A stretch of DNA of 64,000 nucleotides from Oscillospiraceae bacterium (GTDB lineage Bacteria; Bacillota; Clostridia; Oscillospirales; SIG627): positions 80,140 to 144,139 of the forward strand of contig SVRV01000002.1 in NCBI GenBank assembly GCA_015064635.1, written 5' to 3'. Both the position numbers and the translations under genes were made by a program. This document shows, one piece after another, positions 1 through 64,000 of the stretch. The notes under the pieces were generated by a model. That model saw nothing but the letters and a program-made list of their open reading frames with translations. It had not been told where the DNA came from and ran no database searches. Each line of letters starts with the position of its first letter. Within the stretch, counting starts at the first letter, position 1.

Positions 1-141
1 GGTAAGGAAAAATACATCCTTACCTATCTGTCTCATAAAACGTGCTATAGCATCTGTAAACACAACTTCGTAAGTATTACCTATATGAGGCTTTTGTGAT
101 GTATATGCAATAGCGGTAGTAATATAAAATTTTTCTTTCAC
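1..141 (-). CDS. metG: methionyl-tRNA synthetase, first 47 codons (gene runs off the left edge)
   Basis: Not in the ORF track because it is truncated. Minus-strand translation from GTG at 141 gives [47 protein letters not shown]. This has the class I aaRS HIGH-type signature (PHIGN) and a MetRS-like N-terminus. A GGGAG Shine-Dalgarno lies ~10 nt upstream. Confidence 0.75.
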
Positions 142-165
142 TTTGTTTTCACTCCCATTTGTAAT

Positions 166-1302
166 TTATTTATCATAAACAATTCTGCCGCGAGAAATAG
201 TTTTTTCTATTGTCATATCTGTGTCAAGTATAACAATATCTGCATCCTTGCCTTTTTCTATGGAACCAACCTTATCATAAATTCCGGCAGCCATGGCAGG
301 ATTTCTTGTTGCACAAATTACTGCGTCCTCCAAAGAAATCCCTGCAAATTTCATGAGGTTAGTCATACAGTTATACAGATTTGCTGTACTTCCTGCGAGA
401 TTTCCTTCTTTTATTCTTGCCACTCCGTCAACAACATATGTTTCAAGTTCTCCAAGCATATATACGCCGTCAGGCATACCTGCTGCTTGCATTGAATCTG
501 TAACAAGAACAAATCTGTCTCTTGATTTTGTTTTATAAGACATCGCAACAACATCGGGGTTTAAATGCTCGCCATCACAGATGAACTCTGCGTAAGCGTC
601 ACTGAGTAATGCCATTCCAACAACGCCCGGCTCTCTGTGATGAATAGGTGTCATTGCGTTATAAGTATGAGTAAAGCTTGTAGCACCCGCATCAAGAGCC
701 TTCTTTATAACCTCGCTATCGGTCTCTGAATGTCCTATCGAAACCTTTGCACCGAGTGAAACTGCCTCTTTGATAAAATCAATCGCACCGTCAAGCTCAG
801 GAGCGACAGTTATATAAAGTCGCTTGTCACCGGCTAATTCAATATATTCCTTTGTTTCTGAAATATCGGGGGCTTTTAAAAGGTCATGAGGATGTGCGCC
901 TGCTCTTTTAACATTCAGATACGGTCCCTCTACATGTACCCCTCTCAATGAAACTGTGCATTTTTCTTCATCAGCTTCAACAACTGAAAGTATAGCTTTT
1001 TTTGTGTCCACATGCTTTGCTGTCGTTGTAGTGGGAAACAAAGTTGTAACTCCGTGTGAAGAGTAGAACTTACACATTTCAACAAGCTTGTCAGAATCAC
1101 TGTCCATTGTATCTACACCAACTGCGCCGTGAGAATGTATGTCAACAAGTCCGGGTATTACATATTTACCATCCGCATCAACAGTAAAATCATCACAGTC
1201 AAAAACACCTATATCAATAATTTTCCCGTTTTCGATTTTTAAGTCATTTTTATAAAACTTTTTCATAACGGTATTATAAACAAGACCGTTTTTTACAATC
1301 AT
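166..1302 (-). CDS. nagA: N-acetylglucosamine-6-phosphate deacetylase
   Basis: Amidohydrolase motifs DIHSHG, VHVEGPY, GHSET and CDGEHL. I moved the start to the internal ATG at 1302 (MIVKNGLVYN), which has a GGAGG 8 nt upstream. The track start at 1350 would overlap the predicted promoter. Confidence 0.85.
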   Translation of the reverse strand: MIVKNGLVYNTVMKKFYKNDLKIENGKIIDIGVFDCDDFTVDADGKYVIPGLVDIHSHGAVGVDTMDSDSDKLVEMCKFYSSHGVTTLFPTTTTAKHVDTKKAILSVVEADEEKCTVSLRGVHVEGPYLNVKRAGAHPHDLLKAPDISETKEYIELAGDKRLYITVAPELDGAIDFIKEAVSLGAKVSIGHSETDSEVIKKALDAGATSFTHTYNAMTPIHHREPGVVGMALLSDAYAEFICDGEHLNPDVVAMSYKTKSRDRFVLVTDSMQAAGMPDGVYMLGELETYVVDGVARIKEGNLAGSTANLYNCMTNLMKFAGISLEDAVICATRNPAMAAGIYDKVGSIEKGKDADIVILDTDMTIEKTISRGRIVYDK

Positions 1303-1340
1303 AAACAGCACCTCCAAATATAAACAGTTATTTATATTAC

Positions 1341-1369
1341 ATTGTAGCATAATAATTTTAACAATTCAA
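1341..1369 (-). promoter_or_regulatory. sigma-A type promoter for nagA-metG
   Basis: On the minus strand: TTGAAT, 17 nt, TACAAT, with a TGc extended -10. Confidence 0.55.
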
Positions 1370-1511
1370 TAGTTTAAGAAAAAAATGGTACAAAGAAAAG
1401 AAATATTTTTATACGACAACGATAAATATAATTATTAATCGTGCTAAGTTAATAAGTTGTTTGTCAGAAAAAGCGTCTCCTCATACTATAGTGATAGAAG
1501 GAGGGATGATA

Positions 1512-1640
1512 ATGGCTTGCTACAACAACACATGCAACACATGTAACTCATGCGGTTCAAACAACGGCATTCTCGGCAACGACCTTTGGATTTGGATCGT
1601 AATAATCGCATTAGTAGTCATTCTCTTCGGAATAGGCTAA
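1512..1640 (+). CDS. 42-aa Cys/Asn-rich tiny membrane peptide (YjcZ-like / tiny_TM style)
   Basis: Too short for the ORF track. GAAGGAGGG lies 7 nt before the ATG. Product is MACYNNTCNTCNSCGSNNGILGNDLWIWIVIIALVVILFGIG: four Cys in the N-terminal half, then one hydrophobic helix. A strong hairpin follows. A CATACTATA element (mother-cell sigma -10 style) lies ~35 nt upstream. Confidence 0.45.
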   Translation: MACYNNTCNTCNSCGSNNGILGNDLWIWIVIIALVVILFGIG

Positions 1641-1680
1641 AAAGCAAAAAGAAAGGGCGGTTCACCGCCCTTTCATTCTT
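1641..1680. terminator. bidirectional intrinsic terminator
   Basis: AAAGGGCGG ttca CCGCCCTTT (1652-1673), flanked by an A-run on the left and a T-run on the right. It serves the plus-strand tiny ORF and the minus-strand HAD gene. Confidence 0.7.
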
Positions 1681-2326
1681 TTAAAAGATTGTATAGTTGC
1701 TTTGAATCTTCCGCTATAAAATCAGGATGTATACTCTCAAACGAAGCCTTTCCCCCAAATCCCCATGTAACTCCCACTGATTTTATATTTGCATTTACAG
1801 CAGTTTGTACATCAACTGCCGAATCACCGATAATCATTGTATCATCAGCGGCAAAACCAAATCTGCCGATAATATCCAAAAGTGCATCAGGAGACGGCTT
1901 GTGCGGAAAATCAGGTGAAAAACCGTTCACGGAAGTGAAAATGTCAGGAAGTAAAGTACCGGCTATTTCCTTAACCTGTCTGTCATTTTTATTTGAAAGT
2001 ATAAACAAAGTCTTGCCTTGTTTTTTTAACTCTGTCAGAACTTCCCACATTCCCGGATAAACATATGTATTCACCACAAGATGTTTATCGTAATAATCGT
2101 TATAGAATGCCAAGACCTTTTCCAAAAAAGCATCGTCACGTTTTTCTTCGGGAAGTGCATTAAAAATCAAATTCTTTGCACCTTTGCCAATCATTTTACA
2201 TACAGCCTCTTCGGTATGCTGCGGTAAATTGAAAAAGTCAAGTGCGACATTGACCGATGCAGCTATATCTGCAAGAGTATTAACCAAAGTACCGTCGAGA
2301 TCAAATACCAGTGCTTTATTATCCAT
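1673..2326 (-). CDS. HAD-superfamily phosphatase (phosphoglycolate-phosphatase-like)
   Basis: HAD motif I DLDGTLVNT near the N-terminus, then LSNK and GDSAVD motifs. Confidence 0.7.
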   Translation of the reverse strand: MDNKALVFDLDGTLVNTLADIAASVNVALDFFNLPQHTEEAVCKMIGKGAKNLIFNALPEEKRDDAFLEKVLAFYNDYYDKHLVVNTYVYPGMWEVLTELKKQGKTLFILSNKNDRQVKEIAGTLLPDIFTSVNGFSPDFPHKPSPDALLDIIGRFGFAADDTMIIGDSAVDVQTAVNANIKSVGVTWGFGGKASFESIHPDFIAEDSKQLYNLLKE

Positions 2327-2927
2327 TTGGTCCTCCGAGAGTTATATCATCAAGCGGTTTTACAAAAGAAGAAAGATAGTTTTCAACAAAAAATTTGGCT
2401 TCCGACAACTCAATCAAATCGAGCTGTTCTTTTATTGTCCTTTCGGCAGCAACAAACTCTTGATTCCCAGCGGAGAGCTCATCAAGGCATTTGATATATG
2501 CACATATCTTATCAGCAGCTTTCACTATTGCTTTTTCGTCATCATCAAGCAAAAAAAGTGTTCTGTATTCGTCCTGCATTTCTTCCGGCAAAAGGTCGAA
2601 TATTATATTTTCAGCCGTCTTTTCAATTTGCTTGTATGCACTTTTGATTTCGTTATTATAATATTTTACGGGAGTGGGTAGGTCTCCTGTTAAAATCTCA
2701 CTCATATCGTGATAAAGAGCAGCAGTTGCAATTTTATTACAATCGTAGTTTTTATTAAAATACTTATTTCCTATCAATGCCAACATATGTGACATAAGCC
2801 CTACCTCAAAGCAGTGCTCACTGAGAGTTTCGCAATAGACATTACGCATCAACCCCCACCTTTTTATATCTCTTTGCCTGAACAGCAAAGCTAAAAAATC
2901 ACCCGTTCTATTTCCCTTTTCTCCCAT
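2319..2927 (-). CDS. HD-domain 5'-deoxynucleotidase (YfbR-like)
   Basis: SEHCFEV...LYHDMSEILTGDLPTPVK HD signature. Start moved to the ATG at 2927, which has a GGAGG 5 nt upstream. It overlaps the HAD gene by 8 nt. Confidence 0.65.
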   Translation of the reverse strand: MGEKGNRTGDFLALLFRQRDIKRWGLMRNVYCETLSEHCFEVGLMSHMLALIGNKYFNKNYDCNKIATAALYHDMSEILTGDLPTPVKYYNNEIKSAYKQIEKTAENIIFDLLPEEMQDEYRTLFLLDDDEKAIVKAADKICAYIKCLDELSAGNQEFVAAERTIKEQLDLIELSEAKFFVENYLSSFVKPLDDITLGGPNG

Positions 2928-3057
2928 TGTAACCTCCAAAAGTATCTTTTCTTAAATTATATCACAAGAAAAATATATTTTCAATAGATATTGTTTTTTT
3001 AAAATTTATGTAGTATAGTAATAATGTAAAATAACACATAACATAACGGAGATTACA

Positions 3058-4788
3058 ATGTTTTTACCCATAAATAGAAAAGAAATGGAAGAACGAGGAT
3101 GGGATTCTCCTGATTTCGTTTTTGTAAGCGGAGATGCATACGTTGACCATTCAAGCTTTGCAGTAGCCATTATATCAAGATATCTTGAAAAACACGGCTT
3201 CAAAATTGCAATCCTCGCGCAACCTGATTGGAAAAATGCAGACAGCTTTAAAGAATTCGGTCAACCGAGACTGGGATTCCTTATTGCTTCAGGAAATATG
3301 GATTCAATGGTAGCGCATTATACCGTAGCAAAGAAGAAAAGGAACTATGACTATTACTCACCGGGAGGTAAAATAGGCAAACGTCCCGATAGAGCCACAA
3401 TTGTGTATTCAAATAAAATCAGAGAAGCATTCGGTGACATTCCGATAATAATAGGCGGAGTAGAGGCATCACTGAGAAGATTTGCACATTATGATTATTG
3501 GGACAACAAGGTCAGGAACAGTATTCTGATTGACTCCGGTGCCGACATACTCATATACGGTATGGGAGAAAAGGCAGCTCTTGAAATTGCAAAGCTTCTC
3601 GACAGAGGAGTTCCTGTAAAGAAAATTAAAAATATTCGCGGTACCTGCGTACTCTGTCAAAGAGACTACATTCCAAAAGGAAGCTATGACTTCATCGGCG
3701 AAATTGAAGAGCTAAAAACAAGCAAGGAGCTTTATGCACAAGCTTTTGCAACTCAATATATAAATTGTGACAGTATATCCGGAAAAACCTTGCTCGAGGG
3801 AAACGGAAACAGATTACTTGTACAAAATCCACCAATGCCCCCACTTGAAAGAAAAGAACTCGATTTGGTATACGAGCTTGATTATATGAGGGACTACCAT
3901 CCCATATATAAAAAAGAAGGCGGCGTTCCCGCCATACAAGAAGTAAAGTTCTCTATTACCCACAATCGCGGATGCTTCGGCGCCTGCTCTTTTTGTGCAA
4001 TTGCATTTCATCAAGGGCGTGCTGTTCGCTCTCGCTCAATTGAATCTTGCGTTAAGGAAGCCAAGCTTTTAACAGAGCTCCCCGATTTCAAGGGCTATAT
4101 TCATGATGTTGGCGGTCCAACTGCTAACTTCAGGCATCCGGCTTGCGACAAACAGCTGACAGACGGAGTATGTGCCAATAAACGATGCTTATCACCAACC
4201 CCTTGCAAAAATTTAAAAATTGACCATTCTGAATATATAGAATTGCTGAAACGAATTGAAAATGTTCCTAAAGTAAAGAAAGTATTCATTAGGTCCGGTA
4301 TACGTTTCGATTATGTCATGTATGATAAAGACGACGGATTTATGAAAAAGCTGGTAAAAGATCACGTAAGCGGTCAGCTGAGAGTCGCACCCGAACATAA
4401 TTCCAAAAACGTATTGGAAATAATGGGAAAACCTGATATAAGTATTTATAACGGATTTTGTAACAAGTTTTACAAGCTGTCAAGAGAAATTGGCAAAGAA
4501 CAGTATGTTCTACCATACCTTATGTCGAGCCATCCCGGTTCAACAATGGAAGATGCACATAATCTTTCCGACTACATCAAGGAACATAATTTACCGTCAG
4601 AACAAGTTCAAGACTTTTATCCTACCCCTTCTACAAAATCAACCTGCATTTATTACACAGGAATTGACCCTTTTACAAAGAAGAAGATTTACACTGCAAC
4701 CAATTATAAAGAAAAACAGGAGCAAAGAAAATTGCTTCAACCGTCAAAGCCACCCAAAAAGACCTTTGTTTCCAAAAAGAAGAAATAA
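3058..4788 (+). CDS. ygiQ: YgiQ-family radical SAM protein (UPF0313)
   Basis: Family-typical N-terminus MFLPINRKEMEERGWDSPDFVFVSGDAYVDHSSFAVAIISRYLE, CFGACSFC radical-SAM cluster motif, and a Lys-rich tail. Confidence 0.85.
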   Translation: MFLPINRKEMEERGWDSPDFVFVSGDAYVDHSSFAVAIISRYLEKHGFKIAILAQPDWKNADSFKEFGQPRLGFLIASGNMDSMVAHYTVAKKKRNYDYYSPGGKIGKRPDRATIVYSNKIREAFGDIPIIIGGVEASLRRFAHYDYWDNKVRNSILIDSGADILIYGMGEKAALEIAKLLDRGVPVKKIKNIRGTCVLCQRDYIPKGSYDFIGEIEELKTSKELYAQAFATQYINCDSISGKTLLEGNGNRLLVQNPPMPPLERKELDLVYELDYMRDYHPIYKKEGGVPAIQEVKFSITHNRGCFGACSFCAIAFHQGRAVRSRSIESCVKEAKLLTELPDFKGYIHDVGGPTANFRHPACDKQLTDGVCANKRCLSPTPCKNLKIDHSEYIELLKRIENVPKVKKVFIRSGIRFDYVMYDKDDGFMKKLVKDHVSGQLRVAPEHNSKNVLEIMGKPDISIYNGFCNKFYKLSREIGKEQYVLPYLMSSHPGSTMEDAHNLSDYIKEHNLPSEQVQDFYPTPSTKSTCIYYTGIDPFTKKKIYTATNYKEKQEQRKLLQPSKPPKKTFVSKKKK

Positions 4789-4792
4789 GAAA

Positions 4793-4835
4793 AAGCAGCA
4801 CACGAATTCTGAAGCAAGAAAACGTGTGCTGCTTG
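4793..4835. terminator. bidirectional terminator between convergent ygiQ and the LytM-like gene
   Basis: 11-bp stem AGCAGCACACG / CGTGTGCTGCT (4794-4804 and 4824-4834). Confidence 0.6.
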
Positions 4836-4838
4836 TAT

Positions 4839-6512
4839 TTATGCGTTTAAATTAATAAAGAACATTTCCGGTTCTGACTTATCTGCCGACTCCGCAGAAC
4901 GGGGTTCAACGATGAAATTGTAGGGATTAACAAAAACTCCGTCAACGCATACACCGAAGAAAAATTCTGCTGATGAAACGGCAAAAGCAGAAGGTGCCGC
5001 ATTGCCCAATAAATCTCCCGACTCTACCGCATCTCCCTGTTTGAACGCAGAAACATCATCAAGATGTCCGTATACGGTATTTATTCCCAAGCCGTGATTG
5101 ATTATTACCGTATTTCCGTAAAGGGATGTATTTCCCGCAAAAGCTATAATACCTTTTCCGGTCGCTCTTACGGGCAATGACACAGAAGTTGAAGACTTGA
5201 CGTAATGAATACCAAAGCTTATGTTTGCTATTTCTGTGCCGTCAACTATTTGCTTTACTCCGTAAGTAGGAGAAGAAATCCAATACTGTTCAATGCCGTC
5301 AATATACTTCTGAGTAGGTGTTGTCAATCCGTAAATCCATTCAGCACCGCCGTAAACAGTTTTAAATGCAGATGAAATCTCATTGACAAACAAATCTGAT
5401 GCGGCGTTGTAAGAGGTTGCAGGTTCACCGCCTACAAAGCTGACATTTACGGCTGAAAAATTCTTGTCGCTTACCGTAATAGGAATAGATAGTGCTGTTT
5501 TATCCGACTTAACACTTACGTGATACTCGCCTGCGGGAGTATCTGCAGGTATGGGCAAAGTAATCACCTTACCATTGAGATATGAGCGGGGCGTAATTCC
5601 TTCGATGCCGCTTATATCCGTAGAAACATCAAGCGTTTCGTCATTTACGTTTAAAACATTGATATATACAACTTCGCCCTGGAAAGCATTTTCCTTGCTT
5701 ATGGAATATTCTGCTCTAATATCAAAGTCAAAAAGAAAATCATATGTCACGTTTCCATTGTATAAGCTGTTGGTCTCTTCATACCACTGTGCGGTAACAC
5801 TGGCACGCAATTTTGCTTCACTCTCGAAAGGTACTTCGGCAACGCTGTCAAGCAAACCGTCATAAACCAATATATCACCGTCAAATATTTTGACATTATA
5901 CCAATCGGGTTCGATATCAAATTCAAATTCAAAACCATCGCCTGACACTATAAACATATCGGTATCACTTGGCTCATCGGGTCCCGCCAATACCTCTGCA
6001 TAACTGCCATCAAAAAGTATATAACGCCACTTACCTTGCGAAGCTGACAGTCTTACACTTTTTGTACCGGACGAAAACGTCATTAACGGAATGTCGCAAT
6101 ATTTATAAACATCAGTTACATTTTGAGCTGAAAGGAAACGGCTTGCGTATTCACTGTCGATTCTGTACCAATTTCCTTTTTCGTCGTACGCGATACAATT
6201 CTTAACGTCAGCACTCAAGCACAAATAATAAGTTTCATCGCCTTGTACTCTTTCAAACTTTATCGTATACAAGGAATAGACATTTTCGTCAAATACTTGG
6301 TCATCGATACTTGTTAAATTGTTTTTCAAATCAATATATAAGCCTTTATCATCCGAATTTGAATACACCTTTTCGCTACCGTCAGGCATAGTAAGGTGAA
6401 CAGAAGAAACGTTTGATGAAGTATACTTATTACCTGTAACCGTAAACATCCATACCGCAATTACCACTGCAGGTATAAGTAAAACTATAAGAAATAATGC
6501 CTTTTTATTCAT
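4839..6512 (-). CDS. membrane-anchored protein with a degenerate (non-catalytic) M23/LytM domain
   Basis: N-terminal TM helix (ALFLIVLLIPAVVIAVWMF). The C-terminal LytM fold signature is YGNTVIINHGLGINTVYGHLD. The HxxxD position reads SFGIHY, and no HxH motif exists after GDLLGN (no His at all). Confidence 0.7.
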   Translation of the reverse strand: MNKKALFLIVLLIPAVVIAVWMFTVTGNKYTSSNVSSVHLTMPDGSEKVYSNSDDKGLYIDLKNNLTSIDDQVFDENVYSLYTIKFERVQGDETYYLCLSADVKNCIAYDEKGNWYRIDSEYASRFLSAQNVTDVYKYCDIPLMTFSSGTKSVRLSASQGKWRYILFDGSYAEVLAGPDEPSDTDMFIVSGDGFEFEFDIEPDWYNVKIFDGDILVYDGLLDSVAEVPFESEAKLRASVTAQWYEETNSLYNGNVTYDFLFDFDIRAEYSISKENAFQGEVVYINVLNVNDETLDVSTDISGIEGITPRSYLNGKVITLPIPADTPAGEYHVSVKSDKTALSIPITVSDKNFSAVNVSFVGGEPATSYNAASDLFVNEISSAFKTVYGGAEWIYGLTTPTQKYIDGIEQYWISSPTYGVKQIVDGTEIANISFGIHYVKSSTSVSLPVRATGKGIIAFAGNTSLYGNTVIINHGLGINTVYGHLDDVSAFKQGDAVESGDLLGNAAPSAFAVSSAEFFFGVCVDGVFVNPYNFIVEPRSAESADKSEPEMFFINLNA

Positions 6513-7231
6513 TGTAAAATAACTCTCCCAATAACTCTTAAATCATCGCTTTCAAGAACTTCGATAGGCTTGTACTTGTCATTGAAAGAAACCAATTTAC
6601 AAACCCCATCAACAAACTCTAATTTCTTACATAAGCTCTCGCCGTTTAAAACAAAAATACCCACGTCACCGGATGCAACGGTTTCCTGCTTTTTAACCCA
6701 AACAACAGAAGCGTCTGCTATTATCGGTTCCATACTGTCACCGCTGATTTTTATGCCAAAGCTTGCTTCGTCCGGAGCTTCGTTTGTTTTTACTATCGAA
6801 TAATCATCAGCGAGAATCGGCAATGGAGCGCCTGCTGCCGCCGGAGAAAGATACACAGGAATTTTTCTTACCGTCTCACTTGATATTCTCGCAGGTGTAT
6901 TTTTAAGTCTGGAAACCTCATAACCGATTATTGCGTTTACAGAGTTTTTACCCCTTTCGTCAATCAGTCGATAGTTTTCAATCAAGTTAAGCTCGGATTC
7001 TGTCAATTCGGTTTTTGTTATCTTTTTTGCATAGTCATCAAAAACCAATTCCTCTACACCGACATCAAGATACTCTGCTATCTTATATATAGTCGCCAGT
7101 CTGGCGGCATCCGAATCTCTTTTAAGCATACTGTCAAGAGTTGTATAAGGAATTCCCGCTGCCTTTGCTAACTGTGCTTTTGTCTTTTTTTTATCTTTTA
7201 AAAGTTTAACAACTTTTTTATTAAAGCTCAT
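6509..7231 (-). CDS. XRE-family HTH fused to an S24 (LexA/CI-type) autopeptidase domain
   Basis: HTH region LAKAAGIPYTTLDSMLKR...IAEYLDVGVEELV. S24 Ser in SGDSMEP and Lys in ESLCKKLEF. Start placed at the ATG at 7231 (MSFNKK), because the GTG at 7258 lies upstream of the predicted transcription start. The gene overlaps the LytM-like gene by 4 nt. Confidence 0.75.
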   Translation of the reverse strand: MSFNKKVVKLLKDKKKTKAQLAKAAGIPYTTLDSMLKRDSDAARLATIYKIAEYLDVGVEELVFDDYAKKITKTELTESELNLIENYRLIDERGKNSVNAIIGYEVSRLKNTPARISSETVRKIPVYLSPAAAGAPLPILADDYSIVKTNEAPDEASFGIKISGDSMEPIIADASVVWVKKQETVASGDVGIFVLNGESLCKKLEFVDGVCKLVSFNDKYKPIEVLESDDLRVIGRVILQ

Positions 7232-7261
7232 AACTGCACCTTTCTCAAATTTTTTCACTAT

Positions 7262-7290
7262 ATAATAACATAAATCCTAAAAAAAGTAAA
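7262..7290 (-). promoter_or_regulatory. sigma-A type promoter for the XRE/S24 - LytM operon
   Basis: Minus strand: TTTACT, 17 nt, TATTAT. The small palindrome AACA-n-TGTT lies just upstream. Confidence 0.45.
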
Positions 7291-7335
7291 CAATGTTATG
7301 AAATTTCGTATTTTTTTGTGCAATACCACCCAAAT

Positions 7336-9204
7336 TTAATCTTCGGCATTGTCAGTTTCAAAATACTTTTTAATCTGTTCAGCATCTTTTATAGAAATTC
7401 CTTTAACACTTGCTATATCTTGAATTGTAGCATTTTTTATATTTTTGATGCTTTTAAAGGAATTCATTAATACCTTGGCTTTTTTAGGACCTATGCCCTG
7501 TATCTTTTCGAGCGAAAGGCGAGTAACGGTTTTTCTTCTTTTTTTATCCATCGAGCCAAAGGTAAAGCGGTGAACTTCTTCCTGAATACCGTAAATAAAA
7601 TTAAAAATCCTAACATTGTGAGCAATAGATATTTCGTTTGTTCCGTCGGTAAGAGTTCGTGTTTTGTGGTGTTCATCCTTAACCATGCCAAAAACAGGCA
7701 CGCATATAGAGTATTTATCCAAGACACTGCGAACTGCACCAACATGACCAATACCGCCATCAATCAAAAACAAATCGGGCAAAGTCCAGTTTTCAGAATT
7801 ACCGTTTTGGTTTATTTCATCCTTGTATCTTTCTACTCTGCGGGTAATAGCCTCTGTCATTGCACCATAATCGTCAAGCGACACACTTTGAATATTAAAA
7901 AGTCTGTAATCCCGCTTTGAGAATCTGCCGTTTTTTACACAAATCATGCCGGCGGTAGTAAATTTGTCGGATGAATTTGAAATATCATATGCCTCTATTC
8001 TTTCGGGGACGACTTCAAGTCCGAGAAGTGACGCAAGCTCAATCAGCTTTTCGTCCGCAACCTCATCAATTTTACGTTGATGCAAAGCATATTCTTTTGC
8101 ATTCGCATTTGCCATCACGACAGCTTTTCGCTGCTCACCCTTTTCGGGGTGTAAAACCTTAATCGTTTTAGACTGCTTCGACGACAAATACTTAGCCATG
8201 TCTTCTACTGTTTCTGAATACATTTCATAAGGAATAACTATTTCACGAGGTATATAGTCTCTTTTGATATAATACTCCACAATAAAATGCTCAAAAGCAT
8301 CGGTATTCATTATTTCATCACTTGTGAAAATAAAACGCTCACTGTCAATTATTCTGCCTTCTCTTACAACGGTGACCGATATACAAGACGAAACGTCGTC
8401 CGTATACACGCCAAAAATGTCACGCTCAACACGGTCTGCAAAAAGTATCTTTTGTCTCTGCCTCAAGTTCTTTATCGAATTAATCAAATCTCTGTATGTT
8501 ACAGCAGCCTCAAAATTTAGTTCTTCGGCAGCAAGCTGCATTTTTTTATCAAGATTTTCAATAACGTCTTCATAATCGGATTTCAAGAATGAAATCACGG
8601 ATTTTATGGTAGAAGAATACTCTGCTTTTGTTATATCCCCTTTACAAAGTCCGCAACATTTTCCTATATGATAATTCAAGCATGGGCGCTTTTTACCAAA
8701 ATCTTCAGGGAATTTTTGTTTACACGAGGGTAACAAAAAAAGTTTATTTGCAGTGTCAATTATGTTATACACGGCAGTTGACGAAGAATAGGGGCCAAAA
8801 TATAAATCCGATTTATTTCTTGAAGCTTGAAGAGAGCGTACCATAGAAAGTTTTGGATATTCTTCTGATGTCGAAAGCTTGATATACGGATAGCTCTTGT
8901 CATCTTTGAGGCGTATATTGAATTTGGGTGAGTACATCTTGATGAGCTCGTTTTCAAGAACAAACGCTTCGGTCTCTGTATCTGTAAATACGCACTCAAA
9001 ATCGCAGACCAGTTGCACCATCTTCAGTGTTTTCGGAGGATGGGAATCTACTGCTTGAAAATACTGTGAAACTCTGTTTTTTAATGCTTTTGATTTTCCG
9101 ACGTAAATAACCTTTTGGTTTTTATCAAGCATTTTATACACACCGGGAGTAGCAGGCAAAAGCCTCGCTTTTAAAAGCAGTGCATCTATTCGTTCGATGT
9201 TCAA
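7336..9204 (-). CDS. uvrC: excinuclease ABC subunit C
   Basis: N-terminal GIY-YIG (GVYKMLD...VIYVGKSKALKNRVSQY), UvrBC-interaction region, and C-terminal (HhH)2. The probable start is TTG at 9204 (LNIERIDALL), with a GGGGGG 6 nt upstream. Confidence 0.9.
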   Translation of the reverse strand: MNIERIDALLLKARLLPATPGVYKMLDKNQKVIYVGKSKALKNRVSQYFQAVDSHPPKTLKMVQLVCDFECVFTDTETEAFVLENELIKMYSPKFNIRLKDDKSYPYIKLSTSEEYPKLSMVRSLQASRNKSDLYFGPYSSSTAVYNIIDTANKLFLLPSCKQKFPEDFGKKRPCLNYHIGKCCGLCKGDITKAEYSSTIKSVISFLKSDYEDVIENLDKKMQLAAEELNFEAAVTYRDLINSIKNLRQRQKILFADRVERDIFGVYTDDVSSCISVTVVREGRIIDSERFIFTSDEIMNTDAFEHFIVEYYIKRDYIPREIVIPYEMYSETVEDMAKYLSSKQSKTIKVLHPEKGEQRKAVVMANANAKEYALHQRKIDEVADEKLIELASLLGLEVVPERIEAYDISNSSDKFTTAGMICVKNGRFSKRDYRLFNIQSVSLDDYGAMTEAITRRVERYKDEINQNGNSENWTLPDLFLIDGGIGHVGAVRSVLDKYSICVPVFGMVKDEHHKTRTLTDGTNEISIAHNVRIFNFIYGIQEEVHRFTFGSMDKKRRKTVTRLSLEKIQGIGPKKAKVLMNSFKSIKNIKNATIQDIASVKGISIKDAEQIKKYFETDNAED

Positions 9205-9217
9205 GAAAATCCCCCCT

Positions 9218-9253
9218 AAAAAAATGCAACTGTTCAAGTTAATGAACAGTTGC
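9218..9253 (-). terminator. intrinsic terminator after ptsH, 14 nt before the uvrC start codon
   Basis: 11-bp stem GCAACTGTTCA / TGAACAGTTGC (9226-9236 and 9243-9253), followed on the minus strand by ATTTTTTT. Confidence 0.6.
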
Positions 9254-9263
9254 TGTTTTGCAA

Positions 9264-9527
9264 TTAATCAACGAATCCTTTGAGAACAAGGGTAGCAAGT
9301 CCATCAATTGCATCTGTCTCGTCTATACCGTCAGCAATAATCTTAACAGCTGAGTCCTTATCGATCCCCAGCGAAAGAACGCCAAGCAAACTCTTTGCGT
9401 TTGCACGTCTATCTCCGTGTTCAATCCAAACGGAAGACTTATAAGTATTTGCTTTCTGAATAAAGTAAGTAGCAGGTCTTGCGTGAAGACCGACACTGTT
9501 TGTAACTGTGACCTCTTTTGAAATCAT
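9264..9527 (-). CDS. ptsH: phosphocarrier protein HPr
   Basis: His15 context VGLHARPA and Ser46 context NAKSLLGVLSLG. Start moved to the second ATG, which has an AGGAG 8 nt upstream. Confidence 0.85.
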   Translation of the reverse strand: MISKEVTVTNSVGLHARPATYFIQKANTYKSSVWIEHGDRRANAKSLLGVLSLGIDKDSAVKIIADGIDETDAIDGLATLVLKGFVD

Positions 9528-9567
9528 TTCCATTGCTCCTAATTATAAAAAATTATCACTTTTTGTA

Positions 9568-9596
9568 ATTATAACAAATGTTTTTACGAAAATCAA
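9568..9596 (-). promoter_or_regulatory. sigma-A type promoter for ptsH
   Basis: Minus strand: TTGATT, 17 nt, TATAAT. Confidence 0.55.
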
Positions 9597-9681
9597 TAGA
9601 ATATTTTGCAAATTTTTAACTATTATGAAAAATAAACATTTTTTCGATTGCATTCGTTATGAATTTATTGATTTTTCACAA

Positions 9682-10173
9682 CTAATTTTTAGCCGTTTCC
9701 TTAGCTTTTGCATCAGTTACTTCAAAATTAAAGGAAACATCGTTAGTGTAAGCACTAATATATCGTCCGGAAGCAACAAAGAAATTTCCGTTTATCATGT
9801 TACCTTCCTTGGTTGAACTTCCCTTTCCTTCTATTGTAAGGAAAATATCATATCGGTCGGGTATATATGTCTTTTTGATTTCGCCACTGTCAAGAGCGAT
9901 ATAGGTTTCGGCGGGTCTATAATTCTTGGCAGTAATTTTACCCAAAGCTGCATCGTCCTTTTGAGCGTAAACCACGTCATCTATCTGAATAATTGAAAAG
10001 GTATCTTTTTGAACGTTATTGATTCTTACTGTAAACTCTATGGTCTGGTTAGAGCGTGCACCGATAACGCTGTCCTTCAATCCGCTTCTGAAAACGATTG
10101 ACACAACCGCTATAATAATTACTAACAGTATCAAAAAATCTATGACGTTAAATTTAATCTTTTTATTTTTCAC
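9682..10173 (-). CDS. single-pass membrane protein, DUF4330-like
   Basis: N-terminus KFNVIDFLILLVIIIAVVSIVF followed by a beta-rich ectodomain. It is a paralogue of the next gene. The family assignment is from memory. Confidence 0.5.
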   Translation of the reverse strand: MKNKKIKFNVIDFLILLVIIIAVVSIVFRSGLKDSVIGARSNQTIEFTVRINNVQKDTFSIIQIDDVVYAQKDDAALGKITAKNYRPAETYIALDSGEIKKTYIPDRYDIFLTIEGKGSSTKEGNMINGNFFVASGRYISAYTNDVSFNFEVTDAKAKETAKN

Positions 10174-10717
10174 CGCTCTCTACCTCCTCATCAACTTCAT
10201 CAATCTGCAAACAAAATCCTTCTCCTACAAATTCGGGAACTCTAAAATACACCAAATGTCCTACACGTAATACAAAAGCATTTTTCTTATAGCCTTCGTC
10301 AGTTTTTTTGAGAGTATCTCTCACTCGTACCTTTACATTGTAATATTCATACTGAGGCTCAGCTTCAGCCGATAAATCGCTTTCTTCATCTGTCAAAACA
10401 GGATAATATTGAATAAACATTTCACCCGTGTTTGTATCCGTTGCAATATTGTATGCAGGTGAAACCACAATATCAACAACTTTTCCTATTTGCTGTTCTC
10501 TGACAGTTTCAACTACCGTATCACCGACTTTTATGTTGTCAACGTAATCACGGTGCACGGTTTTAAATTCTACGATATACTCTACTTCCACGTCTTGATT
10601 GGAAGCCACTAAATTACGTGCAGACATATAAAAGTAAAGTACTGCTCCAATTGCAACAACTGTCAATATAATAAAGACATCTATAATGTTAAACCTATAT
10701 TTTTTATTCTTGTTCAT
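10163..10717 (-). CDS. single-pass membrane protein, DUF4330-like (paralogue)
   Basis: N-terminus RFNIIDVFIILTVVAIGAVLYFY. Overlaps the downstream paralogue by 11 nt. Confidence 0.5.
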   Translation of the reverse strand: MNKNKKYRFNIIDVFIILTVVAIGAVLYFYMSARNLVASNQDVEVEYIVEFKTVHRDYVDNIKVGDTVVETVREQQIGKVVDIVVSPAYNIATDTNTGEMFIQYYPVLTDEESDLSAEAEPQYEYYNVKVRVRDTLKKTDEGYKKNAFVLRVGHLVYFRVPEFVGEGFCLQIDEVDEEVESGEK

Positions 10718-10729
10718 AAAGCTTACACC

Positions 10730-12634
10730 TCACATTATATTATTTTCAGGTATTTCATCGGATTTATATATATTTATTGCGGTAGATGCAATGCCTATCA
10801 TCATCCAGAAGAAAGCAAATACTCTGTAATTATACCAGACATAGTCTGTTAAACCTTGTACCAATATTGCTACAATTCCGCAAGTAACAGCACCTACCAA
10901 CAGCCTTGCATCCGAAAAGCTCGTTGACTTAATAAAGGTAAATGCTTTATTAACGAATAAAAACATCGTCAGCATAAACACAGCAAAACCGAGTATACCA
11001 AGCTCTATCATAATTTGCATATAAAGATTATGTGAATGGGGAGCAGTTTCTATTCCTGCCAAGGCATATTCGGAATATACAGCCTGATAAGCACCTGTTC
11101 CTATTCCGATTCCCGTAAGCGGAAAGTCCTTTATCATCCCAAGTGACGCCTCCCAAATATACACTCTGTACGAAGTAGAAGAATCTGTCATATTACCTAT
11201 ACTTGTAAATCGTGATACAATCGACTCCGGCAAAAAAGGAATCGCAAGAGGAAAAGCTAACATTCCCATAATATATGCACCCAGGGAATTCTTGTTAAGA
11301 ATTATGAAAAATATCAAAAGCGAAACAATACAACCAAGCCATGCACCTCGTGACCAAGTAAAAATCAAGGCCGCTACAGATGCAACAAGGGAAACCAGTG
11401 AAAGCGACTTGCCCGACATTTTCTTTGCAAGAAGCATAAACGTCAATGCAAGAGGAATCAGCATTATCAAATATTCACCAAAAACATTTGGATTTTCAAA
11501 AGTTGACACTACTCTTGTTTCAATGGCAGAAAACATATCTTCGTCAGTCCAAGTTGTATCAGGTGCTTCGAAAAAGTTCTGATAAATACCATAAAGAGAA
11601 CAAATTGTAAATGAAACAAGTGAAAAAGAAATCAGCTTTTTCAAGAGCTCTTTTGTCTTTATCAAATTAACTATCAAAAAATATGACAGCATAAAACAAA
11701 AGAACACACTCGCAGGAGGCAAACTTTCCGAAGGCGACACCGAAAAAAGACCGCCAAAAATCATGAGAATGGCAAAAGCCAAAACAAATAAATCAAGAAG
11801 CTCAAATCTTATTGATCTTTTTCCTCTTATGGCTTTAAAAAGAAATGCTATGAGCGTTAATATCAATTCGCCGCAAATGACCATAGTCGGTAAAAACGGC
11901 AAGGTTGCGATTGTAAGAATAACATTAAATTCGGGTTTGTTAAACGTGAGTGCAAGATAAACAAATCCAAATAAAGCGGCAACAAAAATAACGGGTGGGA
12001 TAAAAATAGCCAGCACACCAAGAAAAACTCCTATTAAAACAGGAAGTGCCGTTGTATCGCCCACAGCGGTACGCATTACGTCTTTGTTTTTATATCCGAT
12101 AAAACCTATAATTCTTTTAGATATTCCACTTGAAAGTAATGCTGTACAAAGCTGTTCTTTAGAGAGCAATAGCGGTATCGAAATCAATATGAACGCTATT
12201 CCCTGCCAAGGCAAATCAGAAATTGTGCTCAACTCGGCATTTTCCAAAAACGTCTTAATTAATTCTGTGCCGGTTGCAAAAAAGCCCAATATAAAAAGTA
12301 TTACGCCGTAAAACTTAAGCTTAGCCCCAAGCAAAAAATCAATAACTTTATTTATCAATCCGTAAAAGAAGCTATTTTCCACCCTTGATGAAATAGAATT
12401 CTTTAATCCAAGTACAGTTTTTGATCGAGGTTTAATTTTATTTACTGTTTCTCCCGCAAAACTGTCAGAATAGGAATCCGTCATATTATCGTACGAGGTA
12501 AACAGCTGAGCCAATCTGCTTGTTCTTATTTTAGAATAGAAGAAGTCTGAAATCTTGATTAAGACGTTGATAAAAAAACTCGATTCAAAGCTCTTATAGA
12601 TTTTTCCTTTTTTGCTGTTGCTCAAAAGATTCAC
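10730..12634 (-). CDS. polytopic membrane protein, O-antigen ligase/polymerase (Wzy_C)-like
   Basis: At least 10 predicted TM helices. The periplasmic-loop style segment WSRGAWLG...GIGTGAY...HSHNLYMQ is typical of the O-antigen ligase family. Confidence 0.6.
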   Translation of the reverse strand: MNLLSNSKKGKIYKSFESSFFINVLIKISDFFYSKIRTSRLAQLFTSYDNMTDSYSDSFAGETVNKIKPRSKTVLGLKNSISSRVENSFFYGLINKVIDFLLGAKLKFYGVILFILGFFATGTELIKTFLENAELSTISDLPWQGIAFILISIPLLLSKEQLCTALLSSGISKRIIGFIGYKNKDVMRTAVGDTTALPVLIGVFLGVLAIFIPPVIFVAALFGFVYLALTFNKPEFNVILTIATLPFLPTMVICGELILTLIAFLFKAIRGKRSIRFELLDLFVLAFAILMIFGGLFSVSPSESLPPASVFFCFMLSYFLIVNLIKTKELLKKLISFSLVSFTICSLYGIYQNFFEAPDTTWTDEDMFSAIETRVVSTFENPNVFGEYLIMLIPLALTFMLLAKKMSGKSLSLVSLVASVAALIFTWSRGAWLGCIVSLLIFFIILNKNSLGAYIMGMLAFPLAIPFLPESIVSRFTSIGNMTDSSTSYRVYIWEASLGMIKDFPLTGIGIGTGAYQAVYSEYALAGIETAPHSHNLYMQIMIELGILGFAVFMLTMFLFVNKAFTFIKSTSFSDARLLVGAVTCGIVAILVQGLTDYVWYNYRVFAFFWMMIGIASTAINIYKSDEIPENNIM

Positions 12635-14184
12635 TCCTTATCCTTTTTTATCAATGAAATGACTGTTTTTTCTTTAAGAATAAATAAAAGTAAAAAATAA
12701 ACCACTACTCCAACAAATGCTATTATACAAGAATAAAGCACATTCAATACTATTCCCTGTGTATATGGTGAAGTGCTGATAAAGCGTTTCAACTGCATCA
12801 TTGCATATGCTGAGAAAAGCCCTGAAACTATCAATTTAAATATATTAAAAACACATGTTAAATCCAAAAAATTCTTAATATTTTTAACCGCAAATATCAG
12901 CATTGAAATTCCCGCAAACAGAATTCCTGCAGAATATGCAAAGCCGAGCGCTGAAATATCAAGAGAAGTAAAATTGAGTAAAGCATAAAGCATCAAAAAG
13001 TCAACGATGATTGCAAATATAACAGAAACTACAACAAATTTCGGCTTTTTTAATGCATAAAACAATCTGCTCAAATATTCTACTAAAGTAAAGCCTATCA
13101 TTCCGGGTACAAGGGCTTTTAAAATTGCACAAACATTGTTTGCCGATGAAACATCAAATGAGCCTCTGAGATATACGATAGATATTCCTTCAGGTGCGAG
13201 TGCAAAAACTATTGCCGCTATCGGTACAGTCATCATCAGCGCACTAATAAGACCGTTTCTTCCCGTTTTTGAAAAGCTTTCGGTATCATTATTTGCCTCA
13301 AGAGACAGCTTCGGAAAAAAATAATTGCAAATTCCGTAAGTGGTTATTCCCGTAATTACCGTAAACAAATTTATTGAATACTCAAAAGAAGGTATCGCTC
13401 CTTGAGTCGCAGTGAAAGATGCAAAACGCATACTTAACAGCATACAAACAGGAGAAAGCCAAGAGCCCATCATAATCGACGGAGTCAATTTTAATGCTGT
13501 TAAGAATCCTTTGTTTTTGAAATCAAAAATTGGTCTATAACTGTATTTTGTTTTTATCAACGGAACAATAAGTGTCAAAAGCTGAACGAGCCATGCAACT
13601 GTATAAGAAACTGCAAGTCCGACAATTCCGAAACGGTCATTGAATACAAGAAAATAAAGTATTATTAACACATTGGATACGGCACTTATAAATGCCGGTA
13701 CAATGTATTCGCCGTTTGACTGCAAAACTCCGACAAAAGTATATGATGCCGCAGCAAAAACAATCAGCGGAAACATAATTCTAAGTAATAAAACAGCAGT
13801 TTTAAGCGTTTCGGGAAGCAATCCGGGAGCAACGATTTTAAGAAGCGGCTCAGCAAAAACAATTCCAAGTAAAGCCACAATTCCCGTAAGCAGCAGTAAA
13901 AAGTTCAAATAAACAGAAGCAAAACGATTCTGCTCTTTTTTGCTTTCATCGCCCGTAAAAGAATTATACACCGGAATAAAGCACCCTAAAATTGCCGATG
14001 CAAATACTATATCAAAGAATGAAAGAGGTATTCTTGACGCCGCAGAAAATGCGGTAGCTTTTTCTGTAATTCCATACGCAGAAGCTAACAATACGCCTCT
14101 GAACATACCAAGGAGCTTTGATATCAGCATAGCTACAATCATAAAAAACACTGTTACTGCAGCTGATTTACTTTTCTTTTGCAT
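12631..14184 (-). CDS. murJ: lipid II flippase MurJ (MviN family)
   Basis: 14-TM MOP-superfamily profile. The N-terminus ISKLLGMFRGVLLASAYGITEKATAFSAASRIP is typical of MurJ. Confidence 0.8.
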   Translation of the reverse strand: MQKKSKSAAVTVFFMIVAMLISKLLGMFRGVLLASAYGITEKATAFSAASRIPLSFFDIVFASAILGCFIPVYNSFTGDESKKEQNRFASVYLNFLLLLTGIVALLGIVFAEPLLKIVAPGLLPETLKTAVLLLRIMFPLIVFAAASYTFVGVLQSNGEYIVPAFISAVSNVLIILYFLVFNDRFGIVGLAVSYTVAWLVQLLTLIVPLIKTKYSYRPIFDFKNKGFLTALKLTPSIMMGSWLSPVCMLLSMRFASFTATQGAIPSFEYSINLFTVITGITTYGICNYFFPKLSLEANNDTESFSKTGRNGLISALMMTVPIAAIVFALAPEGISIVYLRGSFDVSSANNVCAILKALVPGMIGFTLVEYLSRLFYALKKPKFVVVSVIFAIIVDFLMLYALLNFTSLDISALGFAYSAGILFAGISMLIFAVKNIKNFLDLTCVFNIFKLIVSGLFSAYAMMQLKRFISTSPYTQGIVLNVLYSCIIAFVGVVVYFLLLFILKEKTVISLIKKDKE

Positions 14185-14932
14185 TTGCCTCTCCCCCGGT
14201 ACACGCCTTAATTATATATTTTTTCAGTTCCTGCTCTTTTTCGCGGATATCTACTTTTTCATACAAATCAGGACGTCTTTCTTTGGTTATTTCAAGAGAT
14301 TTTTCAAAGCGCCACCTCTCGATTTTTGCATGGTCACCTGACAAAAGGACATCCGGTACCTTGGCGCCGTGAAACTCATACGGCCTTGTATATTGAGGAA
14401 ATTCTAAAAGACCGTTGGCAATGCTCTCTTTTTCGTGGCATTCGCTGTCAGACAGAACTCCGTCAACAAGCCTTGAAACAGCATCCACTATTATAGCGGC
14501 GGCAAGCTCTCCACCTGTCAATACATAATCACCAAGCGAGATTTCGTCATCAACAATCTCGTCAAGAATTCTTTGATCCACACCCTCATAATGACCGCAC
14601 AAAATAACAATGTTTTCCTTTTGCACGAGTTCTTCCGCAACTTTATGGGTAAAAAGCCTTCCCTTAGGTGACACATATATTGTATGAGGCTTACTGTCCA
14701 TACTGTTAGTTACCGCTTCATAACAATTATAAATCGGCGGTGCCGCCATGAGCATTCCCATACCACCACCGTAAGGTGTATCATCAACCTTTCGGTGCTT
14801 ATTCTCGGAGTAATCACGAATATTGTGACACTCAATATTTATTATTCCATTTTTTCTGGCTCTTCCGATTATGCTTTCATTAAAAATGGTATCAAGCATC
14901 ACCGGAAAAAGCGTTAACACATCAAAACGCAT
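14168..14932 (-). CDS. trmD: tRNA (guanine37-N1)-methyltransferase
   Basis: MRFDVLTLFP start, YGGGMGM, and GHYEGVDQR...LGDYVLTGGE motifs. Confidence 0.9.
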   Translation of the reverse strand: MRFDVLTLFPVMLDTIFNESIIGRARKNGIINIECHNIRDYSENKHRKVDDTPYGGGMGMLMAAPPIYNCYEAVTNSMDSKPHTIYVSPKGRLFTHKVAEELVQKENIVILCGHYEGVDQRILDEIVDDEISLGDYVLTGGELAAAIIVDAVSRLVDGVLSDSECHEKESIANGLLEFPQYTRPYEFHGAKVPDVLLSGDHAKIERWRFEKSLEITKERRPDLYEKVDIREKEQELKKYIIKACTGGEANAKEK

Positions 14933-15435
14933 CAGTCGATAAGCCCCTCAATCAATTCGAAATATACACCTGATTCAAGATCAATTTTCTTCACAAAAAC
15001 CGGTATGGCAGGTATAAATACAGTTTTTGATGAATCAAGCTGTATCTCATACAAATCACCGCTTCCGCGATCTGTAGAATCAATTATCTTTCCGAACACG
15101 TTTCCGTTTGAAATATCTATTGCAGGTAAGCCTATAATATCGGCAATAAATACGGCTCCGTCCTTTTTGGGAACATCGTCTCTGTCAACATAAACCGTTT
15201 TACTTTTAAATTTCAATGCATCATCCAGCGAATCAATTCCTTTGAATTTAACAAGCATAAACTTTCCGAATTTACGGATTGCTTCAACTTCAAGCTCTCC
15301 CTCTCCGTTATCAAAAAGATAAAAACGCTTGACTTTTAAATAGCTTGACTGTGTGTCGCACCATACATCAAACTTAAATTCGCCTCTTACGCCATGTGTA
15401 TTAATAAGCTTTCCCGCTTCAAGGTATTTTATCAT
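14932..15435 (-). CDS. rimM: 16S rRNA processing protein RimM
   Basis: GKLINTHGVRGEFK N-terminal barrel and a PRC-barrel C-terminus. It sits in the canonical position upstream of trmD. Confidence 0.85.
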   Translation of the reverse strand: MIKYLEAGKLINTHGVRGEFKFDVWCDTQSSYLKVKRFYLFDNGEGELEVEAIRKFGKFMLVKFKGIDSLDDALKFKSKTVYVDRDDVPKKDGAVFIADIIGLPAIDISNGNVFGKIIDSTDRGSGDLYEIQLDSSKTVFIPAIPVFVKKIDLESGVYFELIEGLID

Positions 15436-15513
15436 AATTTTCCAAACCTATAAATATTTTTCTTTTAATTATACCACAGTGCTGTGTATTTTTCAACCAT
15501 TATTTACCGTTAA

Positions 15514-16188
15514 TCAGTTTTCGAAGTTTATATTGGTTCTTGTAATGGAATAAAAATCAATAGCATCGTTAATCTCTTGGTTGTTTTTAAGCCCGGTCAT
15601 AACAAGCTCGGGACTTAAATAGTTATTTTGTGCCGCCATCAGTTTGAGATTGACAAGAAGAACTTTTGCATTCTGTTCAACCGAAAATCCTTTTATCATT
15701 GGCTGAATATCTACGTCCCTATCACCCGCTTTGGATTTTTTAAAAACAATAAGCGGCGAAGACAATATTTTTTCAAATTTATCACAAACAGATTCTTCGC
15801 TTTTTAAATCTACTATGATTTCATAATCCGCTGTTGTTATTTCATTAAAAGACCCTGATGGATAGAATGCATCAATAAAACCAAGTCCCTGGGGAAGATT
15901 TGGAATTATAGCATCTTTAAACTCCAAAGGAGTATACAAAGGAACGTTTGGTCTGGCTTCATCCATTACCATATACACATCAAGCAATTCGCACTCACTT
16001 TCAGTACCAACACCCAAAGGCAAAGCAAAAACCATCTTGGGATGGGGGTTAAAGCCCTGAGTGTAGCGAACAGGTATACGGCTTCGCTTGATTATTCTTG
16101 TCAGTGCCCTTTGAAGGTCAAGATGGGAAATATACTTTAATCCGCACTTTTTTGAAAACTTAAAGCGGATAATATTTTTATTCTCCAT
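15514..16188 (-). CDS. radical-SAM-associated protein (TIGR03936 / DUF2344-like)
   Basis: RFKFSKKCGLKYISHLDLQRALTRIIKRSRIPVRYTQGFNPHPK signature. Always partnered with the preceding gene family. Confidence 0.7.
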   Translation of the reverse strand: MENKNIIRFKFSKKCGLKYISHLDLQRALTRIIKRSRIPVRYTQGFNPHPKMVFALPLGVGTESECELLDVYMVMDEARPNVPLYTPLEFKDAIIPNLPQGLGFIDAFYPSGSFNEITTADYEIIVDLKSEESVCDKFEKILSSPLIVFKKSKAGDRDVDIQPMIKGFSVEQNAKVLLVNLKLMAAQNNYLSPELVMTGLKNNQEINDAIDFYSITRTNINFEN

Positions 16189-18029
16189 TATCGTACCTCC
16201 TGCTTGATTTTACAGTTCATTGCTCCGCATCCCGAGCACTTTTCTCTGCAATTCGGTGTAACAATACCTTTTTTTGCGTTCTCGTTTTCACGTATGAGGA
16301 ACTCCTTGGTTACGCCTATATCTATAATATCCCAAGGTAAAATTTCATCATATTCCATTTTGCGATTTGCGTAGAACGAAGGATCAATATTCACTTCTTC
16401 GAATGCTTTTATCCATCTGTCAAAGCTGAAGTGCTCACTCCATGCGTCAAACTTCTGACCCAGCTTGTAAGCCGCAACTATTGCCTTTGAAAGCCTTCTG
16501 TCACCCTTTGCTAAAACAGCTTCTATAAAGCTCACTCTTGAATCGTGCCAGGTGTAGTTAATCTTCTTGGTAGTGATACTGTCTTTCAATAGCATCTGCT
16601 TACGTTTGAGTTCTTCAACTGTATCTTGTCCCTCCCACTGGAAAGGAGTAAAAGGCTTTGGAACGAAGCATGAAACACTTATATTAACATTAACACCCTT
16701 ACCTTTGGGCTTGTTGGGTGAGTTATAAAACAAATTAACAACAGCTTGAGAAAGCTCGGCAATAGCCACAATATCTTCATCGGTCTCGGTTGGAAGACCT
16801 GACATGAAATACAGTTTCACAGAGGTTCTTCCTTCTGAAAATGCCCATGAAACCGATCTGAACAGGTCGACCTCGGTTATTCCTTTGTTAATGACATCAC
16901 GCAATCTTTGAGTACCTGCTTCAACAGCAAAAGTAAGTCCCGACTTTCTAAGGCTCATGACCTTATCCATCAATTCTTTGGTAAAGCTGTCTAATCTGAG
17001 AGACGGCAAGGAAAGATTTATTTTCTCATCATTTGTCCAGGAAAGTAATTTATCTGTAAGCTCAGGCAATGCTGTGTAATCGCTTGAGCTTAAAGAGGAA
17101 ACCGATATCTCTTCATATCCGCAATTCTGTATAGTTTCCTTTGCCATACAGTTAAGCACATCTGCACTTCTCTCTCTTACCGGGCGATATATCATGCCGG
17201 CCTGACAAAATCTGCAACCTCGGATACAACCTCTGAATATTTCCAGAGTTGCTCTGTCATGAACGGTTTCTATATAAGGTATTATCTGTTTTGTAGGGTA
17301 ATGAGCTTCGTCAAAATTTTCAACGATTCTCTTTTTAACCTTCTTGGGAGCTCCGTCTTGTACCGAAATTTTTGATATTTTGCCATCTTCTCCGTAAGAA
17401 AACTCATACAGCGAGGGCACGTAGAATCCTTCAAGCTCGGTTGCAATTCTGTAAAGTGTTTCTTTCTTCGTCAAATGCTTGCTTTTACAGTCAATCAGTA
17501 ACAGTGCAAGCTCAGGAAGGGACTCCTCTCCCTCTCCTATCGATAAAACATCGAAAAACTCGCAAAAAGGCTCGGGATTATATGTACAAGGACCTCCGCC
17601 TAAAACAAGCGGAAAGCTGTCGTCTCTGTCTTTGGCATAAAAAGGAATACCCGCCATATCAAGCATATACAATATGTTTGTGAAAAGTCCCTCGTACTGC
17701 ACGGTAAGTGCAAATACATCAAAATCAGCTATGCTGTCACCGCTCTCCAATGCAAACAAAGGAATACCGTTTTCCTTCATTTTTGTCGCCATATCTTCAG
17801 CAGGCGCAAAGGTTCTTTCACACCACACGTTTTCTATGTTGTTAAGGCATGAATAAAGAATTTTCATACCGAGATTAGACATACCTATCTCGTAAAGGTC
17901 CGGGAATCCGAAAGCAACACGAAGGTCAACCTTGCTTTTATCCTTCACTGTTTCCCACTGTTCTCCTCCGGTATACCTGCCCGGCTTTTCAACGTTTTTT
18001 AAAAAACGTTCTATATCCTTACGTATCAT
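16188..18029 (-). CDS. B12-binding-domain radical SAM protein (TIGR03960-like), function unknown
   Basis: [11 protein letters not shown] cluster motif. Start moved to the ATG at 18029 ([10 protein letters not shown]), which has an AGGAG upstream. It overlaps the uvrA stop by 11 nt and the next gene by 1 nt. Confidence 0.75.
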
Positions 18030-20874
18030 TCTTAGTCTCCTTCTCAAAAATCTTTCTGAGGTATTCCCCCGTAAATGATTCATTTACAGACGAAACGTGC
18101 TCCGGAGTTCCGGTTGCTATGACCTCTCCGCCTTTATCGCCACCCTCAGGTCCCATATCAATTATATAGTCAGCTGTCTTTATCAAATCAAGATTGTGCT
18201 CGATTACAACAACGGTATTTCCTGCATCCACAAGACGCTGCAAAACTTCCACAAGCATCTTGACGTCAGCGGAATGAAGCCCTGTTGTCGGCTCGTCCAA
18301 GACATACATTGTATTTCCCGTACCGGGCTTTGAGAGTTCTGTTGCAAGTTTAACGCGCTGTGCTTCTCCTCCCGATAAAGTAGTAGAAGACTGCCCAAGC
18401 TTTATATATCCAAGGCCGACGTCACAAAGTGTCTGAATTTTCTTTTTTATCTGCGGCACGTTTTCAAAGAAAGTATTCGCTTCCTCTACGGTCATGTCCA
18501 AAACGTCTGCAATGCTCTTACCCTTGTACTTAACCTCCAAGGTCTCTCTGTTGTATCTCTTTCCGCCACATACGTCGCATGTTACATATACATCGGACAA
18601 AAAGTGCATTTCAATTTTTGTTGTTCCGTCACCCTCACACGCTTCGCATCGTCCCCCCTTCAAATTAAAAGAGAACCTGTCCTGACCAAAGCCTCTTTCC
18701 TTTGCATCTTTAGTAGAAGCAAACAAGGCACGAATGTGGTTGAAAACTCCCGTGTATGTTGCAGGGTTTGAACGAGGCGTTCTTCCTATGGGAGACTGGT
18801 CTATATCAATTACTTTATCGAGATGCTCTATACCGTCGATTCCATTTGATTTTCCCGGAATCAGTGAAGCTCTGTTCAAGTCTCTTGCCAAAGTTTTATA
18901 AAGTATTTCATTTACAAGAGAGGACTTTCCTGAGCCGGACACACCTGTAACGCAGGTGAAAGTACCAAGAGGTATTTCAACATCAACCGATTTCAGGTTA
19001 TTTTCTGCTGCTCCTTTTATACGGAGCTTATTACCGTTACCCAATCTGCGTACTTCGGGAATATGAATTTTTTCTACCCCCGAGAGAAACCTTCCTGTTG
19101 CTGAATTTGTACATTTTTTCAATTCACTCGGAGGTCCAGCGAATATGATTTCACCGCCGTGAACACCTGCAGCCGGTCCTATGTCAACAACAAAATCGGA
19201 TGCTTCAATAGTTTCTTCATCGTGCTCAACGACAATTACCGTATTACCTACATCACGCAGCTTTTTAAGCGTTGCAATAAGTTTTCCGTTGTCTCGCTGG
19301 TGTAAACCGATGCTTGGTTCGTCAAGAATATACATAACTCCTACGAGTGATGAGCCTATTTGTGTCGCAAGTCTTATTCTCTGGCTTTCGCCACCCGACA
19401 AGGTTGCAGACTTTCTTGAAAGTGATAAATACTCAAGTCCTACACTTTTCAAGAAATCAAGTCGAGTAATGATCTCCTTGATTATTTCTTTGGAAATCAC
19501 CTTTTCTTTTTCACTCAATGTCAAATTTTTAAAGAAACTCAAAGAATCACTTATACTCAAGTCACAGACTTCTGCGATGTTCTTTCCACCGACAGTAATA
19601 GAAAGTGCCTCTTTTTTTAATCTCTTGCCACTACATTCAGGGCAATCAACTTCATAAAAGAATTCGTCATAATAGTCTCCGCCGCCTTCTTCTACACGTC
19701 TGAGAATAATGTTTACTACTCCTTCGAAGGTTACCTCATAATTCTTCTTTCTGCCTTCTTTTGTGTACTGAACAACATATATTTCATCACCTGTTCCATA
19801 CATCATAGCATTAAATGCATCGGCAGAAAAATCCTTTATAGGTGTATCTAAATCAAATCCGTGAGCTTCGCCAACCTTTTTGAAGATACGTGTCGTCCAA
19901 CCGTCTTTATCTAAGCTCTTGAATCCGTTAACCTGTATTGCTCCTTCTGCAAGTGACAAATTCTTATCTGCGATTATTTTTTCTTCTGCAAGTGTCTTCT
20001 TTGTTCCAAGACCTGCGCAATGCGGACATGCGCCAAAAGGATTGTTGAAAGAAAACAGTCGAGGCAATATCTCTCCCAAGCTTATGCCGTGCTCTTCGCA
20101 AGCAAAATTTTCCGAAAAGGATATGATTCTGTCCGATGCATTTTCTTCTTTATCGACAAACTCTATCATAACAAGACCGTTGGATAACGAAAGAGCCGTT
20201 TCAACCGAATCGGTGAGTCTTGCACGGATGTCTTCTTTTTTCATTACAAGTCTGTCGATTACTATTTCTATATTGTGTTTTTTGTTTTTATCAAGCTCAA
20301 TATTGTCGGATAGACTATAAACAAATCCGTCTACTCTGACTCTGGCATATCCGCTTTTTATAGCGTCGCTGAAAATCTTTTCGTGAAGTCCTTTTTTTCC
20401 GCGTACTATGGGAGAAAGTATTTGGAAACGAACACCTTCGGGATAAGAAAGAATTTTTTCAATAATTTGGTCAATTGATTGTTTGGAGATTTCCTTTCCG
20501 CATATGGGACAGTGAGGAACACCTATGCTGGCAAAAAGGAGTCTCAAATAATCATAAATTTCGGTAACAGTTCCCACAGTAGATCGAGGATTTTTTGATG
20601 TTGTTTTTTGGTCAATGGAAATTGCAGGAGAAAGACCGTCTATAAAATCCACATCAGGCTTGTCCAACTGTCCAAGGAACTGTCTTGCGTATGAAGAAAG
20701 TGACTCAACAAATCTTCGGTATGCCTCTGCGTAAAGTGTATCGAATGCAAGAGATGACTTTCCGGAGCCCGAAAGGCCTGTAAATACGACCAATTGGTTT
20801 CTGGGTATCTCAACATTTATATTTTTTAAATTGTTTTCTCTTGCACCTTTAAGAACTATTTTATCTTTTATCAT
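18019..20874 (-). CDS. uvrA: excinuclease ABC subunit A
   Basis: Two ABC modules (GLSGSGKSS and GVSGSGKSS Walker A; LSGGESQR and LSGGEAQR signatures) plus zinc-finger Cys pairs. Confidence 0.95.
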
Positions 20875-22841
20875 TATTTGTTTTCCTTCAGTTTGAATAT
20901 CTTATCTCTTAAAACTGCAGCATATTCGAAATCAAGCTCTTTCGATGCCGCCTGCATTTCACGTGTCAGCTTTTCTATGAGAAGCTTTCTTTCCTTCTGT
21001 GACATAACTGTACTTGTATTATTAAGCTCATCAAGTAAGTCGGCAGAACGGTCAACAACCTCAATATTGTCTGATATCTCTCGCTTTACAGTGTGAGGAA
21101 TGATTCCGTGCTCTTTGTTGTATGCGTCCTGAAGCGCTCGTCTTCTTGCAGTTTCATCTATTGCTTTTTTCATAGATTTTGTAACATTATCGGCATACAT
21201 AATTACATGCCCCTCTTCGTGACGGGCAGCTCGTCCGATTATCTGAATAAAGGAAGTCACTGAACGCAAAAATCCTTCTTTATCGGCGTCAAGTATGGCA
21301 ACAAGGGACACTTCCGGCAAATCGAGTCCCTCTCTGAGTAAGTTAATACCGACAAGCACGTCATATTTTCCCTGACGCAATTCTTTTATCAACTGTATTC
21401 TTTCAATCGTGTCAATATTATGATGCATGTATCTTGCTTTAATTCCCACAGATACCAGGAATGCAGTTAAATCCTCTGCCATTTTCTTTGTAAGAGTAAC
21501 AACAAGTGCCCTTTGCCCCTTCTGTGTTCTTGCATTGATTTCACCGATAAGGTCATCAATTTGTCCCTCAACGGGTCTTACATCAATAGTCGGGTCAAGA
21601 AGACCGGTAGGACGGATAATCTGCTCAGCAATCTGCGTACTGCGCTCAAGCTCATATTCGTCAGGGGTTGCACTTACATAAACTATTTGATTAAGCTTTG
21701 ACTTAAATTCTTCAAAATATAACGGTCTGTTATCGTATGCGCTGGGGAGCCTGAAGCCGTATTCAACAAGATTTTTCTTTCTTGCCGAATCGCCTCCGCT
21801 CATACCCTTTACCTGGGGTATGGTTACGTGAGATTCATCGACAAAAAGAAGGAAATCATCGGGGAAATAATCCAAAAGTGTATAAGGAGTTGCACCCGGT
21901 GCCTTACCTGCGAAAACTCTTGAATAGTTTTCGATACCGGAGCAGTACCCCACCTCTTCAATCATTTCCATGTCGTATTTTACACGTTCTTCAATTCTTT
22001 GTGCTTCAATCAGCATATTTCTGTCACGAAAATACTGTATTCTCTCAACCAACTCATTTTTAATATCTTGAATTGCTTTTTCTTTTTTGTCCTCAGAAGT
22101 AACGTAATGGGATGCGGGATACAGTGCAACGTGATTAAGTACTGCGGTAATCTCGCCTGTCACCACATTTATTTCGCTTATGCGCTCAATCTCATCTCCG
22201 AAAAACTCAACCCTTATAACAACGTCTGTTGCGCTTGACGGGTATATTTCTACAACATCACCTTTAATTCTGAATCGGTTTCGAGAAAAATCTATATCAT
22301 TTCTTTCAAAATTAATTGCAACAAGCTTTCTGACGAGCTCACGTCTTTCAATTTCCATTCCCGGTCTGAGTGAGATAACCAAATTTTCATATTCTGCAGG
22401 GTCACCAAGCGAGTAAATGCAAGACACACTCGAAACAATTATGACATCCTGCCTTTCAAATAGTGCCGATGTTGCGGAATGTCTCATTTTATCAATATCA
22501 TCATTGATAGCCGAGTCCTTTTCTATATACATATCCTTTCCCGGGATGTATGCTTCGGGCTGATAATAATCATAATAGGATACAAAGTATTCGACTGCAT
22601 TGTTGGGAAAGAAATTTTTAAACTCCGAGCAAAGCTGTGCCGCCAAGGTCTTATTGTGAGAAAGAATAAGTGTAGGCTTATTTACATTAGCTATAATATT
22701 AGCCATAGTGAAGGTTTTACCCGATCCCGTTACGCCTAAAAGAGTCTGCTCTTTATCACCGCGCAAAATGCCTTCTGTAATTTGTTTTATTGCTTCCGGC
22801 TGGTCGCCGGTAGGTTTGTACGGTGAAACAAGTTCAAACAT
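20874..22841 (-). CDS. uvrB: excinuclease ABC subunit B
   Basis: GVTGSGKT Walker A, DESH box, beta-hairpin region, and a C-terminal UVR domain. Confidence 0.95.
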
Positions 22842-22879
22842 TTTAGTGTATAACCTCCATTATTTCAAAATATCATAAA

Positions 22880-24313
22880 CTATTTTTGTGATATCACATT
22901 ACCTTCCGCATCATATTCAGTAACGGAAACCAGCTTTTCGTTTGAATCGTACAGAGAAACGATCTGCTTCACTGTTTCCCCTTTATCGTTATAAATAAAT
23001 TCGTCAATCTCTTTTTCCAAAAGCTCGTCACCATTTCCGTACACTGAATATGTAACAAGCTCCACTTGCTTCTTGTCGTTATACTTGTAATCCACTTCCA
23101 TACAGTAAAGATGCATATTATCTTTATCATATACGTCCGTAACTCTCTTGGAAAGACTTCCGTAAGTGTTATATGTATACTCGGAATAATTGGAAGAGCT
23201 AAGCTCACCTGAAGCTGAATAATAGAAAAGCTCGGCTTTTACAGCTCTTTTTTCATTATCATACTCAGTTTTGTTAACGGATTTCGATTCAACCAATCCG
23301 TTTGAATAGTTCTCGGTTGTAGTAATTACTACGTCTCCTGACAGCTCTGTCGAAACGTTTTTTTGTACGGTTCCGTCTTCGTTTCTGAATTCTTCAGACC
23401 TTTTAATCTGATTGCCATTTTTGTCATAAGAATAAACAATAACCTTAGTTGTTATGGGATTGCCGTCCTTATCGGGAGAAAGGTATAAAATTTCATCAAT
23501 GTTACCGTTATCTCCGTAGTAAATTTCATACTCCTCTTTATATACCATTCCGTCATATGTATTCTCGATAAAAGCATCAATACATCTATTGGTATCATCA
23601 TATGTCCATCGGGTTTGGCTGACTGCACCTTCTGCTTCCTGAACGGAGTAAGACGGATAACCGTACTCATTTAAATACAAGGTCACTCCCGGCATTTCAT
23701 TTGAATCTGTACCAACAATCTGAATATACACTTCACTGCCAGAATAAGTAAAAGTCATTTCACCAAATTCATCATAAAAAAAGCTTACAGGAATCCCCTT
23801 TTCATTGTACTTATTTATGTTAACCGTTTTTCCGTCCTGATAAAACTTTTCTTCGGACACAATACCGTTATCAAAATAAGAAAGCTCTGCTGTTATGTGC
23901 ATTGAAGTATCGTCGCAAAGCGCTCCGATTGCTCTACCGTTCTCATCTGTAAGAGTTACGTCAAATTCATTTCCAAAATAGCTAAAAGAAGTCAAATTGC
24001 CATTTTCGTCATAATTGTATCTTGAAATGTGATTATCATCATTAGAGAAAGGAGCAGTGAGTGTTATAGGGTCAAGTGTAACTACCTCTGTTATTCTGCC
24101 CGTATCATCCTGCTTTACACGTGCAATTCCGTTAAGGTCATACACAAAAATATATTCAGGATCAACAACTGTTACCTTGTTGGGTACAACAGGTGTCTCG
24201 TTCGGTTGTGAAGAAGGCTTATCCGTGCTTTCTGAAGTACAAGATAGCATCAAAAAGCAAAGTAAAACTGCCATTGAGAAAAATATAAGCGTTTTAATTT
24301 TTTTGAAATTCAT
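22880..24313 (-). CDS. lipoprotein with degenerate YD-like repeats
   Basis: Signal peptide plus lipobox (LLCFLMLSC|TSES). Repeated Y-[DN]-x-x-G-N/E motifs: YDENGNLTSF, YNEKGIPVSF, YDKNGNQIKR, YNDKGETVKQ, YDAEGNVISQ. Confidence 0.6.
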   Translation of the reverse strand: MNFKKIKTLIFFSMAVLLCFLMLSCTSESTDKPSSQPNETPVVPNKVTVVDPEYIFVYDLNGIARVKQDDTGRITEVVTLDPITLTAPFSNDDNHISRYNYDENGNLTSFSYFGNEFDVTLTDENGRAIGALCDDTSMHITAELSYFDNGIVSEEKFYQDGKTVNINKYNEKGIPVSFFYDEFGEMTFTYSGSEVYIQIVGTDSNEMPGVTLYLNEYGYPSYSVQEAEGAVSQTRWTYDDTNRCIDAFIENTYDGMVYKEEYEIYYGDNGNIDEILYLSPDKDGNPITTKVIVYSYDKNGNQIKRSEEFRNEDGTVQKNVSTELSGDVVITTTENYSNGLVESKSVNKTEYDNEKRAVKAELFYYSASGELSSSNYSEYTYNTYGSLSKRVTDVYDKDNMHLYCMEVDYKYNDKKQVELVTYSVYGNGDELLEKEIDEFIYNDKGETVKQIVSLYDSNEKLVSVTEYDAEGNVISQK

Positions 24314-24345
24314 AGCAATTATTCCTTTATATAATTTATCATTGT

Positions 24346-24374
24346 ATTATAACATATTATTATTAAATTTTAAA
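24346..24374 (-). promoter_or_regulatory. sigma-A type promoter upstream of the lipoprotein gene (probably also drives uvrB-uvrA)
   Basis: Minus strand: TTTAAA, 17 nt, TATAAT, with a TGt extended -10. Confidence 0.5.
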
Positions 24375-24383
24375 GGCTTTTAA

Positions 24384-24416
24384 CAAAAAAACTCCCGCAA
24401 TTTTTAAATTGCGGGA
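24384..24416 (-). terminator. intrinsic terminator of the pyr operon
   Basis: TCCCGCAATT / AATTGCGGGA 10-bp stem, followed on the minus strand by TTTTTTG. Confidence 0.7.
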
Positions 24417-24421
24417 ATTGA

Positions 24422-24838
24422 TTATTCTGCTTTTCCTTCGCAGTAAATGCAACGGTAAACCTTCTTCTCTCGGTCAGTGAGCTTAAACACATTGTCAAGC
24501 TCTTGTTCCGTTGCAGTAATGCACCTTGGATTCTTGCAGGTTATAATATTTACAAGCTTTTCGGGAAGACCTATTTTCTTCTTCTCAACCAAAATACAGT
24601 CCTTTATTATATCAACAGTGACACCGGAATCAACATATCCAAGAATATCCATATTGATATCAATATCACAGTCAATCTTGATAATGTCCTTCTTCCCCAT
24701 CTTGGAGCTTTGAACATTCCTTACAAGAGCAACCGAACAATCAAGTCGGTCGAGTTTCAGAAGCTGATAAATCTTCATACCGTTACCGGCTTTTATATGG
24801 TCAATAACTATTCCGTTTTTTATAGAGTCGATATTCAT
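24422..24838 (-). CDS. pyrI: aspartate carbamoyltransferase regulatory subunit
   Basis: Zn domain CKNPRC...YRCIYC. Directly follows pyrB. Confidence 0.85.
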   Translation of the reverse strand: MNIDSIKNGIVIDHIKAGNGMKIYQLLKLDRLDCSVALVRNVQSSKMGKKDIIKIDCDIDINMDILGYVDSGVTVDIIKDCILVEKKKIGLPEKLVNIITCKNPRCITATEQELDNVFKLTDREKKVYRCIYCEGKAE

Positions 24839-25752
24839 TATATTTCCTCCAGCAACATCAAAATTAAAGCCATTCTCATATACTTGCCGTAAAGAGCTTG
24901 TTTAAAATAACAAGCCCTGCTGTCATTGTCAACCGCTACGCTGATTTCATTAACTCTGGGTAACGGATGCATAATGCAAAGGTCATGCTTTGCATTGACA
25001 AGCTTGTCGGGAGTAAGAATGTAGCTGTCCTTGAGACGGAGATAATCGTCCTCGTTAAAGAAACGCTCACGTTGAACTCTTGTCATATAAAGAATATCAA
25101 GCTCTGGAAGAACAGCTTCAAGGTCTGTTGTCTCAACAAAGCCAAGACCGTTCTTTTCTATAACGTCTTTTTTTACATACCCTGGTATTTTCAATTCTTC
25201 GGGAGAAATCAGTACAAATTTAATATTGGTATATCTCGAAAGAGCATTAATTAAAGAGTGTACCGTCCTGCCAAACTTCAAGTCACCGCAAAGTCCCACT
25301 GTAAGATTATCAAAACGGCCTTTTTCACGCTTTATTGTTAAAAGGTCTGCCAGAGTCTGTGTGGGATGATTGTGACCGCCGTCACCTGCATTTATAACGG
25401 GAATCGTTGCGTTCATAGAAGCAACGAGAGGCGCTCCTTCCTTGGGATGGCGCATAGCCATAATATCTGCGTAGCAGGATATCATTTTAGCTGTGTCCGC
25501 CACACTTTCTCCCTTTTTGGCTGAACTTGAGCCTGCATCAGCCATAGAAAGCACGTTACCTCCAAGCTCGTACATGGCAGCCTCAAAGCTGAGTCTTGTT
25601 CTTGTTGAAGGCTCAAAGAACAAAGTTGCAAGCTTCTTTCCGTGACACTTCTCGGAATACTTCTTGGGATTTTCTATAATGTCATTTGCAACAGAAATAA
25701 GCTTGTCTATATCCTCAACCGAAAGGTCAAAAATATCTATTACGCTTTTCAT
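24838..25752 (-). CDS. pyrB: aspartate carbamoyltransferase catalytic subunit
   Basis: [20 protein letters not shown] and HPLPR motifs. Confidence 0.95.
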
Positions 25753-26387
25753 TATTTCGCACCGATCCAGCTTTCATCGGACGGATTATTTCTGAATGCA
25801 ATAAGACGCTTAATATCTTCGGGCTTGATATAGCCTTCCTCTGCTGCTACTTCAGCAATTGTATCAAAGTTTGTAAGGCTGATATTCTTAACATTCGCTT
25901 CTGCAAGTCTGTCAAGTCCCTTCTTCATTCCGTAGGTGAAGATAGACACGATACCAAGCACGTTAGCACCTGCTTCACGAAGAACATTTACAACTTCGAT
26001 AACGCTTCCTCCGGTAGAAATAAGGTCCTCAACAACTACTACCTTCTGTCCCTTTTCAAGCTTACCTTCTATCTGATTCTGTCTGCCATGGTCCTTTGCG
26101 CCGCTGCGAACATAACCCATGGGCATGTCAAGAATATGAGCAGTAATAGCTGCGTGAGCAATACCTGCTGTTGAAGTACCCATCAGCACTTCTGCATCGG
26201 GATAATTCTCCTTTATAAGCTTTGCAAGACCGTTCTCTACATCAAGACGCACCTCGGGTGCAGTAAGTGTCAAACGGTTGTCGCAATATACAGGGCTCTT
26301 GATACCGCTTGCCCATGTAAAGGGCTCTTCGGGGCGGAAGAATACCGCCTTAATTTTAAGTAAATCTTTTGCTATAAGCTTTTCCAT
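25752..26387 (-). CDS. pyrE: orotate phosphoribosyltransferase
   Basis: PRPP loop [13 protein letters not shown]. Confidence 0.9.
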
Positions 26388-26399
26388 ATCAATTCTCCT

Positions 26400-27098
26400 T
26401 TAATCTACAAATTCATTTACACAACGCTTGTATGCGGCTACGGGATCATCCGCTGCCGTAATAGGTCTGCCAACAACTATGTAATCGGAGCCGATTCTTT
26501 TTGCCTCTGCAGGAGTCATAACTCTTACCTGGTCGCCCTTGTCTCCGTCTGCAAATCTTACACCGGGAGTAACTGTTACAAAGTCTTTTCCGCATCTGTC
26601 ATGAACACGCTCTGCTTCAAGAGGTGAGCATACAACACCGTCAAGACCTGCTACTTTTGCATTGTGTGCATAGTGCATTACGGTGTTTTCCATAGTTTCG
26701 TTGATAAGAAGGTCATTCTTAAGACGCTCTTCACTTGTGGAAGTAAGCTGTGTAACAGCGATAAGTATGGGGCGTGTGCCGTCGGGTCTTGTAAGACCTT
26801 CAATAGCTGCCTCCATCATGGCAATAGTACCTGATGCGTGTAAATTAGTCATATCAACATCAAGTCTTGACAATACAGCCATAGATTTTTTTACTGTGTT
26901 AGGGATATCATGAAGCTTCAAATCAAGGAATATCTTGTGGCCTCTGGCTTTGATATCTCTGACGATTTGCGGTCCTTCCGCATAAAAAAGTTCCATTCCA
27001 ATCTTTACAAAAGGCTTTACATCAGTGAACTTATCAAGAAAAGACATTACTTCATCTTTCCCCGAAAAATCACATGCAATAATAACATCGCGTCCCAT
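26400..27098 (-). CDS. pyrF: orotidine 5'-phosphate decarboxylase
   Basis: DLKLHDIPNTV signature. Confidence 0.9.
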   Translation of the reverse strand: MGRDVIIACDFSGKDEVMSFLDKFTDVKPFVKIGMELFYAEGPQIVRDIKARGHKIFLDLKLHDIPNTVKKSMAVLSRLDVDMTNLHASGTIAMMEAAIEGLTRPDGTRPILIAVTQLTSTSEERLKNDLLINETMENTVMHYAHNAKVAGLDGVVCSPLEAERVHDRCGKDFVTVTPGVRFADGDKGDQVRVMTPAEAKRIGSDYIVVGRPITAADDPVAAYKRCVNEFVD

Positions 27099-28009
27099 TA
27101 GTGTGCTCCTCCTATTATATCCTTTAAGTCATTTATTCTGTATTTTTCCATAACAGCAGGTAATGAATCTATTATGTTTTTGCAAGCAAAAGGCTCGATA
27201 AGATTTGCGGCACCTACTTCAACAGCAGTTGCTCCTGCAAGCATCATTTCAATAACATCCTCTGCACTTGAAATTCCGCCCATACCGATAATTGGTATTT
27301 TAACAGCTTCATACACCTGGTAAACCATTCTGAGAGCAACGGGCTTTATAGCACTGCCCGAAAAACCGCCCATTTTATTTGCTATTATCGGCTTTTTGGT
27401 TTTTAAATCAATTCTCATACCCAAAAGTGTATTGATAAGGCTGATTCCATCCGCATCGTTTTCCTCACACGCCTTGGCAATCGAAACAATATCTGTAACA
27501 TTGGGCGAAAGCTTTATAAATACAGGCTTGGTTGTAACCGCCTTTACGGCACGTGTTACCTCACCTGCCGCTTCCGGTGAAGTACCGAAGCTCATTCCGC
27601 CGCCGTGAACATTGGGACAGCTAATATTTACTTCAAACCAACCTATCTGCTCTTCTTTATCAAGTTTTGCGCAGGTTTCGGAATATTCTTCAACGGAAAA
27701 TCCGCTGACATTTGCCATTACAGGCTTTGAAAAACATTTTTTAAGTTTGGGAAGCTCTTCGGAAATTACAGCATCAACTCCCGGATTCTGAAGTCCAACT
27801 GCATTTATCATACCTGCTTCACATTCTGCAATTCTTGGAGTCGGATTTCCAAAGCGTGCTTCTCTTGTTGTACCCTTAAAAGAAAATGTTCCAAGACAAT
27901 TTATGTCGTAGAGTTCTGCGAACTCATAGCCGAATCCGAAAGTTCCGCTGGCAGGGATAATAGGGTTATCAAGAGTTATGCCACAAAGTTCAACCTTTGT
28001 ATTTACCAT
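27098..28009 (-). CDS. pyrD: dihydroorotate dehydrogenase 1B, catalytic subunit
   Basis: NISCPNV active-site Cys, and a GGISSAEDV FMN-binding end. Confidence 0.9.
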   Translation of the reverse strand: MVNTKVELCGITLDNPIIPASGTFGFGYEFAELYDINCLGTFSFKGTTREARFGNPTPRIAECEAGMINAVGLQNPGVDAVISEELPKLKKCFSKPVMANVSGFSVEEYSETCAKLDKEEQIGWFEVNISCPNVHGGGMSFGTSPEAAGEVTRAVKAVTTKPVFIKLSPNVTDIVSIAKACEENDADGISLINTLLGMRIDLKTKKPIIANKMGGFSGSAIKPVALRMVYQVYEAVKIPIIGMGGISSAEDVIEMMLAGATAVEVGAANLIEPFACKNIIDSLPAVMEKYRINDLKDIIGGAH

Positions 28010-28734
28010 ATTATCTCCTCCCTTTCAAGCACCGGTCCGTCCTTACATATACGTTTATTGCCGTATTTTGTTTTACAAGAGCATCCCATGCAAGCACCGA
28101 ATCCGCATCCCATACGCTCCTCAAAGCTGTACTGTCCGCTTGTATTTACTATTTTCTCCACTGCACGGAACATAACTTCCGGACCGCAGGTGAAAAAGTA
28201 ATCATAATTTACTTCGCCCATAGCATCGGTAACAAAGCCTTTGATTCCAAAGCTTCCGTCGGCTGTTGTAACATACACCTTAGCACCGAGTGCTTCAAAT
28301 TCATCCTTGTAAAAAACGTCATCGGCAGAATTAAAGCCAAGAATCACGCTTACATTTTTACCGTCGCAAATCAAATCCTTGCAAAGACGGTATAAAGGAG
28401 GAACACCTACACCACCGCCTATAAGCAAAGGTGTGTTTCCGCTTTTTGAAATATTATAACCGTTACCAAGTCCCACAAGCACATCAAGCTTGTCCCCTGC
28501 TTTCATTTCGGACATCTGTTCTGTGCCTCCGCCGACAACCTTGTATATAAGTGTTATGCTGTTACTGTCATAATCGCAAATAGAAATGGGACGTCTCAAA
28601 AACTTTCCTTCAAGTTTTATATTAACAAACTGCCCGGGTGCGGTAATGGCGGAGGTGTCTCCGCCAATTATCATTTTATAAATATCTCTTGCTATTTTGT
28701 CATTTGACAAAATTGTATATATTCCCTGTGTCAC
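28003..28734 (-). CDS. pyrK: dihydroorotate dehydrogenase electron-transfer subunit
   Basis: FAD/NAD fold plus the C-terminal 2Fe-2S motif CGFGACMGCSC...C. Confidence 0.9.
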   Translation of the reverse strand: MTQGIYTILSNDKIARDIYKMIIGGDTSAITAPGQFVNIKLEGKFLRRPISICDYDSNSITLIYKVVGGGTEQMSEMKAGDKLDVLVGLGNGYNISKSGNTPLLIGGGVGVPPLYRLCKDLICDGKNVSVILGFNSADDVFYKDEFEALGAKVYVTTADGSFGIKGFVTDAMGEVNYDYFFTCGPEVMFRAVEKIVNTSGQYSFEERMGCGFGACMGCSCKTKYGNKRICKDGPVLEREEIIW

Positions 28735-28751
28735 TATTTTGTAACCTCACT

Positions 28752-31700
28752 TCAAGAATTTATGGTTGAAATACCAAGAGTCGTCTCCTCAAGTACGTCA
28801 AGCAAAACCTTTACTGTGTCAAGTGCTGTGAAAATTGTAACGTTATTCTGTACGGCACACTGTCTTATCTGGTGACCGTCTGACATGCTTCCCGTATTGA
28901 TATCACGGGTATTTATAACATAATTTACATATCCCTGTCTTATAGAGTTCAAGATATCCTCGGCACCGTCGCTTATTTTCTGTCTTACTCTTGTTCTGAT
29001 ACCGTGCTCCTTAAGGAACTTTGCTGTACCTTCGGTTGCTTCGATATTGAATCCAAGGTTGTAGAATCTTCTTATGAGCTCAAGTGCCTCTTCCTTGTCT
29101 CTGTCTGCAATTGTTGCAAATACGGTACCATAGTTTACAACGTTCATTCCGCTCGCCTGAAGAGCCTTGTAAAGCGCTCTGTTGAGCTTGTTGTCATATC
29201 CGATAGCTTCACCAGTCGATTTCATTTCAGGTGAAAGATATGCATCAAGTCCGCTGAGCTTCGAGAATGAGAATGCAGGAGCCTTTACATACCAACGTTC
29301 CTTTTCCTTGGGATAAATCTCGGTGATTCCCTGCTCTTTAAGTGTCTTACCGAGAATTACTAAAGTACCGATATCAGCAAGGCTGTAGCCTGTTGACTTT
29401 GAAAGGAACGGTACAGTTCTGGATGAACGGGGATTTACCTCTATGATATAAACATCATCGTGCTCATCTACAATAAACTGAATGTTGAAGAGTCCTACAA
29501 TGCCTATGCCGAGACCGAGCTTCTTGGTGTATTCAAGAATGGTTTCCTTAACCTTATCACTCAAGGTGAAGGATGGATAAACACTGATTGAGTCACCGGA
29601 GTGAATACCGGTTCTTTCTACCAGCTCCATTATACCGGGAACAAATACGTCTGTTCCGTCACAAACAGCATCTACTTCGACTTCCTTACCCTGAATATAC
29701 TTATCAACAAGTACAGGCTTGTCTTCATCAACCTCAACGGCTGTCTTAAGATAGTGTCTGAGCATATCCTCGTTTGATACTATCTGCATTGCACGACCGC
29801 CGAGAACGAATGAGGGTCTAACAAGAACGGGATAACCTATCTCACCTGCTACCTTAACACCATCTTCAATGTTTGTAACGGCGGCACCTCTGGGCTGAGG
29901 AATATTAAGTGACTGGAGTACCTTTTCGAATGCATCTCTGTTTTCTGCCTTTTCGATAGCATCGCAATCAGTACCGATAATCTTAACACCACGTTTTGTA
30001 AGAGGCTCTGCAAGATTTATGGCAGTCTGACCGCCGAGAGAAGCAATAACTCCAATTGGGTTTTCAAGCTCAATTATATTCATTACGTCCTCTGTGCAAA
30101 GAGGCTCAAAATACAATTTGTCTGAAGTTGTATAATCTGTTGAAACTGTTTCGGGATTGTTATTAATTATTATAGCTTCAAATCCCGAGCGCTTTATTGT
30201 TGTAACCGCATGAACTGTTGAATAGTCAAACTCAACACCCTGACCGATACGGATGGGACCTGAACCAAGTACTATAACCTTCTTCTTATCAGAAACAATA
30301 GACTCATTCTCTTCTTCGTAGGTTGAATAGAAATAAGGAATATAGCCTTCAAATTCCGAAGCACAGGTGTCAATCATCTTATACACAGGGAACATCTTTG
30401 CATCTTTTCTCATGTTCCATACGTATATTTCATCAACGCCCCAAAGCTTTGAAATAAAGTTATCGGAGAATCCCATTCTCTTTGCCTGATAAAGAACATC
30501 CATGTCAAACTTTGCATTCTTTACAACTGTTTCCATATCAACAATGTTCTTTAATTTTTCAAGGAACAGCATTTCTATCTTAGTAGCATCACAAATGAGA
30601 CCAAGGTCAACACCGTTTCTTATGAGTTGAGCAATAGCAAAGTAACGATCGTCTGTCGCATCCTTTACATAAGCTAACATTTCATCGTTTGTATATGAAT
30701 CGAATTTTTTCATATAAAAATGCGAAACGCCGATTTCAATAGAACGAACAGCCTTCAGTAAGCTTTCCTCTATTGTTCTTCCGATGCTCATTACCTCACC
30801 GGTAGCCTTCATTTGTGTGGAAAGCTTATTGTTTGCATCGGTAAATTTATCAAACGGGAAACGGGGCATCTTTGTTATTACATAGTCAAGAGTGGGCTCA
30901 TATGCAGCGGGAGTATTTGCAATCTTAATTTCGTCAAGTGTCATTCCGACAGCAATTTTAGCGGTTACTCTTGCTATGGGATATCCGCTTGCTTTTGAAG
31001 CAAGAGCAGAAGATCTGGAAACTCTGGGGTTTACCTCAATGAGGTAGTATTCCATTGAATGGGGGTCGAGTGCGAACTGAACGTTACAACCGCCTTCAAT
31101 CTTAAGCTCTCTGATAATTTTAAGCGCACTGTTACGAAGCATTGCGCATTCCTGACTGGTGAGTGTCTGTGTAGGACAAACAACCACGGAGTCGCCTGTA
31201 TGAACACCAACGGGGTCAACGTTTTCCATGTTACAAATAGCAATAGCGGTGTTATTTGCGTCACGCATAACCTCGTATTCAATTTCCTTGTATCCCTTAA
31301 TGCTCTTTTCAACCAAAACCTGATGAACAGGAGAAAGTTTAAGAGCATTTTTAAGAATATCCGCACACTCTTCGGGATCGTCCGCAAATCCGCCTCCCGT
31401 ACCGCCAAGAGTAAAAGCAGGGCGAAGAACAACGGGATATCCTATCTTCTCTGCAACACGCAATCCGTCTTCTATTGTATTAACAGTATCAGAAGGAAGA
31501 ACAGGCTCGCCAAGCTTTTCACAAAACTCTTTAAACAGCTCTCTGTCCTCGGCTGTTTCGATACTTTCAACTCTTGTACCTAAAAGCTCAACCTGACACT
31601 CCTTAAGAATGCCTTTTCTGTGAAGCTGTGTTGCAAGATTAAGACCTGTCTGACCACCGATACCGGGTATAATTGCGTCAGGACGCTCGTATCTGAGTAT

Positions 31701-31928
31701 TTTGGCAACATACTCAAGAGTAAGAGGCTCCATGTAAATTTTATCTGCAATTGTTGTGTCTGTCATGATGGTAGCAGGATTGGAGTTACAAAGAACAACT
31801 TCATATCCCTCTTCCTTGAGAGCAAGACAAGCCTGTGTGCCTGCATAGTCAAATTCTGCTGCCTGACCTATAACGATAGGTCCCGAACCAATAACCAATA
31901 TCTTCTTTATATCACTTCTCTTAGGCAT
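28752..31928 (-). CDS. carB: carbamoyl-phosphate synthase large subunit
   Basis: 1058 aa. Two ATP-grasp halves with duplicated GSGP(I)xIGQ...EFDY motifs, and an MGS-like C-terminus. Confidence 0.95.
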
Positions 31929-33015
31929 TGTCTTTTTCCTCCTTCATGCTATTTAAGAACTGACAGAACAAGCATTCGCTGTCAAGAGAGCTCAAAGCGC
32001 TTTCTGTCTGATACTGGATAGCGAATACCTTGTCCTCTGTACATCTCATTCCTTCTACCGTTAAATCTATTATGTTTAGCTGAACAATTTCAAGCTTAGT
32101 AGACTTTAAACTGTCTGCATCTACAACATATCCATGATTCTGCGAGGTTACCTCAACGATTCCGTTAAGCAGATTCTTCACGGGGTGATTCACACCTCTG
32201 TGTCCGAATTTAAGTTTAGAAATCTTTCCTCCGTAAGAAAGTGCAATTACTTCATGACCAAGTCCTGAGCCAAAGATAGGACACTTGCCTTTAAGGGCGT
32301 TTACAAGCTCTACAAGACACGGAGTATCCTCGGGTGCCCCCGGTCCGTCGGTAATAAACACACCGTCGGGTTTCATAGCAAGTATATCCTCTGCCGTTGT
32401 ATCATAAGGCACGACCGCAACATTACAGCCGTAAGAATTCAATATATCTATCACGTTGTCTTCAAGGCCGCAATCAACCACAACAATGTTGTATTTAGCA
32501 TTGTGAGTTCTTGAATACCATTTTCTCTTACAGCTAACCTTTGAAACAGCATCGGTGGGAATATCTGTATTCTTTATAATTTCCAATGCCTTTTCTGTAG
32601 GTGTATCAATCGAAGTAATCAAAACCTTACAGCATCCGTTGTCACGAATTGTTCTTGTAAGCTTTCTTGTATCAAGACCGTAAATTCCGGGAATGTGATT
32701 TTCCTCCATTACCTCTGAAAGTGTCTTAACGTATCTGAAATTTGAAGGGAGGTCATTATATTCTCTTACAATAAGTCCGCCGATGGTGGGAGTTTTTGTT
32801 TCTCCGTCATCTGAAACACCGCAAGTTCCTATAATCGGATATGTCATTACGACCATTTGATACATGTAAGTAGGGTCGGAAACTATCTCCTGATATCCCA
32901 CCATTGATGTATTAAAAACTATTTCGCAAACTCTGTCGCAATCGTCACCAAAACCGTAGCCTGCGTACTCACTTCCGTCCTCAAGGACTATTTTCCTGTT
33001 CATTTTTCCTGCCAT
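31921..33015 (-). CDS. carA: carbamoyl-phosphate synthase small subunit with a degenerate glutaminase triad
   Basis: CarA N-domain and class I GATase fold ([11 protein letters not shown] and SQNHGYVVD are conserved). The nucleophile elbow reads FGSGLGHE where the canonical sequence is FGICLGHQ. The HPE motif reads QTE (FAIQYQTES). Confidence 0.85.
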
Positions 33016-34262
33016 ACTATTTTACCTCCATACATTGTAAGAACACATTTTCCATTAACTTTTACACCTTCAAATGGTGTGCACTTTCCTTTGGAAAGAA
33101 ATTCTTTTGAATCTATATTATACTCTTCGTCAAGGTCAAACACTGTCAAATCAGCTCTGTCACCGATTTCCAGTCCGCCTTTGATTCCGAATCGTCGTTT
33201 GGGGTTTACAGCCATCAGCTGTACAAGCTTTTCAAGAGAAATAAAACCGCTCTTTACAAGATTTGTATAAAGAATCGGAAATGCGGTTTCAAGTCCTACT
33301 ATTCCCATAAGGCTCTTTTCGAGGCCTCTTGATTTCTCTTCTTCCGAATGAGGTGCGTGGTCGGTCGCAATCATATCTATCGTACCGTCTGCAATTCCTT
33401 CAAGCAAAGCCAGTCTATCTTCTTCAGACCTGAGCGGAGGATTCATTTTATATCTGGCATCCTCTTTTAAATCCTTGTCTGAAAGTACAAGATAATGCGG
33501 TCCTGTCTCGCAGGTTATGTTTACTCCCTGCTTTTTTGCCTCACGTATCAGTGAAACGCTTTCCTTGGTCGATATGTGACAAACATGGTAGGAAACCCCG
33601 GTTTCTTTTATAAGTTCAATATCCCGCTTTATCGGTCCCCATTCGCTCTCGGAGCATATTCCTCGGTGATTATGCTGCTTTGCATACTCTCCGTCGTGTA
33701 TATATCCCGAATTCAAAAGTGAATTGTCTTCACAGTGAGCCGAAATAATCTTATTGAGTGCTTTTGCCCTCTTCATAGCCTCCAGCATAAGAGCTTTGTT
33801 TTGAACTCCCCTGCCGTCATCGGAAAATCCGCAGACATCTCCTGCCATCCCCTCAAGATCGGCAAGAGTCTCACCTTTTTCACCGACAGTAATCGTTCCG
33901 AATGGCAAAACTTCAATAAGTGCATCCCGCTCAATTGCATCAAGCTGAATCTTTAAATTTTCTACCGAATCGGGTGTAGGTGAAAGGTTAGGCATCGAGC
34001 AGACCGTTGTATATCCACCGTGGGCGGCCGCGGAAGTGCCCGAGGCTATCGTCTCTTTATAAATAAATCCCGGTTCTCGCAAATGTACGTGTACATCGGC
34101 AAAACCGGGAAAAACAAATTTATCGGACAAGTCAAGAATCTGTACATCGGCGCCAGAAAGAGATGAAGACACACTTGAAATCAGACCGTCAACAATAGCA
34201 ATATCACGGCTAACAAAGCCGTTGCCGTCAAACACCATACCGCTTTTCAAAATGTAAGTCAT
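33000..34262 (-). CDS. pyrC: dihydroorotase
   Basis: DVHVHLREPG metal motif, plus a DHAPH segment. Confidence 0.9.
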   Translation of the reverse strand: MTYILKSGMVFDGNGFVSRDIAIVDGLISSVSSSLSGADVQILDLSDKFVFPGFADVHVHLREPGFIYKETIASGTSAAAHGGYTTVCSMPNLSPTPDSVENLKIQLDAIERDALIEVLPFGTITVGEKGETLADLEGMAGDVCGFSDDGRGVQNKALMLEAMKRAKALNKIISAHCEDNSLLNSGYIHDGEYAKQHNHRGICSESEWGPIKRDIELIKETGVSYHVCHISTKESVSLIREAKKQGVNITCETGPHYLVLSDKDLKEDARYKMNPPLRSEEDRLALLEGIADGTIDMIATDHAPHSEEEKSRGLEKSLMGIVGLETAFPILYTNLVKSGFISLEKLVQLMAVNPKRRFGIKGGLEIGDRADLTVFDLDEEYNIDSKEFLSKGKCTPFEGVKVNGKCVLTMYGGKIVWQEK

Positions 34263-34319
34263 ACCGTCTCTCCTTTTGACACAAAAAAAGAATCTAATAA
34301 ACAGATTCAGTAGAAATGC

Positions 34320-34372
34320 AAAAAGCGGAACCGGGCGTGAAACCTTATGCGGAAGCCGTCCGCCGTTCGCCT
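34320..34372 (-). promoter_or_regulatory. possible leader hairpin / attenuator of the pyr operon
   Basis: Leader RNA: ...GGCGGACGGCUUCCGCAUAAGGUUUCACGCCCGGUUCCGCUUUUUGC. GCGGA can pair either locally (GCGGA cggcu UCCGC) or with the distal UCCGC just before the U-run. The stems are short and bulged. Confidence 0.3.
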
Positions 34373-34388
34373 TTCTCTTATTCGAGTT

Positions 34389-34417
34389 ATTTTATCACAA
34401 ATCAGCAAGTATGTCAA
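34389..34417 (-). promoter_or_regulatory. sigma-A type promoter of the pyr operon
   Basis: Minus strand: TTGACA, 17 nt, TAAAAT. Confidence 0.6.
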
Positions 34418-34550
34418 GAGAAAAGTCGAAACAAAATTGCATATATAGTATCATTTGTCAATTTTCTTTAAATATGACGGAACATATATTGATTTTTTCC
34501 GTCATATGTATTAAAATACATATGTATAAAGTACTATTCAGAGGTATTCG

Positions 34551-35639
34551 ATGAAAAAGAAAAGAAAACTTTTTAAAGCAATAAAAGTCACATTGATATC
34601 CTTTTTTTCTTTGATAGCAGTCGCTATATCAGCGTTTTATATTCTCATTGTTTGGGGAGCAAGCGAAAAGCTGCAAACAATGTGGGTTTGCTCTGCAATG
34701 AAAACAATGAATCATAAATATCTCGCTACCTGGTTTATCTCGGATGAAAAGATACAAGAGATATTGGAAAAGAATTCCGTGGACGATTCAAAATACGATT
34801 CAGAGTTAATCGACTTCACAAAGAAGGATAATATCTTTTTATACCCAACCTTGTTGGATTTTACTTTTTCTTCTGGTTCAAATCAAAGAGCAAAAGCTCC
34901 CGAATGGTTTCATAGCTACATAAGTGAAGGATATACCATGCTGGAACGTGGCATATACGTAAAAGAAGTATCGGGAACTACCTGGAAGGGATATGTTATG
35001 CTTGTGGAGGATCCCACAAGAGTAAAGCTTCGTGACACGGCTTATCAGTATGAAAAAGGTCAAACAGTCAAGAGAATGGTTCAAAGCTCGGGTGCAATAG
35101 CAGGTATCAACGGCGGAGGCTTTTTAGACGGACCAAATTACGATTCCAACGGCGGTCACCCTGCAGGACTTGTTATCGAAAACGGTGTCCTTGTAAGTCC
35201 ATCGTCATATGACGGCAAAGTATACAACATGATTGGTATAAATGACAAGGGTGTACTTATTCTCAAGCACTGTACTGCGCAATGGGCAATGGAAAACAAT
35301 ATAGTAAGTGCCGTTTCCTTCTCCCCTTATATCGTAGTAAATGGCGAAGGACTCATAAAAAACGGAACCGGTGGCTGGGGAATCGCCCCAAGAACCGCCA
35401 TAGGTCAGCGTGAAACAGGTGAGATTCTGTTTGTCGTCGTTGACGGAAGACAAGTCGGATGGAGCATTGGGTGCGACCTCGATGTACTTCAAAAAATTCT
35501 TCTTGAAGAAGAAGCATTAAACGGTGCAATGCTTGACGGCGGAAGCTCGACAGCAATGGTTTACAGAGGTGACTACATCAACCGACCAAGCCTTGGACAT
35601 GAAAGGCTTATAAACAACTGTTTTATCATCACGGAATAA
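34551..35639 (+). CDS. phosphodiester glycosidase family protein (DUF2233/NAGPA-like), membrane anchored
   Basis: N-terminal TM helix. Motifs GAIAGINGGGF, PRTAIGQ and GWSIG...LDGGSS are typical of the family. Confidence 0.65.
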   Translation: MKKKRKLFKAIKVTLISFFSLIAVAISAFYILIVWGASEKLQTMWVCSAMKTMNHKYLATWFISDEKIQEILEKNSVDDSKYDSELIDFTKKDNIFLYPTLLDFTFSSGSNQRAKAPEWFHSYISEGYTMLERGIYVKEVSGTTWKGYVMLVEDPTRVKLRDTAYQYEKGQTVKRMVQSSGAIAGINGGGFLDGPNYDSNGGHPAGLVIENGVLVSPSSYDGKVYNMIGINDKGVLILKHCTAQWAMENNIVSAVSFSPYIVVNGEGLIKNGTGGWGIAPRTAIGQRETGEILFVVVDGRQVGWSIGCDLDVLQKILLEEEALNGAMLDGGSSTAMVYRGDYINRPSLGHERLINNCFIITE

Positions 35640-35652
35640 GGAGGGACAACAA

Positions 35653-36939
35653 ATGAAAAAACTTTGTTTTGTATTTATTGCTGTTTTTATTTTCTCAATA
35701 TCTGTGTTTGCAAAACCCGGAGATATTGCAGGAAAATATTACAGCACCGATATTATAACAACGTTAAACGGAGTTGAAATTGATGCAATTAATATTGGCG
35801 GCGAAACACTTATCAGTGCTGAGGATATGAAATATTACGGCTTCCATGTTTTATGGGATGCAAAGGCACGTGAGCTTCGTATCACATCAAAGGACCACGC
35901 AAATGACGGCATTCCGCCAAGTGTAAAAAAGAGTTCACTCCCTTCGGGAAGCGTTCTCGGAAATTATTTTGAAACAGATATCAAGACCTATCTTGACAAC
36001 AAGATCATTACAGCATATAACATCGGAGGCAGAACTTACATACACGCCGAAGAAACAAGACAGCACGGTTTTGATGCTGTATGGAACGGTAATGACAGGA
36101 CGCTTAAAATAACAAGCTCAAAATTTGCAGGATATGAATACTCCTTTATTATGGCTCAGGGCAAGCCCCAAAGTGTCGAAGGAAGCGGAGCTTTTAAGTT
36201 AGTCTACACGAAAGACAATATTATCGGATACGGAGATGCCGAATACTTTTCTTCTTCATTCAGTTCACAATCAAAGAGTTACTATGTATTTTTGCAGTTC
36301 TATCAAAACGATGGCTTGTTTTATTCAAGTAAGCTTTTGGACATTCTGAGAGAACACGCTGAAAATAATACAAATGCCGCAGAGGATATATTTTTTGCGG
36401 TTAACGGCAAAATCGCCAAAAACCTCATCGTGTCCGAATACAAAGGAAACGGTCACAACAGCTACTATGTTATATGTGAAGAAATGCTCAAGTTAAAAGA
36501 AGATGAAATTGAAAGCATTGTGATATCCGTAGGCACTGAAATATCCGAAACTCCATTTGAAATTTCAAACGCTGAGCAATATGGCAGTAAGGCGAAAAAA
36601 ATATTTAAATCTGCCAAAAAGTATTCATTAGACTGGCTTGAAGCTTTTTGGGAACTTGATGAATACACTGTTTTGAACGTATGCGAATCCGAGCATCTCG
36701 GAAAAGTCACAAATAGGCTATATATTGCAGACAAAGAAGGTAACCTTTCCGAAGACATTCTCAAGCAAGTCAGAGAAATAGGCGGTTTCAACGAAGCAAA
36801 ATTGCGAATATATTCCGTAAAAATCGGAGATGTAAAAACAAACTTTTTCTTCTCTTGTGCTTCAAGCAAAAAGAACGGTGATTTTTACGTGGAATTGGAC
36901 ACGGGAAAGCTTCATTTGATAGCGGAAAAGGACAGATAA
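35653..36939 (+). CDS. secreted protein with two N-terminal ~55-aa repeats (copper-amine-oxidase-N / stalk-like)
   Basis: Signal peptide (FIAVFIFSISVFA|KP). Repeat 1 is YYSTDIITTLNGVEIDAINIGGETLISAEDMKYYGFHVLWDAKARELRITS. Repeat 2 is YFETDIKTYLDNKIITAYNIGGRTYIHAEETRQHGFDAVWNGNDRTLKITS. Confidence 0.55.
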   Translation: MKKLCFVFIAVFIFSISVFAKPGDIAGKYYSTDIITTLNGVEIDAINIGGETLISAEDMKYYGFHVLWDAKARELRITSKDHANDGIPPSVKKSSLPSGSVLGNYFETDIKTYLDNKIITAYNIGGRTYIHAEETRQHGFDAVWNGNDRTLKITSSKFAGYEYSFIMAQGKPQSVEGSGAFKLVYTKDNIIGYGDAEYFSSSFSSQSKSYYVFLQFYQNDGLFYSSKLLDILREHAENNTNAAEDIFFAVNGKIAKNLIVSEYKGNGHNSYYVICEEMLKLKEDEIESIVISVGTEISETPFEISNAEQYGSKAKKIFKSAKKYSLDWLEAFWELDEYTVLNVCESEHLGKVTNRLYIADKEGNLSEDILKQVREIGGFNEAKLRIYSVKIGDVKTNFFFSCASSKKNGDFYVELDTGKLHLIAEKDR

Positions 36940-37268
36940 TGTATTACGTATACATTCTGAGATGTGAGGACAATTCTTTATATACGGGAATTACAAACGA
37001 CGTTGAAAAGAGAATGAACGAGCATTTCGGAGATAGCGACAAGAAAGCAAAATACACAAAATCGCACAAGCCCAAAGAGCTTGCGGCGTTGTGGAAATGC
37101 AACACAAGAAATGACGCTTTGAAAATTGAGTACCGTCTGAAAGAACTCAATAAGAAGGAAAAAGAAAATTTGATTGAAAACAATATTGCACCGGAATCTA
37201 TATGCATAAAACTTATGGATATAGATTTTGAGCGTGTAAATACAGAAGAAATAATCATTAGCCATTGA
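36939..37268 (+). CDS. small GIY-YIG nuclease-family protein (UPF0213/YhbQ-like)
   Basis: MYYVYILRCEDNSLYTGITNDVEKRMNEH motif. The start overlaps the upstream stop (TAATG). Confidence 0.75.
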   Translation: MYYVYILRCEDNSLYTGITNDVEKRMNEHFGDSDKKAKYTKSHKPKELAALWKCNTRNDALKIEYRLKELNKKEKENLIENNIAPESICIKLMDIDFERVNTEEIIISH

Positions 37269-37323
37269 CATTTTGAGAGTTTTGGTGTACTCTTTATACA
37301 TATAAACTTGAAAGGGATACATA

Positions 37324-38091
37324 ATGAGAATCGTAGTTAAAATAGGCACATCTACGTTGACACATTCAACGGGATGCTTGAACATAAGAAGGATTGAAAA
37401 GCTCTGCGAAGTAATAAGTGATTTAAAAAACGCCGGTCATGAACCCATACTTGTTTCGTCAGGTGCTATCGGAATGGGCGTTGGTAAGTTATCTTTAAAA
37501 TCACGTCCTCAGGACATTCCTACAAAGCAGGCAGCTGCTGCAGTCGGACAATGTGAGCTGATGTATACATACGATAAGCTTTTCTCGGAATACAGACACA
37601 CAGTCGCTCAGATACTTCTGACAGAGCATGATGTTAATGACCCACAGCGCCGTGGCAACTTCCACAATACGCTTTCAAGGCTGCTGGAGCTGGATTGTAT
37701 CCCAATCATAAATGAAAACGATACTGTTGCGACAGAAGAGCTCGGCATCGGAGATAATGATACACTGGCCGCAATAGTTTCTGTAAATATTTCTGCAGAC
37801 CTTCTTGTACTTATGTCCGACATTGACGGTCTGTACACAGCAGACCCACACAAAAATGCTGATGCTGAACTTATAAAATCCGTAAAAGAAATCACTCCCG
37901 AAATAATAGCTCTTGCAGGCGGCAAAGGCTCTGAACTCGGCACAGGAGGAATGGCAACAAAAATCCGTGCGGCACAGATTGCAACATCATCCGGCACCGA
38001 CATGATAATAACTAACGGTGATAACCCATCCGCGCTTTATGATATAGTTGACGGAGTAGAAATCGGAACACGTTTTTGGAGTACGAAATGA
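37324..38091 (+). CDS. proB: glutamate 5-kinase (no PUA domain)
   Basis: VKIGTSTL, VSSGAIG and NENDTV motifs. Confidence 0.9.
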   Translation: MRIVVKIGTSTLTHSTGCLNIRRIEKLCEVISDLKNAGHEPILVSSGAIGMGVGKLSLKSRPQDIPTKQAAAAVGQCELMYTYDKLFSEYRHTVAQILLTEHDVNDPQRRGNFHNTLSRLLELDCIPIINENDTVATEELGIGDNDTLAAIVSVNISADLLVLMSDIDGLYTADPHKNADAELIKSVKEITPEIIALAGGKGSELGTGGMATKIRAAQIATSSGTDMIITNGDNPSALYDIVDGVEIGTRFWSTK

Positions 38092-39347
38092 TAACCACAA
38101 AAGAAATTCTGAAAAAAGCAAAAAAAGTAGCACCCATTGTAGCAAAAACAAGCGACAAAAAAAGAAAAGAAGCATTGTTATCAATGGCAGATATGCTTGT
38201 AGCAAAAGCTGACTATATTCTTACCAAAAATGCCGAAGACGTAAAGGCGGCACGTGAAAAGCTCGGCAGTGTTATGATTGACCGACTGACTTTAACAAAA
38301 GAAAGAATACATGACATGGCAAAGGGGCTAAGAGTTGTGGCTGAACTTCCTGACCCGCTGAAAAGAAAATACTCAAAGTTTACACACAATAAAGGAATGA
38401 CAATACAAAAGGTTGCCGTTCCGATTGGTGTTGTGGCAATCATTTACGAAAGCCGTCCCAATGTTACATCGGACGCCGCATCACTTGCAATAAGGGCGGG
38501 CAATGCTTGTATATTAAGAAGCGGCAAAGATGCTTTTGAATCCGCATTCGCAATTGTAGAAGTTTTAAAGGAAGGTCTTGCAAAGGTTAACTTCCCTACT
38601 GACTCTATACAGTTAATCGAAGATAAAACCCGAGAAAGCGCGACCGAACTAATGAAGGCCAACGGATATGTTGATTTACTTATTCCTCGAGGCGGTGCAG
38701 GGCTCATAAATACATGTATAGAAAATGCTACTGTTCCCTGCATACAGACTGGTACCGGTATATGCCATGTATACATTGATAAATATGCGGATATTGATAA
38801 GGCACTTAAAATTATCAACAATGCAAAAACCAGCCGACCTTCAGTTTGCAATGCGGCTGAGGTATGCTTAGTACACAAAGATGTAGCAAATGATTTTCTT
38901 CCCAAAATGAAAGCTCTGTTGACAGACGAGCGCACAAAGCAAAATCTTGTAGCAGTTGAGCTTCGAGGCGATAAGAAGACTTGCGAAATAATTGATTGTA
39001 CTCCTGCCACAAAAAGTGATTTTGATACAGAGTTCTTGGATTACATTCTCGCTGTTAAAATCGTATCAAGCGAAAGCGAGGCAATAAAGCACATAGCCAA
39101 GCATTCAACAGGACACAGCGAAGCAATTATTTCAGAAAATGCAAGAAGCTGTAACTCTTTTATAAAAGGAATCGATTCTGCAGCTGTATACGTAAATACC
39201 TCTACCAGATTTACCGACGGCGGTGAATTCGGACTTGGATGTGAAATGGGTATTTCAACACAAAAGCTCCACGCAAGAGGTCCTATGGGCCTTGAAGAAT
39301 TAACAACATACAAATATGTTATTAAAGGAAACGGACAAATAAGATGA
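38088..39347 (+). CDS. proA: gamma-glutamyl phosphate reductase
   Basis: Catalytic-Cys context TSRPSVCNAAE. Start placed at the ATGA overlap with the proB stop. Confidence 0.9.
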   Translation: MITTKEILKKAKKVAPIVAKTSDKKRKEALLSMADMLVAKADYILTKNAEDVKAAREKLGSVMIDRLTLTKERIHDMAKGLRVVAELPDPLKRKYSKFTHNKGMTIQKVAVPIGVVAIIYESRPNVTSDAASLAIRAGNACILRSGKDAFESAFAIVEVLKEGLAKVNFPTDSIQLIEDKTRESATELMKANGYVDLLIPRGGAGLINTCIENATVPCIQTGTGICHVYIDKYADIDKALKIINNAKTSRPSVCNAAEVCLVHKDVANDFLPKMKALLTDERTKQNLVAVELRGDKKTCEIIDCTPATKSDFDTEFLDYILAVKIVSSESEAIKHIAKHSTGHSEAIISENARSCNSFIKGIDSAAVYVNTSTRFTDGGEFGLGCEMGISTQKLHARGPMGLEELTTYKYVIKGNGQIR

Positions 39348-40141
39348 ATAAGATAATTGGATTTATTGGATGCGGAAATATGGGCGGTGCAATTGCAGAA
39401 GCTGTATCCAAAGCAAGCACCGGCACAGAGGTTTGGCTCTCCGATCCTTGTGCCAAAAAAGTAAATGAGTTGTCTTCAAAAATAGGTGCAAAGCCTTCCG
39501 ACAATCAGGAGATATCCAAAAATGCCGACATAATATTTTTAGCGGTAAAGCCTCAAGTTATCGGAGATGTTATAAACGAAATTAAGGACACAATAAGCGA
39601 TTCAGTGCTTATTGTATCAATGGCCGCAGGTGTTTCGATGAGCAAAATCGAAGGATTCTTTGAAAGAAATATATCTCTTATCAGAATTATGCCTAACACC
39701 CCCGTATCTGTGGGTGAAGGTATGATACTTTATGACACAAATTCTTTGGTATCATCCGAACTCGAAGAATTCTTTACGACGGTGATGAGTAAAGCAGGAA
39801 AGCTTGACAAGATTGCAGAAAAGCTGATAGATGCAGCAAGCGCACTTTCCGGATGCGGACCTGCATTTGTCTATATGTTCATTGAAGCCTTGGCTGACGG
39901 AGGTGTTGCTTGCGGTCTTCCAAGAGACAAAGCTCTCGCTTATGCAACACAAACACTTTTGGGAAGTTCTAAGCTATTGGCTGAAACAAATAAACATCCG
40001 GGAGAATTGAAGGATGCAGTATGTTCACCCGGAGGCAGTACAATAATGGGCGTTAAGGCGCTTGAAAACGGCAGCCTCAGAGGTACGGTAATAAACGCCG
40101 TATCTGAAGCATTTGCAAAAACAAAGGAACTCGGTAAATAA
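39344..40141 (+). CDS. proC: pyrroline-5-carboxylate reductase
   Basis: GCGNMGGAI Rossmann motif and a SPGGST(I) C-terminal motif. ATGA overlap with proA. Confidence 0.9.
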   Translation: MNKIIGFIGCGNMGGAIAEAVSKASTGTEVWLSDPCAKKVNELSSKIGAKPSDNQEISKNADIIFLAVKPQVIGDVINEIKDTISDSVLIVSMAAGVSMSKIEGFFERNISLIRIMPNTPVSVGEGMILYDTNSLVSSELEEFFTTVMSKAGKLDKIAEKLIDAASALSGCGPAFVYMFIEALADGGVACGLPRDKALAYATQTLLGSSKLLAETNKHPGELKDAVCSPGGSTIMGVKALENGSLRGTVINAVSEAFAKTKELGK

Positions 40142-40150
40142 TCAAACAAA

Positions 40151-40182
40151 AAGAAGAGGAAGTTACGTCCTCTTCTTTTTGT
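40151..40182 (+). terminator. intrinsic terminator after proC
   Basis: AAGAAGAGGA / TCCTCTTCTT 10-bp stem followed by a T-run. A second hairpin lies at 40217-40253. Confidence 0.7.
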
Positions 40183-40257
40183 ATATCTTTCTTTATGTAA
40201 ATTTATGAACAACTAAAAAGACTTGCATTAGGCATATGTCTATGCAAGTCTTTCTAA

Positions 40258-40287
40258 TATAAAAAGGGAGATGCCGAAGCATCTCCC
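40258..40287 (-). terminator. intrinsic terminator after the LRR/Big_2 gene
   Basis: GGGAGATGC cgaa GCATCTCCC, followed on the minus strand by TTTTT. Confidence 0.7.
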
Positions 40288-40312
40288 AAAATGTTTTAAT
40301 GAAATATTACTT

Positions 40313-42808
40313 TCACTCGTTAGAGCCCCATTCAATAGGAGGAGTTTCATTTCCAACTGCAACGATGAACTTACATGTTGCTGTGAACTCTCCGTCCTCA
40401 GATGTTACTGTAACTGTAGCAACACCGCCGCCTACTGCTGTAACTACACCATTATCAACAGTAACAATTTCTTCGTTTGAAGATTCCCATGTTACGTTCT
40501 TGTTAGTAGCATTAGCAGGAGTAAATGTAACTTCAAGGTTTACAATGTCGCCAAGGTAAACATTAGCACTGGTCTTGTTAAGAGCGATACCCTCAACAGC
40601 GAAACCGGATGTTACTTCAACGTAGCACTCTGCGTAGAGATCTTCGTTGTCTTCAGAGATTACTGTAACGATTGTAATACCGGGCTCAATTGCTGTAAGA
40701 AGTCCGTTTTCATCAATTGTAGCAACGTCTTCATTTGTTGATTCCCAGAAAAGGTTCTTCTGAGTTGTGTTATCAGGTGTGAAGATAACTTCGAACTGAT
40801 ATGTTTCGCCAAATACGATCTGGAGTTCTTCAACGTCAAGAGCAATTTCTTCAACGGGAACATCATCGGGTATAGGCTCATTAACTGTGATAGCACACTT
40901 AGCTGTCTTTTCACCGTCAACTGTTGTAACTACGATGTTTGTCTGACCTGCACCAACTGCTGTTACGAGACCGTCAACAACTGTTGCTACAGTGTCATCT
41001 TCTGTTGACCAAACAACATCCTTATTATCAGCATCTGCAGGTTCAACTGTTGCATTAAGCTGAAGAGTTTCATTGATCTCAAGAACTGCACCTGTTACAT
41101 CAAGAACTACGCCTGTAACATTGATAACAGGGAAAACAGCAGTTACTTCGCATGTTGCTTCGAAGTCACCATCTTCAGTTGTAGCTGTGATTGTAACGGT
41201 ACCGTTGGAAACAGGTGTTACAACACCATCAACAACCTTTGCAATTTCGTCATTGCTTGAAGTCCAGATAACATTCTTGTTAGTAGCATTTGCGGGAGTA
41301 ATAGTCGCAACAAGCTTGAGTGTATGACCAGCCTCAACTGTAGCTGTAGCCTGATCAAGCTCAATACCCTCTACTGCAACACCGGGAACTGTGATAACAC
41401 ATGTATCGGTGTAAGCACCATTTGAGGTAGATGCTGTGATTGTAGTTGTACCGCCTGCAATAGCTGTAACCTTGCCGTTAACTACATATGCAACATCAGG
41501 ATCAGATGAATTCCAAAGAACCTGATTGAAAGTAGCATCCGCAGGAGCTACAGTAGCAGTAAGAGTAGTTGAACTACCGATAGCAACTTCTTCTGTTTCC
41601 TTATCAAGCTCAATACCTTCTACTTCAACAGGAGTGATAGCATTAAAGCGATATCCGTTATTCTCAGCAAATGTCTGAGCATATGAACCTTCTTCACCGT
41701 AAACGTGAAGGAGGTTTGCAAGATAGAATGCACCCTGGTTTCTTGCGCCTGCTGTATCACCATTGATAGATGTTACAGACGAAGGAATGTAAATGCTTCT
41801 GAGGTTCTTACGTCTAAAGAATGTGTTAGCTGCAATTGTAGTAACATTCTCGGGTACTACAAGGGTGTATTCAGTTTCCAAGCCAAGATTTTCAATAGCA
41901 TCGGTGTTAGCAAGACGAACATCACCAATAGTAAGAGTAAAACGATTAGCTCTACCGGTGGAAGTTCTAAGGGGATTTCCGCCTGCAGCAAATGTACTTC
42001 CGGCCCAAGCAGCAAAATTCGGCACATTTATTGTCTGGAATCTGTTCATTTCCGAAACAGACTTTGTGCCAAACGATACAGGCTTATCACCCATGGTGAG
42101 TGTAGTAAGATAGTTGTTAAAGTTGAAAGCACAAGTACCGATAGACTTTACATTAGGACCAAGAGTTACTGACTTAAGAGCACTCTTGTAGAAAGCATAT
42201 GAACCTATGTCCTCTACCTCTTCAGGAACAACAAGGTCAGTAAGCTTTTCGCCGTTTACATAAAAATTCCATGCAGATGAAGGCATCATCGCAGAGGGGT
42301 TAGAAGCTTTTTCTCCGAAAGTACACTGACACCAATTAGTAAGGTCTGTTATGTAAACATTTTCAATGCTACATCCCATGAATGCATAATAATAAACTTG
42401 ATTAATGTTCTTTCCGAAATACACGTTCTTAACGCTTGATCTCATGAAAGCGTACTGATAAATTTCTTTCAAGGAATCGGGGAAAACAATGTCTGTTATC
42501 TTAGAAAAGTTTCTGAATGCGTTCTTACCAATAGAAACGACACCCTCTTCGATAACAATGTTTTCTACTTCGTCACAATACTTATTCCACGGAACGTAAA
42601 TTGGCGCTCCGTATGTTGCCATTCTACCGGTACCGCTGATAACCAATGTCTTGGTATCCTGGTAATATGACCATGTGAGGTTGGCATTATTACCACTACA
42701 GTCACCAGAAGCAGTAGGCTGTGCTTCGGCAGATGCAATGATTGCAATAGCAAAGAGCATCACAAAAGCCAAAACAAGAGTGAGTGAAAGCTTCAATGTT
42801 TTTTTCAT
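40313..42808 (-). CDS. secreted surface protein: BspA-type leucine-rich repeats plus ~6 Big_2 (Ig-like) domains
   Basis: Signal peptide. The N-terminal half carries LRR_5-style units (IGxxAFxxCxxLxxV). The C-terminal half has repeated ~80-aa units (VEGIELD...L.ATV.PA.ATNK.V.W.SS...VA.V...G.VTAV..G...ITA). I saw no LPXTG motif. Confidence 0.8.
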   Translation of the reverse strand: MKKTLKLSLTLVLAFVMLFAIAIIASAEAQPTASGDCSGNNANLTWSYYQDTKTLVISGTGRMATYGAPIYVPWNKYCDEVENIVIEEGVVSIGKNAFRNFSKITDIVFPDSLKEIYQYAFMRSSVKNVYFGKNINQVYYYAFMGCSIENVYITDLTNWCQCTFGEKASNPSAMMPSSAWNFYVNGEKLTDLVVPEEVEDIGSYAFYKSALKSVTLGPNVKSIGTCAFNFNNYLTTLTMGDKPVSFGTKSVSEMNRFQTINVPNFAAWAGSTFAAGGNPLRTSTGRANRFTLTIGDVRLANTDAIENLGLETEYTLVVPENVTTIAANTFFRRKNLRSIYIPSSVTSINGDTAGARNQGAFYLANLLHVYGEEGSYAQTFAENNGYRFNAITPVEVEGIELDKETEEVAIGSSTTLTATVAPADATFNQVLWNSSDPDVAYVVNGKVTAIAGGTTTITASTSNGAYTDTCVITVPGVAVEGIELDQATATVEAGHTLKLVATITPANATNKNVIWTSSNDEIAKVVDGVVTPVSNGTVTITATTEDGDFEATCEVTAVFPVINVTGVVLDVTGAVLEINETLQLNATVEPADADNKDVVWSTEDDTVATVVDGLVTAVGAGQTNIVVTTVDGEKTAKCAITVNEPIPDDVPVEEIALDVEELQIVFGETYQFEVIFTPDNTTQKNLFWESTNEDVATIDENGLLTAIEPGITIVTVISEDNEDLYAECYVEVTSGFAVEGIALNKTSANVYLGDIVNLEVTFTPANATNKNVTWESSNEEIVTVDNGVVTAVGGGVATVTVTSEDGEFTATCKFIVAVGNETPPIEWGSNE

Positions 42809-42869
42809 TTCAACACTTCTTTCTTAATAAATTTTTTTGGGGTAAAAACACCCTAATGTATCTATGGAT

Positions 42870-42898
42870 ATTATAATAGTGTTTTGTTGATAAGTCAA
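42870..42898 (-). promoter_or_regulatory. sigma-A type promoter for the LRR/Big_2 gene
   Basis: Minus strand: TTGACT, 17 nt, TATAAT. Confidence 0.55.
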
Positions 42899-42986
42899 GC
42901 AAATTGTTTACGTTTTATAATTTTTGGGAGTTTTAGCAAAAAATCAGTATGAATTTTAACCAAAATAAACAATTGATACAAATTGA

Positions 42987-44342
42987 TTAATTCTTGTTTC
43001 CGTGAATAGGTGCAGGAATCTTTCCGCCGCGATTTATAAACTTCTCAGCGGATGATGAAACCAGCGGCATAATCGGTGCTCTGCCGAGAAGTCCGCCAAA
43101 TTCTACATACTCTCCCACAGTCTTTCCCGGAACAGGAATTACTCTGACCGCGGTAGTTTTACTGTTAACCATTCCTATTGCCATCTCATCGGCGATAAGA
43201 GCAGACAGAGTGGTTGCAGGTGTATCTCCCGGAACTGCAACCATATCTATACCGACACTGCAAACGGCAGTCATTGCTTCAAGTTTTGACATAGTCAGGA
43301 TACCGGCTTCTGCACTCTCTATCATTCCTATATCTTCACTTACGGGAATAAAGGCGCCGGAGAGTCCTCCGACACTTGCGCTCGCCATTGTTCCGCCCTT
43401 CTTTACAGCATCGTTAAGAATAGCAAGAGCAGCGGTAGTTCCGTGTCCTCCCACGGTCTCAAGTCCCATTTCTTCAAGGACATGTCCAACACTGTCTCCG
43501 ATAACGGGAGTGGGTGCCAAAGAAAGATCCACTATACCAAACTCTGCATTAAGACGCTTGGCGGCCTCTTTGGCAATAAGCTGACCTACACGAGTAATTT
43601 TGAATGCAGTTTTCTTTATTACGTCTGCTACCTCGGTTATGTCGGCATTGGGAATATTTTTAAGTGCGTGATGAACAACACCGGGCCCCGAAACACCAAC
43701 ATTTATTACAGTGTCCCCTTCCCCTATTCCGTGAAACGCGCCTGCCATAAACGGGTTGTCTTCAACTGCGTTGCAAAAGACAACGAACTTGGCACATCCA
43801 AAGCCGTCCCTGTCCGCTGTTAGAGCAGCAGCTTTCTTTATTATCTCACCGACGAGCTTTACTGCATCAAGATTGATACCGGAGCGGGTTGAGCCCACAT
43901 TGACGGAAGAACAAAGCTTATCGGTTGTTGCAAGAACCTCCGGAATACTGTTGATGAATGACTTTTCCGATTCGGTCATTGACTTATGTACAAGTGCGGA
44001 ATATCCTCCAAGGAAATCTACACCGACTGTTTTGGCTGCATTGTCAAGAGCTCTTGCAAGAATAATTTCCTCGCCCTGAAAGTTTGCTGTAAGCATTGCC
44101 GCAGGAGTAATGGAGATTCTCTTGTTAACGATAGGCACACCGTACATCTCGGAAAGCTCTTCTCCGACCTTTACTATGTTTTGAGCTCTTTTGCATATAG
44201 TATCGTACACCGCATCGGCTGTAGCTTTTGCACTGTCTCTGATGCAGGAAAGAAGAGAAATACCCATTGTGATGGTTCTGACGTCAAAATGCTCGTCTCT
44301 GACCATATTTATGGTTTCTAAAATTTCATTATTATTAATCAT
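42987..44342 (-). CDS. UPF0210 (DUF711, PFL-like) family protein
   Basis: Family-typical start [25 protein letters not shown]. About 450 aa and Gly/Ala-rich. Confidence 0.8.
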
Positions 44343-44351
44343 AGTTTAACC

Positions 44352-44621
44352 TCAAATTTTGTGCATTGAATTAAAAATATCTTCGTGCTGAGCATAAATA
44401 TCAACGCCAATCTCTTCGCCAAGCGCCTTCATATCAGCAACAAAAGCGTTAAACTCAAGTTTGTTTGAAGAAATGTCTACCAGCATAACCATTGTAAAAA
44501 ATCCCTGCATTATTGTTTGTGAGATATCCTCAATGTTTATGTCATTTTCAGCAAGTCTGGTACTTACCTTTGCGATTATGCCCGACTTGTCTTTTCCGAT
44601 TACTGTAATAATTGCTTTCAT
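44352..44621 (-). CDS. ACT-domain protein (UPF0237)
   Basis: MKAIITVIGKDKSGIIAKVSTRLAE ACT fold. It is the canonical partner upstream of UPF0210. Confidence 0.8.
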   Translation of the reverse strand: MKAIITVIGKDKSGIIAKVSTRLAENDINIEDISQTIMQGFFTMVMLVDISSNKLEFNAFVADMKALGEEIGVDIYAQHEDIFNSMHKI

Positions 44622-44651
44622 GTCTTTTTCCTTTCTAAAATATTATTTAAT

Positions 44652-44680
44652 ATTCTAACATATAGCAAGCAAAAAATCAA
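44652..44680 (-). promoter_or_regulatory. sigma-A type promoter for the ACT/UPF0210 pair
   Basis: Minus strand: TTGATT, 17 nt, TAGAAT. Confidence 0.5.
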
Positions 44681-44689
44681 TAGTGGGCA

Positions 44690-44727
44690 AAAAAATATTT
44701 AGCCAAAGGAAAAATCCCTTGGCTAAA
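44690..44727 (-). terminator. intrinsic terminator after the DUF11 gene
   Basis: Hairpin at 44701-44724: AGCCAA pairs with TTGGCT, then one A.C mismatch, then three more pairs (GGA with TCC), closing an AAAA loop. It is followed on the minus strand by ATATTTTTTT. Confidence 0.6.
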
Positions 44728-44740
44728 TACAATCTATATA

Positions 44741-45586
44741 TTACACTGTTCCTGTAACGGTTATAACACTCACACCCGGGTTAATAATCCACGTTCCGTC
44801 TTCGCCACGCGTATATGTTGCCGCAGGCACCGAAACAATTCCGCTTGCAGTGGTGAATGTACCATTTATATAAGTATAATCCGTGCCCTCGGTTAATACA
44901 TCATCATTATATGTAACAACAATGTTATTAAGGATAGGATCAAAAACGTCAGTTACTATAAGGTCGTCTGTTGCTACGGTAGCTGTGTTACCTGTATTTT
45001 GTATAACAAAAGTATAAGTAAGCTGGCCGTTTTCAGTCACAACCGACGGACAAATAGCCTTACTTATTGAAAGCGATGCTTCGTTCTCGGGAGTAACCGT
45101 TGCTGACGCCGTTACAGACTCACTGACAGACGCACCCGTAACAGTAACTATATTTGTAATGTTACCGTCAATATCGAGCGGAGAAAATTCGTTTGCTTCT
45201 GCCTGATATACCAAAAGCGCACTGCCTCCTGCCGGAATGTTAATGCCGCTTATTACAAGTGTGTCGCCTGATGTAACCGTAGGTGTCGGCTGCAACACTC
45301 CGTTAAGATAATACAAAAGCGAGCCATCCGAATAGGTCAAAGGTACATATGTTTCGCCGATATCAGTATATGCACCAAGATTGTCAGTTACGGTAAGTGC
45401 ATTATAAGCTGTATTACCCGAATTTAGTACGTTTACTAAATAAGTGATACTGTCACCGCGAGAATACGTATCAGCAACAGCCGTTTTGGTAACCGACAGC
45501 GTTTCAATAAGATTTCCCGTGACAGTATTTGAATTCGTCACGGTATTATTATATGAAAGAGATGCCCTGTTAATAAAAATAGGCAT
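44741..45586 (-). CDS. two-domain DUF11 / 'conserved repeat domain' protein without a signal peptide
   Basis: Two units of the type SVTKTAV...GDSITYLVNVLNSGNTAYNALTVTDNLG and SISKAICP...GQLTYTFVIQNTGNTATVATDDLIVTDVF. The protein is Thr/Val/Asn-rich. The N-terminus MPIFINRASLSYNN is not a secretion signal. Confidence 0.6.
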   Translation of the reverse strand: MPIFINRASLSYNNTVTNSNTVTGNLIETLSVTKTAVADTYSRGDSITYLVNVLNSGNTAYNALTVTDNLGAYTDIGETYVPLTYSDGSLLYYLNGVLQPTPTVTSGDTLVISGINIPAGGSALLVYQAEANEFSPLDIDGNITNIVTVTGASVSESVTASATVTPENEASLSISKAICPSVVTENGQLTYTFVIQNTGNTATVATDDLIVTDVFDPILNNIVVTYNDDVLTEGTDYTYINGTFTTASGIVSVPAATYTRGEDGTWIINPGVSVITVTGTV

Positions 45587-45646
45587 ATAATACCTCCTTT
45601 GGAAATATTTGGAGTAATCCCCATTGGTATTATATGCACTATCAGT

Positions 45647-46387
45647 TCATATGGTATCGTCTTTCAAAACAATACGGGCAATCTTTTTCAATGTTGCATA
45701 AGGATATCTTTTGAAATCTGAAAGATCAAAAGTCATTTTTAAGTCTTTTGATTTTATAACAATTTTCTTCCACCATACACGAACCTTGAAGTTGCCGACA
45801 AAGAAGCCGTCATAAACTCCTCTGACTATATCACGAAGCCCGAGATTTAATTTATAAAGTTCATTGTTATCAATAAAAAGCTCATAAAAAAATTTAGAGT
45901 TAAACAAAAGAAATTTATTGGTAAGAAGATAAACCTCGGGAGCATTTTCCCTTGCTTTTATAGGAAATTCAAGAGTCTTCCATTCCGTCACTTCAAAGCG
46001 GTAATAATCATCATCGGGATTGAAAGAAAGCTTTAATTCTTTTATTTCACGTCTTTTGATCTTTTCAAAAGAGAGAACTTTACCATAATGCTTTACTCCC
46101 GGTTCGTCTTTGCCAAAAATGTTTTTTGAGCGATATAGAGCTATATATTCTACTTTCTCAGGAAAATCAATATACCTGGCAGGAATATGATAAAAATGAC
46201 TTTCAATATTTGTATCATACTGCTCTATTGAGCGTACTGTTCCAACCATAACATCTGTGTTTGAAAGGTTTTCGCCTCTTACATAATCCTCGTATTCTTC
46301 AATAAGGTCAAAATATTCAATTCTGTCAATCCCGAAAATGTATGTAAAAAGCTCTTTTATTCTTTGCCAAATGTTTTTCATAATCAT
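45647..46387 (-). CDS. hypothetical cytoplasmic protein (no family recognised)
   Basis: Intact 246-codon ORF with coding-like composition. ATGA overlap with the azlD stop. Confidence 0.5.
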   Translation of the reverse strand: MIMKNIWQRIKELFTYIFGIDRIEYFDLIEEYEDYVRGENLSNTDVMVGTVRSIEQYDTNIESHFYHIPARYIDFPEKVEYIALYRSKNIFGKDEPGVKHYGKVLSFEKIKRREIKELKLSFNPDDDYYRFEVTEWKTLEFPIKARENAPEVYLLTNKFLLFNSKFFYELFIDNNELYKLNLGLRDIVRGVYDGFFVGNFKVRVWWKKIVIKSKDLKMTFDLSDFKRYPYATLKKIARIVLKDDTI

Positions 46388-46695
46388 AAAAGATTCAACG
46401 CCATTTCACATGCAAAAACAGCGAAGCAGGACATTGCAGCTACAATTACAAGAGTTTTTTCCATAAAGGCAAATAAAACTGCAACTACAAATCCTACGAT
46501 TGCCGAAACAGAGTACGATGTTGAATAGAATATTCCCGGTACAGTCATAACTGTAAGAACTGCGTAAGGAATATAATGCAAAAAAGAAATTATGTATCTG
46601 TTGGTAATCTTTTTCTTGACAAGGACTAAAGGAATCATTCGGACAAGATAAGTCACCCCTGCCATTGTCAGAAGATATATAAAGAAATTATTCAT
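46384..46695 (-). CDS. azlD: branched-chain amino acid exporter small subunit AzlD
   Basis: ~100-aa protein with 3-4 TM helices, immediately after azlC. Confidence 0.75.
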   Translation of the reverse strand: MNNFFIYLLTMAGVTYLVRMIPLVLVKKKITNRYIISFLHYIPYAVLTVMTVPGIFYSTSYSVSAIVGFVVAVLFAFMEKTLVIVAAMSCFAVFACEMALNLL

Positions 46696-47407
46696 CCTTC
46701 CCCTCCTCTATCGGCAGCGGAGCAACAGCCGCCATAACCGCACTTGATATAACTGAGCATATGATTATGGTAAATCCGCTTGGGATATTGTTTTTTAAAA
46801 GCGGAACATAATAAAAAATACAGCTTAAAACAATTGCAAGTAATACACACAGTGCAGTAGACCTTTCTTTTTTAGCAGGAGGAACAACTATTGCAATAAA
46901 CATTCCGTAAATAGCTATTCCCAAAGCGGAAGAAACAACCGCAGGCAATATATCCCCTGCAAGAGCACCGAGTAACGTACCAAGTGTCCACCCTGCAATG
47001 GGAGGAATTATAAGTCCGTACATATACCTTTTTCCGACATTACCGATATTTGAAACGGCAACAGCAAAGACCTCATCGGTATTTGCAAAGGAGATCAAAA
47101 ACCTATCCAGCATTGATATGCTTTTTCCCAGCTTCTGCGACAGTGAAATCGACATCAAAGAATATCTTGAGTTGATAACAAGCTGAGCCACAGCCAATTC
47201 AACAAGCGAGCCCCCCGAAGCAATTATCGGCACACCTGCAAGCTGTCCTGCAGAGGTTACATTTGTAAGTGAAATAAGCACCGCCTCAAGCACACTGAAT
47301 CCGCTTTTTACAGCAAAAATTCCGAATGCAAAAGATACCGACAGATAGCCAAGACAAATCGGTATACCGGAGGTTATTCCTTTTTTAAAACTGTTAATTT
47401 CTTTCAT
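46688..47407 (-). CDS. azlC: branched-chain amino acid exporter AzlC
   Basis: AzlC-type polytopic profile (SFAFGIFAV...TNVTSAGQLAG). Confidence 0.75.
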   Translation of the reverse strand: MKEINSFKKGITSGIPICLGYLSVSFAFGIFAVKSGFSVLEAVLISLTNVTSAGQLAGVPIIASGGSLVELAVAQLVINSRYSLMSISLSQKLGKSISMLDRFLISFANTDEVFAVAVSNIGNVGKRYMYGLIIPPIAGWTLGTLLGALAGDILPAVVSSALGIAIYGMFIAIVVPPAKKERSTALCVLLAIVLSCIFYYVPLLKNNIPSGFTIIICSVISSAVMAAVAPLPIEEGKDE

Positions 47408-47478
47408 AAGTTATTTCCCAATTAGTTTTATATCTTGTTTTTTTATCGAATTTATGTATAATATTATTTTGAAAGGAA

Positions 47479-48174
47479 GTGAAAAATTTGGAAGAAAAAG
47501 CTTTTGTACCGATTGCTCATATACACACACCGTATACAAGCAAATTTGGTATTCCACGTCAAAGCGGATTAGCCGAGAATGTTATATGCGAAATTGAATT
47601 CTTACCAAAATACAGAAATCCCGATGCTGTCAGAGGTCTTTCTGATTTTTCACATATATGGGTACTATGGAAATTTGAAGGCTTTGAGTCGGAAGATTGG
47701 TCGCCAACAGTGCGCCCCCCAAGACTTGGAGGAAACACGCGAATGGGTGTATTTGCTACAAGGTCACCAAACAGACCAAATCCCATAGGACTCTCCTCTC
47801 TTAAGCTTTTGGGAATTGATACATCATCGCCCAAATCACCCATTTTGAAGGTTTCGGGTGCAGATATGTTAGACAACACCGCAATATATGACATAAAGCC
47901 GTATATCCCCTTCACAGACTCGCATCCAAACGCTTCCTCGGGATTTGCCGCAGAGCATATTGATTACAGGCTGAAAGTTACATTCAGCGAAGGAATTTTC
48001 TCAGAGCTTTCCGAAGAAAAAATGGAAAACATTAAACAAATTCTCTCGTTTGACCCACGGCCTTCGTACCAAAACGATGCCGAGCGAATATACGGACTGA
48101 ATCTTTATAACCACGAAATTAAATTCAAGGTAATCGGTGATGAACTGATTGTACTTTCAATTGTGCAGGACTGA
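47479..48174 (+). CDS. trmO: tRNA (t6A37-N6)-methyltransferase TrmO (TsaA/YaeB family)
   Basis: HIHTPYTSKFGIPRQ, FSHIWVLW, GVFATRSPNRPNPIG and DIKPY motifs. The start codon (GTG or TTG) is uncertain. Confidence 0.8.
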   Translation: MKNLEEKAFVPIAHIHTPYTSKFGIPRQSGLAENVICEIEFLPKYRNPDAVRGLSDFSHIWVLWKFEGFESEDWSPTVRPPRLGGNTRMGVFATRSPNRPNPIGLSSLKLLGIDTSSPKSPILKVSGADMLDNTAIYDIKPYIPFTDSHPNASSGFAAEHIDYRLKVTFSEGIFSELSEEKMENIKQILSFDPRPSYQNDAERIYGLNLYNHEIKFKVIGDELIVLSIVQD

Positions 48175-48200
48175 ATCAGCAGTCCTGCTTTATTTTTCGG
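48165..48200 (+). terminator. terminator for trmO embedded in the 3' end of the convergent araB gene
   Basis: GCAGGACTG aatcag CAGTCCTGC, then TTTATTTTT. Both stop codons lie inside or next to the hairpin. Confidence 0.5.
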
Positions 48201-49822
48201 AGTCGCTCCATGACCATGTTTGTTTTACCAAAGTAATCATGCAAGGTAAGATATTCACTGTACAACGCCTTATATTTTATTACATTTTCCTCTATGGGGC
48301 GATATACTGCCTTAACCTCGGGTGACAAGTCAGCGGATGCAATAATTACATCGTCATAAAAGCCGCCCGCAACAGAAGCATAGACAGCGCTTCCGAGTGC
48401 TGCGGCTTGGGTGGTATTGCAGACAAATATCTCCTTATTCAAAACATCCGCCATTATCTGCATCAAAAGTGCATTCTTACTTGCAATGCCTCCCGCCGCG
48501 GTTATCTTGTCAATGGAAATTCCAAAAGCTTCAAATTGGTCTGTGATACGTTTAGCACCGAAGGCAGCCGCTTCGAGCAGTGCTCTGTAAATCTCTTCGG
48601 GTTGTGTTTGAATGGTTACACCAACGAGCATTCCGCTGAGTCTTGAATTGACAAGCACGCTTCTGTTTCCGTTAAACCAGTCAAGAGCAATTATACCGCT
48701 TTCGCCTATTTTCAACTGTTGTGCTTTTTCTGTAAGGAGTGTGTGAATACCGACTCCTTTTTCGTTTGCTTCTTCAGAATAAGAGCTCGGGACACAGTTT
48801 GAAACAAACCAGTCAAATGCATCACCGAAGCATTGCTGCCCCGCCTCGTATGTGATCTTACCGGGAATGACTCCATTCTTTACACAGCCAAATATACCGT
48901 CAACCACATCCTCCTTATCGGAATTTATAATGTGACATGCAGATGTACCAAGAATGATCATCATATTGCCATTAGCCGTCGTGTTGAGAGCGGGCATAGC
49001 GGCGTGAGCGTCAAGCATAGCAAGGCTGACAGGGGTGCCTATGTCAAGTCCTGTGAGCTCTGAACCATATTTGTTTATATATCCCGCTTTTTCCGAAACT
49101 GGATTTATTCTATCACTGATTTTAGTTCCCACAATTCCATCAAGCAAGATATCAACGCTCTTAAAATACTCATTTGTGGGATATCCGTTTTTCTCGTTCC
49201 AAAACGCTTTATATCCTGCAAAAGCAGCCGCATGAGTTTCGTTGCCGGTCAAAAGTAAGTTTATCCAATCTCCCGCCTCGATAAATCTGTATGTGTTGTC
49301 ATAAACATCTTTAGAGTAACGTGCTGTTTCAAGAATTTTCGGAAGCATAAACTCTGCTGAAACGATACCTCCGTAAGAATCAAGCCACTTTTCCCCTCTG
49401 TCTTTAGCCGCCTTTGTAAAATCGTCAGCTTCCTTTTGTGCACCGTGATGCTTCCATAGCTTCACATAGGCGTGAGGCTCGTTTTTAAACCTTTCGTCAA
49501 AAGCCAATGGGGTTCCGTTTTTGTCGATAGGCAATACAGTTGATGCTGTAAAATCAACACCTATTCCACCTATCTCGGATGAAGAAACTTCTGATTTTTT
49601 AATAGCTCCCCTTACGCTTTCACGAAGCGCCTCAATATAATCTGCCGGGTGTTGAAGAGCAAATCCGTCAGGAAGAGAAACGCCACTCGGCAGACTTTTG
49701 TCCATAACTCCATGACGGTATTCAAAAACACTTTCTGAAACTACTGTTTTATCCGAAACCCTGAGCACAATAGCACGAGCGGAAAGAGTACCAAAGTCTA
49801 CGCCTATTACATACTTTTTCAT
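48176..49822 (-). CDS. araB: ribulokinase (FGGY family)
   Basis: MKKYVIGVDFGTLSARAIV start and FGGY motifs. About 548 aa, typical of AraB. Start moved to the ATG at 49822. Confidence 0.8.
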   Translation of the reverse strand: MKKYVIGVDFGTLSARAIVLRVSDKTVVSESVFEYRHGVMDKSLPSGVSLPDGFALQHPADYIEALRESVRGAIKKSEVSSSEIGGIGVDFTASTVLPIDKNGTPLAFDERFKNEPHAYVKLWKHHGAQKEADDFTKAAKDRGEKWLDSYGGIVSAEFMLPKILETARYSKDVYDNTYRFIEAGDWINLLLTGNETHAAAFAGYKAFWNEKNGYPTNEYFKSVDILLDGIVGTKISDRINPVSEKAGYINKYGSELTGLDIGTPVSLAMLDAHAAMPALNTTANGNMMIILGTSACHIINSDKEDVVDGIFGCVKNGVIPGKITYEAGQQCFGDAFDWFVSNCVPSSYSEEANEKGVGIHTLLTEKAQQLKIGESGIIALDWFNGNRSVLVNSRLSGMLVGVTIQTQPEEIYRALLEAAAFGAKRITDQFEAFGISIDKITAAGGIASKNALLMQIMADVLNKEIFVCNTTQAAALGSAVYASVAGGFYDDVIIASADLSPEVKAVYRPIEENVIKYKALYSEYLTLHDYFGKTNMVMERLRKIKQDC

Positions 49823-49830
49823 ATTACACC

Positions 49831-50682
49831 TCATGAAAGTTTTACAGATGCACCGGACGGAATACAAACAGATTCATCAGCAAAAACTGTTTTGGAAATC
49901 CAGATATCAAAAGCTGTGGGATTATACACTATTTTAGAGTCAATTGTATAAACAAGACTCCTATATGCGTTTGTATACTCGACAATATCTTGAAGTCCCG
50001 CATACCAGACATTGTCTTTTCCTCCTATTTTTTCAAGGAAGCTTTCAATAATATTCCAGTTGTTATTATTTTCAAATTCGTATGAGTGTCCCCAAACTGT
50101 AAAAAGATATGGCGATTTATAGAGGCGGGGACTATCAAAAAACTTGTCATACAAGGAGTCAAGGTCAGCCGAATGGTGACAGGTCGCGCCGTATGTAAGC
50201 CAGTTTTCAGGAATATCAAAGTTCATTGTCTGTGCCGTGGTTCTTGCATATATGATTCCGCACGCTTTTAAGGCATCAAGAGTTGTTTGCTTAAAGGAAC
50301 CGTTGGGATATGCGTGTCCAAGCACCCTTTTACCAAAGATTCCTTCCAATACTTCCCTATCTTTTACTATTTCATAAATAAGCGCTGTGTCGGGTAAGTC
50401 CTTAAAGAAGGAGTGTGTCATGCCGTGTGTAGCAACTTCAAAATCCTTGTAATACTCGGCAATTTGGTTTAATGTAAGGCGTGACGTTGGATTCTTTTCT
50501 ATATCAATGTTGTCCATTGGGTCATCGGAAACGCCCGAGCTAATATTAAACGTTCCCTTAATTCCGTTACGTCTCATTATGTCCATGAGTCTTATATCTG
50601 TTCCGACAGCGTCATCGTAGCTCAATGTGAAAGCACGGAATTTTCCGCCGGGAAAACGCATAAATCTGAAATTTCTTTCCAT
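49831..50682 (-). CDS. polysaccharide deacetylase (CE4) family protein
   Basis: TLSYDD (motif 1) and ATHGMTH (motif 2). Start placed at the ATG at 50682, which has a GAGGTG 7 nt upstream. Confidence 0.7.
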   Translation of the reverse strand: MERNFRFMRFPGGKFRAFTLSYDDAVGTDIRLMDIMRRNGIKGTFNISSGVSDDPMDNIDIEKNPTSRLTLNQIAEYYKDFEVATHGMTHSFFKDLPDTALIYEIVKDREVLEGIFGKRVLGHAYPNGSFKQTTLDALKACGIIYARTTAQTMNFDIPENWLTYGATCHHSADLDSLYDKFFDSPRLYKSPYLFTVWGHSYEFENNNNWNIIESFLEKIGGKDNVWYAGLQDIVEYTNAYRSLVYTIDSKIVYNPTAFDIWISKTVFADESVCIPSGASVKLS

Positions 50683-50697
50683 ATCAAGCACCTCGTT

Positions 50698-52737
50698 TTA
50701 TGTATATAAATCAAGTATTCCGCCAAGCATCATATCAGTTGCTTTAAAAGAGTATTTTTCAAGCTTACTTCCGTTAAAAATTGCTTCCTTAACATATTTT
50801 CCGTCACCGTGGAGAATAACAGTGAATGCTTTTCCGTCGGGTAAAGATAAAACAGTTTTTTTGAAGTAAGGCTTTCCGATAAGCATAAGATTTTGACCGC
50901 TTACAGGAAATATGCCAATTGTATTCCAAATATAACATGCTGAAAGTCCACCACTGTCAACATTTCCGGGCGCACCGTTTTTACCCCTTGTAAACATATA
51001 TTTATTACCGCCGTCGATTACCTCGGCAAGTCGGTCCATCCTTCCTGCATAATTATATGCATAAGGAGATTCCATATCTGTTTCGTTATTAAAGCCTTCA
51101 AAACGTGCGCTCTTATCGTCGGAAAAAGTAAAACCGAAAAATCTGTCAAGCAATGTCACAAATTCTTCTCTGCTGCCTGCCAGCTCAATTCTTTTTGCCA
51201 TATCATTCATGGGTCTGAAGGAATAGTTCCAAAGATTTCCTTCGTAATATTCTGAGTCTTCTCTCAAAAGTCCGTTTGACTTATCAAATGCATTAACCCA
51301 TTTTTCACTATGAGCTTCAAGCGAAAGAGCGATATCCTCTCGTCCCACTTCTTTTGCTATTTTTGAAAGGTTAGCACACGCCTCCGCCATATCAAGCGTG
51401 TGAGTTGTTCTGCTGCACTCCCCTTTTTCAAAAAAGTCACTATCGGTTGAGTGCAGAATTTCAACAAGCAAATCAAGAATCTCACACCAATTTTCCTCGC
51501 TTATATTCCTATAATAGGCATCGCAAAAAAGATAACCTGCCAGGAATCTGGATTGCTGTGCCTCTCCGTTAAAGGAGGACGAAAGGTCAAAGAGATTTGG
51601 CATAACACCAACATGCTTGCCCATACTAATATACGTATTTACAATTTTTCTTCCGATTTCGGGAAATAAAGTAAATATTAAAGGAAGCTGAGTTTTATAT
51701 ATATCCCAAAGAGTTGTAAAGTCAAGGAAAAAGTCTTTCTCTTGATAGTAAGGGCTCTCCCCAGACCAGTCGCAAGGCTTTATAAATGTATGATATAAAT
51801 TAGAATAGAATATTTCCTTATTTATATCGTCTGCATCTATTGTGATTTTGGACAAGTAGCTGTTCCATATTTCTTCTGCTTTTATTTTCGTTTTATCAAA
51901 TCCGTCCTCACGCGAAGACAAATTTTCTTCAATTGATGTCTCTTCCGACAAAAGAGACACACTTATAACAATATTTGCGTTTTTGTGTGTATTTTCAAAT
52001 ACAACACCAAAAGAACGGTTTTCGCTTCCGTTTGTTTTTAGCACGCTTTCAGATACTTTTTCAAAATTTTCCCAAAGAGAAAGCTTACCGTTGTCACAGT
52101 AAACGGTAAAATATAACACCATTCCCTGCAAAGCAACAGACACTGTCGCGGTGTTTGAGTCAACTACTCTCAAGCTTGCTTCTCCCGGTGTTCCTCGAAG
52201 TCTTTTATCACAGTAAAGTCCGTCATTTGAAAGGTCTATATAAATATTTCCTTTGTCATCAGGGAAATGATATTTGTGAAAGGCTGAAGATTTATTTGCT
52301 GTAAGCTCGAAGGTTATATTCTTTTCCGAAAACTTAGCAGAGTAATATCCGCAAGATGCCTTTTCATTTGATAACGTATTTAATGAAGCTTTTTGAAATT
52401 CCCCAACAAAGGGAACTGTCAAGGCATAATTATAATAAAATCCTACTGCACCTGTACCGCTGTGGTGAAGATGCGATATTCCTAAAATTGAATCTCTGTC
52501 ATACAAATTTTGCACAGGTTCACCGCAATTGAGCTTATTGTTACCGTATCCCGTGGGATATCCGCCTGAATATGCACATACAGACATCTTACCGAAAGGC
52601 ACAACTGCACCGGGATGTGTATTTCCGCTGAGTCCCTTTATGGGAGCCCACGTAGAGGCAACGCCTTCGATGTTCTCTATTGATACTGTCGAATTACCCT
52701 GAAATACGTTTACATAATCAATTATTCTTTTAGACAT
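50698..52737 (-). CDS. GH92-like glycoside hydrolase (alpha-mannosidase family), cytoplasmic
   Basis: GNTHPGAVVPFGKM, GISHLHHSGTGA and NETDMESPYAYNYAGR resemble the GH92 signatures. There is no signal peptide. Confidence 0.65.
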   Translation of the reverse strand: MSKRIIDYVNVFQGNSTVSIENIEGVASTWAPIKGLSGNTHPGAVVPFGKMSVCAYSGGYPTGYGNNKLNCGEPVQNLYDRDSILGISHLHHSGTGAVGFYYNYALTVPFVGEFQKASLNTLSNEKASCGYYSAKFSEKNITFELTANKSSAFHKYHFPDDKGNIYIDLSNDGLYCDKRLRGTPGEASLRVVDSNTATVSVALQGMVLYFTVYCDNGKLSLWENFEKVSESVLKTNGSENRSFGVVFENTHKNANIVISVSLLSEETSIEENLSSREDGFDKTKIKAEEIWNSYLSKITIDADDINKEIFYSNLYHTFIKPCDWSGESPYYQEKDFFLDFTTLWDIYKTQLPLIFTLFPEIGRKIVNTYISMGKHVGVMPNLFDLSSSFNGEAQQSRFLAGYLFCDAYYRNISEENWCEILDLLVEILHSTDSDFFEKGECSRTTHTLDMAEACANLSKIAKEVGREDIALSLEAHSEKWVNAFDKSNGLLREDSEYYEGNLWNYSFRPMNDMAKRIELAGSREEFVTLLDRFFGFTFSDDKSARFEGFNNETDMESPYAYNYAGRMDRLAEVIDGGNKYMFTRGKNGAPGNVDSGGLSACYIWNTIGIFPVSGQNLMLIGKPYFKKTVLSLPDGKAFTVILHGDGKYVKEAIFNGSKLEKYSFKATDMMLGGILDLYT

Positions 52738-52773
52738 AACGATCTCCCTTGCAAATTCTATAAAGCTTATAAA

Positions 52774-52802
52774 ATTGTATCACATTGAGTAATATTTTTC
52801 AA
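52774..52802 (-). promoter_or_regulatory. sigma-A type promoter for the GH92-CE4-araB cluster
   Basis: Minus strand: TTGAAA, 17 nt, TACAAT. Confidence 0.55.
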
Positions 52803-52857
52803 TAGATAAGCAAAAAATAAGCGTGAGGTGATTATCATAAAATCAAAAAATGAACCT

Positions 52858-52989
52858 ATGAAAAAAGCACAAGAAGCAATAAAAGCTTATAGAGACAAAG
52901 GCAAGGAAAATACCGACCCGAACGGAAGCTGGACAGGTGTGTGCGAAGAAAAAAACGAAATACCCGTTCAGGATGCTGACGACCTTTAG
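52858..52989 (+). CDS. possible 43-aa acidic small protein
   Basis: MKKAQEAIKAYRDKGKENTDPNGSWTGVCEEKNEIPVQDADDL. There is no convincing SD before the ATG. A GAGGTGA lies 27 nt upstream, in frame with only non-canonical start codons. Confidence 0.25.
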   Translation: MKKAQEAIKAYRDKGKENTDPNGSWTGVCEEKNEIPVQDADDL

Positions 52990-53011
52990 TACTCATACAC
53001 GCGTCGGTTAA

Positions 53012-53722
53012 TTACAAGTATTCCTTTGGAAAATTACTGTCTGTTATCATTGTTGCTATTTCGTCTTTGTAGCAGACATGATAGGTATAAATCCGCCCCG
53101 CCTTGCTGCTGTCACATAAAAACACTGTTTGTATTCCACGTTTGATTGCCGCACGTCTAAGGGCAGTTTCACTCTCGGAAACATCGGTGATTTCTCCGTC
53201 AGAATCTATCCCCTGACTGGAAAAGAAAACAAGCTCAGGGCGGTACATATCCAGAGCTCTGCACGCAAGCTCGCCGACATAAGCAAGATTGCGCGGTATC
53301 AGTTCTCCACCCGTCAATATCAATTTATTGTTGGTAAAGGCAAGGGTATCAATAACCTTTTGGCTATTGCTTATTACTATCATATCCTGTTTATGTTTGA
53401 TATAAGGCAGCATATGAAGAGCTGTTGAGGAAGAGTCGATAAAAATTGTCTGACCGTCCTTTACAAGCTCGGCTGCCTTTTTTCCTATTTCATCTTTTTC
53501 GTCAGCGTGCTGAAAGCTACGCAGAGTCAACGGCATATCTTCTTTGTTTAAGGTTACTCCCCCGTAAACACGTTTCAAAAGTCCGTCCTTTTCCATTGCA
53601 TCAACATCACGTCTTACCGTTGCTTCGCTGACATATAAGAGTTTGGCAAGCTGACCTATGCGGAGTGTAGGAGTTTTTTCCAAAAGTGCTCTGATCTGTT
53701 TAACACGCTCAACTTGTAACAT
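53012..53722 (-). CDS. DeoR-family transcriptional regulator
   Basis: N-terminal wHTH (LAKLLYVSEATVRRDVDAMEKDGLLKRVYGG) and a DeoR C-terminal sugar-phosphate sensor domain. Confidence 0.85.
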   Translation of the reverse strand: MLQVERVKQIRALLEKTPTLRIGQLAKLLYVSEATVRRDVDAMEKDGLLKRVYGGVTLNKEDMPLTLRSFQHADEKDEIGKKAAELVKDGQTIFIDSSSTALHMLPYIKHKQDMIVISNSQKVIDTLAFTNNKLILTGGELIPRNLAYVGELACRALDMYRPELVFFSSQGIDSDGEITDVSESETALRRAAIKRGIQTVFLCDSSKAGRIYTYHVCYKDEIATMITDSNFPKEYL

Positions 53723-53874
53723 TTTCTCCTCATTTCTTGCAACACTTTAACAAACTTTGTGAATTTCTTTCATAAATCACGTCAACACTTGACAAAGTTT
53801 GCAATATTTTTTATACTGTTATCATAACATAAGTAATTGTGTTTTACAACATTTTTTTAAAAGGATTGGTGAAA

Positions 53875-54963
53875 ATGGCAATAATTACAGTAATTTGTTC
53901 GGGAATGATGGGAACTGCCATTACTTTCCCGGCAGCACAAAACGGCCATACCATTCGTTTGGTTGGCTCTCCGTTGGACAATGATATAATTGAACACGGT
54001 CAAAAGACAAAGGAGCATCTCAATCTGTCAAAGTACAGAAAGAACAATCCCACAAGCGGAGTTGATGCACCGGTACTAACTTCCGATAATGTTACCTTCC
54101 ACTATTTTGAAGAAATGGAGGAATGTATCAAAGGGGCTGACCTAATTATTTGCGGTGTATCATCCTTTGGTATTGACTGGTTCTGCAACAATGTAATTCC
54201 AAAGCTTCCGGCAGAAATTCCCCTCTTGTCAATTTCAAAGGGCATGGTAGACGACGGAGAAAATAAAGGTCGTCTCATATCCTATCCCGAGTATATGCAA
54301 CGATTCACAGATAAGGATTTAAAAATCTACGCAGTCGGAGGCCCCTGCACATCATATGAGCTTGTAGACCGTGACCCCACAGAGGTTACCTTCTGCGGAC
54401 CCGATATGAATACACTTCGTTGGTTGCGTGGGATATTTGAGACCGACTATTACCATATAAGCCTTTCGACGGATGTAAGAGGTGTAGAATGTACCGTTGC
54501 ATTAAAGAATGCTTATGCTCTTGGTGTCGCTCTTGCTGTCGGCATGTCTTATAAAAGAGAAGGTAGAGAGTTTGAGCATTACAATTCTCAGGCGGGCTTG
54601 TTTACTCAAGCATCAAAGGAAATGTATCAGCTGTTAGATGTTTTCGGCGGTACTGCAGAGCGCAATATTTTCCTTGGTATAGGAGACCTTTACGTTACGA
54701 TTTTCGGTGGAAGAAACAGAAGGCTTGGTACTTTACTCGGTCAGGGCTACACCTATGACGAGGCAATAAGTCAATTGGGCGGAGTAACTCTCGAAGGTAT
54801 AGTTATAACAGAGAGAACCGCAAAGGCGGTTAAGCAGCTTGCCGAGCTTGGAGAAATCAACATTAAAGATTACCCGTTGCTTATGCATATAAATGAACTG
54901 TTGTTTGAAAACAAGAGAATCAATGTACCGTGGAAGGCATTTGAGACAGAGTATCAAGGATAA
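53875..54963 (+). CDS. NAD(P)-dependent glycerol-3-phosphate dehydrogenase family protein (GpsA-like, divergent)
   Basis: Rossmann start MAIITVICSGMMGTA and a SISKGM segment, with the GpsA C-domain layout. Start moved to the ATG at 53875. Confidence 0.6.
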   Translation: MAIITVICSGMMGTAITFPAAQNGHTIRLVGSPLDNDIIEHGQKTKEHLNLSKYRKNNPTSGVDAPVLTSDNVTFHYFEEMEECIKGADLIICGVSSFGIDWFCNNVIPKLPAEIPLLSISKGMVDDGENKGRLISYPEYMQRFTDKDLKIYAVGGPCTSYELVDRDPTEVTFCGPDMNTLRWLRGIFETDYYHISLSTDVRGVECTVALKNAYALGVALAVGMSYKREGREFEHYNSQAGLFTQASKEMYQLLDVFGGTAERNIFLGIGDLYVTIFGGRNRRLGTLLGQGYTYDEAISQLGGVTLEGIVITERTAKAVKQLAELGEINIKDYPLLMHINELLFENKRINVPWKAFETEYQG

Positions 54964-54978
54964 AGGCTTAAACATAAC

Positions 54979-55012
54979 AAAACCGACAAGTATTTAATCT
55001 TGTCGGTTTTTT
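54979..55012 (+). terminator. intrinsic terminator after the GpsA-like gene
   Basis: AAAACCGACAAG / CTTGTCGGTTTT 12-bp stem followed by a T-run. Confidence 0.75.
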
Positions 55013-55140
55013 GAATATAATGACCCTTAACATTTTTATTATAACATGTTTTTTATCCAATGTAAAGAAAAAACATATGCTGAAATAAAATTTCTCTTTG
55101 GTGCACAAAAAACGAGTTAAATGTTTTGCATTTTTGTCAA

Positions 55141-55169
55141 TTGAAAAAAGTGCAAAAAGATGCTATACT
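55141..55169 (+). promoter_or_regulatory. near-consensus sigma-A promoter with no protein gene behind it
   Basis: TTGAAA, 17 nt, TATACT, with a TGc extended -10. Confidence 0.6.
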
Positions 55170-55175
55170 ATAAAC

Positions 55176-55408
55176 GAAGAAAGGAAGGTACACTCCAATG
55201 AACAAATAAACCTTCAAAAGTGACGACGGCGAAAACACGGCGGTGTAACGCAGAAGATATATAAATATAACAAGGAGAAAATATAATTCCCGTCATCGTC
55301 ACAAACAATTCAAATAGTAGAAAGAGAGGAAACCTTAGATGCTCGATATCAAGACAGAACAGAAATAACCCTCAACAGCGAATGTTGTTGAGGGTTATTT
55401 CTTTTGAG
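55176..55408 (+). ncRNA. candidate ~230-nt small RNA or orphan leader (unclassified)
   Basis: Bounded by the promoter above and a 15-bp-stem terminator. It has a long-range helix: GUGACGACGG (55220-55229) with CCGUCAUCGUCAC (55289-55302). It also holds two SD-preceded micro-ORFs: MNK at 55198-55209 and MLDIKTEQK at 55339-55368. Confidence 0.4.
55363..55408 (+). terminator. strong unidirectional intrinsic terminator
   Basis: AAATAACCCTCAACA (55363-55377) pairs with TGTTGAGGGTTATTT (55386-55400), followed by CTTTTG. There is no U-run in the minus orientation. Confidence 0.8.
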
Positions 55409-55723
55409 TGTGACTTAATAACAGTGTTATTCCTTGTTAAAGTTCAAATTTAGTTTATGGTTCAAGCCCCTCTGTCCGATCCTTTTCTTACTTTTTGCAA
55501 AAAAAGGACACCGGCATTTTGGTCATTTTCGAGTATAAAAAGAGTGTCATAGTATCTTTTTCAAGCAGCTCCGAATCTGATTCTTGTATGTTTTTCCTTT
55601 CTCAGACACAAAGCTAAAAACAGTCCTCAGGACTGTTTTCTTCACGCTTTGTCCCCTCCCAGGGTTCAAGTCCCTTCCATTTATAACAAAAAGAAAAGAG
55701 TACCTCTGGTACTCTTTTCTTTT

Positions 55724-55745
55724 TGGTGCGAGAGACGGGACTTGA
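55724..55745 (-). pseudogene. orphan copy of the last 22 nt of tRNA-Leu(GAG), from the T-loop to CCA
   Basis: TCAAGTCCCGTCTCTCGCACCA (minus strand) is identical to 55906-55927. The upstream sequence is unrelated to the tRNA body. Confidence 0.85.
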
Positions 55746-55842
55746 CGCAAATCTTTGATTTGCTCTTTCTTCGGGCATAGCCCTCAGACACAAAGCTAAA
55801 AACAGTCCTCAGGACTGTTTTCTTCACGCTTTGTCCCCTCCC
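55746..55842. repeat. conserved hairpin-rich module, copy 1 (the right-hand 60 nt also occur at 55601-55660)
   Basis: Three hairpins: GCAAATC-ttt-GATTTGC; GGGC-ata-GCCC; and ACAAAGC...GCTTTGT enclosing ACAGTCC-tca-GGACTGT. About 90% identical to 56168-56263. Confidence 0.8.
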
Positions 55843-55868
55843 AGGGTTCAAGTCCCTTCCATTTATAA

Positions 55869-55905
55869 CAAAAAGAAAAGAGTACCTTTGGTACTCTTTT
55901 CTTTT
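55869..55905 (-). terminator. intrinsic terminator directly after tRNA-Leu(GAG) (a copy lies at 55687-55723)
   Basis: AAAAGAGTACC aaa GGTACTCTTTT, followed by CTTTTT. It is flanked by runs on both sides, so it could act bidirectionally. Confidence 0.75.
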
Positions 55906-55988
55906 TGGTGCGAGAGACGGGACTTGAACCCGTACGGATAACCACACGCCCCTCAAACGTGCGCGTCTGCCAATTTCGCCACTCTCGC
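55906..55988 (-). tRNA. tRNA-Leu (anticodon GAG), CCA encoded
   Basis: Manual cloverleaf. Acceptor GCGAGAG/CUCUCGC. D-arm GCG-AAAUUGGCAGA-CGC. Anticodon arm CACGU-UUGAGGG-GCGUG. Long variable arm. T-arm ACGGG-UUCAAGU-CCCGU. Ends ACCA. Confidence 0.9.
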
Positions 55989-56013
55989 ATAGGTCTCTCA
56001 ACTGACCTTTTAT

Positions 56014-56041
56014 ATTATACACATTTTTTTGTAAATGTCAA
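56014..56041 (-). promoter_or_regulatory. sigma-A promoter for tRNA-Leu(GAG)
   Basis: Minus strand: TTGACA, 16 nt, TATAAT, about 25 nt before the tRNA 5' end. Confidence 0.7.
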
Positions 56042-56145
56042 TACCTTTTGAAGAAAAAGTTTAAATTAGTTTTTATGAGGTTCAAGTCCTTCATTTTATC
56101 ATATCAAAAATATAGAGAGTACCTTTTGGGTACTCTCTATATTTT

Positions 56146-56167
56146 TGGTGCGGATAGCAGGACTTGA
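56146..56167 (-). pseudogene. orphan copy of the last 22 nt of tRNA-Leu(CAG)
   Basis: TCAAGTCCTGCTATCCGCACCA (minus strand) is identical to 56333-56354. Confidence 0.85.
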
Positions 56168-56263
56168 CGCAAATCAAGATTTGCTATCTCCTCGGGCATA
56201 GCCCTCGGACACAAAGCTAAAAACAGTCCACAGGACTGTTTTCTTCACGCTTTGTCCCTCCTT
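56168..56263. repeat. conserved hairpin-rich module, copy 2
   Basis: Same three-hairpin layout as 55746-55842. The differences are confined to hairpin loops and linkers. Confidence 0.8.
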
Positions 56264-56332
56264 GAGGTTCAAGTCCTCTCTTTTATCATATCAAAAATAT
56301 AGAGAGTACCTTTTGGGCACTCTCTATATTTT

Positions 56333-56419
56333 TGGTGCGGATAGCAGGACTTGAACCTGTACCGAATCACTCCGACTAGAACCTGAATCTAGCGCGTCTG
56401 CCAATTCCGCCATATCCGC
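56333..56419 (-). tRNA. tRNA-Leu (anticodon CAG), CCA encoded
   Basis: Manual cloverleaf. Acceptor GCGGAUA/UAUCCGC. D-arm GCG-GAAUUGGCAGA-CGC. Anticodon arm CUAGA-UUCAGGU-UCUAG. Long variable arm. T-loop UUCAAGU. Confidence 0.9.
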
Positions 56420-56432
56420 ATACAACAGATGT

Positions 56433-56461
56433 ATTATATCAAAACAAAGCGCGTTTGTCAA
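56433..56461 (-). promoter_or_regulatory. consensus sigma-A promoter for tRNA-Leu(CAG)
   Basis: Minus strand: TTGACA, 17 nt, TATAAT. Confidence 0.75.
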
Positions 56462-56481
56462 GTGAAAACGCTAAAATAAAT

Positions 56482-56517
56482 CAAAAGACAGACACCCCGT
56501 CATATAGCGGGGTGTCT
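56482..56517 (-). terminator. intrinsic terminator of the hydrogenase operon
   Basis: AGACACCCCG (56490-56499) pairs with CGGGGTGTCT (56508-56517), followed on the minus strand by a U-rich tract. Confidence 0.7.
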
Positions 56518-56536
56518 TGAGCTTTTATGCTAATGA

Positions 56537-58273
56537 TTACATTTTCTTTCTCGGAACGTATGTTGTATGAAGGTCATGGTGAGCCTTGTGACCGCCGAAT
56601 CCGTCGTAATACTCTTCATAGAGCTTCTTAACAACGGGAGACTCATGTGACTTTCTGATAGCCATTGCTGCATCCTGATCGTAGAGCGCCTTAGCACGTA
56701 CCGCCTTAAGGTCAACTGTATCACGAACAGACTGAGGCTGAATAGGCTGACCGCCGCCGTTTACACAACCGCCGGGACATCCCATGATTTCAACGAATGT
56801 CCAATCAGAGTTACCGCTTGCGATTCTGTCCATAACTACCTTAGCAGCAGCTGCACCACTTGCAACAGCAACCTTGATATCAAGACCTGCTATATTGAGA
56901 GATGCTTCCTTGAGACCGTCTGTACCACGAACTGCAGTAAAGTCGATTTCTGTGTTATCCTTACCTGTGAGCCAGTCATTAGCTGTACGGAGAGCTGCCT
57001 CCATAACACCGCCTGTTGCACCAAAGATAACAGCAGCACCTGTATCTTCACCAAGAGGAGAATCGAATTCTTCATCGGGAAGAGATGTGAACTTGAGTCC
57101 GGCACGTTCAATCATTCTGCCGAGTTCTCTTGTTGTGATTGCGATATCAACATCGGGAACACCTGCAGCGCTCTGGTCATCTCTGCCTATCTCGAACTTC
57201 TTAGCTGTACAAGGCATAACTGATACTGATACGATATCCTTGGGGTCTATACCCATCTTTTCAGCATAATATGTCTTGATAACCGCACCTGCCATCTGTT
57301 GAGGAGACTTACAAGATGAAAGGTGAGCGAGGAATTCGGGATAATAGTATTCAGCAAACTTAACCCATCCGGGGGAGCATGAAGTAATCATGGGGAGAAC
57401 TCCGCCATTCTTTACTCTGTCGATAAGCTCGTTTGCTTCTTCAACGATTGTAAGGTCAGCTGCAAAGTCTGTGTCGAATACCTTGTCAAAGCCAAGTCTT
57501 CTGAGAGCTGCAACCATCTTACCTTCTACATTTGTACCGATAGGCATACCGAAGCACTCACCGAGAGTTGCACGAACTGAAGGAGCAGTCTGAACAACTA
57601 CGTGCTTTGTGGGATCAGCAATAGCTGCCCAAACCTTATCTGTATCATCCTTTTCTGTAAGAGCACCGGTGGGACATACCGCTGTACACTGACCGCATGA
57701 AATACATGAAGTAGCGTTGAGCTTTACATTGAAGGGATTACCGATATTTGTATCGATACCTCTGTCGTTAGCACCGATGATAGATACATACTGCTGGTCA
57801 CAAACAGCAACACAGCGACGGCAAAGGATACACTTGTTGTTATCACGAACAAGGTGGGGAGCAGACTCATCAAGCTCATACTCACGCTTGTAACCGCCAA
57901 ATGCATTTTCATCAACTCCGTACTCACGGCAGAGCTTCTGGAGTTCACAGTTTGTTGAACGCTTACAAGACAGACACTTCTTATCATGTGTTGAAAGAAT
58001 AAGTTCGAGAGTGGTCTTACGAGCCTTCTGAATTTTTTCGGTATTTGTCTGTATTTCCATGCCTTCGGCTACAGGATATACACAAGCGGTAACAAGACCT
58101 CTTGCACCTGTTGCCTCAACAACACATATACGGCAAGCACCTATTTCGTTAATATCCTTCATGAAGCAAAGGGTGGGGATTTCTACACCTGCAACACGTG
58201 CTGCTTCAAGAATTGTTGATCCCTTGGGCACGCTGACAGCAATGCCATTTACTTTACAATTAATCATTTCCAT
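56537..58273 (-). CDS. hydA: [FeFe]-hydrogenase catalytic subunit, M3 architecture (HydA of multimeric NAD(P)H-linked enzymes)
   Basis: N-terminal 2Fe-2S, a His-ligated 4Fe-4S, and two ferredoxin-type clusters. H-cluster motifs are TSCSPGW, MPCTAKKFE and EIMGCPGGCVNGGGQP. Confidence 0.9.
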   Translation of the reverse strand: MEMINCKVNGIAVSVPKGSTILEAARVAGVEIPTLCFMKDINEIGACRICVVEATGARGLVTACVYPVAEGMEIQTNTEKIQKARKTTLELILSTHDKKCLSCKRSTNCELQKLCREYGVDENAFGGYKREYELDESAPHLVRDNNKCILCRRCVAVCDQQYVSIIGANDRGIDTNIGNPFNVKLNATSCISCGQCTAVCPTGALTEKDDTDKVWAAIADPTKHVVVQTAPSVRATLGECFGMPIGTNVEGKMVAALRRLGFDKVFDTDFAADLTIVEEANELIDRVKNGGVLPMITSCSPGWVKFAEYYYPEFLAHLSSCKSPQQMAGAVIKTYYAEKMGIDPKDIVSVSVMPCTAKKFEIGRDDQSAAGVPDVDIAITTRELGRMIERAGLKFTSLPDEEFDSPLGEDTGAAVIFGATGGVMEAALRTANDWLTGKDNTEIDFTAVRGTDGLKEASLNIAGLDIKVAVASGAAAAKVVMDRIASGNSDWTFVEIMGCPGGCVNGGGQPIQPQSVRDTVDLKAVRAKALYDQDAAMAIRKSHESPVVKKLYEEYYDGFGGHKAHHDLHTTYVPRKKM

Positions 58274-58291
58274 TTTCAGCGTACTCCTTTC

Positions 58292-60082
58292 TTACTTTTT
58301 AATAATAGCCTTAAATGCACAGTTGTCGATACAAGCACCGCACTTGATACACTTTGCAGGATCAATAACGTGAGGAACCTTTACGCTACCGCTGATAGCG
58401 TTAACGGGACAGTTACGCATACACTTTGTACAGCCCTTACACTTTTCAGGTTCGATATAGAATGTAAGAAGATCCTTACATACACCTGCGGGACATCTCT
58501 TGTCAACAACGTGAGCAATATACTCATCTCTGAAGAACTTAAGAGTTGAAAGTACAGGGTTGGGAGCTGTCTGACCAAGTCCGCAAAGGGAGTTAGCCTT
58601 AATGTAATTACAAAGCTCTTCGAGCTTGTCGATATCTTCAAGAGTACCGTTACCTGATGTAATTTTGTCAAGTATTTCAAGAAGTCTTCTTGTACCAACT
58701 CTACAAGGTGTACACTTACCGCAAGATTCTTCAACTGTGAAGTCGAGGAAGAACTTAGCCATATCAACCATACAAGTATCTTCGTCCATAACGATAAGAC
58801 CGCCTGAACCCATCATACAACCCATTGCAACGAGGTTATCGTAGTCAACTTCGGTATCAATAAGACTTGCAGGGATACATCCGCCTGAAGGGCCACCTGT
58901 CTGAGCTGCCTTGAACTTCTTACCGTTGGGAACGCCGCCACCGATTTCTTCGATGATCTCACGAAGTGTTGTACCCATGGGAATTTCAACAAGACCGGTA
59001 TTTACAATCTTACCACCGAGAGCGAATACCTTTGTACCCTTGGACTTTTCTGTACCCATTGATGCAAACCATTCGGGACCCTTGAGGATAATCTGAGGAA
59101 TGTTTGCAAATGTTTCAACATTGTTTTCAACTGTGGGGCATCCGAAGAGACCCTTAACAGCAGGATACGGAGGACGAGGACGAGGCTCACCTCTGTTACC
59201 TTCGATTGATGTCATAAGAGCAGTTTCTTCACCGCATACGAATGCGCCTGCACCAAGACGGATTTCCATATCGAAATCAAAGCCGGTTCCGAAAATATCC
59301 TTACCGAGAAGACCGTACTCTCTTGCCTGGTCAATAGCAATCTGAAGTCTTTTTACTGCTATGGGATATTCAGCACGAACATAAACATAACCCATTGATG
59401 CACCTACAGCGTATCCACAGATAGCCATAGCTTCGATGATTGAGTGGGGGTCACCTTCAAGAACCGAACGGTCCATGAACGCACCGGGGTCACCCTCATC
59501 GGCGTTACATACAACATACTTCTGAGGAGCCTTATTGGGAGCTGTAAGAGCCCACTTTCTACCTGTGGGGAATCCACCGCCTCCTCTTCCACGAAGACCA
59601 GAATCAAGAACTACCTGGATAACCTGCTCGGGAGTGTACTCTGTAAGAACCTTACCGAGAGCAGCATAACCGTCCATAGCAATGTACTCGTCGATCTGCT
59701 CGGGGTCAATAACACCGCAGTTACGAAGAGCAACTCTTATCTGCTTCTTATAGAAGTTTGTTTCTTCAAGTGACTTAGCCTTGATAACATCCTCATCAAC
59801 ATCCTTGTGAACAAGTCTATCAACGGGACGTCCCTTGAGAAGGTGCTCTTCAACGATTTCTTCAACATCGTCAATAGTAACCATTGAATAGAATGTTCCC
59901 TCGGGGTATACGATCATGACAGGACCGAGTGCGCAGAGACCGAAACAACCGGTACGTACTACCTTTACTTCGTCCTGCAGTCCTTTAGCGGCAATCTCTT
60001 GTTCGAGCTTGTCACCGATTTTCATACTTCCGGAAGAAGTACAACCGGTACCGCCGCAAATAAGTACGTGTGTGCGTATCAT
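58292..60082 (-). CDS. hydB: NuoF-like flavoprotein subunit (HydB)
   Basis: N-terminal thioredoxin-like 2Fe-2S, GRGGGGFPTGRKW FMN site, CGEETAL, ESCGKCTPCR, and C-terminal 2x[4Fe-4S] motifs. Confidence 0.9.
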   Translation of the reverse strand: MIRTHVLICGGTGCTSSGSMKIGDKLEQEIAAKGLQDEVKVVRTGCFGLCALGPVMIVYPEGTFYSMVTIDDVEEIVEEHLLKGRPVDRLVHKDVDEDVIKAKSLEETNFYKKQIRVALRNCGVIDPEQIDEYIAMDGYAALGKVLTEYTPEQVIQVVLDSGLRGRGGGGFPTGRKWALTAPNKAPQKYVVCNADEGDPGAFMDRSVLEGDPHSIIEAMAICGYAVGASMGYVYVRAEYPIAVKRLQIAIDQAREYGLLGKDIFGTGFDFDMEIRLGAGAFVCGEETALMTSIEGNRGEPRPRPPYPAVKGLFGCPTVENNVETFANIPQIILKGPEWFASMGTEKSKGTKVFALGGKIVNTGLVEIPMGTTLREIIEEIGGGVPNGKKFKAAQTGGPSGGCIPASLIDTEVDYDNLVAMGCMMGSGGLIVMDEDTCMVDMAKFFLDFTVEESCGKCTPCRVGTRRLLEILDKITSGNGTLEDIDKLEELCNYIKANSLCGLGQTAPNPVLSTLKFFRDEYIAHVVDKRCPAGVCKDLLTFYIEPEKCKGCTKCMRNCPVNAISGSVKVPHVIDPAKCIKCGACIDNCAFKAIIKK

Positions 60083-60100
60083 ATTACTTTTTTCCTCCGT

Positions 60101-60469
60101 TTACTTTGTAGCGGCTCCGATTGTATACTCTGTTACAACCTTGCCATTCTTAATATGGTCTTCAATTACCTTTGCAACCTTTTCGGTAGTCATATTTACA
60201 TATGTTACCTTTTCTTCTCCGCTAAATACTTCAACTACAGGCTCGTACTGGCAGATGCCGATACAGCCGGTCTGTGAAACAGACACTTTCCCTGTAAGTC
60301 CTGCATTTGCAACACCCTCAACGAAAGCATTGAGAACAGGTCTTGCTCCTGCTGAAATTCCGCAAGTAGCCATGCCTACAACTACTTTCATTGTAGCGCC
60401 ATTCTCACGGATGTTAACTTTGCTCTGCATCTTTTCTCTGATTGCAGCAAGTTCAGCTAATGATTTCAT
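60101..60469 (-). CDS. thioredoxin-like [2Fe-2S] ferredoxin (HydD-like, 122 aa)
   Basis: VVVGMATCGISAG...QTGCIGICQYEP Cys pattern. Confidence 0.75.
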   Translation of the reverse strand: MKSLAELAAIREKMQSKVNIRENGATMKVVVGMATCGISAGARPVLNAFVEGVANAGLTGKVSVSQTGCIGICQYEPVVEVFSGEEKVTYVNMTTEKVAKVIEDHIKNGKVVTEYTIGAATK

Positions 60470-60499
60470 AACTTTTTCCCTTCTTATATTTTTATTTTT

Positions 60500-61045
60500 T
60501 TAAAACGATTCATATTGCTCGTTAAGGTATTCCCTCACCCACACGAGCACATCGGGTGAGTTCAGCGGTATATCTCCAAGTATCTGCCTCATTTCGGCAG
60601 TTGATAAATATACTTCATTGTTATATTTGTGTGAAAATTCAAAGTTGATATCGGGCGACCCTTGAATAAGGGTACACACAGTCGAAATAATATCTCCCAG
60701 TGGTAAGCAGTCGATGTGATTCTTCATAAATAAAGCTTTCACTTCGGTACCGCTAACGGCGTCATTGTTTTCTTTGGTTTTGGAATTTATTTCAAGCTTT
60801 CCGCCTGTCTGTTCCGCAGCAAGCTTATAAAACGGTATTCCGAGTCCTACTTTCCTTGTTGTACGTGTAGTACAAAAGGGATCCGTAACACGCTTTACCA
60901 TGTCTTCCGACATTCCGCATCCATCATCGGTAATTGTTATTAAAAGCTTATCATCCGATTCATCAATCTTAATTGATATGAGAGATGCGCCTGCTTTGAC
61001 AGAGTTCATCGCTATATCCAAAATATTCAGTGACAATTCCTTCAT
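60500..61045 (-). CDS. stand-alone GHKL (histidine-kinase-like) ATPase
   Basis: N-box LNILDIAMNS, G1 box DDGCGM, and G2 box VGLGIP. No DHp or sensor domain. Confidence 0.7.
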   Translation of the reverse strand: MKELSLNILDIAMNSVKAGASLISIKIDESDDKLLITITDDGCGMSEDMVKRVTDPFCTTRTTRKVGLGIPFYKLAAEQTGGKLEINSKTKENNDAVSGTEVKALFMKNHIDCLPLGDIISTVCTLIQGSPDINFEFSHKYNNEVYLSTAEMRQILGDIPLNSPDVLVWVREYLNEQYESF

Positions 61046-61782
61046 TTTATATCACCTCTCAAAATCGAAAACAGTTCTTTCCTTACAGAAGGTGCATCAT
61101 TCAAATCTGAAAAGATATCAATGAAGTTTACACTTTCGTTAATATCCCACAGGTAATGGGCATCACTGCTTGTCAAATGAAATTTGTTTTCAATTTCAGG
61201 AAACCTTTCGGAAAACTCGCCACGTTTTGAAATATCTGCAAATTCATATACCGTAAAATCCGATTCCGGAATCATACCAAAAACACTGACTATACTGTTT
61301 GACATTTTATCTATGTGTGCGGGAAAAGCGATTCCTCCGTATTCTTTTGCCATGCCGTTGATATTGTCAATCGAAATATCAAGAGCATTAATCAAGAGAT
61401 ACGGCTCTTCGCCCACAATTTTATCCGAAGCGTCCGTGTACAGCTGTCTGCCAAAAACACTCGGGTCATTCGGGAAAAGGACTCTGTGGGAATCCATAAA
61501 TGAACCGAAATCCATCGCACCTTCAAGAGTCTCAAAAAGTGTCACAACATGGATATCTTCAGCAGTAGTGACCTCGGCACCTGCTATGGGGACAATAGAA
61601 AAATCCGAGCAAGCCGAAAAGAACGCAGGACAATTTCCACACGTATTATGATCGGTCAACGCAACAATCCCAAGCCCCTTCAAGGATGACATACCGGCAA
61701 TATTGCAAGGTGTCATCTCGTCATCACCGCAAGGTGAAAGACAGGAATGAAGGTGCATATCATAGAATACTTTACTTGGCAT
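61042..61782 (-). CDS. PHP-domain phosphoesterase
   Basis: YDMHLHSCLSPCGDDEMTP PHP motif I, then later His/Asp motifs (TDHNT, AHID, SDAH). The start is uncertain: ATG at 61782 or TTG at 61797. Confidence 0.7.
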   Translation of the reverse strand: MPSKVFYDMHLHSCLSPCGDDEMTPCNIAGMSSLKGLGIVALTDHNTCGNCPAFFSACSDFSIVPIAGAEVTTAEDIHVVTLFETLEGAMDFGSFMDSHRVLFPNDPSVFGRQLYTDASDKIVGEEPYLLINALDISIDNINGMAKEYGGIAFPAHIDKMSNSIVSVFGMIPESDFTVYEFADISKRGEFSERFPEIENKFHLTSSDAHYLWDINESVNFIDIFSDLNDAPSVRKELFSILRGDIK

Positions 61783-62107
61783 AAAGCATCTTTCCAATCA
61801 AATAAGAAATTTCAAATGAAGACTTTTCAGTCCTTAAAAGGTTTATGTTTTGTGCTTTTGCTTTTTCAATGACATCATCCGAAATTTCAGCATTTTCCGT
61901 GAATATAATGCAGGAAGCATCGCAAAGAGATGCAACAGCTATTACATTTACGTTATTCATTATGGTTATCCAAGCGCAATTTGCATCAAGCCTTGTCATA
62001 ACCCAGCTGAGAAGGTCTCCGGTATAAGCATTTTCAATCTCTCTGTCACGGCAACACACATTCACTTCTTCAAGTTCAAGAGAAGAAATAATATCATTTA
62101 TTTTCAT
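61772..62107 (-). CDS. DRTGG-domain protein
   Basis: MKINDIISSLELEEV...YTGDLLSWVM...VIAVASL...IEKAKAQNINLL layout. Start placed at the ATG at 62107 with a GGAGGG upstream. The longer track ORF overlaps the upstream gene. Confidence 0.65.
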   Translation of the reverse strand: MKINDIISSLELEEVNVCCRDREIENAYTGDLLSWVMTRLDANCAWITIMNNVNVIAVASLCDASCIIFTENAEISDDVIEKAKAQNINLLRTEKSSFEISYLIGKMLYAK

Positions 62108-63377
62108 TGTTCCCTCCCACAGCGAATTTTGGAAGCTTATATATGGGGCACTCATCCATATCCACTCCCTTGCAGACAACATCCTCTGCAAAAGCATGGC
62201 ATGTCGGCGCTCCGCAAGCACCGCAGTCAATTTGCGGAAGCAAGGCATTGACCTTTTCTATTTCCGCCATAACTCCGATAGAAAGATTGGCATTGTTTTC
62301 GAAATATCCGATACTGCGCTTATTAAGCGGTGTATGTATAATAAGGTTTTCCGGAACGCCCTCTTTTGCAAGCTCGGGTGAACCTGAAATTCTCGTAACC
62401 GGAAGATAGCGTCTCAAACCTTGAATACGTGCTCTTGCAATAAACGGGTCTGCAACTGTCATAACACCGCCGACGCATCCGCCGGGACAGCTGTTAAGCT
62501 CAACAAACTCGAGTGTTGGAAGAGCATTGTTCTCTATCTGGTCCAAAACCTTTATTACATTCACTATTCCGTCCGCAGCCAAATATTTGTCATTAAAAAT
62601 TGCGGTGGATTCCCCTCCCGATGTAGCCCAGCTGAGGCCTACAACACCGGATGACGAAACATTTTTAAGCGGTGTATCCCTCTTCATTTTGGAAATCATA
62701 TTAAAATAGATTTCTTTCATCGAAAGGACACAGTCAATTATGGGACGTCTGTTTTCGGGGTGATTCTTAACGTAACTGACTTTTGCGGGACAAGGCGATA
62801 TAAACGCAACACCTATGTCGTCTTCGGAAAGCTCAGGATTCTTATCCATGACTTCTTTCTTCGCATTAATTGCCGCAACCTCCATAGGAGACATCATCGG
62901 CATCACGTGAGAACACAGTGACGGGAATCGCAAGCTGATAAGCCTTAAAATCACGGGACAGGCTGAACTGATAACGGGTTTCGGTAAATCACTGTGCTTT
63001 AAAAAGCGTCTTGTATATTCGGTCACAAGCTCTGCGGCACGTGAAACCTCATAAACGTAATCAAAACCGATATCATAAAGACCTTGAACAACGTAATCAA
63101 CATCATCAAGATTGTCAAACTGTCCGTAAAGAGTCGGTGCAGGAAGAGCAATTTTGAATTTATACTTGTCAAGTGCACTCAGCGGGTCGTATATTGATTT
63201 TTTAGCTTTATTTCTGCAAACTCTGATACACTGTCCGCAGTCAATACATCTGTCCGGATTTATTTCAGCTTTACCGTTTTTAATTCGTATAGCTTCTGTA
63301 GGACAGTAATTCAAGCAATGTGTACAGCCGTGGCATTTATCTGCCACGAGAGTTACAGAATGTAAATACTTGTCCAC
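62094..63377 (-). CDS. sensory-type [FeFe]-hydrogenase-like protein (H-domain plus extra C-terminal Cys4 domain)
   Basis: Two N-terminal ferredoxin motifs. H-cluster motifs are SSACPV (canonical TSCCP), SPCPAK and ELNSCPGGCVGG. A C-terminal CGACGAPTCHAF...C cluster domain is present. I saw no PAS domain. Confidence 0.75.
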   Translation of the reverse strand: MDKYLHSVTLVADKCHGCTHCLNYCPTEAIRIKNGKAEINPDRCIDCGQCIRVCRNKAKKSIYDPLSALDKYKFKIALPAPTLYGQFDNLDDVDYVVQGLYDIGFDYVYEVSRAAELVTEYTRRFLKHSDLPKPVISSACPVILRLISLRFPSLCSHVMPMMSPMEVAAINAKKEVMDKNPELSEDDIGVAFISPCPAKVSYVKNHPENRRPIIDCVLSMKEIYFNMISKMKRDTPLKNVSSSGVVGLSWATSGGESTAIFNDKYLAADGIVNVIKVLDQIENNALPTLEFVELNSCPGGCVGGVMTVADPFIARARIQGLRRYLPVTRISGSPELAKEGVPENLIIHTPLNKRSIGYFENNANLSIGVMAEIEKVNALLPQIDCGACGAPTCHAFAEDVVCKGVDMDECPIYKLPKFAVGGNNENK

Positions 63378-63393
63378 AAAATCACCTACCAGT

Positions 63394-63816
63394 TTATGTA
63401 TTGATTATCATTGTTACCTTTGTTCCGACTCCGACAACAGATTCGATATTGAAATAATCTGCATATCTCATCATATTGGGAATACCCATTCCCGCTCCGA
63501 AGCCGAGAGAACGCACAGCATCTGCGGCAGTTGAGTATCCTTCGCTCATTGCAAGCTCTATATCCTCAATTCCCGGGCCGTGGTCTGTAAGAACAATTTC
63601 AATACGGTCATCAAAAATTGCTACATCGGCAACTCCGCCTGCAGCATGAATCACCATATTTATTTCGCCCTCGTACATAGCTATCGAAACACGTCTGATA
63701 GTTTCGGGCGGGTAACCGAGTTGTCTGAGTTTCTTTTTCACTTCGGCAGATGCTTCTCCTGCGGAGGTGAAATCATCTCCGTCAACATCAAAACGAAGTC
63801 TTAAAACATCGCTCAT
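63394..63816 (-). CDS. RsbT/RsbW/SpoIIAB-like Ser-kinase (anti-sigma-factor type GHKL ATPase)
   Basis: EGEINMVIHA...TDHGPGIEDIELAM...GFGAGMGIPNM pattern. Start placed at the ATG at 63816, just after the upstream stop. Confidence 0.65.
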   Translation of the reverse strand: MSDVLRLRFDVDGDDFTSAGEASAEVKKKLRQLGYPPETIRRVSIAMYEGEINMVIHAAGGVADVAIFDDRIEIVLTDHGPGIEDIELAMSEGYSTAADAVRSLGFGAGMGIPNMMRYADYFNIESVVGVGTKVTMIINT

Positions 63817-63817
63817 A

Positions 63818-64000
63818 TCAGTCACCTTTTCTGAGTCCTGCCTCATAAAGAATTCCGCAGGCATCAAACATGCGCTCAGAGGTTGTCATAATAACAATGT
63901 CTTTCGCTTCGGCAAGTGCCAAAATATCGTCTGTCGGTACTTTGTTACGAACAAAAACCACGCAAACCATATCCATCATTTCGGCGGTTCTTACCACCTG
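63818..64000 (-). CDS. DRTGG-domain protein, C-terminal 60 codons (gene runs off the right edge)
   Basis: Not in the track. Minus-strand frame gives QVVRTAEMMDMVCVVFVRNKVPTDDILALAEAKDIVIMTTSERMFDACGILYEAGLRKGD*, the same layout as the C-terminal half of 61772-62107. Confidence 0.55.
   Translation of the reverse strand, partial: QVVRTAEMMDMVCVVFVRNKVPTDDILALAEAKDIVIMTTSERMFDACGILYEAGLRKGD

Follow-up and report, generated by a model that had tools for sequence, protein, structure and literature searches.

A carbamoyl phosphate synthetase (CPS) small subunit, CarA, is encoded in the pyrimidine operon of the window (that is, the whole 64-kb stretch of DNA analysed here), with neither the Cys nor the His by which such subunits hydrolyse glutamine. 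This raises the question of what nitrogen source the enzyme uses and why the small subunit has been kept. In textbooks and in recent papers, bacterial CPS is described as dependent on glutamine, and, to our knowledge, the combination of ammonia dependence and a dead glutaminase domain is attributed to an innovation of the vertebrate urea cycle.

The small subunit and its former glutaminase site

The gene (carA) belongs to an operon in the order pyrC-carA-carB-pyrK-pyrD-pyrF-pyrE-pyrB, which canonical relatives share, with start-stop overlaps between genes:

33000..34262, minus strand: pyrC (dihydroorotase), the first gene of the operon
31921..33015, minus strand: carA, CPS small subunit, 364 aa, intact ORF
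28752..31928, minus strand: carB, CPS large subunit (synthetase), 1058 aa, canonical and very highly conserved
31146..31148, minus strand: CarB Cys261 in place of an otherwise conserved Tyr261
28003-28734, minus strand: pyrK
27098-28009, minus strand: pyrD
26400-27098, minus strand: pyrF
25752-26387, minus strand: pyrE
24838-25752, minus strand: pyrB

By position, carA is the orthologue of the canonical pyr-operon carA. Its start is overlapped by pyrC (16 nt) and its stop by the ATG of carB (8 nt), and an adjoining, co-translated carB is common to all loci of the clade described below. An Rfam scan upstream of the operon found neither PyrR nor another leader, and tblastn found no second carA within the 64 kb, in which the gene is therefore single-copy. 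The product scores 375.4 bits against TIGR01368 (cutoff 307.35) over model positions 2-360 of 361 and matches both PF00988 (CPSase_sm_chain; E-value 2e-43) and PF00117 (GATase; 1e-34), which places it in the CarA family. An AF2 model of it (pLDDT 85.9) was matched by Foldseek to E. coli CarA (1A9X_B; TM-score 0.85) and to the N-terminal moiety of human CPS1 (0.82). Together these matches bear out the first-pass annotation, which had taken the small subunit to be full length. At 34-36% identity to E. coli CarA, the protein has the two-domain fold in common with it: a CarB-binding domain at the N terminus, followed by one of the class I GATase fold, the latter without the glutaminase catalytic array.

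When residues 173-359 were aligned with E. coli CarA structures by phmmer, a lone one-residue gap was placed far upstream of both catalytic motifs; FGSGLGHE of the window paired with E. coli FGICLGHQ (Cys269 replaced by Gly), and FAIQYQTES with FSFQGHPEA (His353 replaced by Gln, Pro354 by Thr, Glu355 retained). The changed positions of the active site and tunnel, with the retained Glu, are as follows:

32869..32871, minus strand: Thr49 for Ser47 (alignment)
32461..32463, minus strand: Glu185 for Lys202, which reverses a charge of the old active site (alignment)
32347..32349, minus strand: Asp223 for Asn240 of the N-G-P-G oxyanion-hole motif (alignment)
32251..32274, minus strand: former nucleophile elbow F-G-S-G-L-G-H-E (TTT GGC TCA GGA CTT GGT CAT GAA)
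32263-32265, minus strand: Gly251 (GGA) for E. coli Cys269 (phmmer alignment)
32251-32253, minus strand: Glu255 for E. coli Gln273
32191..32193, minus strand: Val275 at the E. coli Gly293 position (alignment)
32002..32016, minus strand: Q-Y-Q-T-E (CAG TAT CAG ACA GAA)
32008-32010, minus strand: Gln336 for His353
32005-32007, minus strand: Thr337 for Pro354
32002-32004, minus strand: Glu338, the kept Glu355
31984..31995, minus strand: tunnel-wall loop L-S-S-L (residues 341-344) for E. coli Pro358-Gly359-Pro360-His361 (alignment)

The first-pass annotation had reported an elbow without Cys and a change of H-P-E to Q-T-E. Codons and coordinates were exact in both cases, and the phmmer alignment, a check of the kind that it had proposed, assigns Gly251 to the Cys269 column and Gln336-Thr337 to those of His353-Pro354. 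The class I GATase signature (G-x-C-x-G plus His-x-Glu) is absent, the elbow being G-S-G-L-G and the H-P-E being Q-T-E, and Glu338 is the sole survivor of the triad Cys269-His353-Glu355; the E. coli enzyme cannot hydrolyse glutamine without Cys-269 and His-353 (PMC6245113). The glutamine-binding and auxiliary residues of glutamine-hydrolysing CarA (Ser47, Lys202 and Gln273, with Asn240 of the oxyanion-hole motif) are replaced as well, by Thr49, Glu185, Glu255 and Asp223, respectively. In the E. coli enzyme, Ser47 contacts glutamine or the thioester, Lys202 and Gln273 also belong to the glutamine site, and alphaP360, alphaH361 and betaR265 lie at the tunnel. Across the clade, S47T, K202E, N240D, G293V, P354T, P358L and P360S are fixed and Q273E is present in most members; in the tunnel loop, which reads P-G-P-Q at positions 358-361 in canonical relatives, H361L reaches 92% and no residue is fixed at position 359. 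Some Cys-bearing CarAs also have Ala, Ser, Val or Cys at the Gly293 position, and G293V, at first taken as proof of a blocked tunnel, is therefore weaker evidence for one than it seemed.

Conservation, selection and recurrence

Loci of the clade were found with a back-translated QYQTES pattern; its eight MAGs are JAZNZV01, CAZYTA01, SVQQ01, JAZNRH01, JAZQUE01, JAZSLY01, JAZSDT01 and JAZNYT01. All 24 protein clusters at 79-100% identity to the window protein carry the Gly and Q-T-E, whereas 94 of 96 matches at <=68% identity carry the Cys and H-P-E; the clade motif was present in 8 GTDB species representatives. The survey of relatives suggested by the first-pass annotation thus returned the same substitutions throughout the clade. 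Within the 24 clusters the elbow Gly, QYQTES, Glu185, Asp223 and Thr49 are invariant and position 250 is Ser, Thr or Ala, and the order pyrC-carA-carB is identical wherever a fetched locus extended to the neighbouring genes. A search with peptides common to the clade and its canonical relatives gave sister-group loci and no new clade members among the matches listed. Also among the matches listed, the WGS prefixes of canonical and dead loci did not overlap, which, in scans that were not genome-restricted, says nothing about a second carA.

With dS saturated among the clade species, dN/dS of carA is approximately 0.02-0.07 for the whole gene, at most approximately 0.04 for the N-terminal domain and 0.03-0.09 for the GATase domain. 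Divergence of the GATase domain is 3.3-4.1x that of CarB in the clade, compared with a median of 1.5x in 130 canonical pairs (with CarB as the yardstick, a rate approximately 2.4-fold that of canonical relatives), whereas the ratio of N-domain to CarB divergence is 0.73 in the clade versus 1.2 in the canonical set. Constraint on the GATase domain is thus relaxed yet purifying, the CarB-contacting N-terminal domain and CarB itself are highly conserved, and the substitutions are lineage-wide and under selection rather than the product of error or chance.

CarB is 92.5-96% identical across the clade species, compared with 67-78% for PyrC of the same species, and the synthetase is therefore functional. 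Its positions 232, 251, 261, 265 and 314 (tunnel and interface) had been chosen beforehand for comparison. Next to canonical CarAs, Tyr261 is found in 147 of 151 CarBs and Arg265 in all 151; next to Cys-less CarAs, the corresponding counts are 59/95 and 79/95. At the distal gate, Cys232, Ala251 and Ala314 remain conserved. The CarB of the window retains Cys232 and Ala314 and has Cys in place of Ala251. A wider scan of CarB 1-405 for residues linked to canonical CarA was discarded, given that its top matches were confounded by taxonomy and that E. coli itself has 'dead-set' residues.

Loss of the Cys is recurrent in bacterial CarA and not peculiar to the organism of the window. A motif scan for Cys-less CarA gave at least 120 matches, and 118 of the 120 matches listed are carA genes adjoining carB, with cultured Sporosarcina, Lederbergia and Siminovitchia among them. 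Such proteins occur in more than 120 GTDB species from many Bacillota and beyond (aerobic cultured Bacillaceae included), form approximately 17-19 separate groups on the CarB tree and account for about one in three of the nearby cluster representatives at 50% identity. Among 125 full-length cluster representatives, the 78 with Cys269 conserve Ser47 (77/78), Lys202 (77/78) and Gln273 (76/78); in the 47 without it, these residues are found in 14, 30 and 26 proteins, respectively, and His353 in 7. Decay is thus correlated across the catalytic array of Cys-less CarAs. Sporosarcina has a different pattern: in most species just the Cys is replaced. Ser47, Lys202, Asn240, Gln273, Gly293 and Glu355 are retained across 8 species, as is His353 in every species but one among those in which this position was read.

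A probable ammonia-dependent synthetase

Given that the glutamine-splitting site is wholly lost and the gene is kept by selection, the enzyme most likely works on free ammonia. We suggest, with a probability of roughly 0.7 and on the basis of sequence comparison, that carA encodes the pseudo-glutaminase subunit of an ammonia-dependent CPS, in which CarA is retained as the partner of CarB and not as nitrogen donor. CarA would fold correctly and bind CarB via its N-terminal domain but would have lost the ability to bind and to hydrolyse glutamine. The CarA-CarB complex would form carbamoyl phosphate from bicarbonate, two ATP and free NH3, and the NH3 would get to the carboxyphosphate site of CarB without crossing the old glutaminase site. 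Retention of CarA may be explained by a need of CarB for a structural or activating partner. We infer all three elements of this proposal, that is, the inactivity of the glutaminase, the use of free ammonia and the structural role of CarA. The E. coli CPS has a high Km for ammonia; an efficient NH3-dependent enzyme would need adaptations, which counts against an ammonia-based reading.

The first-pass annotation had invoked vertebrate CPS I, with its Cys-to-Ser change, as precedent, and the comparison is apt. At the sequence level, the window protein likewise keeps a glutaminase-like domain that appears dead: human CPS1 (PDB 5DOT/5DOU) retains the CarA-homologous moiety with an inactive glutaminase site and a replaced Cys (Ser294), has Gln318 at the E. 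coli Gly293 position (Val275 in the window), where it blocks the ancestral tunnel, and receives external NH3 through a different route (PMC4655335). The window enzyme presumably uses external NH3 too. The vertebrate enzyme differs in being a fused polypeptide of ~1500 residues that acts in the urea cycle and depends on N-acetylglutamate, whereas the window encodes separate subunits (ORFs of 364 and 1058 aa) in a bacterial pyrimidine operon. Human CPS1 also keeps His-Pro-Glu, of which the window CarA has lost the His and the Pro too, and the bacterial loss is independent of, and convergent with, that of vertebrate CPS I. In the CPS I of the frog Rana catesbeiana, the Gln273 equivalent is reportedly Glu (a result attributed to Saeed-Kothe and Powers-Lee, 2002/2003), as in the window CarA. 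The frog enzyme is ammonia-specific and its glutaminase-like domain is inactive through substitutions around the elbow; however, its Cys-His-Glu triad is intact and one point mutation restores glutaminase activity (PMC4655335), whereas the window CarA is without the triad.

E. coli CarA has the same fold and the same CarB partnership, and the wild type differs in possessing Cys269, His353, Glu355, Ser47, Lys202, Gln273 and an open tunnel, of which the window protein keeps Glu355 alone. In E. coli, the mutations C269S/G, H353N and G359F/Y abolish glutamine use and spare NH3-dependent synthesis; the window CarA naturally combines changes of these glutamine-abolishing types. Tunnel-blocked E. coli mutants reportedly use ammonia and not glutamine (Huang and Raushel, 2000). 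E. coli CarB alone is an ammonium-dependent CPS, and the orphan CarB2 (BT3866) of the gut bacterium Bacteroides thetaiotaomicron has been proposed to use free ammonium (PMC8121099); for CarB2 as for the window enzyme, the evidence is indirect. CarB2 has no small subunit and stands alongside a canonical CarAB, whereas the window has a conserved carA directly before carB, kept in the pyr operon under purifying selection.

Cys-less bacterial CarA is apparently undescribed so far: our literature searches found no description of it, in agreement with the impression of the first-pass annotation and with the explicit statement of a 2021 paper that all known bacterial CPSs are glutamine-dependent (PMC8121099). 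The ammonia-rich gut or rumen niche also put forward at that stage is hinted at by the names of related bins alone, and the feature recurs in aerobic cultured Bacillaceae; such a niche can therefore account for it only in part, if at all. If the proposed reading is correct, a bacterial lineage has altered an enzyme that feeds pyrimidine synthesis in the manner of CPS I, and selection has maintained the change. Nitrogen would then enter pyrimidine and arginine synthesis without passing through glutamine in many Bacillota of gut, rumen, digester and soil, with consequences for metabolic models and for how growth at high or low ammonia is understood. The automated annotation 'glutamine-hydrolyzing carbamoyl-phosphate synthase small subunit' would then be wrong for many proteins above the equivalog cutoff, and the Cys-less CarAs would provide a natural convergent series for asking what CarB gains from the small subunit other than ammonia. 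Cultured carriers (for example, Sporosarcina, Lederbergia lenta, Siminovitchia fordii and Allobacillus halotolerans) are available for testing; complete genomes in which the pyr operon has a Cys-less CarA include those of Sporosarcina sp. ANT_H38 (CP173271) and A. halotolerans (CP117968).

Alternative explanations

A possible, if somewhat doubtful, alternative is that the genome holds a canonical carA or carAB elsewhere and that the pyr-operon enzyme is a high-ammonium isozyme, so that the cell overall would not depend on ammonia for carbamoyl phosphate. Bacillaceae usually have separate pyr and arg CPSs (the arginine-linked one, for example, in Bacillus), and several of them carry a Cys-less CarA in the pyr operon. 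The related MAG CALXNI01 has two carA loci, and four further relatives have a stand-alone carAB outside the pyr operon, copy number and context being variable. Such an arrangement would mirror the division proposed for B. thetaiotaomicron, in which CarAB serves when ammonium is low and the orphan CarB2 when it is high (PMC8121099). Against it stand the 64 kb without a second carA and the single locus per clade MAG in the motif scan, a scan blind to canonical copies. In any case, this alternative touches physiology only and is compatible with a dead glutaminase in the window carA.

The invariance of QYQTES, Glu185 and Asp223 suggests that the old pocket may have gained some function and is not merely dead. 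We consider it unlikely, though worth stating, that the pocket was rebuilt as an ammonium-capture site and that Cys-less CarAs form a large overlooked class of ammonia-dependent bacterial CPSs. The new acidic residues Glu185, Asp223 and Glu255 would then join the kept Glu338 and the remodelled 358-361 wall loop in a pocket that recruits NH4+, deprotonates it and feeds NH3 to CarB. Were this true, there would be a bacterial CPS with a dedicated ammonia-harvesting subunit, and the existence of such a class would overturn the view of bacterial CPSs as all glutamine-dependent.

It seems less probable still that the former glutamine pocket serves as a ligand-sensing or allosteric site that binds glutamine or another metabolite unhydrolysed and tunes CarB. 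The new residues (Thr49 as well as QYQTES, Glu185 and Asp223) are invariant and not drifting, the Sporosarcina pattern would fit retained glutamine binding, and E. coli C269 mutants reportedly bind glutamine and thereby stimulate the ATPase of the large subunit (work ascribed to Rubino et al., 1986, and Mareya and Raushel, 1994). In the window clade, however, the glutamine contacts are replaced (Ser47 and Lys202, and Gln273 in most members), and the whole GATase domain evolves faster than in canonical relatives.

That the glutaminase is still active through another nucleophile (Ser/Thr250, Thr49 or Cys245) is very improbable. A Ser or Thr lies beside the elbow Gly in most clade members and Cys245 is present in 22 of 24 clusters, but position 250 is Ala in 3/24, the general base His353 is gone as well, and Ser47, Lys202 and Gln273 decay along with the Cys across lineages. 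Cys245 (in KCPIFG) was rejected as the true nucleophile: it aligns with E. coli Ile263 between invariant P-x-F-G and L-G-H flanks, sits on the strand that precedes the elbow, six residues upstream of it, and is Tyr or Leu in two of the 24 clusters, and is therefore not a displaced nucleophile. A sequencing or assembly error or a decaying pseudogene, which the unusual residues alone might suggest, is scarcely credible and is refuted by the full-length, intact ORF, the identical substitutions in 8 GTDB species and in 24 clusters whose assemblies are independent, dN/dS <=0.09 with dS saturated, and the translational coupling of carA to pyrC and carB.

The carA gene and its operon

The altered carA lies on the minus strand, within a de novo pyrimidine operon that is complete:

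33000-34262, minus strand, pyrC
31921-33015, minus strand, carA, an ORF with a 364-residue product
28752-31928, minus strand, carB
28003-28734, minus strand, pyrK
27098-28009, minus strand, pyrD
26400-27098, minus strand, pyrF
25752-26387, minus strand, pyrE
24838-25752, minus strand, pyrB

The overlaps of carA with pyrC (16 nt) and carB (8 nt) indicate co-translation of the three genes. No pyrR gene was seen within the operon, and the 288-nt region upstream of pyrC (34263-34550) gave no Rfam match and no PyrR-type leader.

The first-pass annotation had described a full-length CarA without the glutaminase Cys and His, and its codon readings are exactly reproduced, both at the nucleophile elbow (32274-32251, TTT GGC TCA GGA CTT GGT CAT GAA; F-G-S-G-L-G-H-E) and at the second motif (32016-32002, CAG TAT CAG ACA GAA; Q-Y-Q-T-E). 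The protein is indeed full length (TIGR01368, 375 bits against a cutoff of 307, whole model covered). A phmmer search against PDB sequences laid window CarA 173-359 over E. coli CarA 190-376 with one one-residue gap, far upstream of both motifs, and bore out both column assignments: FGICLGHQ pairs with FGSGLGHE, which places Gly251 at Cys269, and FSFQGHPEA pairs with FAIQYQTES, which places Gln336 at His353 and Thr337 at Pro354 (Glu338 corresponds to a retained E. coli Glu355). The refutation that the annotation itself had proposed, a nucleophile at the Cys of KCPIFG, does not apply, because this residue (Cys245) falls on E. coli Ile263, six residues ahead of the elbow, and two close relatives have Tyr or Leu in its place.

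Pfam detects the CPSase_sm_chain and GATase domains, and the AlphaFold2 model (mean pLDDT 85.9, pTM 0.86) best matches E. coli CarA (TM 0.85) and the N-terminal moiety of human CPS1 (TM 0.82). The protein is a structural member of the CarA family that, as judged from sequence, fails the defining features of both a glutamine-hydrolysing CarA and a triad amidotransferase. Relatives, including one with the same substitutions (P0023), carry the public NCBI name 'glutamine-hydrolyzing carbamoyl-phosphate synthase small subunit'; given that the TIGR01368 equivalog cutoff is passed without the catalytic residues, this functional name has been wrongly propagated. An identical CarA sequence is present in one ENA and one JGI metagenome assembly, and among named genomes the closest belongs to an uncultured Oscillospiraceae MAG (CarA 91% and CarB 96% identical).

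Loss of the glutaminase site across the clade

Among the best 120 database matches, the Gly elbow and Q-T-E reported for this one protein recur in all 24 clusters at 79-100% identity (hereafter the clade), and G-I-C-L-G-H-Q with H-P-E (the canonical state) occurs in 94 of the 96 matches at 68% identity or less; in the other two, P0106 and P0108, Gly replaces Cys and H-P-E is retained. A back-translated QYQTES pattern matched eight GTDB species representatives, and these loci share the order pyrC-carA-carB in every case where the retrieved stretch extended into the adjoining genes. With synonymous sites saturated between clade species, dN/dS of the clade carA is approximately 0.02-0.07 for the whole gene, at most approximately 0.04 for the N-terminal domain and 0.03-0.09 for the GATase domain, and Gly251 and QYQTES are invariant. 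The Cys/His loss is therefore a lineage-wide, selected state and not an error.

The loss extends well beyond these two residues. Compared with the 94 canonical relatives, the 24 clade clusters have fixed S47T, K202E, N240D, C269G, H353Q, P354T, P358L and P360S; G293V and H361L each occur in 92% of the clade, most members have Glu at the Gln273 position, and the Ile268 and Gly359 positions are now free to vary. Ser47, Lys202 and Gln273 are reported to be residues of the catalytic array, and Pro358-His361 to form part of the wall of the tunnel (Huang & Raushel 1999; Thoden et al. 1999, 2002). In E. coli, Cys-269 and His-353 are essential for glutamine hydrolysis (PMC6245113). Human CPS1 carries Ser294 in place of the Cys and Gln318 at the E. 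coli Gly293 position, where it closes off the ancestral tunnel, and external ammonia presumably takes a different route in (PMC4655335); window CarA thus parallels CPS I at two positions, although G293V is to be read with caution, as some Cys-bearing CarAs also have Ala, Ser or Val there.

Clade pairs were compared with 130 canonical sister pairs of similar CarB divergence.

Divergence relative to CarB (clade values from six mutually non-independent pairs of four genomes)
GATase domain: clade 3.3-4.1x; canonical pairs, median 1.5x
N-terminal domain: clade, median 0.73x; canonical pairs, median 1.2x

CarB itself is 92.5-96% identical among species whose PyrC is just 67-78% identical, and its N-terminal half aligns cleanly to E. 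coli CarB. The distal ammonia gate (named in PMC8674909) is retained, with Cys232 and Ala314 unchanged and Cys at Ala251, as in 9 of 61 canonical sisters. By contrast, two CarB residues are less constrained beside Cys-less CarA: Tyr261 is retained beside canonical CarA in 147/151 cases and beside Cys-less CarA in 59/95, and Arg265 in 151/151 and 79/95, respectively; position 261 is Cys in the window clade (codon 31146-31148) and in the separately degenerate locus L128, and Asn in Sporosarcina. Tyr261 presumably lies near the tunnel and the interface, and Arg265 is reportedly the position at which the tunnel wall was perforated in experiments. The pattern suggests that the section of the ammonia tunnel at the subunit interface has co-evolved; the stretch of channel that joins the subunits appears to be no longer needed, whereas the synthetase still is.

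Independent origins and distribution

The clade shares an identical eight-gene operon order with three canonical loci (L082, L086 and L090) and with L128, and canonical L081 and L136 have the same order as far as detected; by position, the clade gene is the orthologue of the canonical pyr-operon carA. A neighbour-joining tree of CarB recovers the clade as monophyletic, embedded in canonical lineages and adjoining canonical L088, and places three other degenerate relatives elsewhere, beside canonical L099 and L136:

L128 (JAZQEC01), 10001-11095, Cys to Gly and His to Arg
L096 (Congzhengia sp. JAZPYM01), 1416-2513, Cys kept, His353 to Gln and G-H to G-M
L153 (CAZTEA01), 3001-4098, Cys to Ser as in CPS I, H-P-E kept

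Operon context is variable within the group, as carA-carB stands alone outside a pyr operon in L088, L096, L099 and L153. The related MAG CALXNI01 has two canonical carA loci (L137 and L142) in differing contexts, one beside carB at a contig end and the other in pyrD-carA-carB-pyrB; either it has two CPS copies or it is a mixed bin.

A 231-locus CarB tree holds 19 maximal groups composed entirely of degenerate CarA, with a Fitch minimum of 17 changes; these figures are approximate, given that the tree is without bootstrap support and canonical lineages are unevenly sampled. L244, a Cys-less locus whose downstream signature differs, falls with the window clade, which suggests that Cys was lost first and the remaining site decayed later.

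An exhaustive HMMER search of 1.84 billion cluster representatives gave 125 full-length proteins among the best 150, with Cys269 present in 78 and absent in 47 (Gly in 42).

Residues conserved in these full-length proteins
Ser47: Cys-bearing 77/78; Cys-less 14/47
Lys202: Cys-bearing 77/78; Cys-less 30/47
Gln273: Cys-bearing 76/78; Cys-less 26/47
His353: Cys-bearing 75/78; Cys-less 7/47

Such correlated decay would be expected if nucleophile loss ends selection on the rest of the site.

Replacement of Cys269 by Gly is widespread. Scanning GTDB species genomes for the DNA pattern P-phi-F-G-phi-G-L-G-H-Q gave at least 120 matches (L174-L293). Among the matches listed, 118/120 are carA homologues, nearly all adjoining carB and many in pyr operons, with D, E, H, Y, N, T, Q and others at the His353 position. 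By NCBI label, carriers among them include many gut or rumen Oscillospiraceae, Acutalibacteraceae, Congzhengia and Christensenellaceae MAGs, at least 13 Syntrophomonadaceae, Heliobacteriaceae, Limnochordia, Tissierella, and some Akkermansia and Opitutales MAGs (Verrucomicrobiota). Cultured aerobes of the Bacillaceae and Planococcaceae among the matches listed include eight species of Sporosarcina (one represented by a complete genome), Siminovitchia fordii, S. acidinfaciens, Lederbergia lenta, L. galactosidilytica, L. panacisoli, Lentibacillus juripiscarius, Allobacillus halotolerans and A. salarius, for example:

L239, Sporosarcina sp. ANT_H38 CP173271, 1552001-1560000
L227, Lederbergia lenta NBRC 16444
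L206, Siminovitchia fordii DSM 16014
L252, Allobacillus halotolerans CP117968

Four loci in MAGs labelled Alistipes (Bacteroidota; L189, L200, L219 and L285) have a Clostridia-like pyr operon of the same gene order, a Cys-less CarA and a CarB 72-80% identical to window CarB, a combination suggestive of mis-binning, mislabelling or horizontal transfer. A 45%-identical Cys-less CarA (P0130) occupies the same operon type beside purF and purL with Pfam-detected GATase domains, so glutamine amidotransfer in general has not been abandoned.

Proposed ammonia-dependent synthesis

We infer the absence of glutaminase activity, the use of ammonia as substrate and the reason for CarA retention as follows: most likely (roughly 70%), CarA is a pseudo-glutaminase kept as a structural or activating partner of CarB, and the holoenzyme would make carbamoyl phosphate from free NH3. 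Supporting precedents are isolated E. coli CarB, an ammonium-dependent CPS (PMC8121099), vertebrate CPS I and tunnel-blocked E. coli enzymes, which reportedly use ammonia and not glutamine (Huang & Raushel 2000). In its working, window CarA may resemble the glutaminase-like domain of CPS I, although it does not belong to that family of fused, N-acetylglutamate-dependent enzymes, and the window system keeps a small subunit, unlike the Bacteroides CarB2 proposal. The impression that such an enzyme was undescribed holds, in that we found no account of a bacterial CarA without the catalytic Cys in full-text searches; taken at the level of sequence, Cys-less CarA would contradict a stated generalisation, recurs and should be open to direct tests in strains already in culture.

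That the genome has a further canonical carA or CPS outside the window is rather unlikely, and would alter the physiology and not the reading of this carA; tblastn with E. coli CarA found no second carA within the 64-kb window. Improbable for the window clade is a sensor role for the former pocket, which better fits the Sporosarcina type: in most of these (L220, L225, L238, L239, L246, L250 and L270) Cys alone is replaced, and Ser47, Lys202, Asn240, Gln273, Gly293, Pro354, Glu355 and P-G-P are retained, as is His353 where read except in L238 (Tyr), a pattern that could reflect glutamine binding without hydrolysis or a recent loss. The old pocket of window CarA has changed in charge (Lys to Glu, Asn to Asp, Gln to Glu) but retains Glu355; given these changes and the invariance of the new residues, the pocket could have gained a role, such as ammonium capture or ligand sensing, which is possible but unsupported. 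An alternative nucleophile is very improbable, as Cys245 lies off the elbow and is absent in two relatives, and Ser47, Lys202 and Gln273 decay together with Cys. An artefact or pseudogene is contradicted by the identical substitutions across 24 clusters and eight GTDB species and by low dN/dS, and can be dismissed.

The remaining window is unremarkable chromosomal DNA of an anaerobic member of the Bacillota (uvrABC, trmD, rimM, murJ, proBAC and a FeFe-hydrogenase cluster), with no nitrogen-assimilation or arginine genes in this remainder. Its other features include:

22880-24313, 477-aa ORF directly downstream of pyrB, weak RHS-repeat match
40313-42808, large surface-type protein (831 aa), BspA-like leucine-rich repeats and five Big_2 domains
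55909-55988 and 56336-56419, minus strand, two tRNA genes, the sole Rfam gathering-level matches in the window
56537-58273, HydA-like large subunit
58292-60082, Nuo51/HydB-like flavoprotein
62094-63377, second Fe-hydrogenase-domain protein with a putative Fe-S cluster domain

Small proteins of the histidine-kinase-like ATPase, PHP and DRTGG types are encoded between the hydrogenase-type genes, and the FeFe-hydrogenase-type cluster as a whole (56537-63377) resembles an electron-bifurcating hydrogenase that has a sensory module.

Follow-up and report, generated by a model that had tools for sequence, protein, structure and literature searches.

E. coli tRNA-linked repeats (TLRs) have been known since 1978 and have no established function (PMC8144298). 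By definition, they lie in the operon directly behind a stable-RNA gene, in the same orientation, share 18-19 bp of 3′ identity with it, and occur in one to five copies per locus (PMC8144298). Among them are the 178-bp repeats downstream of tyrT, or rtT RNA (rttR, Rfam RF00391; Egan and Landy 1978, Rudd 1999, both as cited in PMC8144298). Modules with a comparable 3′ end are encoded in rRNA operons: the T1-rrA/B/F-T2 RNAs of rrnA/B/D close by repeating the final 18 nt of the stable RNA that precedes them, and in E. coli rrnB the T1-rrB-T2 module arises when transcription reads through T1 and the product is processed, the 3′ repeat of rrB having been proposed as a processing signal (PMC8144298). 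Binding of Hfq and CsrA has been shown for the E. coli T1-rr-T2 RNAs (PMC8144298). Small RNAs can also derive from the flank of a tRNA transcript, as in 3′ETS-leuZ, which comes from the 3′ external transcribed spacer of a tRNA operon (cited in PMC8144298).

Two neighboring tRNA-Leu loci share one layout

We analyzed a 64,000-nt stretch of contig SVRV01000002.1 (assembly GCA_015064635.1, Oscillospiraceae bacterium, positions 80,140 to 144,139), hereafter the window, in which all features described below are read from the minus strand. The gene for tRNA-Leu(GAG) (55906..55988; tRNA call and Rfam tRNA model, 49.7 bits) is preceded by a sigma-70-type promoter that matches the consensus at 12 of 12 positions (56014..56041) and is followed by an inverted repeat, the first copy of T1(GAG) (55869..55907). 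A 13-nt box, GGGACTTGAACCC (Box 1(GAG), 55844..55856; inverted-repeat and motif searches), begins 49 nt past the CCA of the tRNA and opens the complete module M1(GAG) (55724..55856; fold and covariance model R1), which continues through helices P1a, P2/P3, P4, and P5. Between the box and the closing segment lie ~98 nt of M, and that closing segment, TCAAGTCCCGTCTCTCGCACCA (55724-55745), is an exact 22-nt match to the 3′ end of tRNA-Leu(GAG). A second copy of T1 (55687..55725; repeat and inverted-repeat searches) comes next, and then a second box with the first 61 nt of M (M2, 55601..55674; repeat search), which ends right after the 3′ strand of P2; the sequence from 55600 onward is unrelated.

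An initial annotation had proposed this order of tRNA, terminator, box, module, copy, terminator, box, and partial module, and we recovered every element at its minus-strand coordinates. Its finer claims were borne out as well: the 22-nt copy is exact and starts at T-loop position 55, running from U55 to CCA, and the sole mismatch between the two units is a base in the loop of the terminator hairpin (ACC-AAA-GGT versus ACC-AGA-GGT). What it called an antisense T-arm box is an exact 13-nt reverse complement of the T-arm. The direct repeat (55927-55783 versus 55745-55601) measures 145 nt at 99% identity and a spacing of 182, which amounts to 1.8 units, and it reaches ~70 nt past the tRNA, taking in the host terminator and the box. 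This 182-bp repeat was absent from Tandem Repeats Finder output because it comprises fewer than two copies. The box motif occurs nine times at no more than one mismatch, compared with 0.68 occurrences expected, which excludes chance. A degenerate box, GGGGCTTGAACC (55439..55470; motif search), carries the same tail motif as that found after the CAG unit described below and is probably the relic of an older unit end.

The upstream neighbor of this locus, tRNA-Leu(CAG), which the initial annotation overlooked, has the same layout, with a box and a 22-nt copy that fit its own tRNA. A sigma-70-type promoter (TTGACA, 17-nt spacer, TATAAT; 12/12 consensus matches; 56433..56461) precedes the tRNA gene (56333..56419; tRNA call and Rfam), and directly 3′ of the CCA lies T1(CAG), a terminator-like hairpin with an A-tract, a stem-loop, and a T-tract (56292..56334; inverted repeat). 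Box(CAG), AGGACTTGAACCT (56265..56277; motif search), is the exact antisense of the CAG T-arm and begins 55 nt past the CCA, its first 9 nt forming the 5′ strand of helix P1. The module M(CAG), box and copy included, spans 56146..56277 (fold and covariance model R1), and its last 22 nt (56146-56167) match the tRNA-Leu(CAG) 3′ end exactly. The locus holds one unit plus a duplicated terminator and box (56076..56147; repeat search), after which comes the tail ATAAAAACTAATTTAAACTTT. This second T1 and box are the distal part of a 92-nt repeat (56354-56263 versus 56167-56076, 96% identical, spacing 187) that has one module between its copies. The M cores of the CAG and GAG loci show ~95% identity; their terminators differ and are far less conserved.

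The initial annotation had allowed that the GAG repeat could be an assembly artefact. It is no artefact of this record: an independent JGI metagenome contig (L006) spans the repeat at 100% identity over window positions 54001-56398 and is anchored at both sides, and L007 and L010 each traverse both repeat copies, entering from the unique downstream side. Nor do relatives simply show the tRNA with a single plain terminator, the other outcome that had been envisaged, as MAG RGIG6353 (L013), from a different species, has the module and the duplicated terminator behind the same tRNA. Some features would fit a recent, silent tandem duplication or an artefact of no biological meaning, namely that the GAG units are one base apart, that the second, partial M is seen in one strain or species only, and that short-read assemblies frequently break at this site. 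We nevertheless consider that explanation highly improbable, given that the arrangement recurs in three independent assemblies and that the T1-box-M-copy unit is kept across species and loci, with covariation. Because the underlying unit is conserved and covarying, a silent duplication could account for no more than the extra 0.8 unit at GAG, which may well be neutral.

The module has a conserved, covarying fold

Several lines of evidence show that M is structured and conserved. The predicted fold of M1(GAG) has an energy of -58.9 kcal/mol and a z-score of -5.49, that of M(CAG) has a z-score of -5.05, and covariance model R1 scores the two at 128.9 and 126 bits, respectively. In an alignment of 10 M sequences, 95.5% of cells are paired and two-sided changes occur at 12 pairs, compared with 5.8 in shuffles, 0 of 500 of which reached 12; slid controls gave no more than three pairs. 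The well-aligned helices contain 18 G·U cells versus ~2 A·C cells, and a G·U stands at the base of P3 in nine of the 10 sequences, an asymmetry that points to the tRNA strand as the RNA strand. At L013, the M core is identical, T1 is completely different, and P5 has been swapped for another perfectly paired hairpin.

Every unit starts with a 12-16-nt antisense copy of the local T-arm (the box) and closes with a 17-22-nt sense copy of the local tRNA 3′ end. Helix P1 forms between the copy and the first 6-12 nt of the box, and it closes a multi-helix junction built around the long P2/P3 hairpin, in which the sequence AGCGUNAAGAAAACAGUCC-NGNG-GGACUGUUUUUAGC is near-invariant. The box is complementary to the whole T-arm (13-16 nt), 3-9 nt beyond what the truncated copy can pair. 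Closing P1 does not account for this surplus complementarity, which may point to pairing with the tRNA itself or with the tRNA gene, or to a box that originated as an inverted copy. Since P1 ties up the T-loop nucleotides and leaves 13 nt of the tail unpaired, the RNA would be no structural mimic of an acceptor/T minihelix.

Three other descriptions of these sequences were rejected. A plain terminator as the main role of P3 does not fit a sequence conserved across species, and in the GC-rich relatives L033 and L037 the hairpin persists but has no U-run. The idea that M is a tRNA in antisense or degenerate form was set aside, as M has no match to the tRNA model on either strand. A perfect palindrome around T1, of the kind that fold-back copying would leave, was dismissed by inspection, the spacers flanking T1 not being complementary.

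One frame through P3 is open in many members, with the translation SVKKTVxWTVFS, and has been annotated as a gene in 190 or more database clusters, so M could be taken to code for a small protein, much as a ‘tpr’ ORF is annotated inside the tyrT repeats of E. coli. We give this next to no credence. Neither a start codon nor a ribosome-binding site is conserved, the frame from the box to P3 shifts between subfamilies (DLNP versus GLEP), and the ‘ORFs’ extend through tRNA genes and terminators; moreover, substitutions are compensatory in RNA helices, as in P3 of L040a and L040b. The translated P3 motif turned up in 190 database clusters of mis-called ORFs and recurred two to three times in at least 10 of 153 ORF sequences, at spacings of mostly 135-222 nt.

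Members occur behind eight tRNA species

Family members lie 43-55 nt behind tRNAs Leu(GAG, CAG, TAG, TAA), Pro(CGG), Arg(ACG), Ser(GGA), and Ala(TGC), a distance seen also in 11 first units outside the window, and in all members found the box and the copy fit the local tRNA. The copy is 17-22 nt long at 11 units outside the window and 22 nt, exact, at both window loci. Covariance model R1 finds members outside its training set (L033/L034 at E ~1e-9 and L048 at E 3e-10), and two loci, L040 and L047, have two units each. Long direct repeats of local sequence flank M at both window loci, L013, and L047; no duplicated terminator is present at L042 (first copy), L019, L040, L050, L051, or L033.

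An exact 20-mer of the core had one match among GTDB representative genomes, L013, the window’s own genome apparently being no representative, and it had none in a metagenome collection that lacks the JGI contigs carrying the 20-mer. A structural pattern (box, 85-112 nt, GCGTCAAGTCC) gave 22 matches in the metagenome collection, of which seven were real and the others antisense tRNA genes. The unit had no BLAST match in phage or plasmid collections, and scans of viral contigs returned one chance 18-mer match in a giant-virus bin together with three antisense-tRNA false positives for the structural pattern. Rfam recovered the two tRNAs alone from the whole window at the gathering threshold and, from 55200-56600 at E up to 10, added just meaningless miRNA-type hairpin matches. 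The initial annotation knew of no equivalent in Clostridia, and that claim stands so far, with no Rfam match and no paper found on such elements outside E. coli, although literature coverage was incomplete and this is absence of evidence only. The elements apparently constitute an undescribed new family of a known, obscure kind.

Relation to integrative and mobile elements

The att cores of tRNA-targeting islands start inside the T-loop and run through CCA, and the repeats described here likewise start in the T-loop, at position 55; the direct repeats left by integrative elements consist of the tRNA 3′ part from the crossover point onward. The initial annotation had noted that many tyrosine-integrase elements cross over at this breakpoint, while pointing out that no integrase is present and that the ‘cargo’ is only ~100 nt. 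The crossover reading is not supported. No integrase or transposase lies near any of the ~12 loci; no recombinase domains were found at the other loci, and the window neighbors are hydrogenase, DeoR, and G3P-dehydrogenase genes. The supposed cargo is a folded, conserved 98-nt module, an RNA-like structure with compensatory changes that stands behind eight tRNA species with ends tailored to each, and, in contrast to att sites, the repeat takes in the host terminator.

A more elaborate form of the same idea holds that the loci are decayed tyrosine-integrase elements, the direct repeats being attL/attR and M a leftover element end. It would explain why the repeat runs from the T-loop through CCA and why, at L042, a 2.9-kb restriction-modification island sits between two unit copies. 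We judge it very unlikely, and largely refuted: besides the missing integrase and the lack of phage, plasmid, or viral-contig matches, it does not predict one conserved fold of E. coli-like architecture behind eight tRNA species, nor a host terminator inside the copies that is different in each species, and the repeats at L042 lack the tRNA part at the left end.

That the P3 core is near-identical behind eight unrelated tRNA species does indicate that the module moved between loci. M may be a selfish, non-autonomous mobile element that homes to tRNA genes, inserting between the T-loop and a point past the terminator with duplication of a long target (X-M-X), in which case the fold would mirror an RNA or single-stranded DNA intermediate and not a cellular function. 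The long direct local repeats around M at four of the loci fit this account, as do the 9-12-bp inverted termini formed by box and copy, the common tandem arrays, the metagenome contigs that end at these sites, the island at L042, and a tRNA-Pro-M cassette whose orientation is inverted between relatives. A MITE or other small transposable element would have terminal inverted repeats, a short target-site duplication, and many dispersed, near-identical copies; the copies seen here have the inverted termini, lack the short duplication, and are all linked to tRNAs, with locus-specific ends.

An ‘insertion with long target duplication’ was reportedly described for restriction-modification gene units by the Kobayashi laboratory in about 2000. 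The likeness lies in a segment between local direct repeats of ~100 bp or longer, seen here as X-M-X and, at L042, as an island between units; the difference is that M is no gene cassette. We regard a selfish element as unlikely, if a good deal less so than the integrase remnant. No transposase, integrase, or reverse transcriptase is near any locus, neither an empty site nor a short target duplication was seen, and the terminator is not duplicated at many of the loci. The ends of the module vary by locus, unlike those of an element that carries its own ends, and the G·U asymmetry and the strongly conserved junction nucleotides fit a functional RNA.

Discussion

The initial annotation had likened the GAG tandem to the E. 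coli tyrT repeats, and the likeness proved closer than it had supposed, since the rtT unit also combines a tRNA copy begun in the T-loop with an antisense box. In the E. coli unit, a 19-nt tRNA 3′ copy starts inside the T-loop, and a 10-nt antisense box, GGGGAAGGAT, pairs with the copy and closes a multi-stem fold. The units described here share with rtT their position directly downstream of a tRNA in the same orientation, a copy that starts inside the T-loop (22 nt here), a fold of ~100-130 nt closed by an internal antisense box and the copy, tandem arrays of one to few units, and a spurious small ORF. In the terms by which TLRs are defined, the window shows the location, the orientation, a 22-nt 3′ identity, and a unit number of 1.8 at GAG. 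TLRs are also co-transcribed with the gene upstream and processed to a discrete RNA; for the elements described here, covariation and the G·U asymmetry indirectly suggest an RNA on the tRNA strand. The two differ in that the box here lies at the extreme 5′ end and is a full antisense T-arm, whereas the 10-nt E. coli box covers T-stem and acceptor 3′ strand; in the strong hairpin terminator that here stands between tRNA and unit, sometimes inside the repeat unit; and in the host, a Clostridia-type Firmicute here and enterobacteria for the E. coli family. There is no detectable homology in either direction: RF00391 (gathering score 45 bits), which scores the E. coli units at 134-138 bits, has no match in window positions 55200-56600 at E up to 10, and R1, run at E up to 1, has none in L039, which is the E. 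coli locus.

The T1-rr-T2 RNAs offer a second parallel, being modules between two terminators whose 3′ end repeats the upstream stable RNA; they differ in standing behind 5S rRNA instead of tRNA, in their unrelated sequence, and in having distinct T1 and T2, where the units described here have a T2 that duplicates T1. 3′ETS-leuZ, too, is a functional RNA from sequence transcribed past the 3′ end of a tRNA, but has no tRNA 3′ copy, antisense box, or tandem repetition.

We favor, with a probability of roughly 65%, the reading that these elements are a Firmicute analogue of the E. coli TLRs, a structured RNA module of ~130 nt within the 3′ flanking part of tRNA transcription units; its transcription and function are inferred from sequence. 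M would be read from the tRNA strand, by analogy with E. coli rrnB T1-rrB-T2 through leakiness of T1, or alternatively, in the AT-rich subfamily to which these loci belong, from a -10-like element located 3′ of T1 and 5′ of the box, and its transcription would stop at the next terminator. The tRNA-identical tail would give the module a 3′ end with the sequence targeted by the cell’s tRNA 3′-end machinery, and through this shared target the module could be released and stabilized in step with tRNA output. Several points speak against the TLR reading. T1 looks like an efficient terminator, and at this locus every unit has one; the surplus complementarity of the box, the poor fit to an acceptor/T minihelix, the refitting of both ends at new tRNA loci, and the lack of detectable homology with E. 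coli TLRs weigh on the same side.

Unequal recombination is the most likely origin of the GAG tandem copy. Homologous exchange of this unequal kind, or gene conversion, with the tRNA 3′ end and its T1 as one partner and their downstream copy as the other, would yield both the 182-bp tandem at GAG and the doubled terminator and box at CAG, and the same process would keep the T1 copies of one locus near-identical while terminators differ completely between loci and species. Recombination alone is insufficient to explain how the module arrives at new tRNA loci with both ends refitted.

A bolder proposal, which we put forward tentatively and think improbable as it stands, is that the module represents a widespread, ‘self-tailoring’ class of tRNA-linked element for which the host tRNA would be a target or a means of propagation. 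It is prompted by the fact that each copy carries a complete antisense T-arm, surplus to its own fold, together with a sense copy from ~55 to CCA. On the one hand, judging from complementarity, the RNA could pair with the host pre-tRNA, the tRNA, or its fragments, and could then sense tRNA quality, act as a sponge, or supply a spare 3′ fragment once the T-loop has been cleaved. On the other, templated copying would refit both ends at each newly colonized tRNA gene, and the same principle would have given rise to the E. coli TLRs independently.

The E. coli repeats have so far been treated as an enterobacterial oddity. A second family, unrelated in sequence, with the same unusual architecture and found in Clostridia-type Firmicutes behind at least eight tRNA species, suggests that this design of antisense box, folded core, and tRNA-tail copy is selected or mechanistically generated. 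The new family supplies what the E. coli family lacked, namely diverged copies in sufficient number for a structure defined by covariation, and these copies also allow one to ask how both ends come to fit each new host tRNA. For database users, at least 190 clusters of ‘hypothetical proteins’ are apparently mis-called ORFs over M RNA. The element also disrupts assembly, with short-read and metagenome assemblies often breaking at these sites beside tRNA genes.

A tRNA-end repeat follows tRNA-Leu(GAG)

On the minus strand, tRNA-Leu(GAG), placed at 55988–55906 by tRNA detection, is followed by a terminator-like hairpin (T1; A-tract, stem-loop and T-tract, 55907–55869), a 13-nt box at 55856–55844 (GGGACTTGAACCC) that is exactly antisense to the T-arm (GGGTTCAAGTCCC), the 98-nt module (M), and a 22-nt stretch (55745–55724) identical to the tRNA from T-loop position 55 to its CCA end. 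A second T1 (55725–55687) and a second box (55674–55662) come next, and then the module starts anew and breaks off after 61 nt, at 55601. The initial annotation had described this layout accurately, and all of its parts were confirmed: a repeat search returned a direct repeat of 145 nt with 99% identity and a spacing of 182, the sole difference being a loop base of T1. The copies differ by that one base only; the extra 0.8 unit may be recent, and neutral in itself.

The repeat is not an artefact of this one record. L006, a JGI metagenome contig assembled from a different sample, spans it with 100% identity over 54001–56398 and has unique-sequence anchors on both sides, and two further contigs (L007 and L010) cross both copies, entering from the downstream side. 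Most short-read metagenome contigs of the same species stop within the tRNA–module region or at its border (55601–56420; L001–L005 and L008–L011), and the repeats systematically break assemblies beside these tRNA genes. Between the tRNA region and a glycerol-3-phosphate-dehydrogenase-like gene, a separate hairpin with a 20-bp perfect stem (55358–55405) resembles a terminator when read on the minus strand; it is unrelated to the module.

A second unit follows tRNA-Leu(CAG)

The initial annotation had overlooked a second locus, 3′ of tRNA-Leu(CAG) (56419–56333, minus strand), which has its own perfect promoter. The order here is tRNA, T1, box, module, 22-nt copy, T1 and box, with repeats of 92 nt that are 96% identical and lie 187 bp apart (repeat search). 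The box (AGGACTTGAACCT) and the copy (TCAAGTCCTGCTATCCGCACCA) fit tRNA-Leu(CAG) and not tRNA-Leu(GAG). The module core is ~95% identical between the two loci but their terminators are quite unlike, so the module is the conserved part, and it is the flanking copies that have been homogenised locus by locus.

A box followed by the tail ATAAA(A)ACTAA(A)TTTRAACTTT occurs twice in the window, both times on the minus strand: after the CAG unit (56055–56090), and ~130 nt past the truncated GAG module (55439–55470), where the box is degenerate. This suggests a common origin of both tRNA-Leu units in one duplicated block, with an older, decayed unit end remaining at the GAG locus.

The module has a covarying predicted RNA fold

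The GAG and CAG modules share a predicted junction fold with z-scores near −5, in which box nucleotides 1–9 pair with the start of the tRNA copy to form the closing helix (P1), accompanied by a small hairpin (P1a), a long hairpin (P2/P3) and two more hairpins (P4 and P5). Compensatory changes between the two modules fall in P1, P1a and the helix flanking P4. Across a 10-sequence alignment, 95.5% of cells hold standard pairs, and 12 pairs show changes on both sides, compared with 5.8 in column shuffles (0 of 500 reached 12) and at most 3 when partners were slid. In the well-aligned helices G·U occupies 18 cells and A·C ~2, and the base of P3 is G·U in 9 of the 10 sequences. This excess of G·U over A·C argues that the tRNA strand is under selection, acting at the RNA level. 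P3 and its flanks are nearly invariant in low-GC members (AGCGTNAAGAAAACAGTCC-NGNG-GGACTGTTTTTAGC). A covariance model of the module, R1, built from 13 copies, recovered copies outside its training set (L033 and L034 with E ~1e-9, L048 with E 3e-10). An Rfam search of the window returned no family for the module.

Members lie 3′ of many tRNA genes and are fitted to each

Members of the family were found by exact patterns and by mis-called ORFs. A 20-mer scan with one genome per species returned only one further carrier, a Clostridia MAG from sheep gut (RGIG6353; L013), which has tRNA-Leu(GAG) and the module core as in the window. Its T1, again present twice, is wholly different from that of the window, and its P5 is swapped for a different, perfectly paired hairpin. 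Further members emerged when metagenome contigs were scanned for the structural pattern and when the protein database was searched with the module translation, by way of ORFs miscalled across the module. These extended the family to the 3′ sides of tRNA-Leu(TAG), Leu(TAA), Pro(CGG), Arg(ACG), Ser(GGA) and Ala(TGC). In L046 (5040–5400; from GCA_900527955.1), at least 2.5 tandem units of ~156 nt, in which the conserved P3 core is accompanied by a hairpin resembling a terminator, adjoin rpsI and rplM, with no tRNA gene within 10 kb; the R1 match covers positions 23–107 only (E ~1e-7).

Protein databases contain at least 190 clusters (50% identity) of predicted 'proteins' with the motif SVKKTVxWTVFS, which is hairpin P3 translated. 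They look like misannotation of this RNA, and many of them read across tRNA genes and terminators. A protein gene was rejected as the identity of the module: the SVKKTVxWTVFS frame shifts between subfamilies and crosses tRNAs and terminators, and changes keep the helices.

Among 13 units tabulated for the fit of their ends, the 3′ copy matches the end of the local tRNA exactly over 17–22 nt in all, and the box is a 12–16-nt exact antisense of the local T-arm in 11, spanning four T-loop sequences (TTCAAGT, TTCGAGC, TTCGAGT and TTCGAAT). Where a locus has two units, the box of the more diverged one is degenerate (10 nt in L040b, 8 nt in L047a). The first box lies 43–55 nt downstream of the tRNA. 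The box always extends 3–9 nt past what the truncated copy can pair with; it thus mirrors the T-arm in full and is not a mere partner strand for P1.

No integrase, transposase or reverse transcriptase adjoins any locus examined, and the phage, plasmid and viral collections hold nothing resembling the module. The main rival to a tRNA-linked RNA module is a chiefly selfish element that spreads from one tRNA gene to another, duplicating long stretches of its target; we consider this unlikely.

The design is that of E. coli tRNA-linked repeats

E. coli tRNA-linked repeats number 22 units at ten loci, with 1–5 per locus, and have no known function (PMC8144298). At rrnB T1-rrB-T2, T1 read-through transcription and processing have been demonstrated, and the repeated 3′ end has been proposed as a processing signal (PMC8144298). 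The likeness to the 178-bp repeats of E. coli tyrT noted in the initial annotation holds at the level of design: in the locus sequence, each unit ends in a 19-nt copy beginning within the T-loop, with which a 10-nt antisense box (GGGGAAGGAT) pairs to close a multi-stem fold. Repetition is normal in both. The Rfam RtT model scores 134–138 bits on the E. coli units and has no match in the window, and R1 has none in the E. coli tyrT locus; judged by these models, the two are not detectably homologous. The like architecture without detectable homology therefore places the present units among tRNA-linked repeats by architecture, as a new family.

A proposed working of the module

Alongside the anatomy, conservation, covariation, strand bias, fit to the local tRNA and lack of mobility genes described here, we propose that the RNA module would be transcribed together with or just after the tRNA. 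Transcription could arise by read-through of T1 or, in the AT-rich subfamily, from a −10-like element located after T1 and ahead of the box (TGTTATAAA at GAG, TGATATGAT at CAG, TATAAT in L042), and would end at the next terminator. The −10-like element is missing from GC-richer members, so we do not rely on it. The tRNA-identical tail may tie 3′-end maturation or stability of the module to the tRNA pathway.

Tandem copies and recombination at these sites

Four contigs (L042, L050, L051 and L033) carry a unit with an unrelated second terminator and without a second box, L040 has two diverged modules in tandem without a terminator between them, and T1 is duplicated in L047, L013 and both window loci. 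At least 10 of 153 mis-called ORFs hold the motif two or three times, at spacings mostly of 135–222 nt. Given these varied forms, repetition is a normal state of the family. Its simplest cause would be unequal recombination of the tRNA 3′ end plus T1 with a downstream copy, giving a tandem unit; gene conversion would then keep the copies at a given locus similar as divergence proceeds between loci and between species.

In L042 (JGI 3300018495, a sample that also holds the window's species), a 2.9-kb restriction-modification island lies between two unit copies (1415–1640 and 4537–4690), direct T1-box-M-copy-T2 units 3′ of tRNA-Leu(TAG). The island carries two HTH genes, genes for an MjaI-like restriction enzyme and an N6/N4 methyltransferase, and one unknown ORF, with no integrase. 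The distal copy has a 100% identical T1 and a module that has cleanly lost 75 nt between two CAAAGC repeats. Between two related organisms, the whole promoter-tRNA-Pro(CGG)-T1-M cassette is inverted relative to both flanking genes (L019:4780–5170 versus L029:1–520 and L017:1–230). The island and the inversion mean that such sites are recombinationally active, and they favour no explanation over another. L029 also carries a degenerate partial second module of ~95 nt that is missing from L017, an indel polymorphism.

Follow-up and report, generated by a model that had tools for sequence, protein, structure and literature searches.

A protein-less folded unit recurs at tRNA and rpsI gene ends in gut Clostridia and may be a miniature site-specific insertion element

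The 3′ ends of tRNA genes and of rpsI are classic targets of tyrosine integrases in Firmicutes, where tandem accretion and decayed elements have been reported (PMC5357655). Mobile DNA of Firmicutes also carries origins of the ssoA type, which are about 150 nt long, folded, active on one strand and in one orientation, and conserved in structure more than in sequence (PMC5703833). The attC sites of integrons and the attP(+) site of CTX phage are imperfect palindromes whose active form is a single strand folded on itself. IS200/IS605 elements carry short internal guides that pair with the target, and the guide of a group I intron is complementary to both sides of its junction. Here we describe a unit of about 180 bp (150 to 190 bp) that encodes no protein and sits in the T-arm of tRNA genes that are kept intact, and we compare it with these systems.

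In the window, a 64,000-nucleotide stretch of DNA from an Oscillospiraceae bacterium, a conserved module is bordered by sequences derived from two tRNA-Leu genes on the minus strand, 55906-55988 and 56333-56419. Downstream of each tRNA-Leu gene, the order is terminator, inverted copy of the gene's own T-arm, module and a duplicate of the last 22 bases of the tRNA. The motif GGTTCAAGYCC occurs seven times on alternating strands, against 0.04 occurrences expected. ARAGORN found the two tRNA-Leu genes only, and the tRNA sequence borne by the module is limited to the final 22 nt. A plus-strand pseudo-tRNA was considered and rejected, as ARAGORN predicted none and the T-arm alone is copied. A sequence-only reading of the module had overlooked the two tRNA genes, the tRNA 3′ fragments and the inverted T-arm copies and, because of this, the mobile-element context. 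The two arrays contain the following features.

56333-56419, minus strand: tRNA-Leu(CAG), intact, CCA encoded (ARAGORN; Rfam tRNA, 49.8 bits)
56461-56433, minus strand: promoter of tRNA-Leu(CAG), perfect sigma-70 type, TTGACA-17-TATAAT
56264-56358, minus strand: palindromic attachment module S(A1), inverted repeats I10 and I16
56159-56277, minus strand: unit A, folded module with its arms (covariance model, 134.3 bits)
56146-56167, minus strand: duplicate of the last 22 nt of tRNA-Leu(CAG), TCAAGTCCTGCTATCCGCACCA, beginning in the T-loop (direct repeat D2)
56076-56145, minus strand: end of array A, with second terminator (56105-56147), spacer and inverted T-arm (repeats D2 and I7)
55906-55988, minus strand: tRNA-Leu(GAG), intact (ARAGORN and Rfam), with its own promoter at 56041-56014
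55844-55931, minus strand: palindromic attachment module S(B1), inverted repeats I9 and I14 (DNA fold z = −10.5)
55737-55856, minus strand: unit B1, folded module with its arms (covariance model, 136.6 bits), containing module copy 55746-55842
55724-55745, minus strand: duplicate of the last 22 nt of tRNA-Leu(GAG) (direct repeat; locus L154 is identical to the window)
55662-55723, minus strand: second terminator of array B (55687-55725), spacer and inverted T-arm at 55662-55674 (inverted repeats I8 and I13)
55601-55661, minus strand: unit B2, truncated (covariance model match 55572-55674, 71.5 bits; alignment)
55440-55530, minus strand: probable decayed third attachment module (motif match, read by eye)

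Attachment module S(A1) contains the tRNA sequence from T-arm to CCA and then a terminator hairpin (56292-56334), which a spacer of 14 nt separates from the inverted copy of the T-arm, AGGACTTGAACCT, at 56265-56277. The whole forms a forked hairpin (DNA fold −28.5 kcal/mol, z = −11.1), and architecture of the same type was found at more than 40 other tRNAs. S(B1) likewise runs from T-arm to CCA and continues through a terminator (55869-55907) and a spacer to the inverted copy GGGACTTGAACCC at 55844-55856. Forked attachment hairpins measured 72 to 106 nt with z of about −10 to −11; a symmetric internal loop is found again in the forked palindromes of other loci, where some of the spacers can still pair with the acceptor strand. 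Unit A in turn folds into a five-way junction (−52.3 kcal/mol, z = −6.7), in which helix P1 forms between the inverted T-arm copy and the T-loop portion of the tRNA fragment and P1a is a small hairpin, CCUC-AAG-GAGG. The remaining helices are the core hairpin (56207-56257), hp2 (56194-56204) and hp1 (56169-56184), and a purine linker reads GAGGAGAUA. Unit B1 folds at −55.6 kcal/mol (z = −7.7), and units folded with their arms ranged from z = −6.1 to −7.7 on either strand.

Repeated sequence extends beyond the complete units. The stretch 56076-56167 is 96% identical to 56263-56354, and a 145-nt repeat at 55601-55745, which holds the truncated copy, is 99% identical to 55783-55927. In unit B2, P1a and the core hairpins are present, and hp2, hp1 and the tRNA fragment are missing or diverged past 55601. 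The probable decayed module at 55440-55530 has a weak hairpin and an inverted T-arm-like sequence, GGGGCTTGAACC (plus strand GGTTCAAGCCC, 55459-55469), and judged by eye, the flank that follows it resembles the flank of the array A end, 56065-56091.

The module copies at 55746-55842 and 56168-56263 had been described as about 90% identical, and alignment gave 87 identical positions in 98 columns (88.8%). A partial third copy, also noticed before, is the truncated one at 55601-55661, which matches copy 55746-55842 over that stretch; a 45-nt core pattern occurred three times in the window against none expected from shuffles. As had been stated, the differences lie mostly outside stems, namely, in the hp1 loop (ttt/aa), in the core loop (t/a) and at three linker positions. 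The one base changed at the foot of the long helix converts G-C to G.U when read on the minus strand, and the same change reads as A.C on the plus strand. Other differences between the two copies fall at the right-hand end, in the small GNRA-type hairpin and the tRNA-specific arm. The linker does not vary freely as a spacer would; on the minus strand, it is rich in purines (GAGGAGA-like) and conserved. Between the two arrays, the module is 89% identical, the attachment module 76% and the tRNA genes 74%.

A search for further homologues with pattern scans recovered more than 140 core matches, relatives of the module in gut and rumen Clostridia. The productive scans were a stem-only pattern and a hairpin pattern, and strict 20- to 23-nt patterns gave no match in viral or metagenome contigs. 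Six of 17 genome matches were set aside by eye as chance (L006, L008, L012, L015, L021 and L022), and several GC-rich metagenome matches (L035, L044, L061, L091 and L103) were rejected as unrelated terminators that share the hairpin. Relatives sit behind at least 17 tRNA species and the ribosomal gene rpsI, with the same architecture behind Leu-TAG, Val, Arg, Met, Asn, Gly, Pro, Ala, Cys, Trp, Thr and Ser tRNAs as well as rpsI. Arrays hold one to three units, and some finish in truncated modules, as in L017 and unit B2. We conclude that the anatomy of the unit recurs across these tRNA species and rpsI, and the family is large and apparently undescribed in gut Clostridia.

The arms of the unit follow the target. 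Of 54 module-bearing tRNAs, 43 were followed within 160 nt by an inverted T-arm copy that was exact over 10 nt or more, against a chance expectation of about 0.003 per tRNA by hand calculation, and the inverted copy spanned the insertion junction in 36 of 37 nonredundant tRNA units. Depending on the class, the junction fell at tRNA positions ranging from 54 to 66, next to differing bases, and there is therefore no common crossover sequence. The duplicated tail likewise varied in length, from 10 to 23 nt or more. Over the 45 nt after CCA, gene and fragment were either 78 to 100% or 44 to 69% identical. By eye, terminators of this class look alike across tRNAs and species, and the distal terminator of L009 is unrelated; both observations favor a terminator that belongs to the element. 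We conclude that both arms match the local target.

To characterize the fold, a covariance model was built on 76 distinct sequences. Paired cells made up 91% of the covariance alignment, compared to 72% after shuffling, and the covariation score was 0.218, which 0 of 500 shuffles reached, compared to 0.064 for shuffled alignments and 0.02 to 0.04 when partners were slid. Compensatory change was strong in four helices, so the earlier proposal of a structure-constrained element is borne out by its homologues. The conserved fold comprises the outer helix, hp2, hp1 and the GNRA hairpin in a five-way junction closed by tRNA-derived arms; P1a is GNRA capped, and its stems seem by eye to co-vary. Nucleotides of an internal loop, GCGUNAAG...UAGC, are also conserved. 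The functional strand, previously left open, is settled by the core hairpin, in which G.U pairs outnumber A.C by 118 to 2 and therefore identify the window minus strand as the folded strand; a second count gave 37 to 0. Three ideas were set aside: that the module is orientation-free cargo (helix P1a shares its 5′ strand with the inverted copy), that the linker copies the tRNA 5′ acceptor strand (true of some Leu units only) and that the likeness to a CRISPR repeat and anti-repeat is more than a coincidence of A/U-rich sequences. We conclude that the fold is under selection on one strand, either as RNA or as single-stranded DNA.

At rpsI, the short arm matched the local junction exactly in 10 of 13 locus types, tracking the local Pro and Gln codons. 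Displaced and current rpsI ends differed in 8 of the 13 locus types and did so at synonymous positions only, including TCA versus AGC for serine, and both copies stayed in the reading frame. The two ends therefore both evolved as coding sequence. Compared with the tRNA classes, the rpsI class folds on the strand antisense to its gene and has the positions of its long and short arms exchanged, such that no single geometric rule yet covers both classes. We conclude that both rpsI gene ends once coded.

Like ICEs, IMEs and prophages of Firmicutes and their protein-less derivatives, which include cis-mobilizable elements and decayed elements in accretion, the units have as targets the 3′ part of tRNA genes and the 3′ end of rpsI. 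As in those elements, the replacement gene end is supplied by the element so that the gene is intact, the original end forms the far-side direct repeat, and tandem arrays stand at a single site; direct repeats of the target 3′ end flank the unit, the tRNAs are intact, and the rpsI frame is kept. In contrast to them, the unit measures about 180 bp rather than kilobases, has no integrase within or nearby, has a conserved, co-varying, strand-specific fold and a junction-spanning inverted target copy, and uses many T-arm insertion points rather than one per integrase family. No recombinase, transposase or integrase was recognized among the 40 largest window open reading frames (ORFs) (up to 50.7 kb), and no recurrent neighboring protein lay within 4 kb of units. 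The genes nearer the arrays are housekeeping by name (a DeoR regulator, GpsA and a hydrogenase operon), and a further three ORFs past 50.7 kb lack a family annotation. Contigs that encode the same HydA or GpsA protein agree with the window at every position, and in HydA relatives at 89 to 98% identity, hydA is followed by thiF or other genes and not by tRNAs. A search for an empty site or a presence/absence polymorphism found none, as same-strain contigs are identical and close relatives lack synteny.

With integron attC sites and CTX phage attP(+), the units share not only imperfect palindromes but also an inverted repeat across the crossover, short units arrayed at one site and, on the reading proposed below, recognition by structure over sequence and an enzyme encoded elsewhere. 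Forked hairpins, inverted copies that span the junction and arrays of a few units all fit this likeness. The integron boxes RYYYAAC...GTTRRRY did not fit, as the palindrome ends in GGTTCRA...TYGAACC (GTT left, AAC right), and there is no IntI or dif-like site, with no integrase among the window ORFs scanned and none recurring near arrays. Unlike attC, moreover, the palindrome is made of the target gene's own end and a terminator, and unlike integron cassettes, the "cargo" is in every case a folded module of one kind.

MITEs, REPINs and IS200/IS605-derived palindromic elements resemble the units in being small, noncoding, hairpin rich and, as proposed for the units, dependent on a factor in trans, but the units are strictly site specific to conserved gene ends. 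Their inverted repeats are local target copies, the tail ranges from 10 to 23 nt or more, and the sites are tRNA T-arms and the rpsI end, contrary to a MITE; there is no fixed target tetra- or pentanucleotide, and the hairpins differ from one another, contrary to IS200/IS605. A strand-specific fold is also a property of ssoA origins, but an origin leaves the target-derived arms unexplained. Set against the conserved ssoA motifs, RSB and CS-6 (TAGCGT), the units show a weak likeness in variable parts, with TATGCCCGAGGAGA versus TTATGCCGAGAAAATTT for RSB in hp2, which varies freely, and they showed no similarity to plasmids. The combination of a folded scaffold with segments matching the insertion site recalls the IS110 bridge RNA, the TnpB/IscB omega RNA and the group I intron guide. 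Unlike bridge and omega RNAs, the units have no adjacent recombinase or nuclease gene and no Rfam match, and their guides lie at the ends and not in internal loops. Unlike group I and II introns, which are far larger, the module measures about 95 nt and leaves the tRNA gene uninterrupted, and an Rfam intron match is absent.

The earlier statement that the module belongs to no known RNA family agreed with an Rfam covariance model search, which gave no match on the module. With Rfam 15, only two tRNAs reached the gathering threshold in the window, and at E values up to 10, nothing further in the stretch 55000-56600 reached its family's gathering score. Across 18 related loci, only tRNA, Gut-1 and pemK passed, none on the module. 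BLAST of the locus and the module against phages and plasmids returned tRNA-Leu or hairpin-only matches, and literature searches yielded no description of such an element.

The best explanation, in which our confidence is evenly balanced, is that the unit is a miniature, nonautonomous, site-specific insertion element that replaces the end of its target gene and is moved by a factor in trans. One part, the attachment module, has a replacement tRNA 3′ end (T-loop to CCA), its own terminator and an inverted T-arm copy across the insertion point, together making up a forked palindrome of about 90 nt. The second part is the conserved folded module, with its small GNRA hairpin, long core hairpin, hp2 and hp1. 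On insertion, the original tRNA tail would be pushed beyond the element and persist there as the 22-nt fragment, and units may then multiply locally, giving one unit and an end copy at Leu-CAG and two units and remnants at Leu-GAG. The mobilizing factor would be encoded elsewhere, and the element may act in a folded, single-stranded form, where pairing of the inverted and direct target copies in P1 presents or recognizes the target junction, much as attC or CTX phage attP hairpins do. Several points speak against this explanation: no empty site, polymorphism or mobilizing enzyme was found in the searches above, the insertion point varies between classes, the rpsI class has another geometry, and some arrays close with truncated modules. 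In addition, a double-stranded 180-bp circle is too stiff for the usual integrase reactions, and a new matching tRNA tail needs a source when the target changes, as for the two elements in L081. An origin by tandem inversion duplication was rejected, as it requires a parent with the module inside the tRNA gene, which was not seen.

A more tentative proposal, possible though unlikely, is that the unit is a guided mobile or catalytic nucleic acid, an RNA or single-stranded DNA of about 120 nt that finds its site by base pairing. An internal guide would be complementary to both sides of the junction, and a replacement 3′ end of the target would be carried along. The target, be it rpsI or one of 17 or more tRNAs, could then be programmed through sequence, and no protein would be encoded in cis; in one variant, a trans-acting RNA would exchange or repair tRNA 3′ ends.

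Rather than an element, the unit could be a host noncoding RNA, structured, produced by read-through or processing of tRNA 3′ trailers and having an independent role, for example, mimicking a tRNA tail, acting as a sponge or marking a processing site, spread by duplication and gene conversion and not by transposition. We regard this as unlikely. The folded strand is tRNA sense and lies downstream of very strong tRNA promoters, GNRA tetraloops and a multihelix junction are typical of functional RNAs, and the tRNA fragment is still identical to the tRNA, including CCA, whereas the terminators drift. A copy of the core plus hp2 lies in sense orientation within a phage operon. Each unit is nevertheless preceded by a terminator, and the same module stands behind at least 17 different tRNAs and a protein gene. 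At rpsI, the antisense position of the folded strand speaks against such an RNA, as does the lack of a consistent promoter by eye (in L007, from Ruminococcus intestinalis NSJ-71, the next gene runs in the same direction), and the two allelic, once-coding ends point to insertion of foreign sequence at the DNA level.

It is distinctly unlikely that the units are decayed attachment sites, either attL-attR fusions or attP-only remnants left after loss of integrase-bearing islands or prophages, comparable to cis-mobilizable elements and with leftover terminators as hairpins. Independent deletions are not expected to yield one and the same ~100-nt module, identically bounded, across hundreds of genomes, and remnants would lack compensatory changes, a G.U strand bias and GNRA-capped helices. 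Integrase att sites have no junction-spanning inverted copy. In favor of decay, tRNA and rpsI 3′ ends are known integrase targets with accretion (PMC5357655), gene-end direct repeats flank every unit, and in size the unit is close to a typical attP site. Prophage borders or integrase remnants lie beside some loci (L023 and L045), and eight loci have assorted integrase-like proteins nearby, named from sequence alone, but the prophages that adjoin units use the anticodon loop and not the T-arm.

Quite improbable is a guide-carrying catalytic or scaffold RNA, that is, a ribozyme or the scaffold of an RNA-guided recombinase or nuclease, with the inverted copy acting like a group I intron internal guide sequence and the tRNA tail like a 3′ exon. 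Such an RNA would steer insertion or exchange of the target's 3′ end. The inverted copy is the reverse complement of sequence upstream of the junction joined to sequence downstream, as in a two-exon guide, and the order of guide, folded core and replacement 3′ end fits, as do the conserved internal-loop nucleotides and the GNRA loops. Against it, the module is far below known splicing ribozymes in size, Rfam ribozyme, intron and guide RNA families gave no match, no associated protein was found near units, the arm arrangement is opposite in the rpsI class, and an intact gene end and terminator separate the gene body from the guide.

Finally, a plain repeated bidirectional terminator, duplicated by slippage and without further role, is extremely improbable: A and T runs flank the inner hairpin, which was flagged as terminator-like on the minus strand and had been said to look like a bidirectional terminator, but its U-run is paired with the A-run inside a longer, conserved and co-varying helix, so that the module would not be essentially a terminator. 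Covariation in hp1, hp2, P1a and the outer helix contradicts the idea, and the separate terminator already in every unit and the target-specific arms speak against it.

If the reading as a miniature insertion element holds, the units would be the smallest known class of elements that insert into essential genes while repairing them, without a gene of their own and common in human and ruminant gut Clostridia. Arms that change with each target around a constant folded core are the signature of a programmable, nucleic acid-guided system, the target recognition of which is directly testable. With the units, the noncoding repertoire of gut bacteria gains a structured family that is unannotated and shows real covariation. 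Moreover, the element explains assembly breaks behind these tRNA genes and cautions annotators that tRNA 3′ fragments beside tRNA genes are not always prophage scars.

The repeated module lies in a context that the sequence-only reading overlooked, namely two minus-strand tRNA-Leu genes, each with its own perfect sigma-70-type promoter. The features of the region are as follows.

Near 55440-55530: probable decayed array remnant behind tRNA-Leu GAG
55601-55661: third module copy, truncated
55746-55842, read as plus-strand copy: module
55906-55988, minus strand: tRNA-Leu GAG
56168-56263, read as plus-strand copy: module
56333-56419, minus strand: tRNA-Leu CAG

In the tRNA sense, CCA is followed at once by a terminator hairpin, a 13- to 14-nt spacer, an inverted copy of the same tRNA's T-arm (AGGACTTGAACCT or GGGACTTGAACCC), the module, and a second copy of the tRNA's final 22 nt, beginning in the T-loop, past which the terminator and inverted T-arm appear once more. 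We define the module with its tRNA-derived arms as a unit and the units behind one tRNA as an array; the Leu-CAG array has one unit and the Leu-GAG array two, the second truncated. The motif GGTTCAAGYCC occurs 7 times on alternating strands (0.04 expected), and the 45-nt core occurs 3 times in the window and never in shuffles. The two full module copies, previously put at about 90% identity, matched at 87 of 98 aligned columns (88.8%), and the sequence-only reading had located their differences correctly: in the loops of hp1 and the core, at three positions of the linker and at a single nucleotide at the base of the long helix. Between the two Leu loci, identity was 89% for the module, 76% for the tRNA-derived and terminator parts and 74% for the tRNA genes. 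A 145-nt repeat (55601-55745) holding the truncated copy was 99% identical to 55783-55927. We attribute the near-identical repeats of the window to local duplication.

The closest relatives (L160-L162, HydA 94-98% identical) carry hydA, then thiF and a MiaB-like gene, whereas downstream of hydA the window carries two tRNA-Leu arrays and gpsA (55400-56540), and thus the arrays sit at a synteny break. A contig with an identical GpsA protein (L157) diverges from the window at 55136, past gpsA and just before the promoter of an orphan transcription unit; either strain variation or a chimeric assembly may account for this. The orphan unit (55141-55405, plus strand, about 230 nt) has a promoter-like TTGAAA-17-TATACT, a long-range inverted repeat (GTGACGACGG...CCGTCATCGTCAC), a 9-codon ORF (MLDIKTEQK) and a strong terminator at 55358-55405; it had no Rfam match and could be a leader or small RNA.

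A covariance model seeded with 7 sequences of the window's class gave 109 matches in 100 sources, 3 of them in the window, and covariation statistics were taken on 76 distinct sequences. Standard pairs were formed by 91% of cells (72% when shuffled), and the covariation score was 0.218, compared with 0.064 for shuffled alignments and 0.02 to 0.04 when partners were slid; the alignment was fitted to the model and the figures therefore lean towards it, but the margin is large and hand-read sequences agree. None of 500 shuffles reached the observed score, bearing out the earlier proposal of a structure-constrained element. Helix hp2 was paired in 98% of cells, with GC, CG, AU and UA each seen at every position, and the distal stem co-varied (CGAUUC/GAAUCG in locus L048, CAGCCC/GGGCUG in locus L081). 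G.U outnumbered A.C in the core hairpin by 118 to 2 (37 to 0 in the class behind the ribosomal protein gene rpsI alone), indicating that the folded strand is the window's minus strand. Read on the minus strand, the single difference at the base of the long helix converts G-C to G.U; a plus-strand reading would give an A.C mismatch. Each unit is predicted to form a five-way junction (z = -6.7 and -7.7): in P1 the inverted T-arm pairs with the T-loop portion of the tRNA fragment, P1a is a small hairpin that takes its 5' strand from the upstream part of the inverted copy, and the remaining arms are the core hairpin, hp2 and hp1. The P1a loop is GNRA in many classes (GAGA, GUGA, GAAA, GCGA, GGGA).

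Homologues proved abundant. A genome search with a stem-base-only pattern returned 17 loci, of which 11, in Clostridia of ruminant and human guts (Oscillospiraceae, Acutalibacteraceae, Ruminococcus and unclassified lineages), were judged true members; the hairpin pattern gave 11 viral-contig loci and at least 120 metagenome loci. The core motif GC-GUNAAG-AAAAC-stem-loop-stem-GUUUU-UA-GC was common to more than 40 body classes among the matches listed. The unit architecture was found behind at least 17 tRNA species, including Met-CAT, Arg-ACG, Arg-CCG, Asn-GTT, Gly-TCC, Leu-CAG, Leu-GAG, Leu-CAA, Leu-TAG, Val, Ala, Ser, Cys, Trp, Thr and two Pro species, and 26 core hits lay behind rpsI among the matches listed. 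Rfam 15 at gathering thresholds reported the two tRNAs alone, leaving the module as unmatched as it had been to the sequence-only reading, and at E up to 10 no further family reached its own gathering score in 55000-56600. Matches in phage and plasmid collections were limited to tRNA-Leu or the bare inner hairpin, and for the mini-element family no Rfam entry and no description in the searchable literature were found. We conclude that the module is structured and strand-specific, with abundant homologues and covariation, and that the original observation is real and stronger than supposed.

Some loci share less. One distinct class (L070, L145-L147, L099, L152) shares the inner hairpin alone, flanked by GGC-AAAAAC...GUUUUU-AGGACGC and oriented opposite to the regex search result; its members are nonetheless located behind tRNAs and are closed by arms derived from the T-arm. 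Without the rest of the module, the hairpin AAAACAGTCC-NNN-GGACTGTTTT recurs in GC-rich metagenome contigs (L035, L044, L061, L091, L103) and, as GCGTCGGGAAAACAGTCCCCCGGACTGTTTTC, in alphaproteobacterial plasmids (H41-H46), where it appears to be an independent terminator-like repeat.

The arms match the target. Of 54 module-bearing tRNAs, 43 had an exact inverted copy of the T-arm, 10 nt or longer, within 160 nt downstream, and in 36 of 37 non-redundant units this copy spanned the start point of the direct tRNA fragment; the inverted copy thus includes nucleotides from the upstream side of the junction that are otherwise absent from the element. Fragments of 10 to 23 nt place the junction at tRNA positions 54 to 66, the same within one body class as read by eye. 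The T-arm to CCA, terminator, spacer and inverted copy together make a forked hairpin of 72 to 106 nt with a symmetric internal loop, and at several loci the spacer retains complementarity to the acceptor strand. At rpsI, the arms are on swapped sides relative to the tRNA class, and the folded strand is antisense to the gene, without a clear promoter. The long arm copies the last 18 to 25 nt of the gene, and the short arm, which follows GAGGAC, exactly reproduces 6 to 9 nt across the local junction in 10 of 13 locus types, tracking local Pro (CCA/CCT/CCG/CCC) and Gln (CAG/CAA) codons. Displaced and current rpsI ends differed at synonymous positions only in 8 of 13 locus types (in one case, serine TCA versus AGC), which argues that both were once coding and that a gene end of foreign origin was acquired.

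Apart from syntenic rpsI and rplM, no protein family recurred within 4 kb of units; a cluster of low identity, tyrosine-integrase-like by its sequence, occurred in 8 loci. The 40 largest ORFs of the window up to 50.7 kb were all housekeeping and included no recombinase or transposase, and closer to the arrays come genes for a DeoR regulator and GpsA and the hydrogenase operon. The viral match studied closely (L023) represents host sequence at the edge of a prophage, ordered as tyrosine integrase, tRNA-Met 3' part from the anticodon loop, terminator and unit, and L027 has the same layout by eye. No empty site lacking the unit was found among the contigs compared. Separately, a serine recombinase gene, confirmed by Pfam, lies near the L023 unit. 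In L048 (about 1640-1800, minus strand), two tandem core-type hairpins, the second with another distal stem, directly follow an ORF whose N-terminus looks like that of a large serine recombinase. In L032, a GC-rich phage contig lacking a tRNA, a core hairpin and an hp2-like hairpin in sense orientation (3900-4320, minus strand) lie in the gap after an unannotated 518-aa ORF, followed by four CGATATT repeats with a hairpin on each. L025 carries Gut-1 RNA (RF01706, 53.4 bits; 555-629, minus strand) about 130 nt downstream of the unit, just beyond a tRNA-Asn fragment at the apparent start of prophage DNA, and a weaker copy on the opposite strand (454-538, plus strand); Gut-1 may be part of a prophage end.

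A host non-coding RNA derived from the tRNA trailer is an unlikely account of these loci, decayed att remnants of ordinary islands (PMC5357655) are somewhat less likely still, and a guide-carrying ribozyme or scaffold RNA is improbable. A plain terminator repeat is contradicted by the covariation and can be set aside almost entirely. The best-supported reading is a site-specific element, which would insert in the tRNA T-arm or the rpsI end and swap in its own gene tail. That it may bring its own gene end and terminator is suggested by post-CCA sequence either 78 to 100% or 44 to 69% identical between gene and fragment and by similar terminators of this class across tRNAs and species (by eye), the distal one being sometimes unrelated (L009). 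The element would act as a folded single strand in which the inverted target copy pairs with the direct copy, the nearest analogues being integron attC sites and the CTX-phage attP hairpin. The GNRA loops point to RNA as that strand, whereas single-stranded DNA is favoured by the rpsI class, where the fold runs antisense to the gene and has no clear promoter. We conclude that the module is embedded in a tRNA-targeting mini-element family and that its unit is best read as a miniature, non-autonomous site-specific element that replaces the gene tail.
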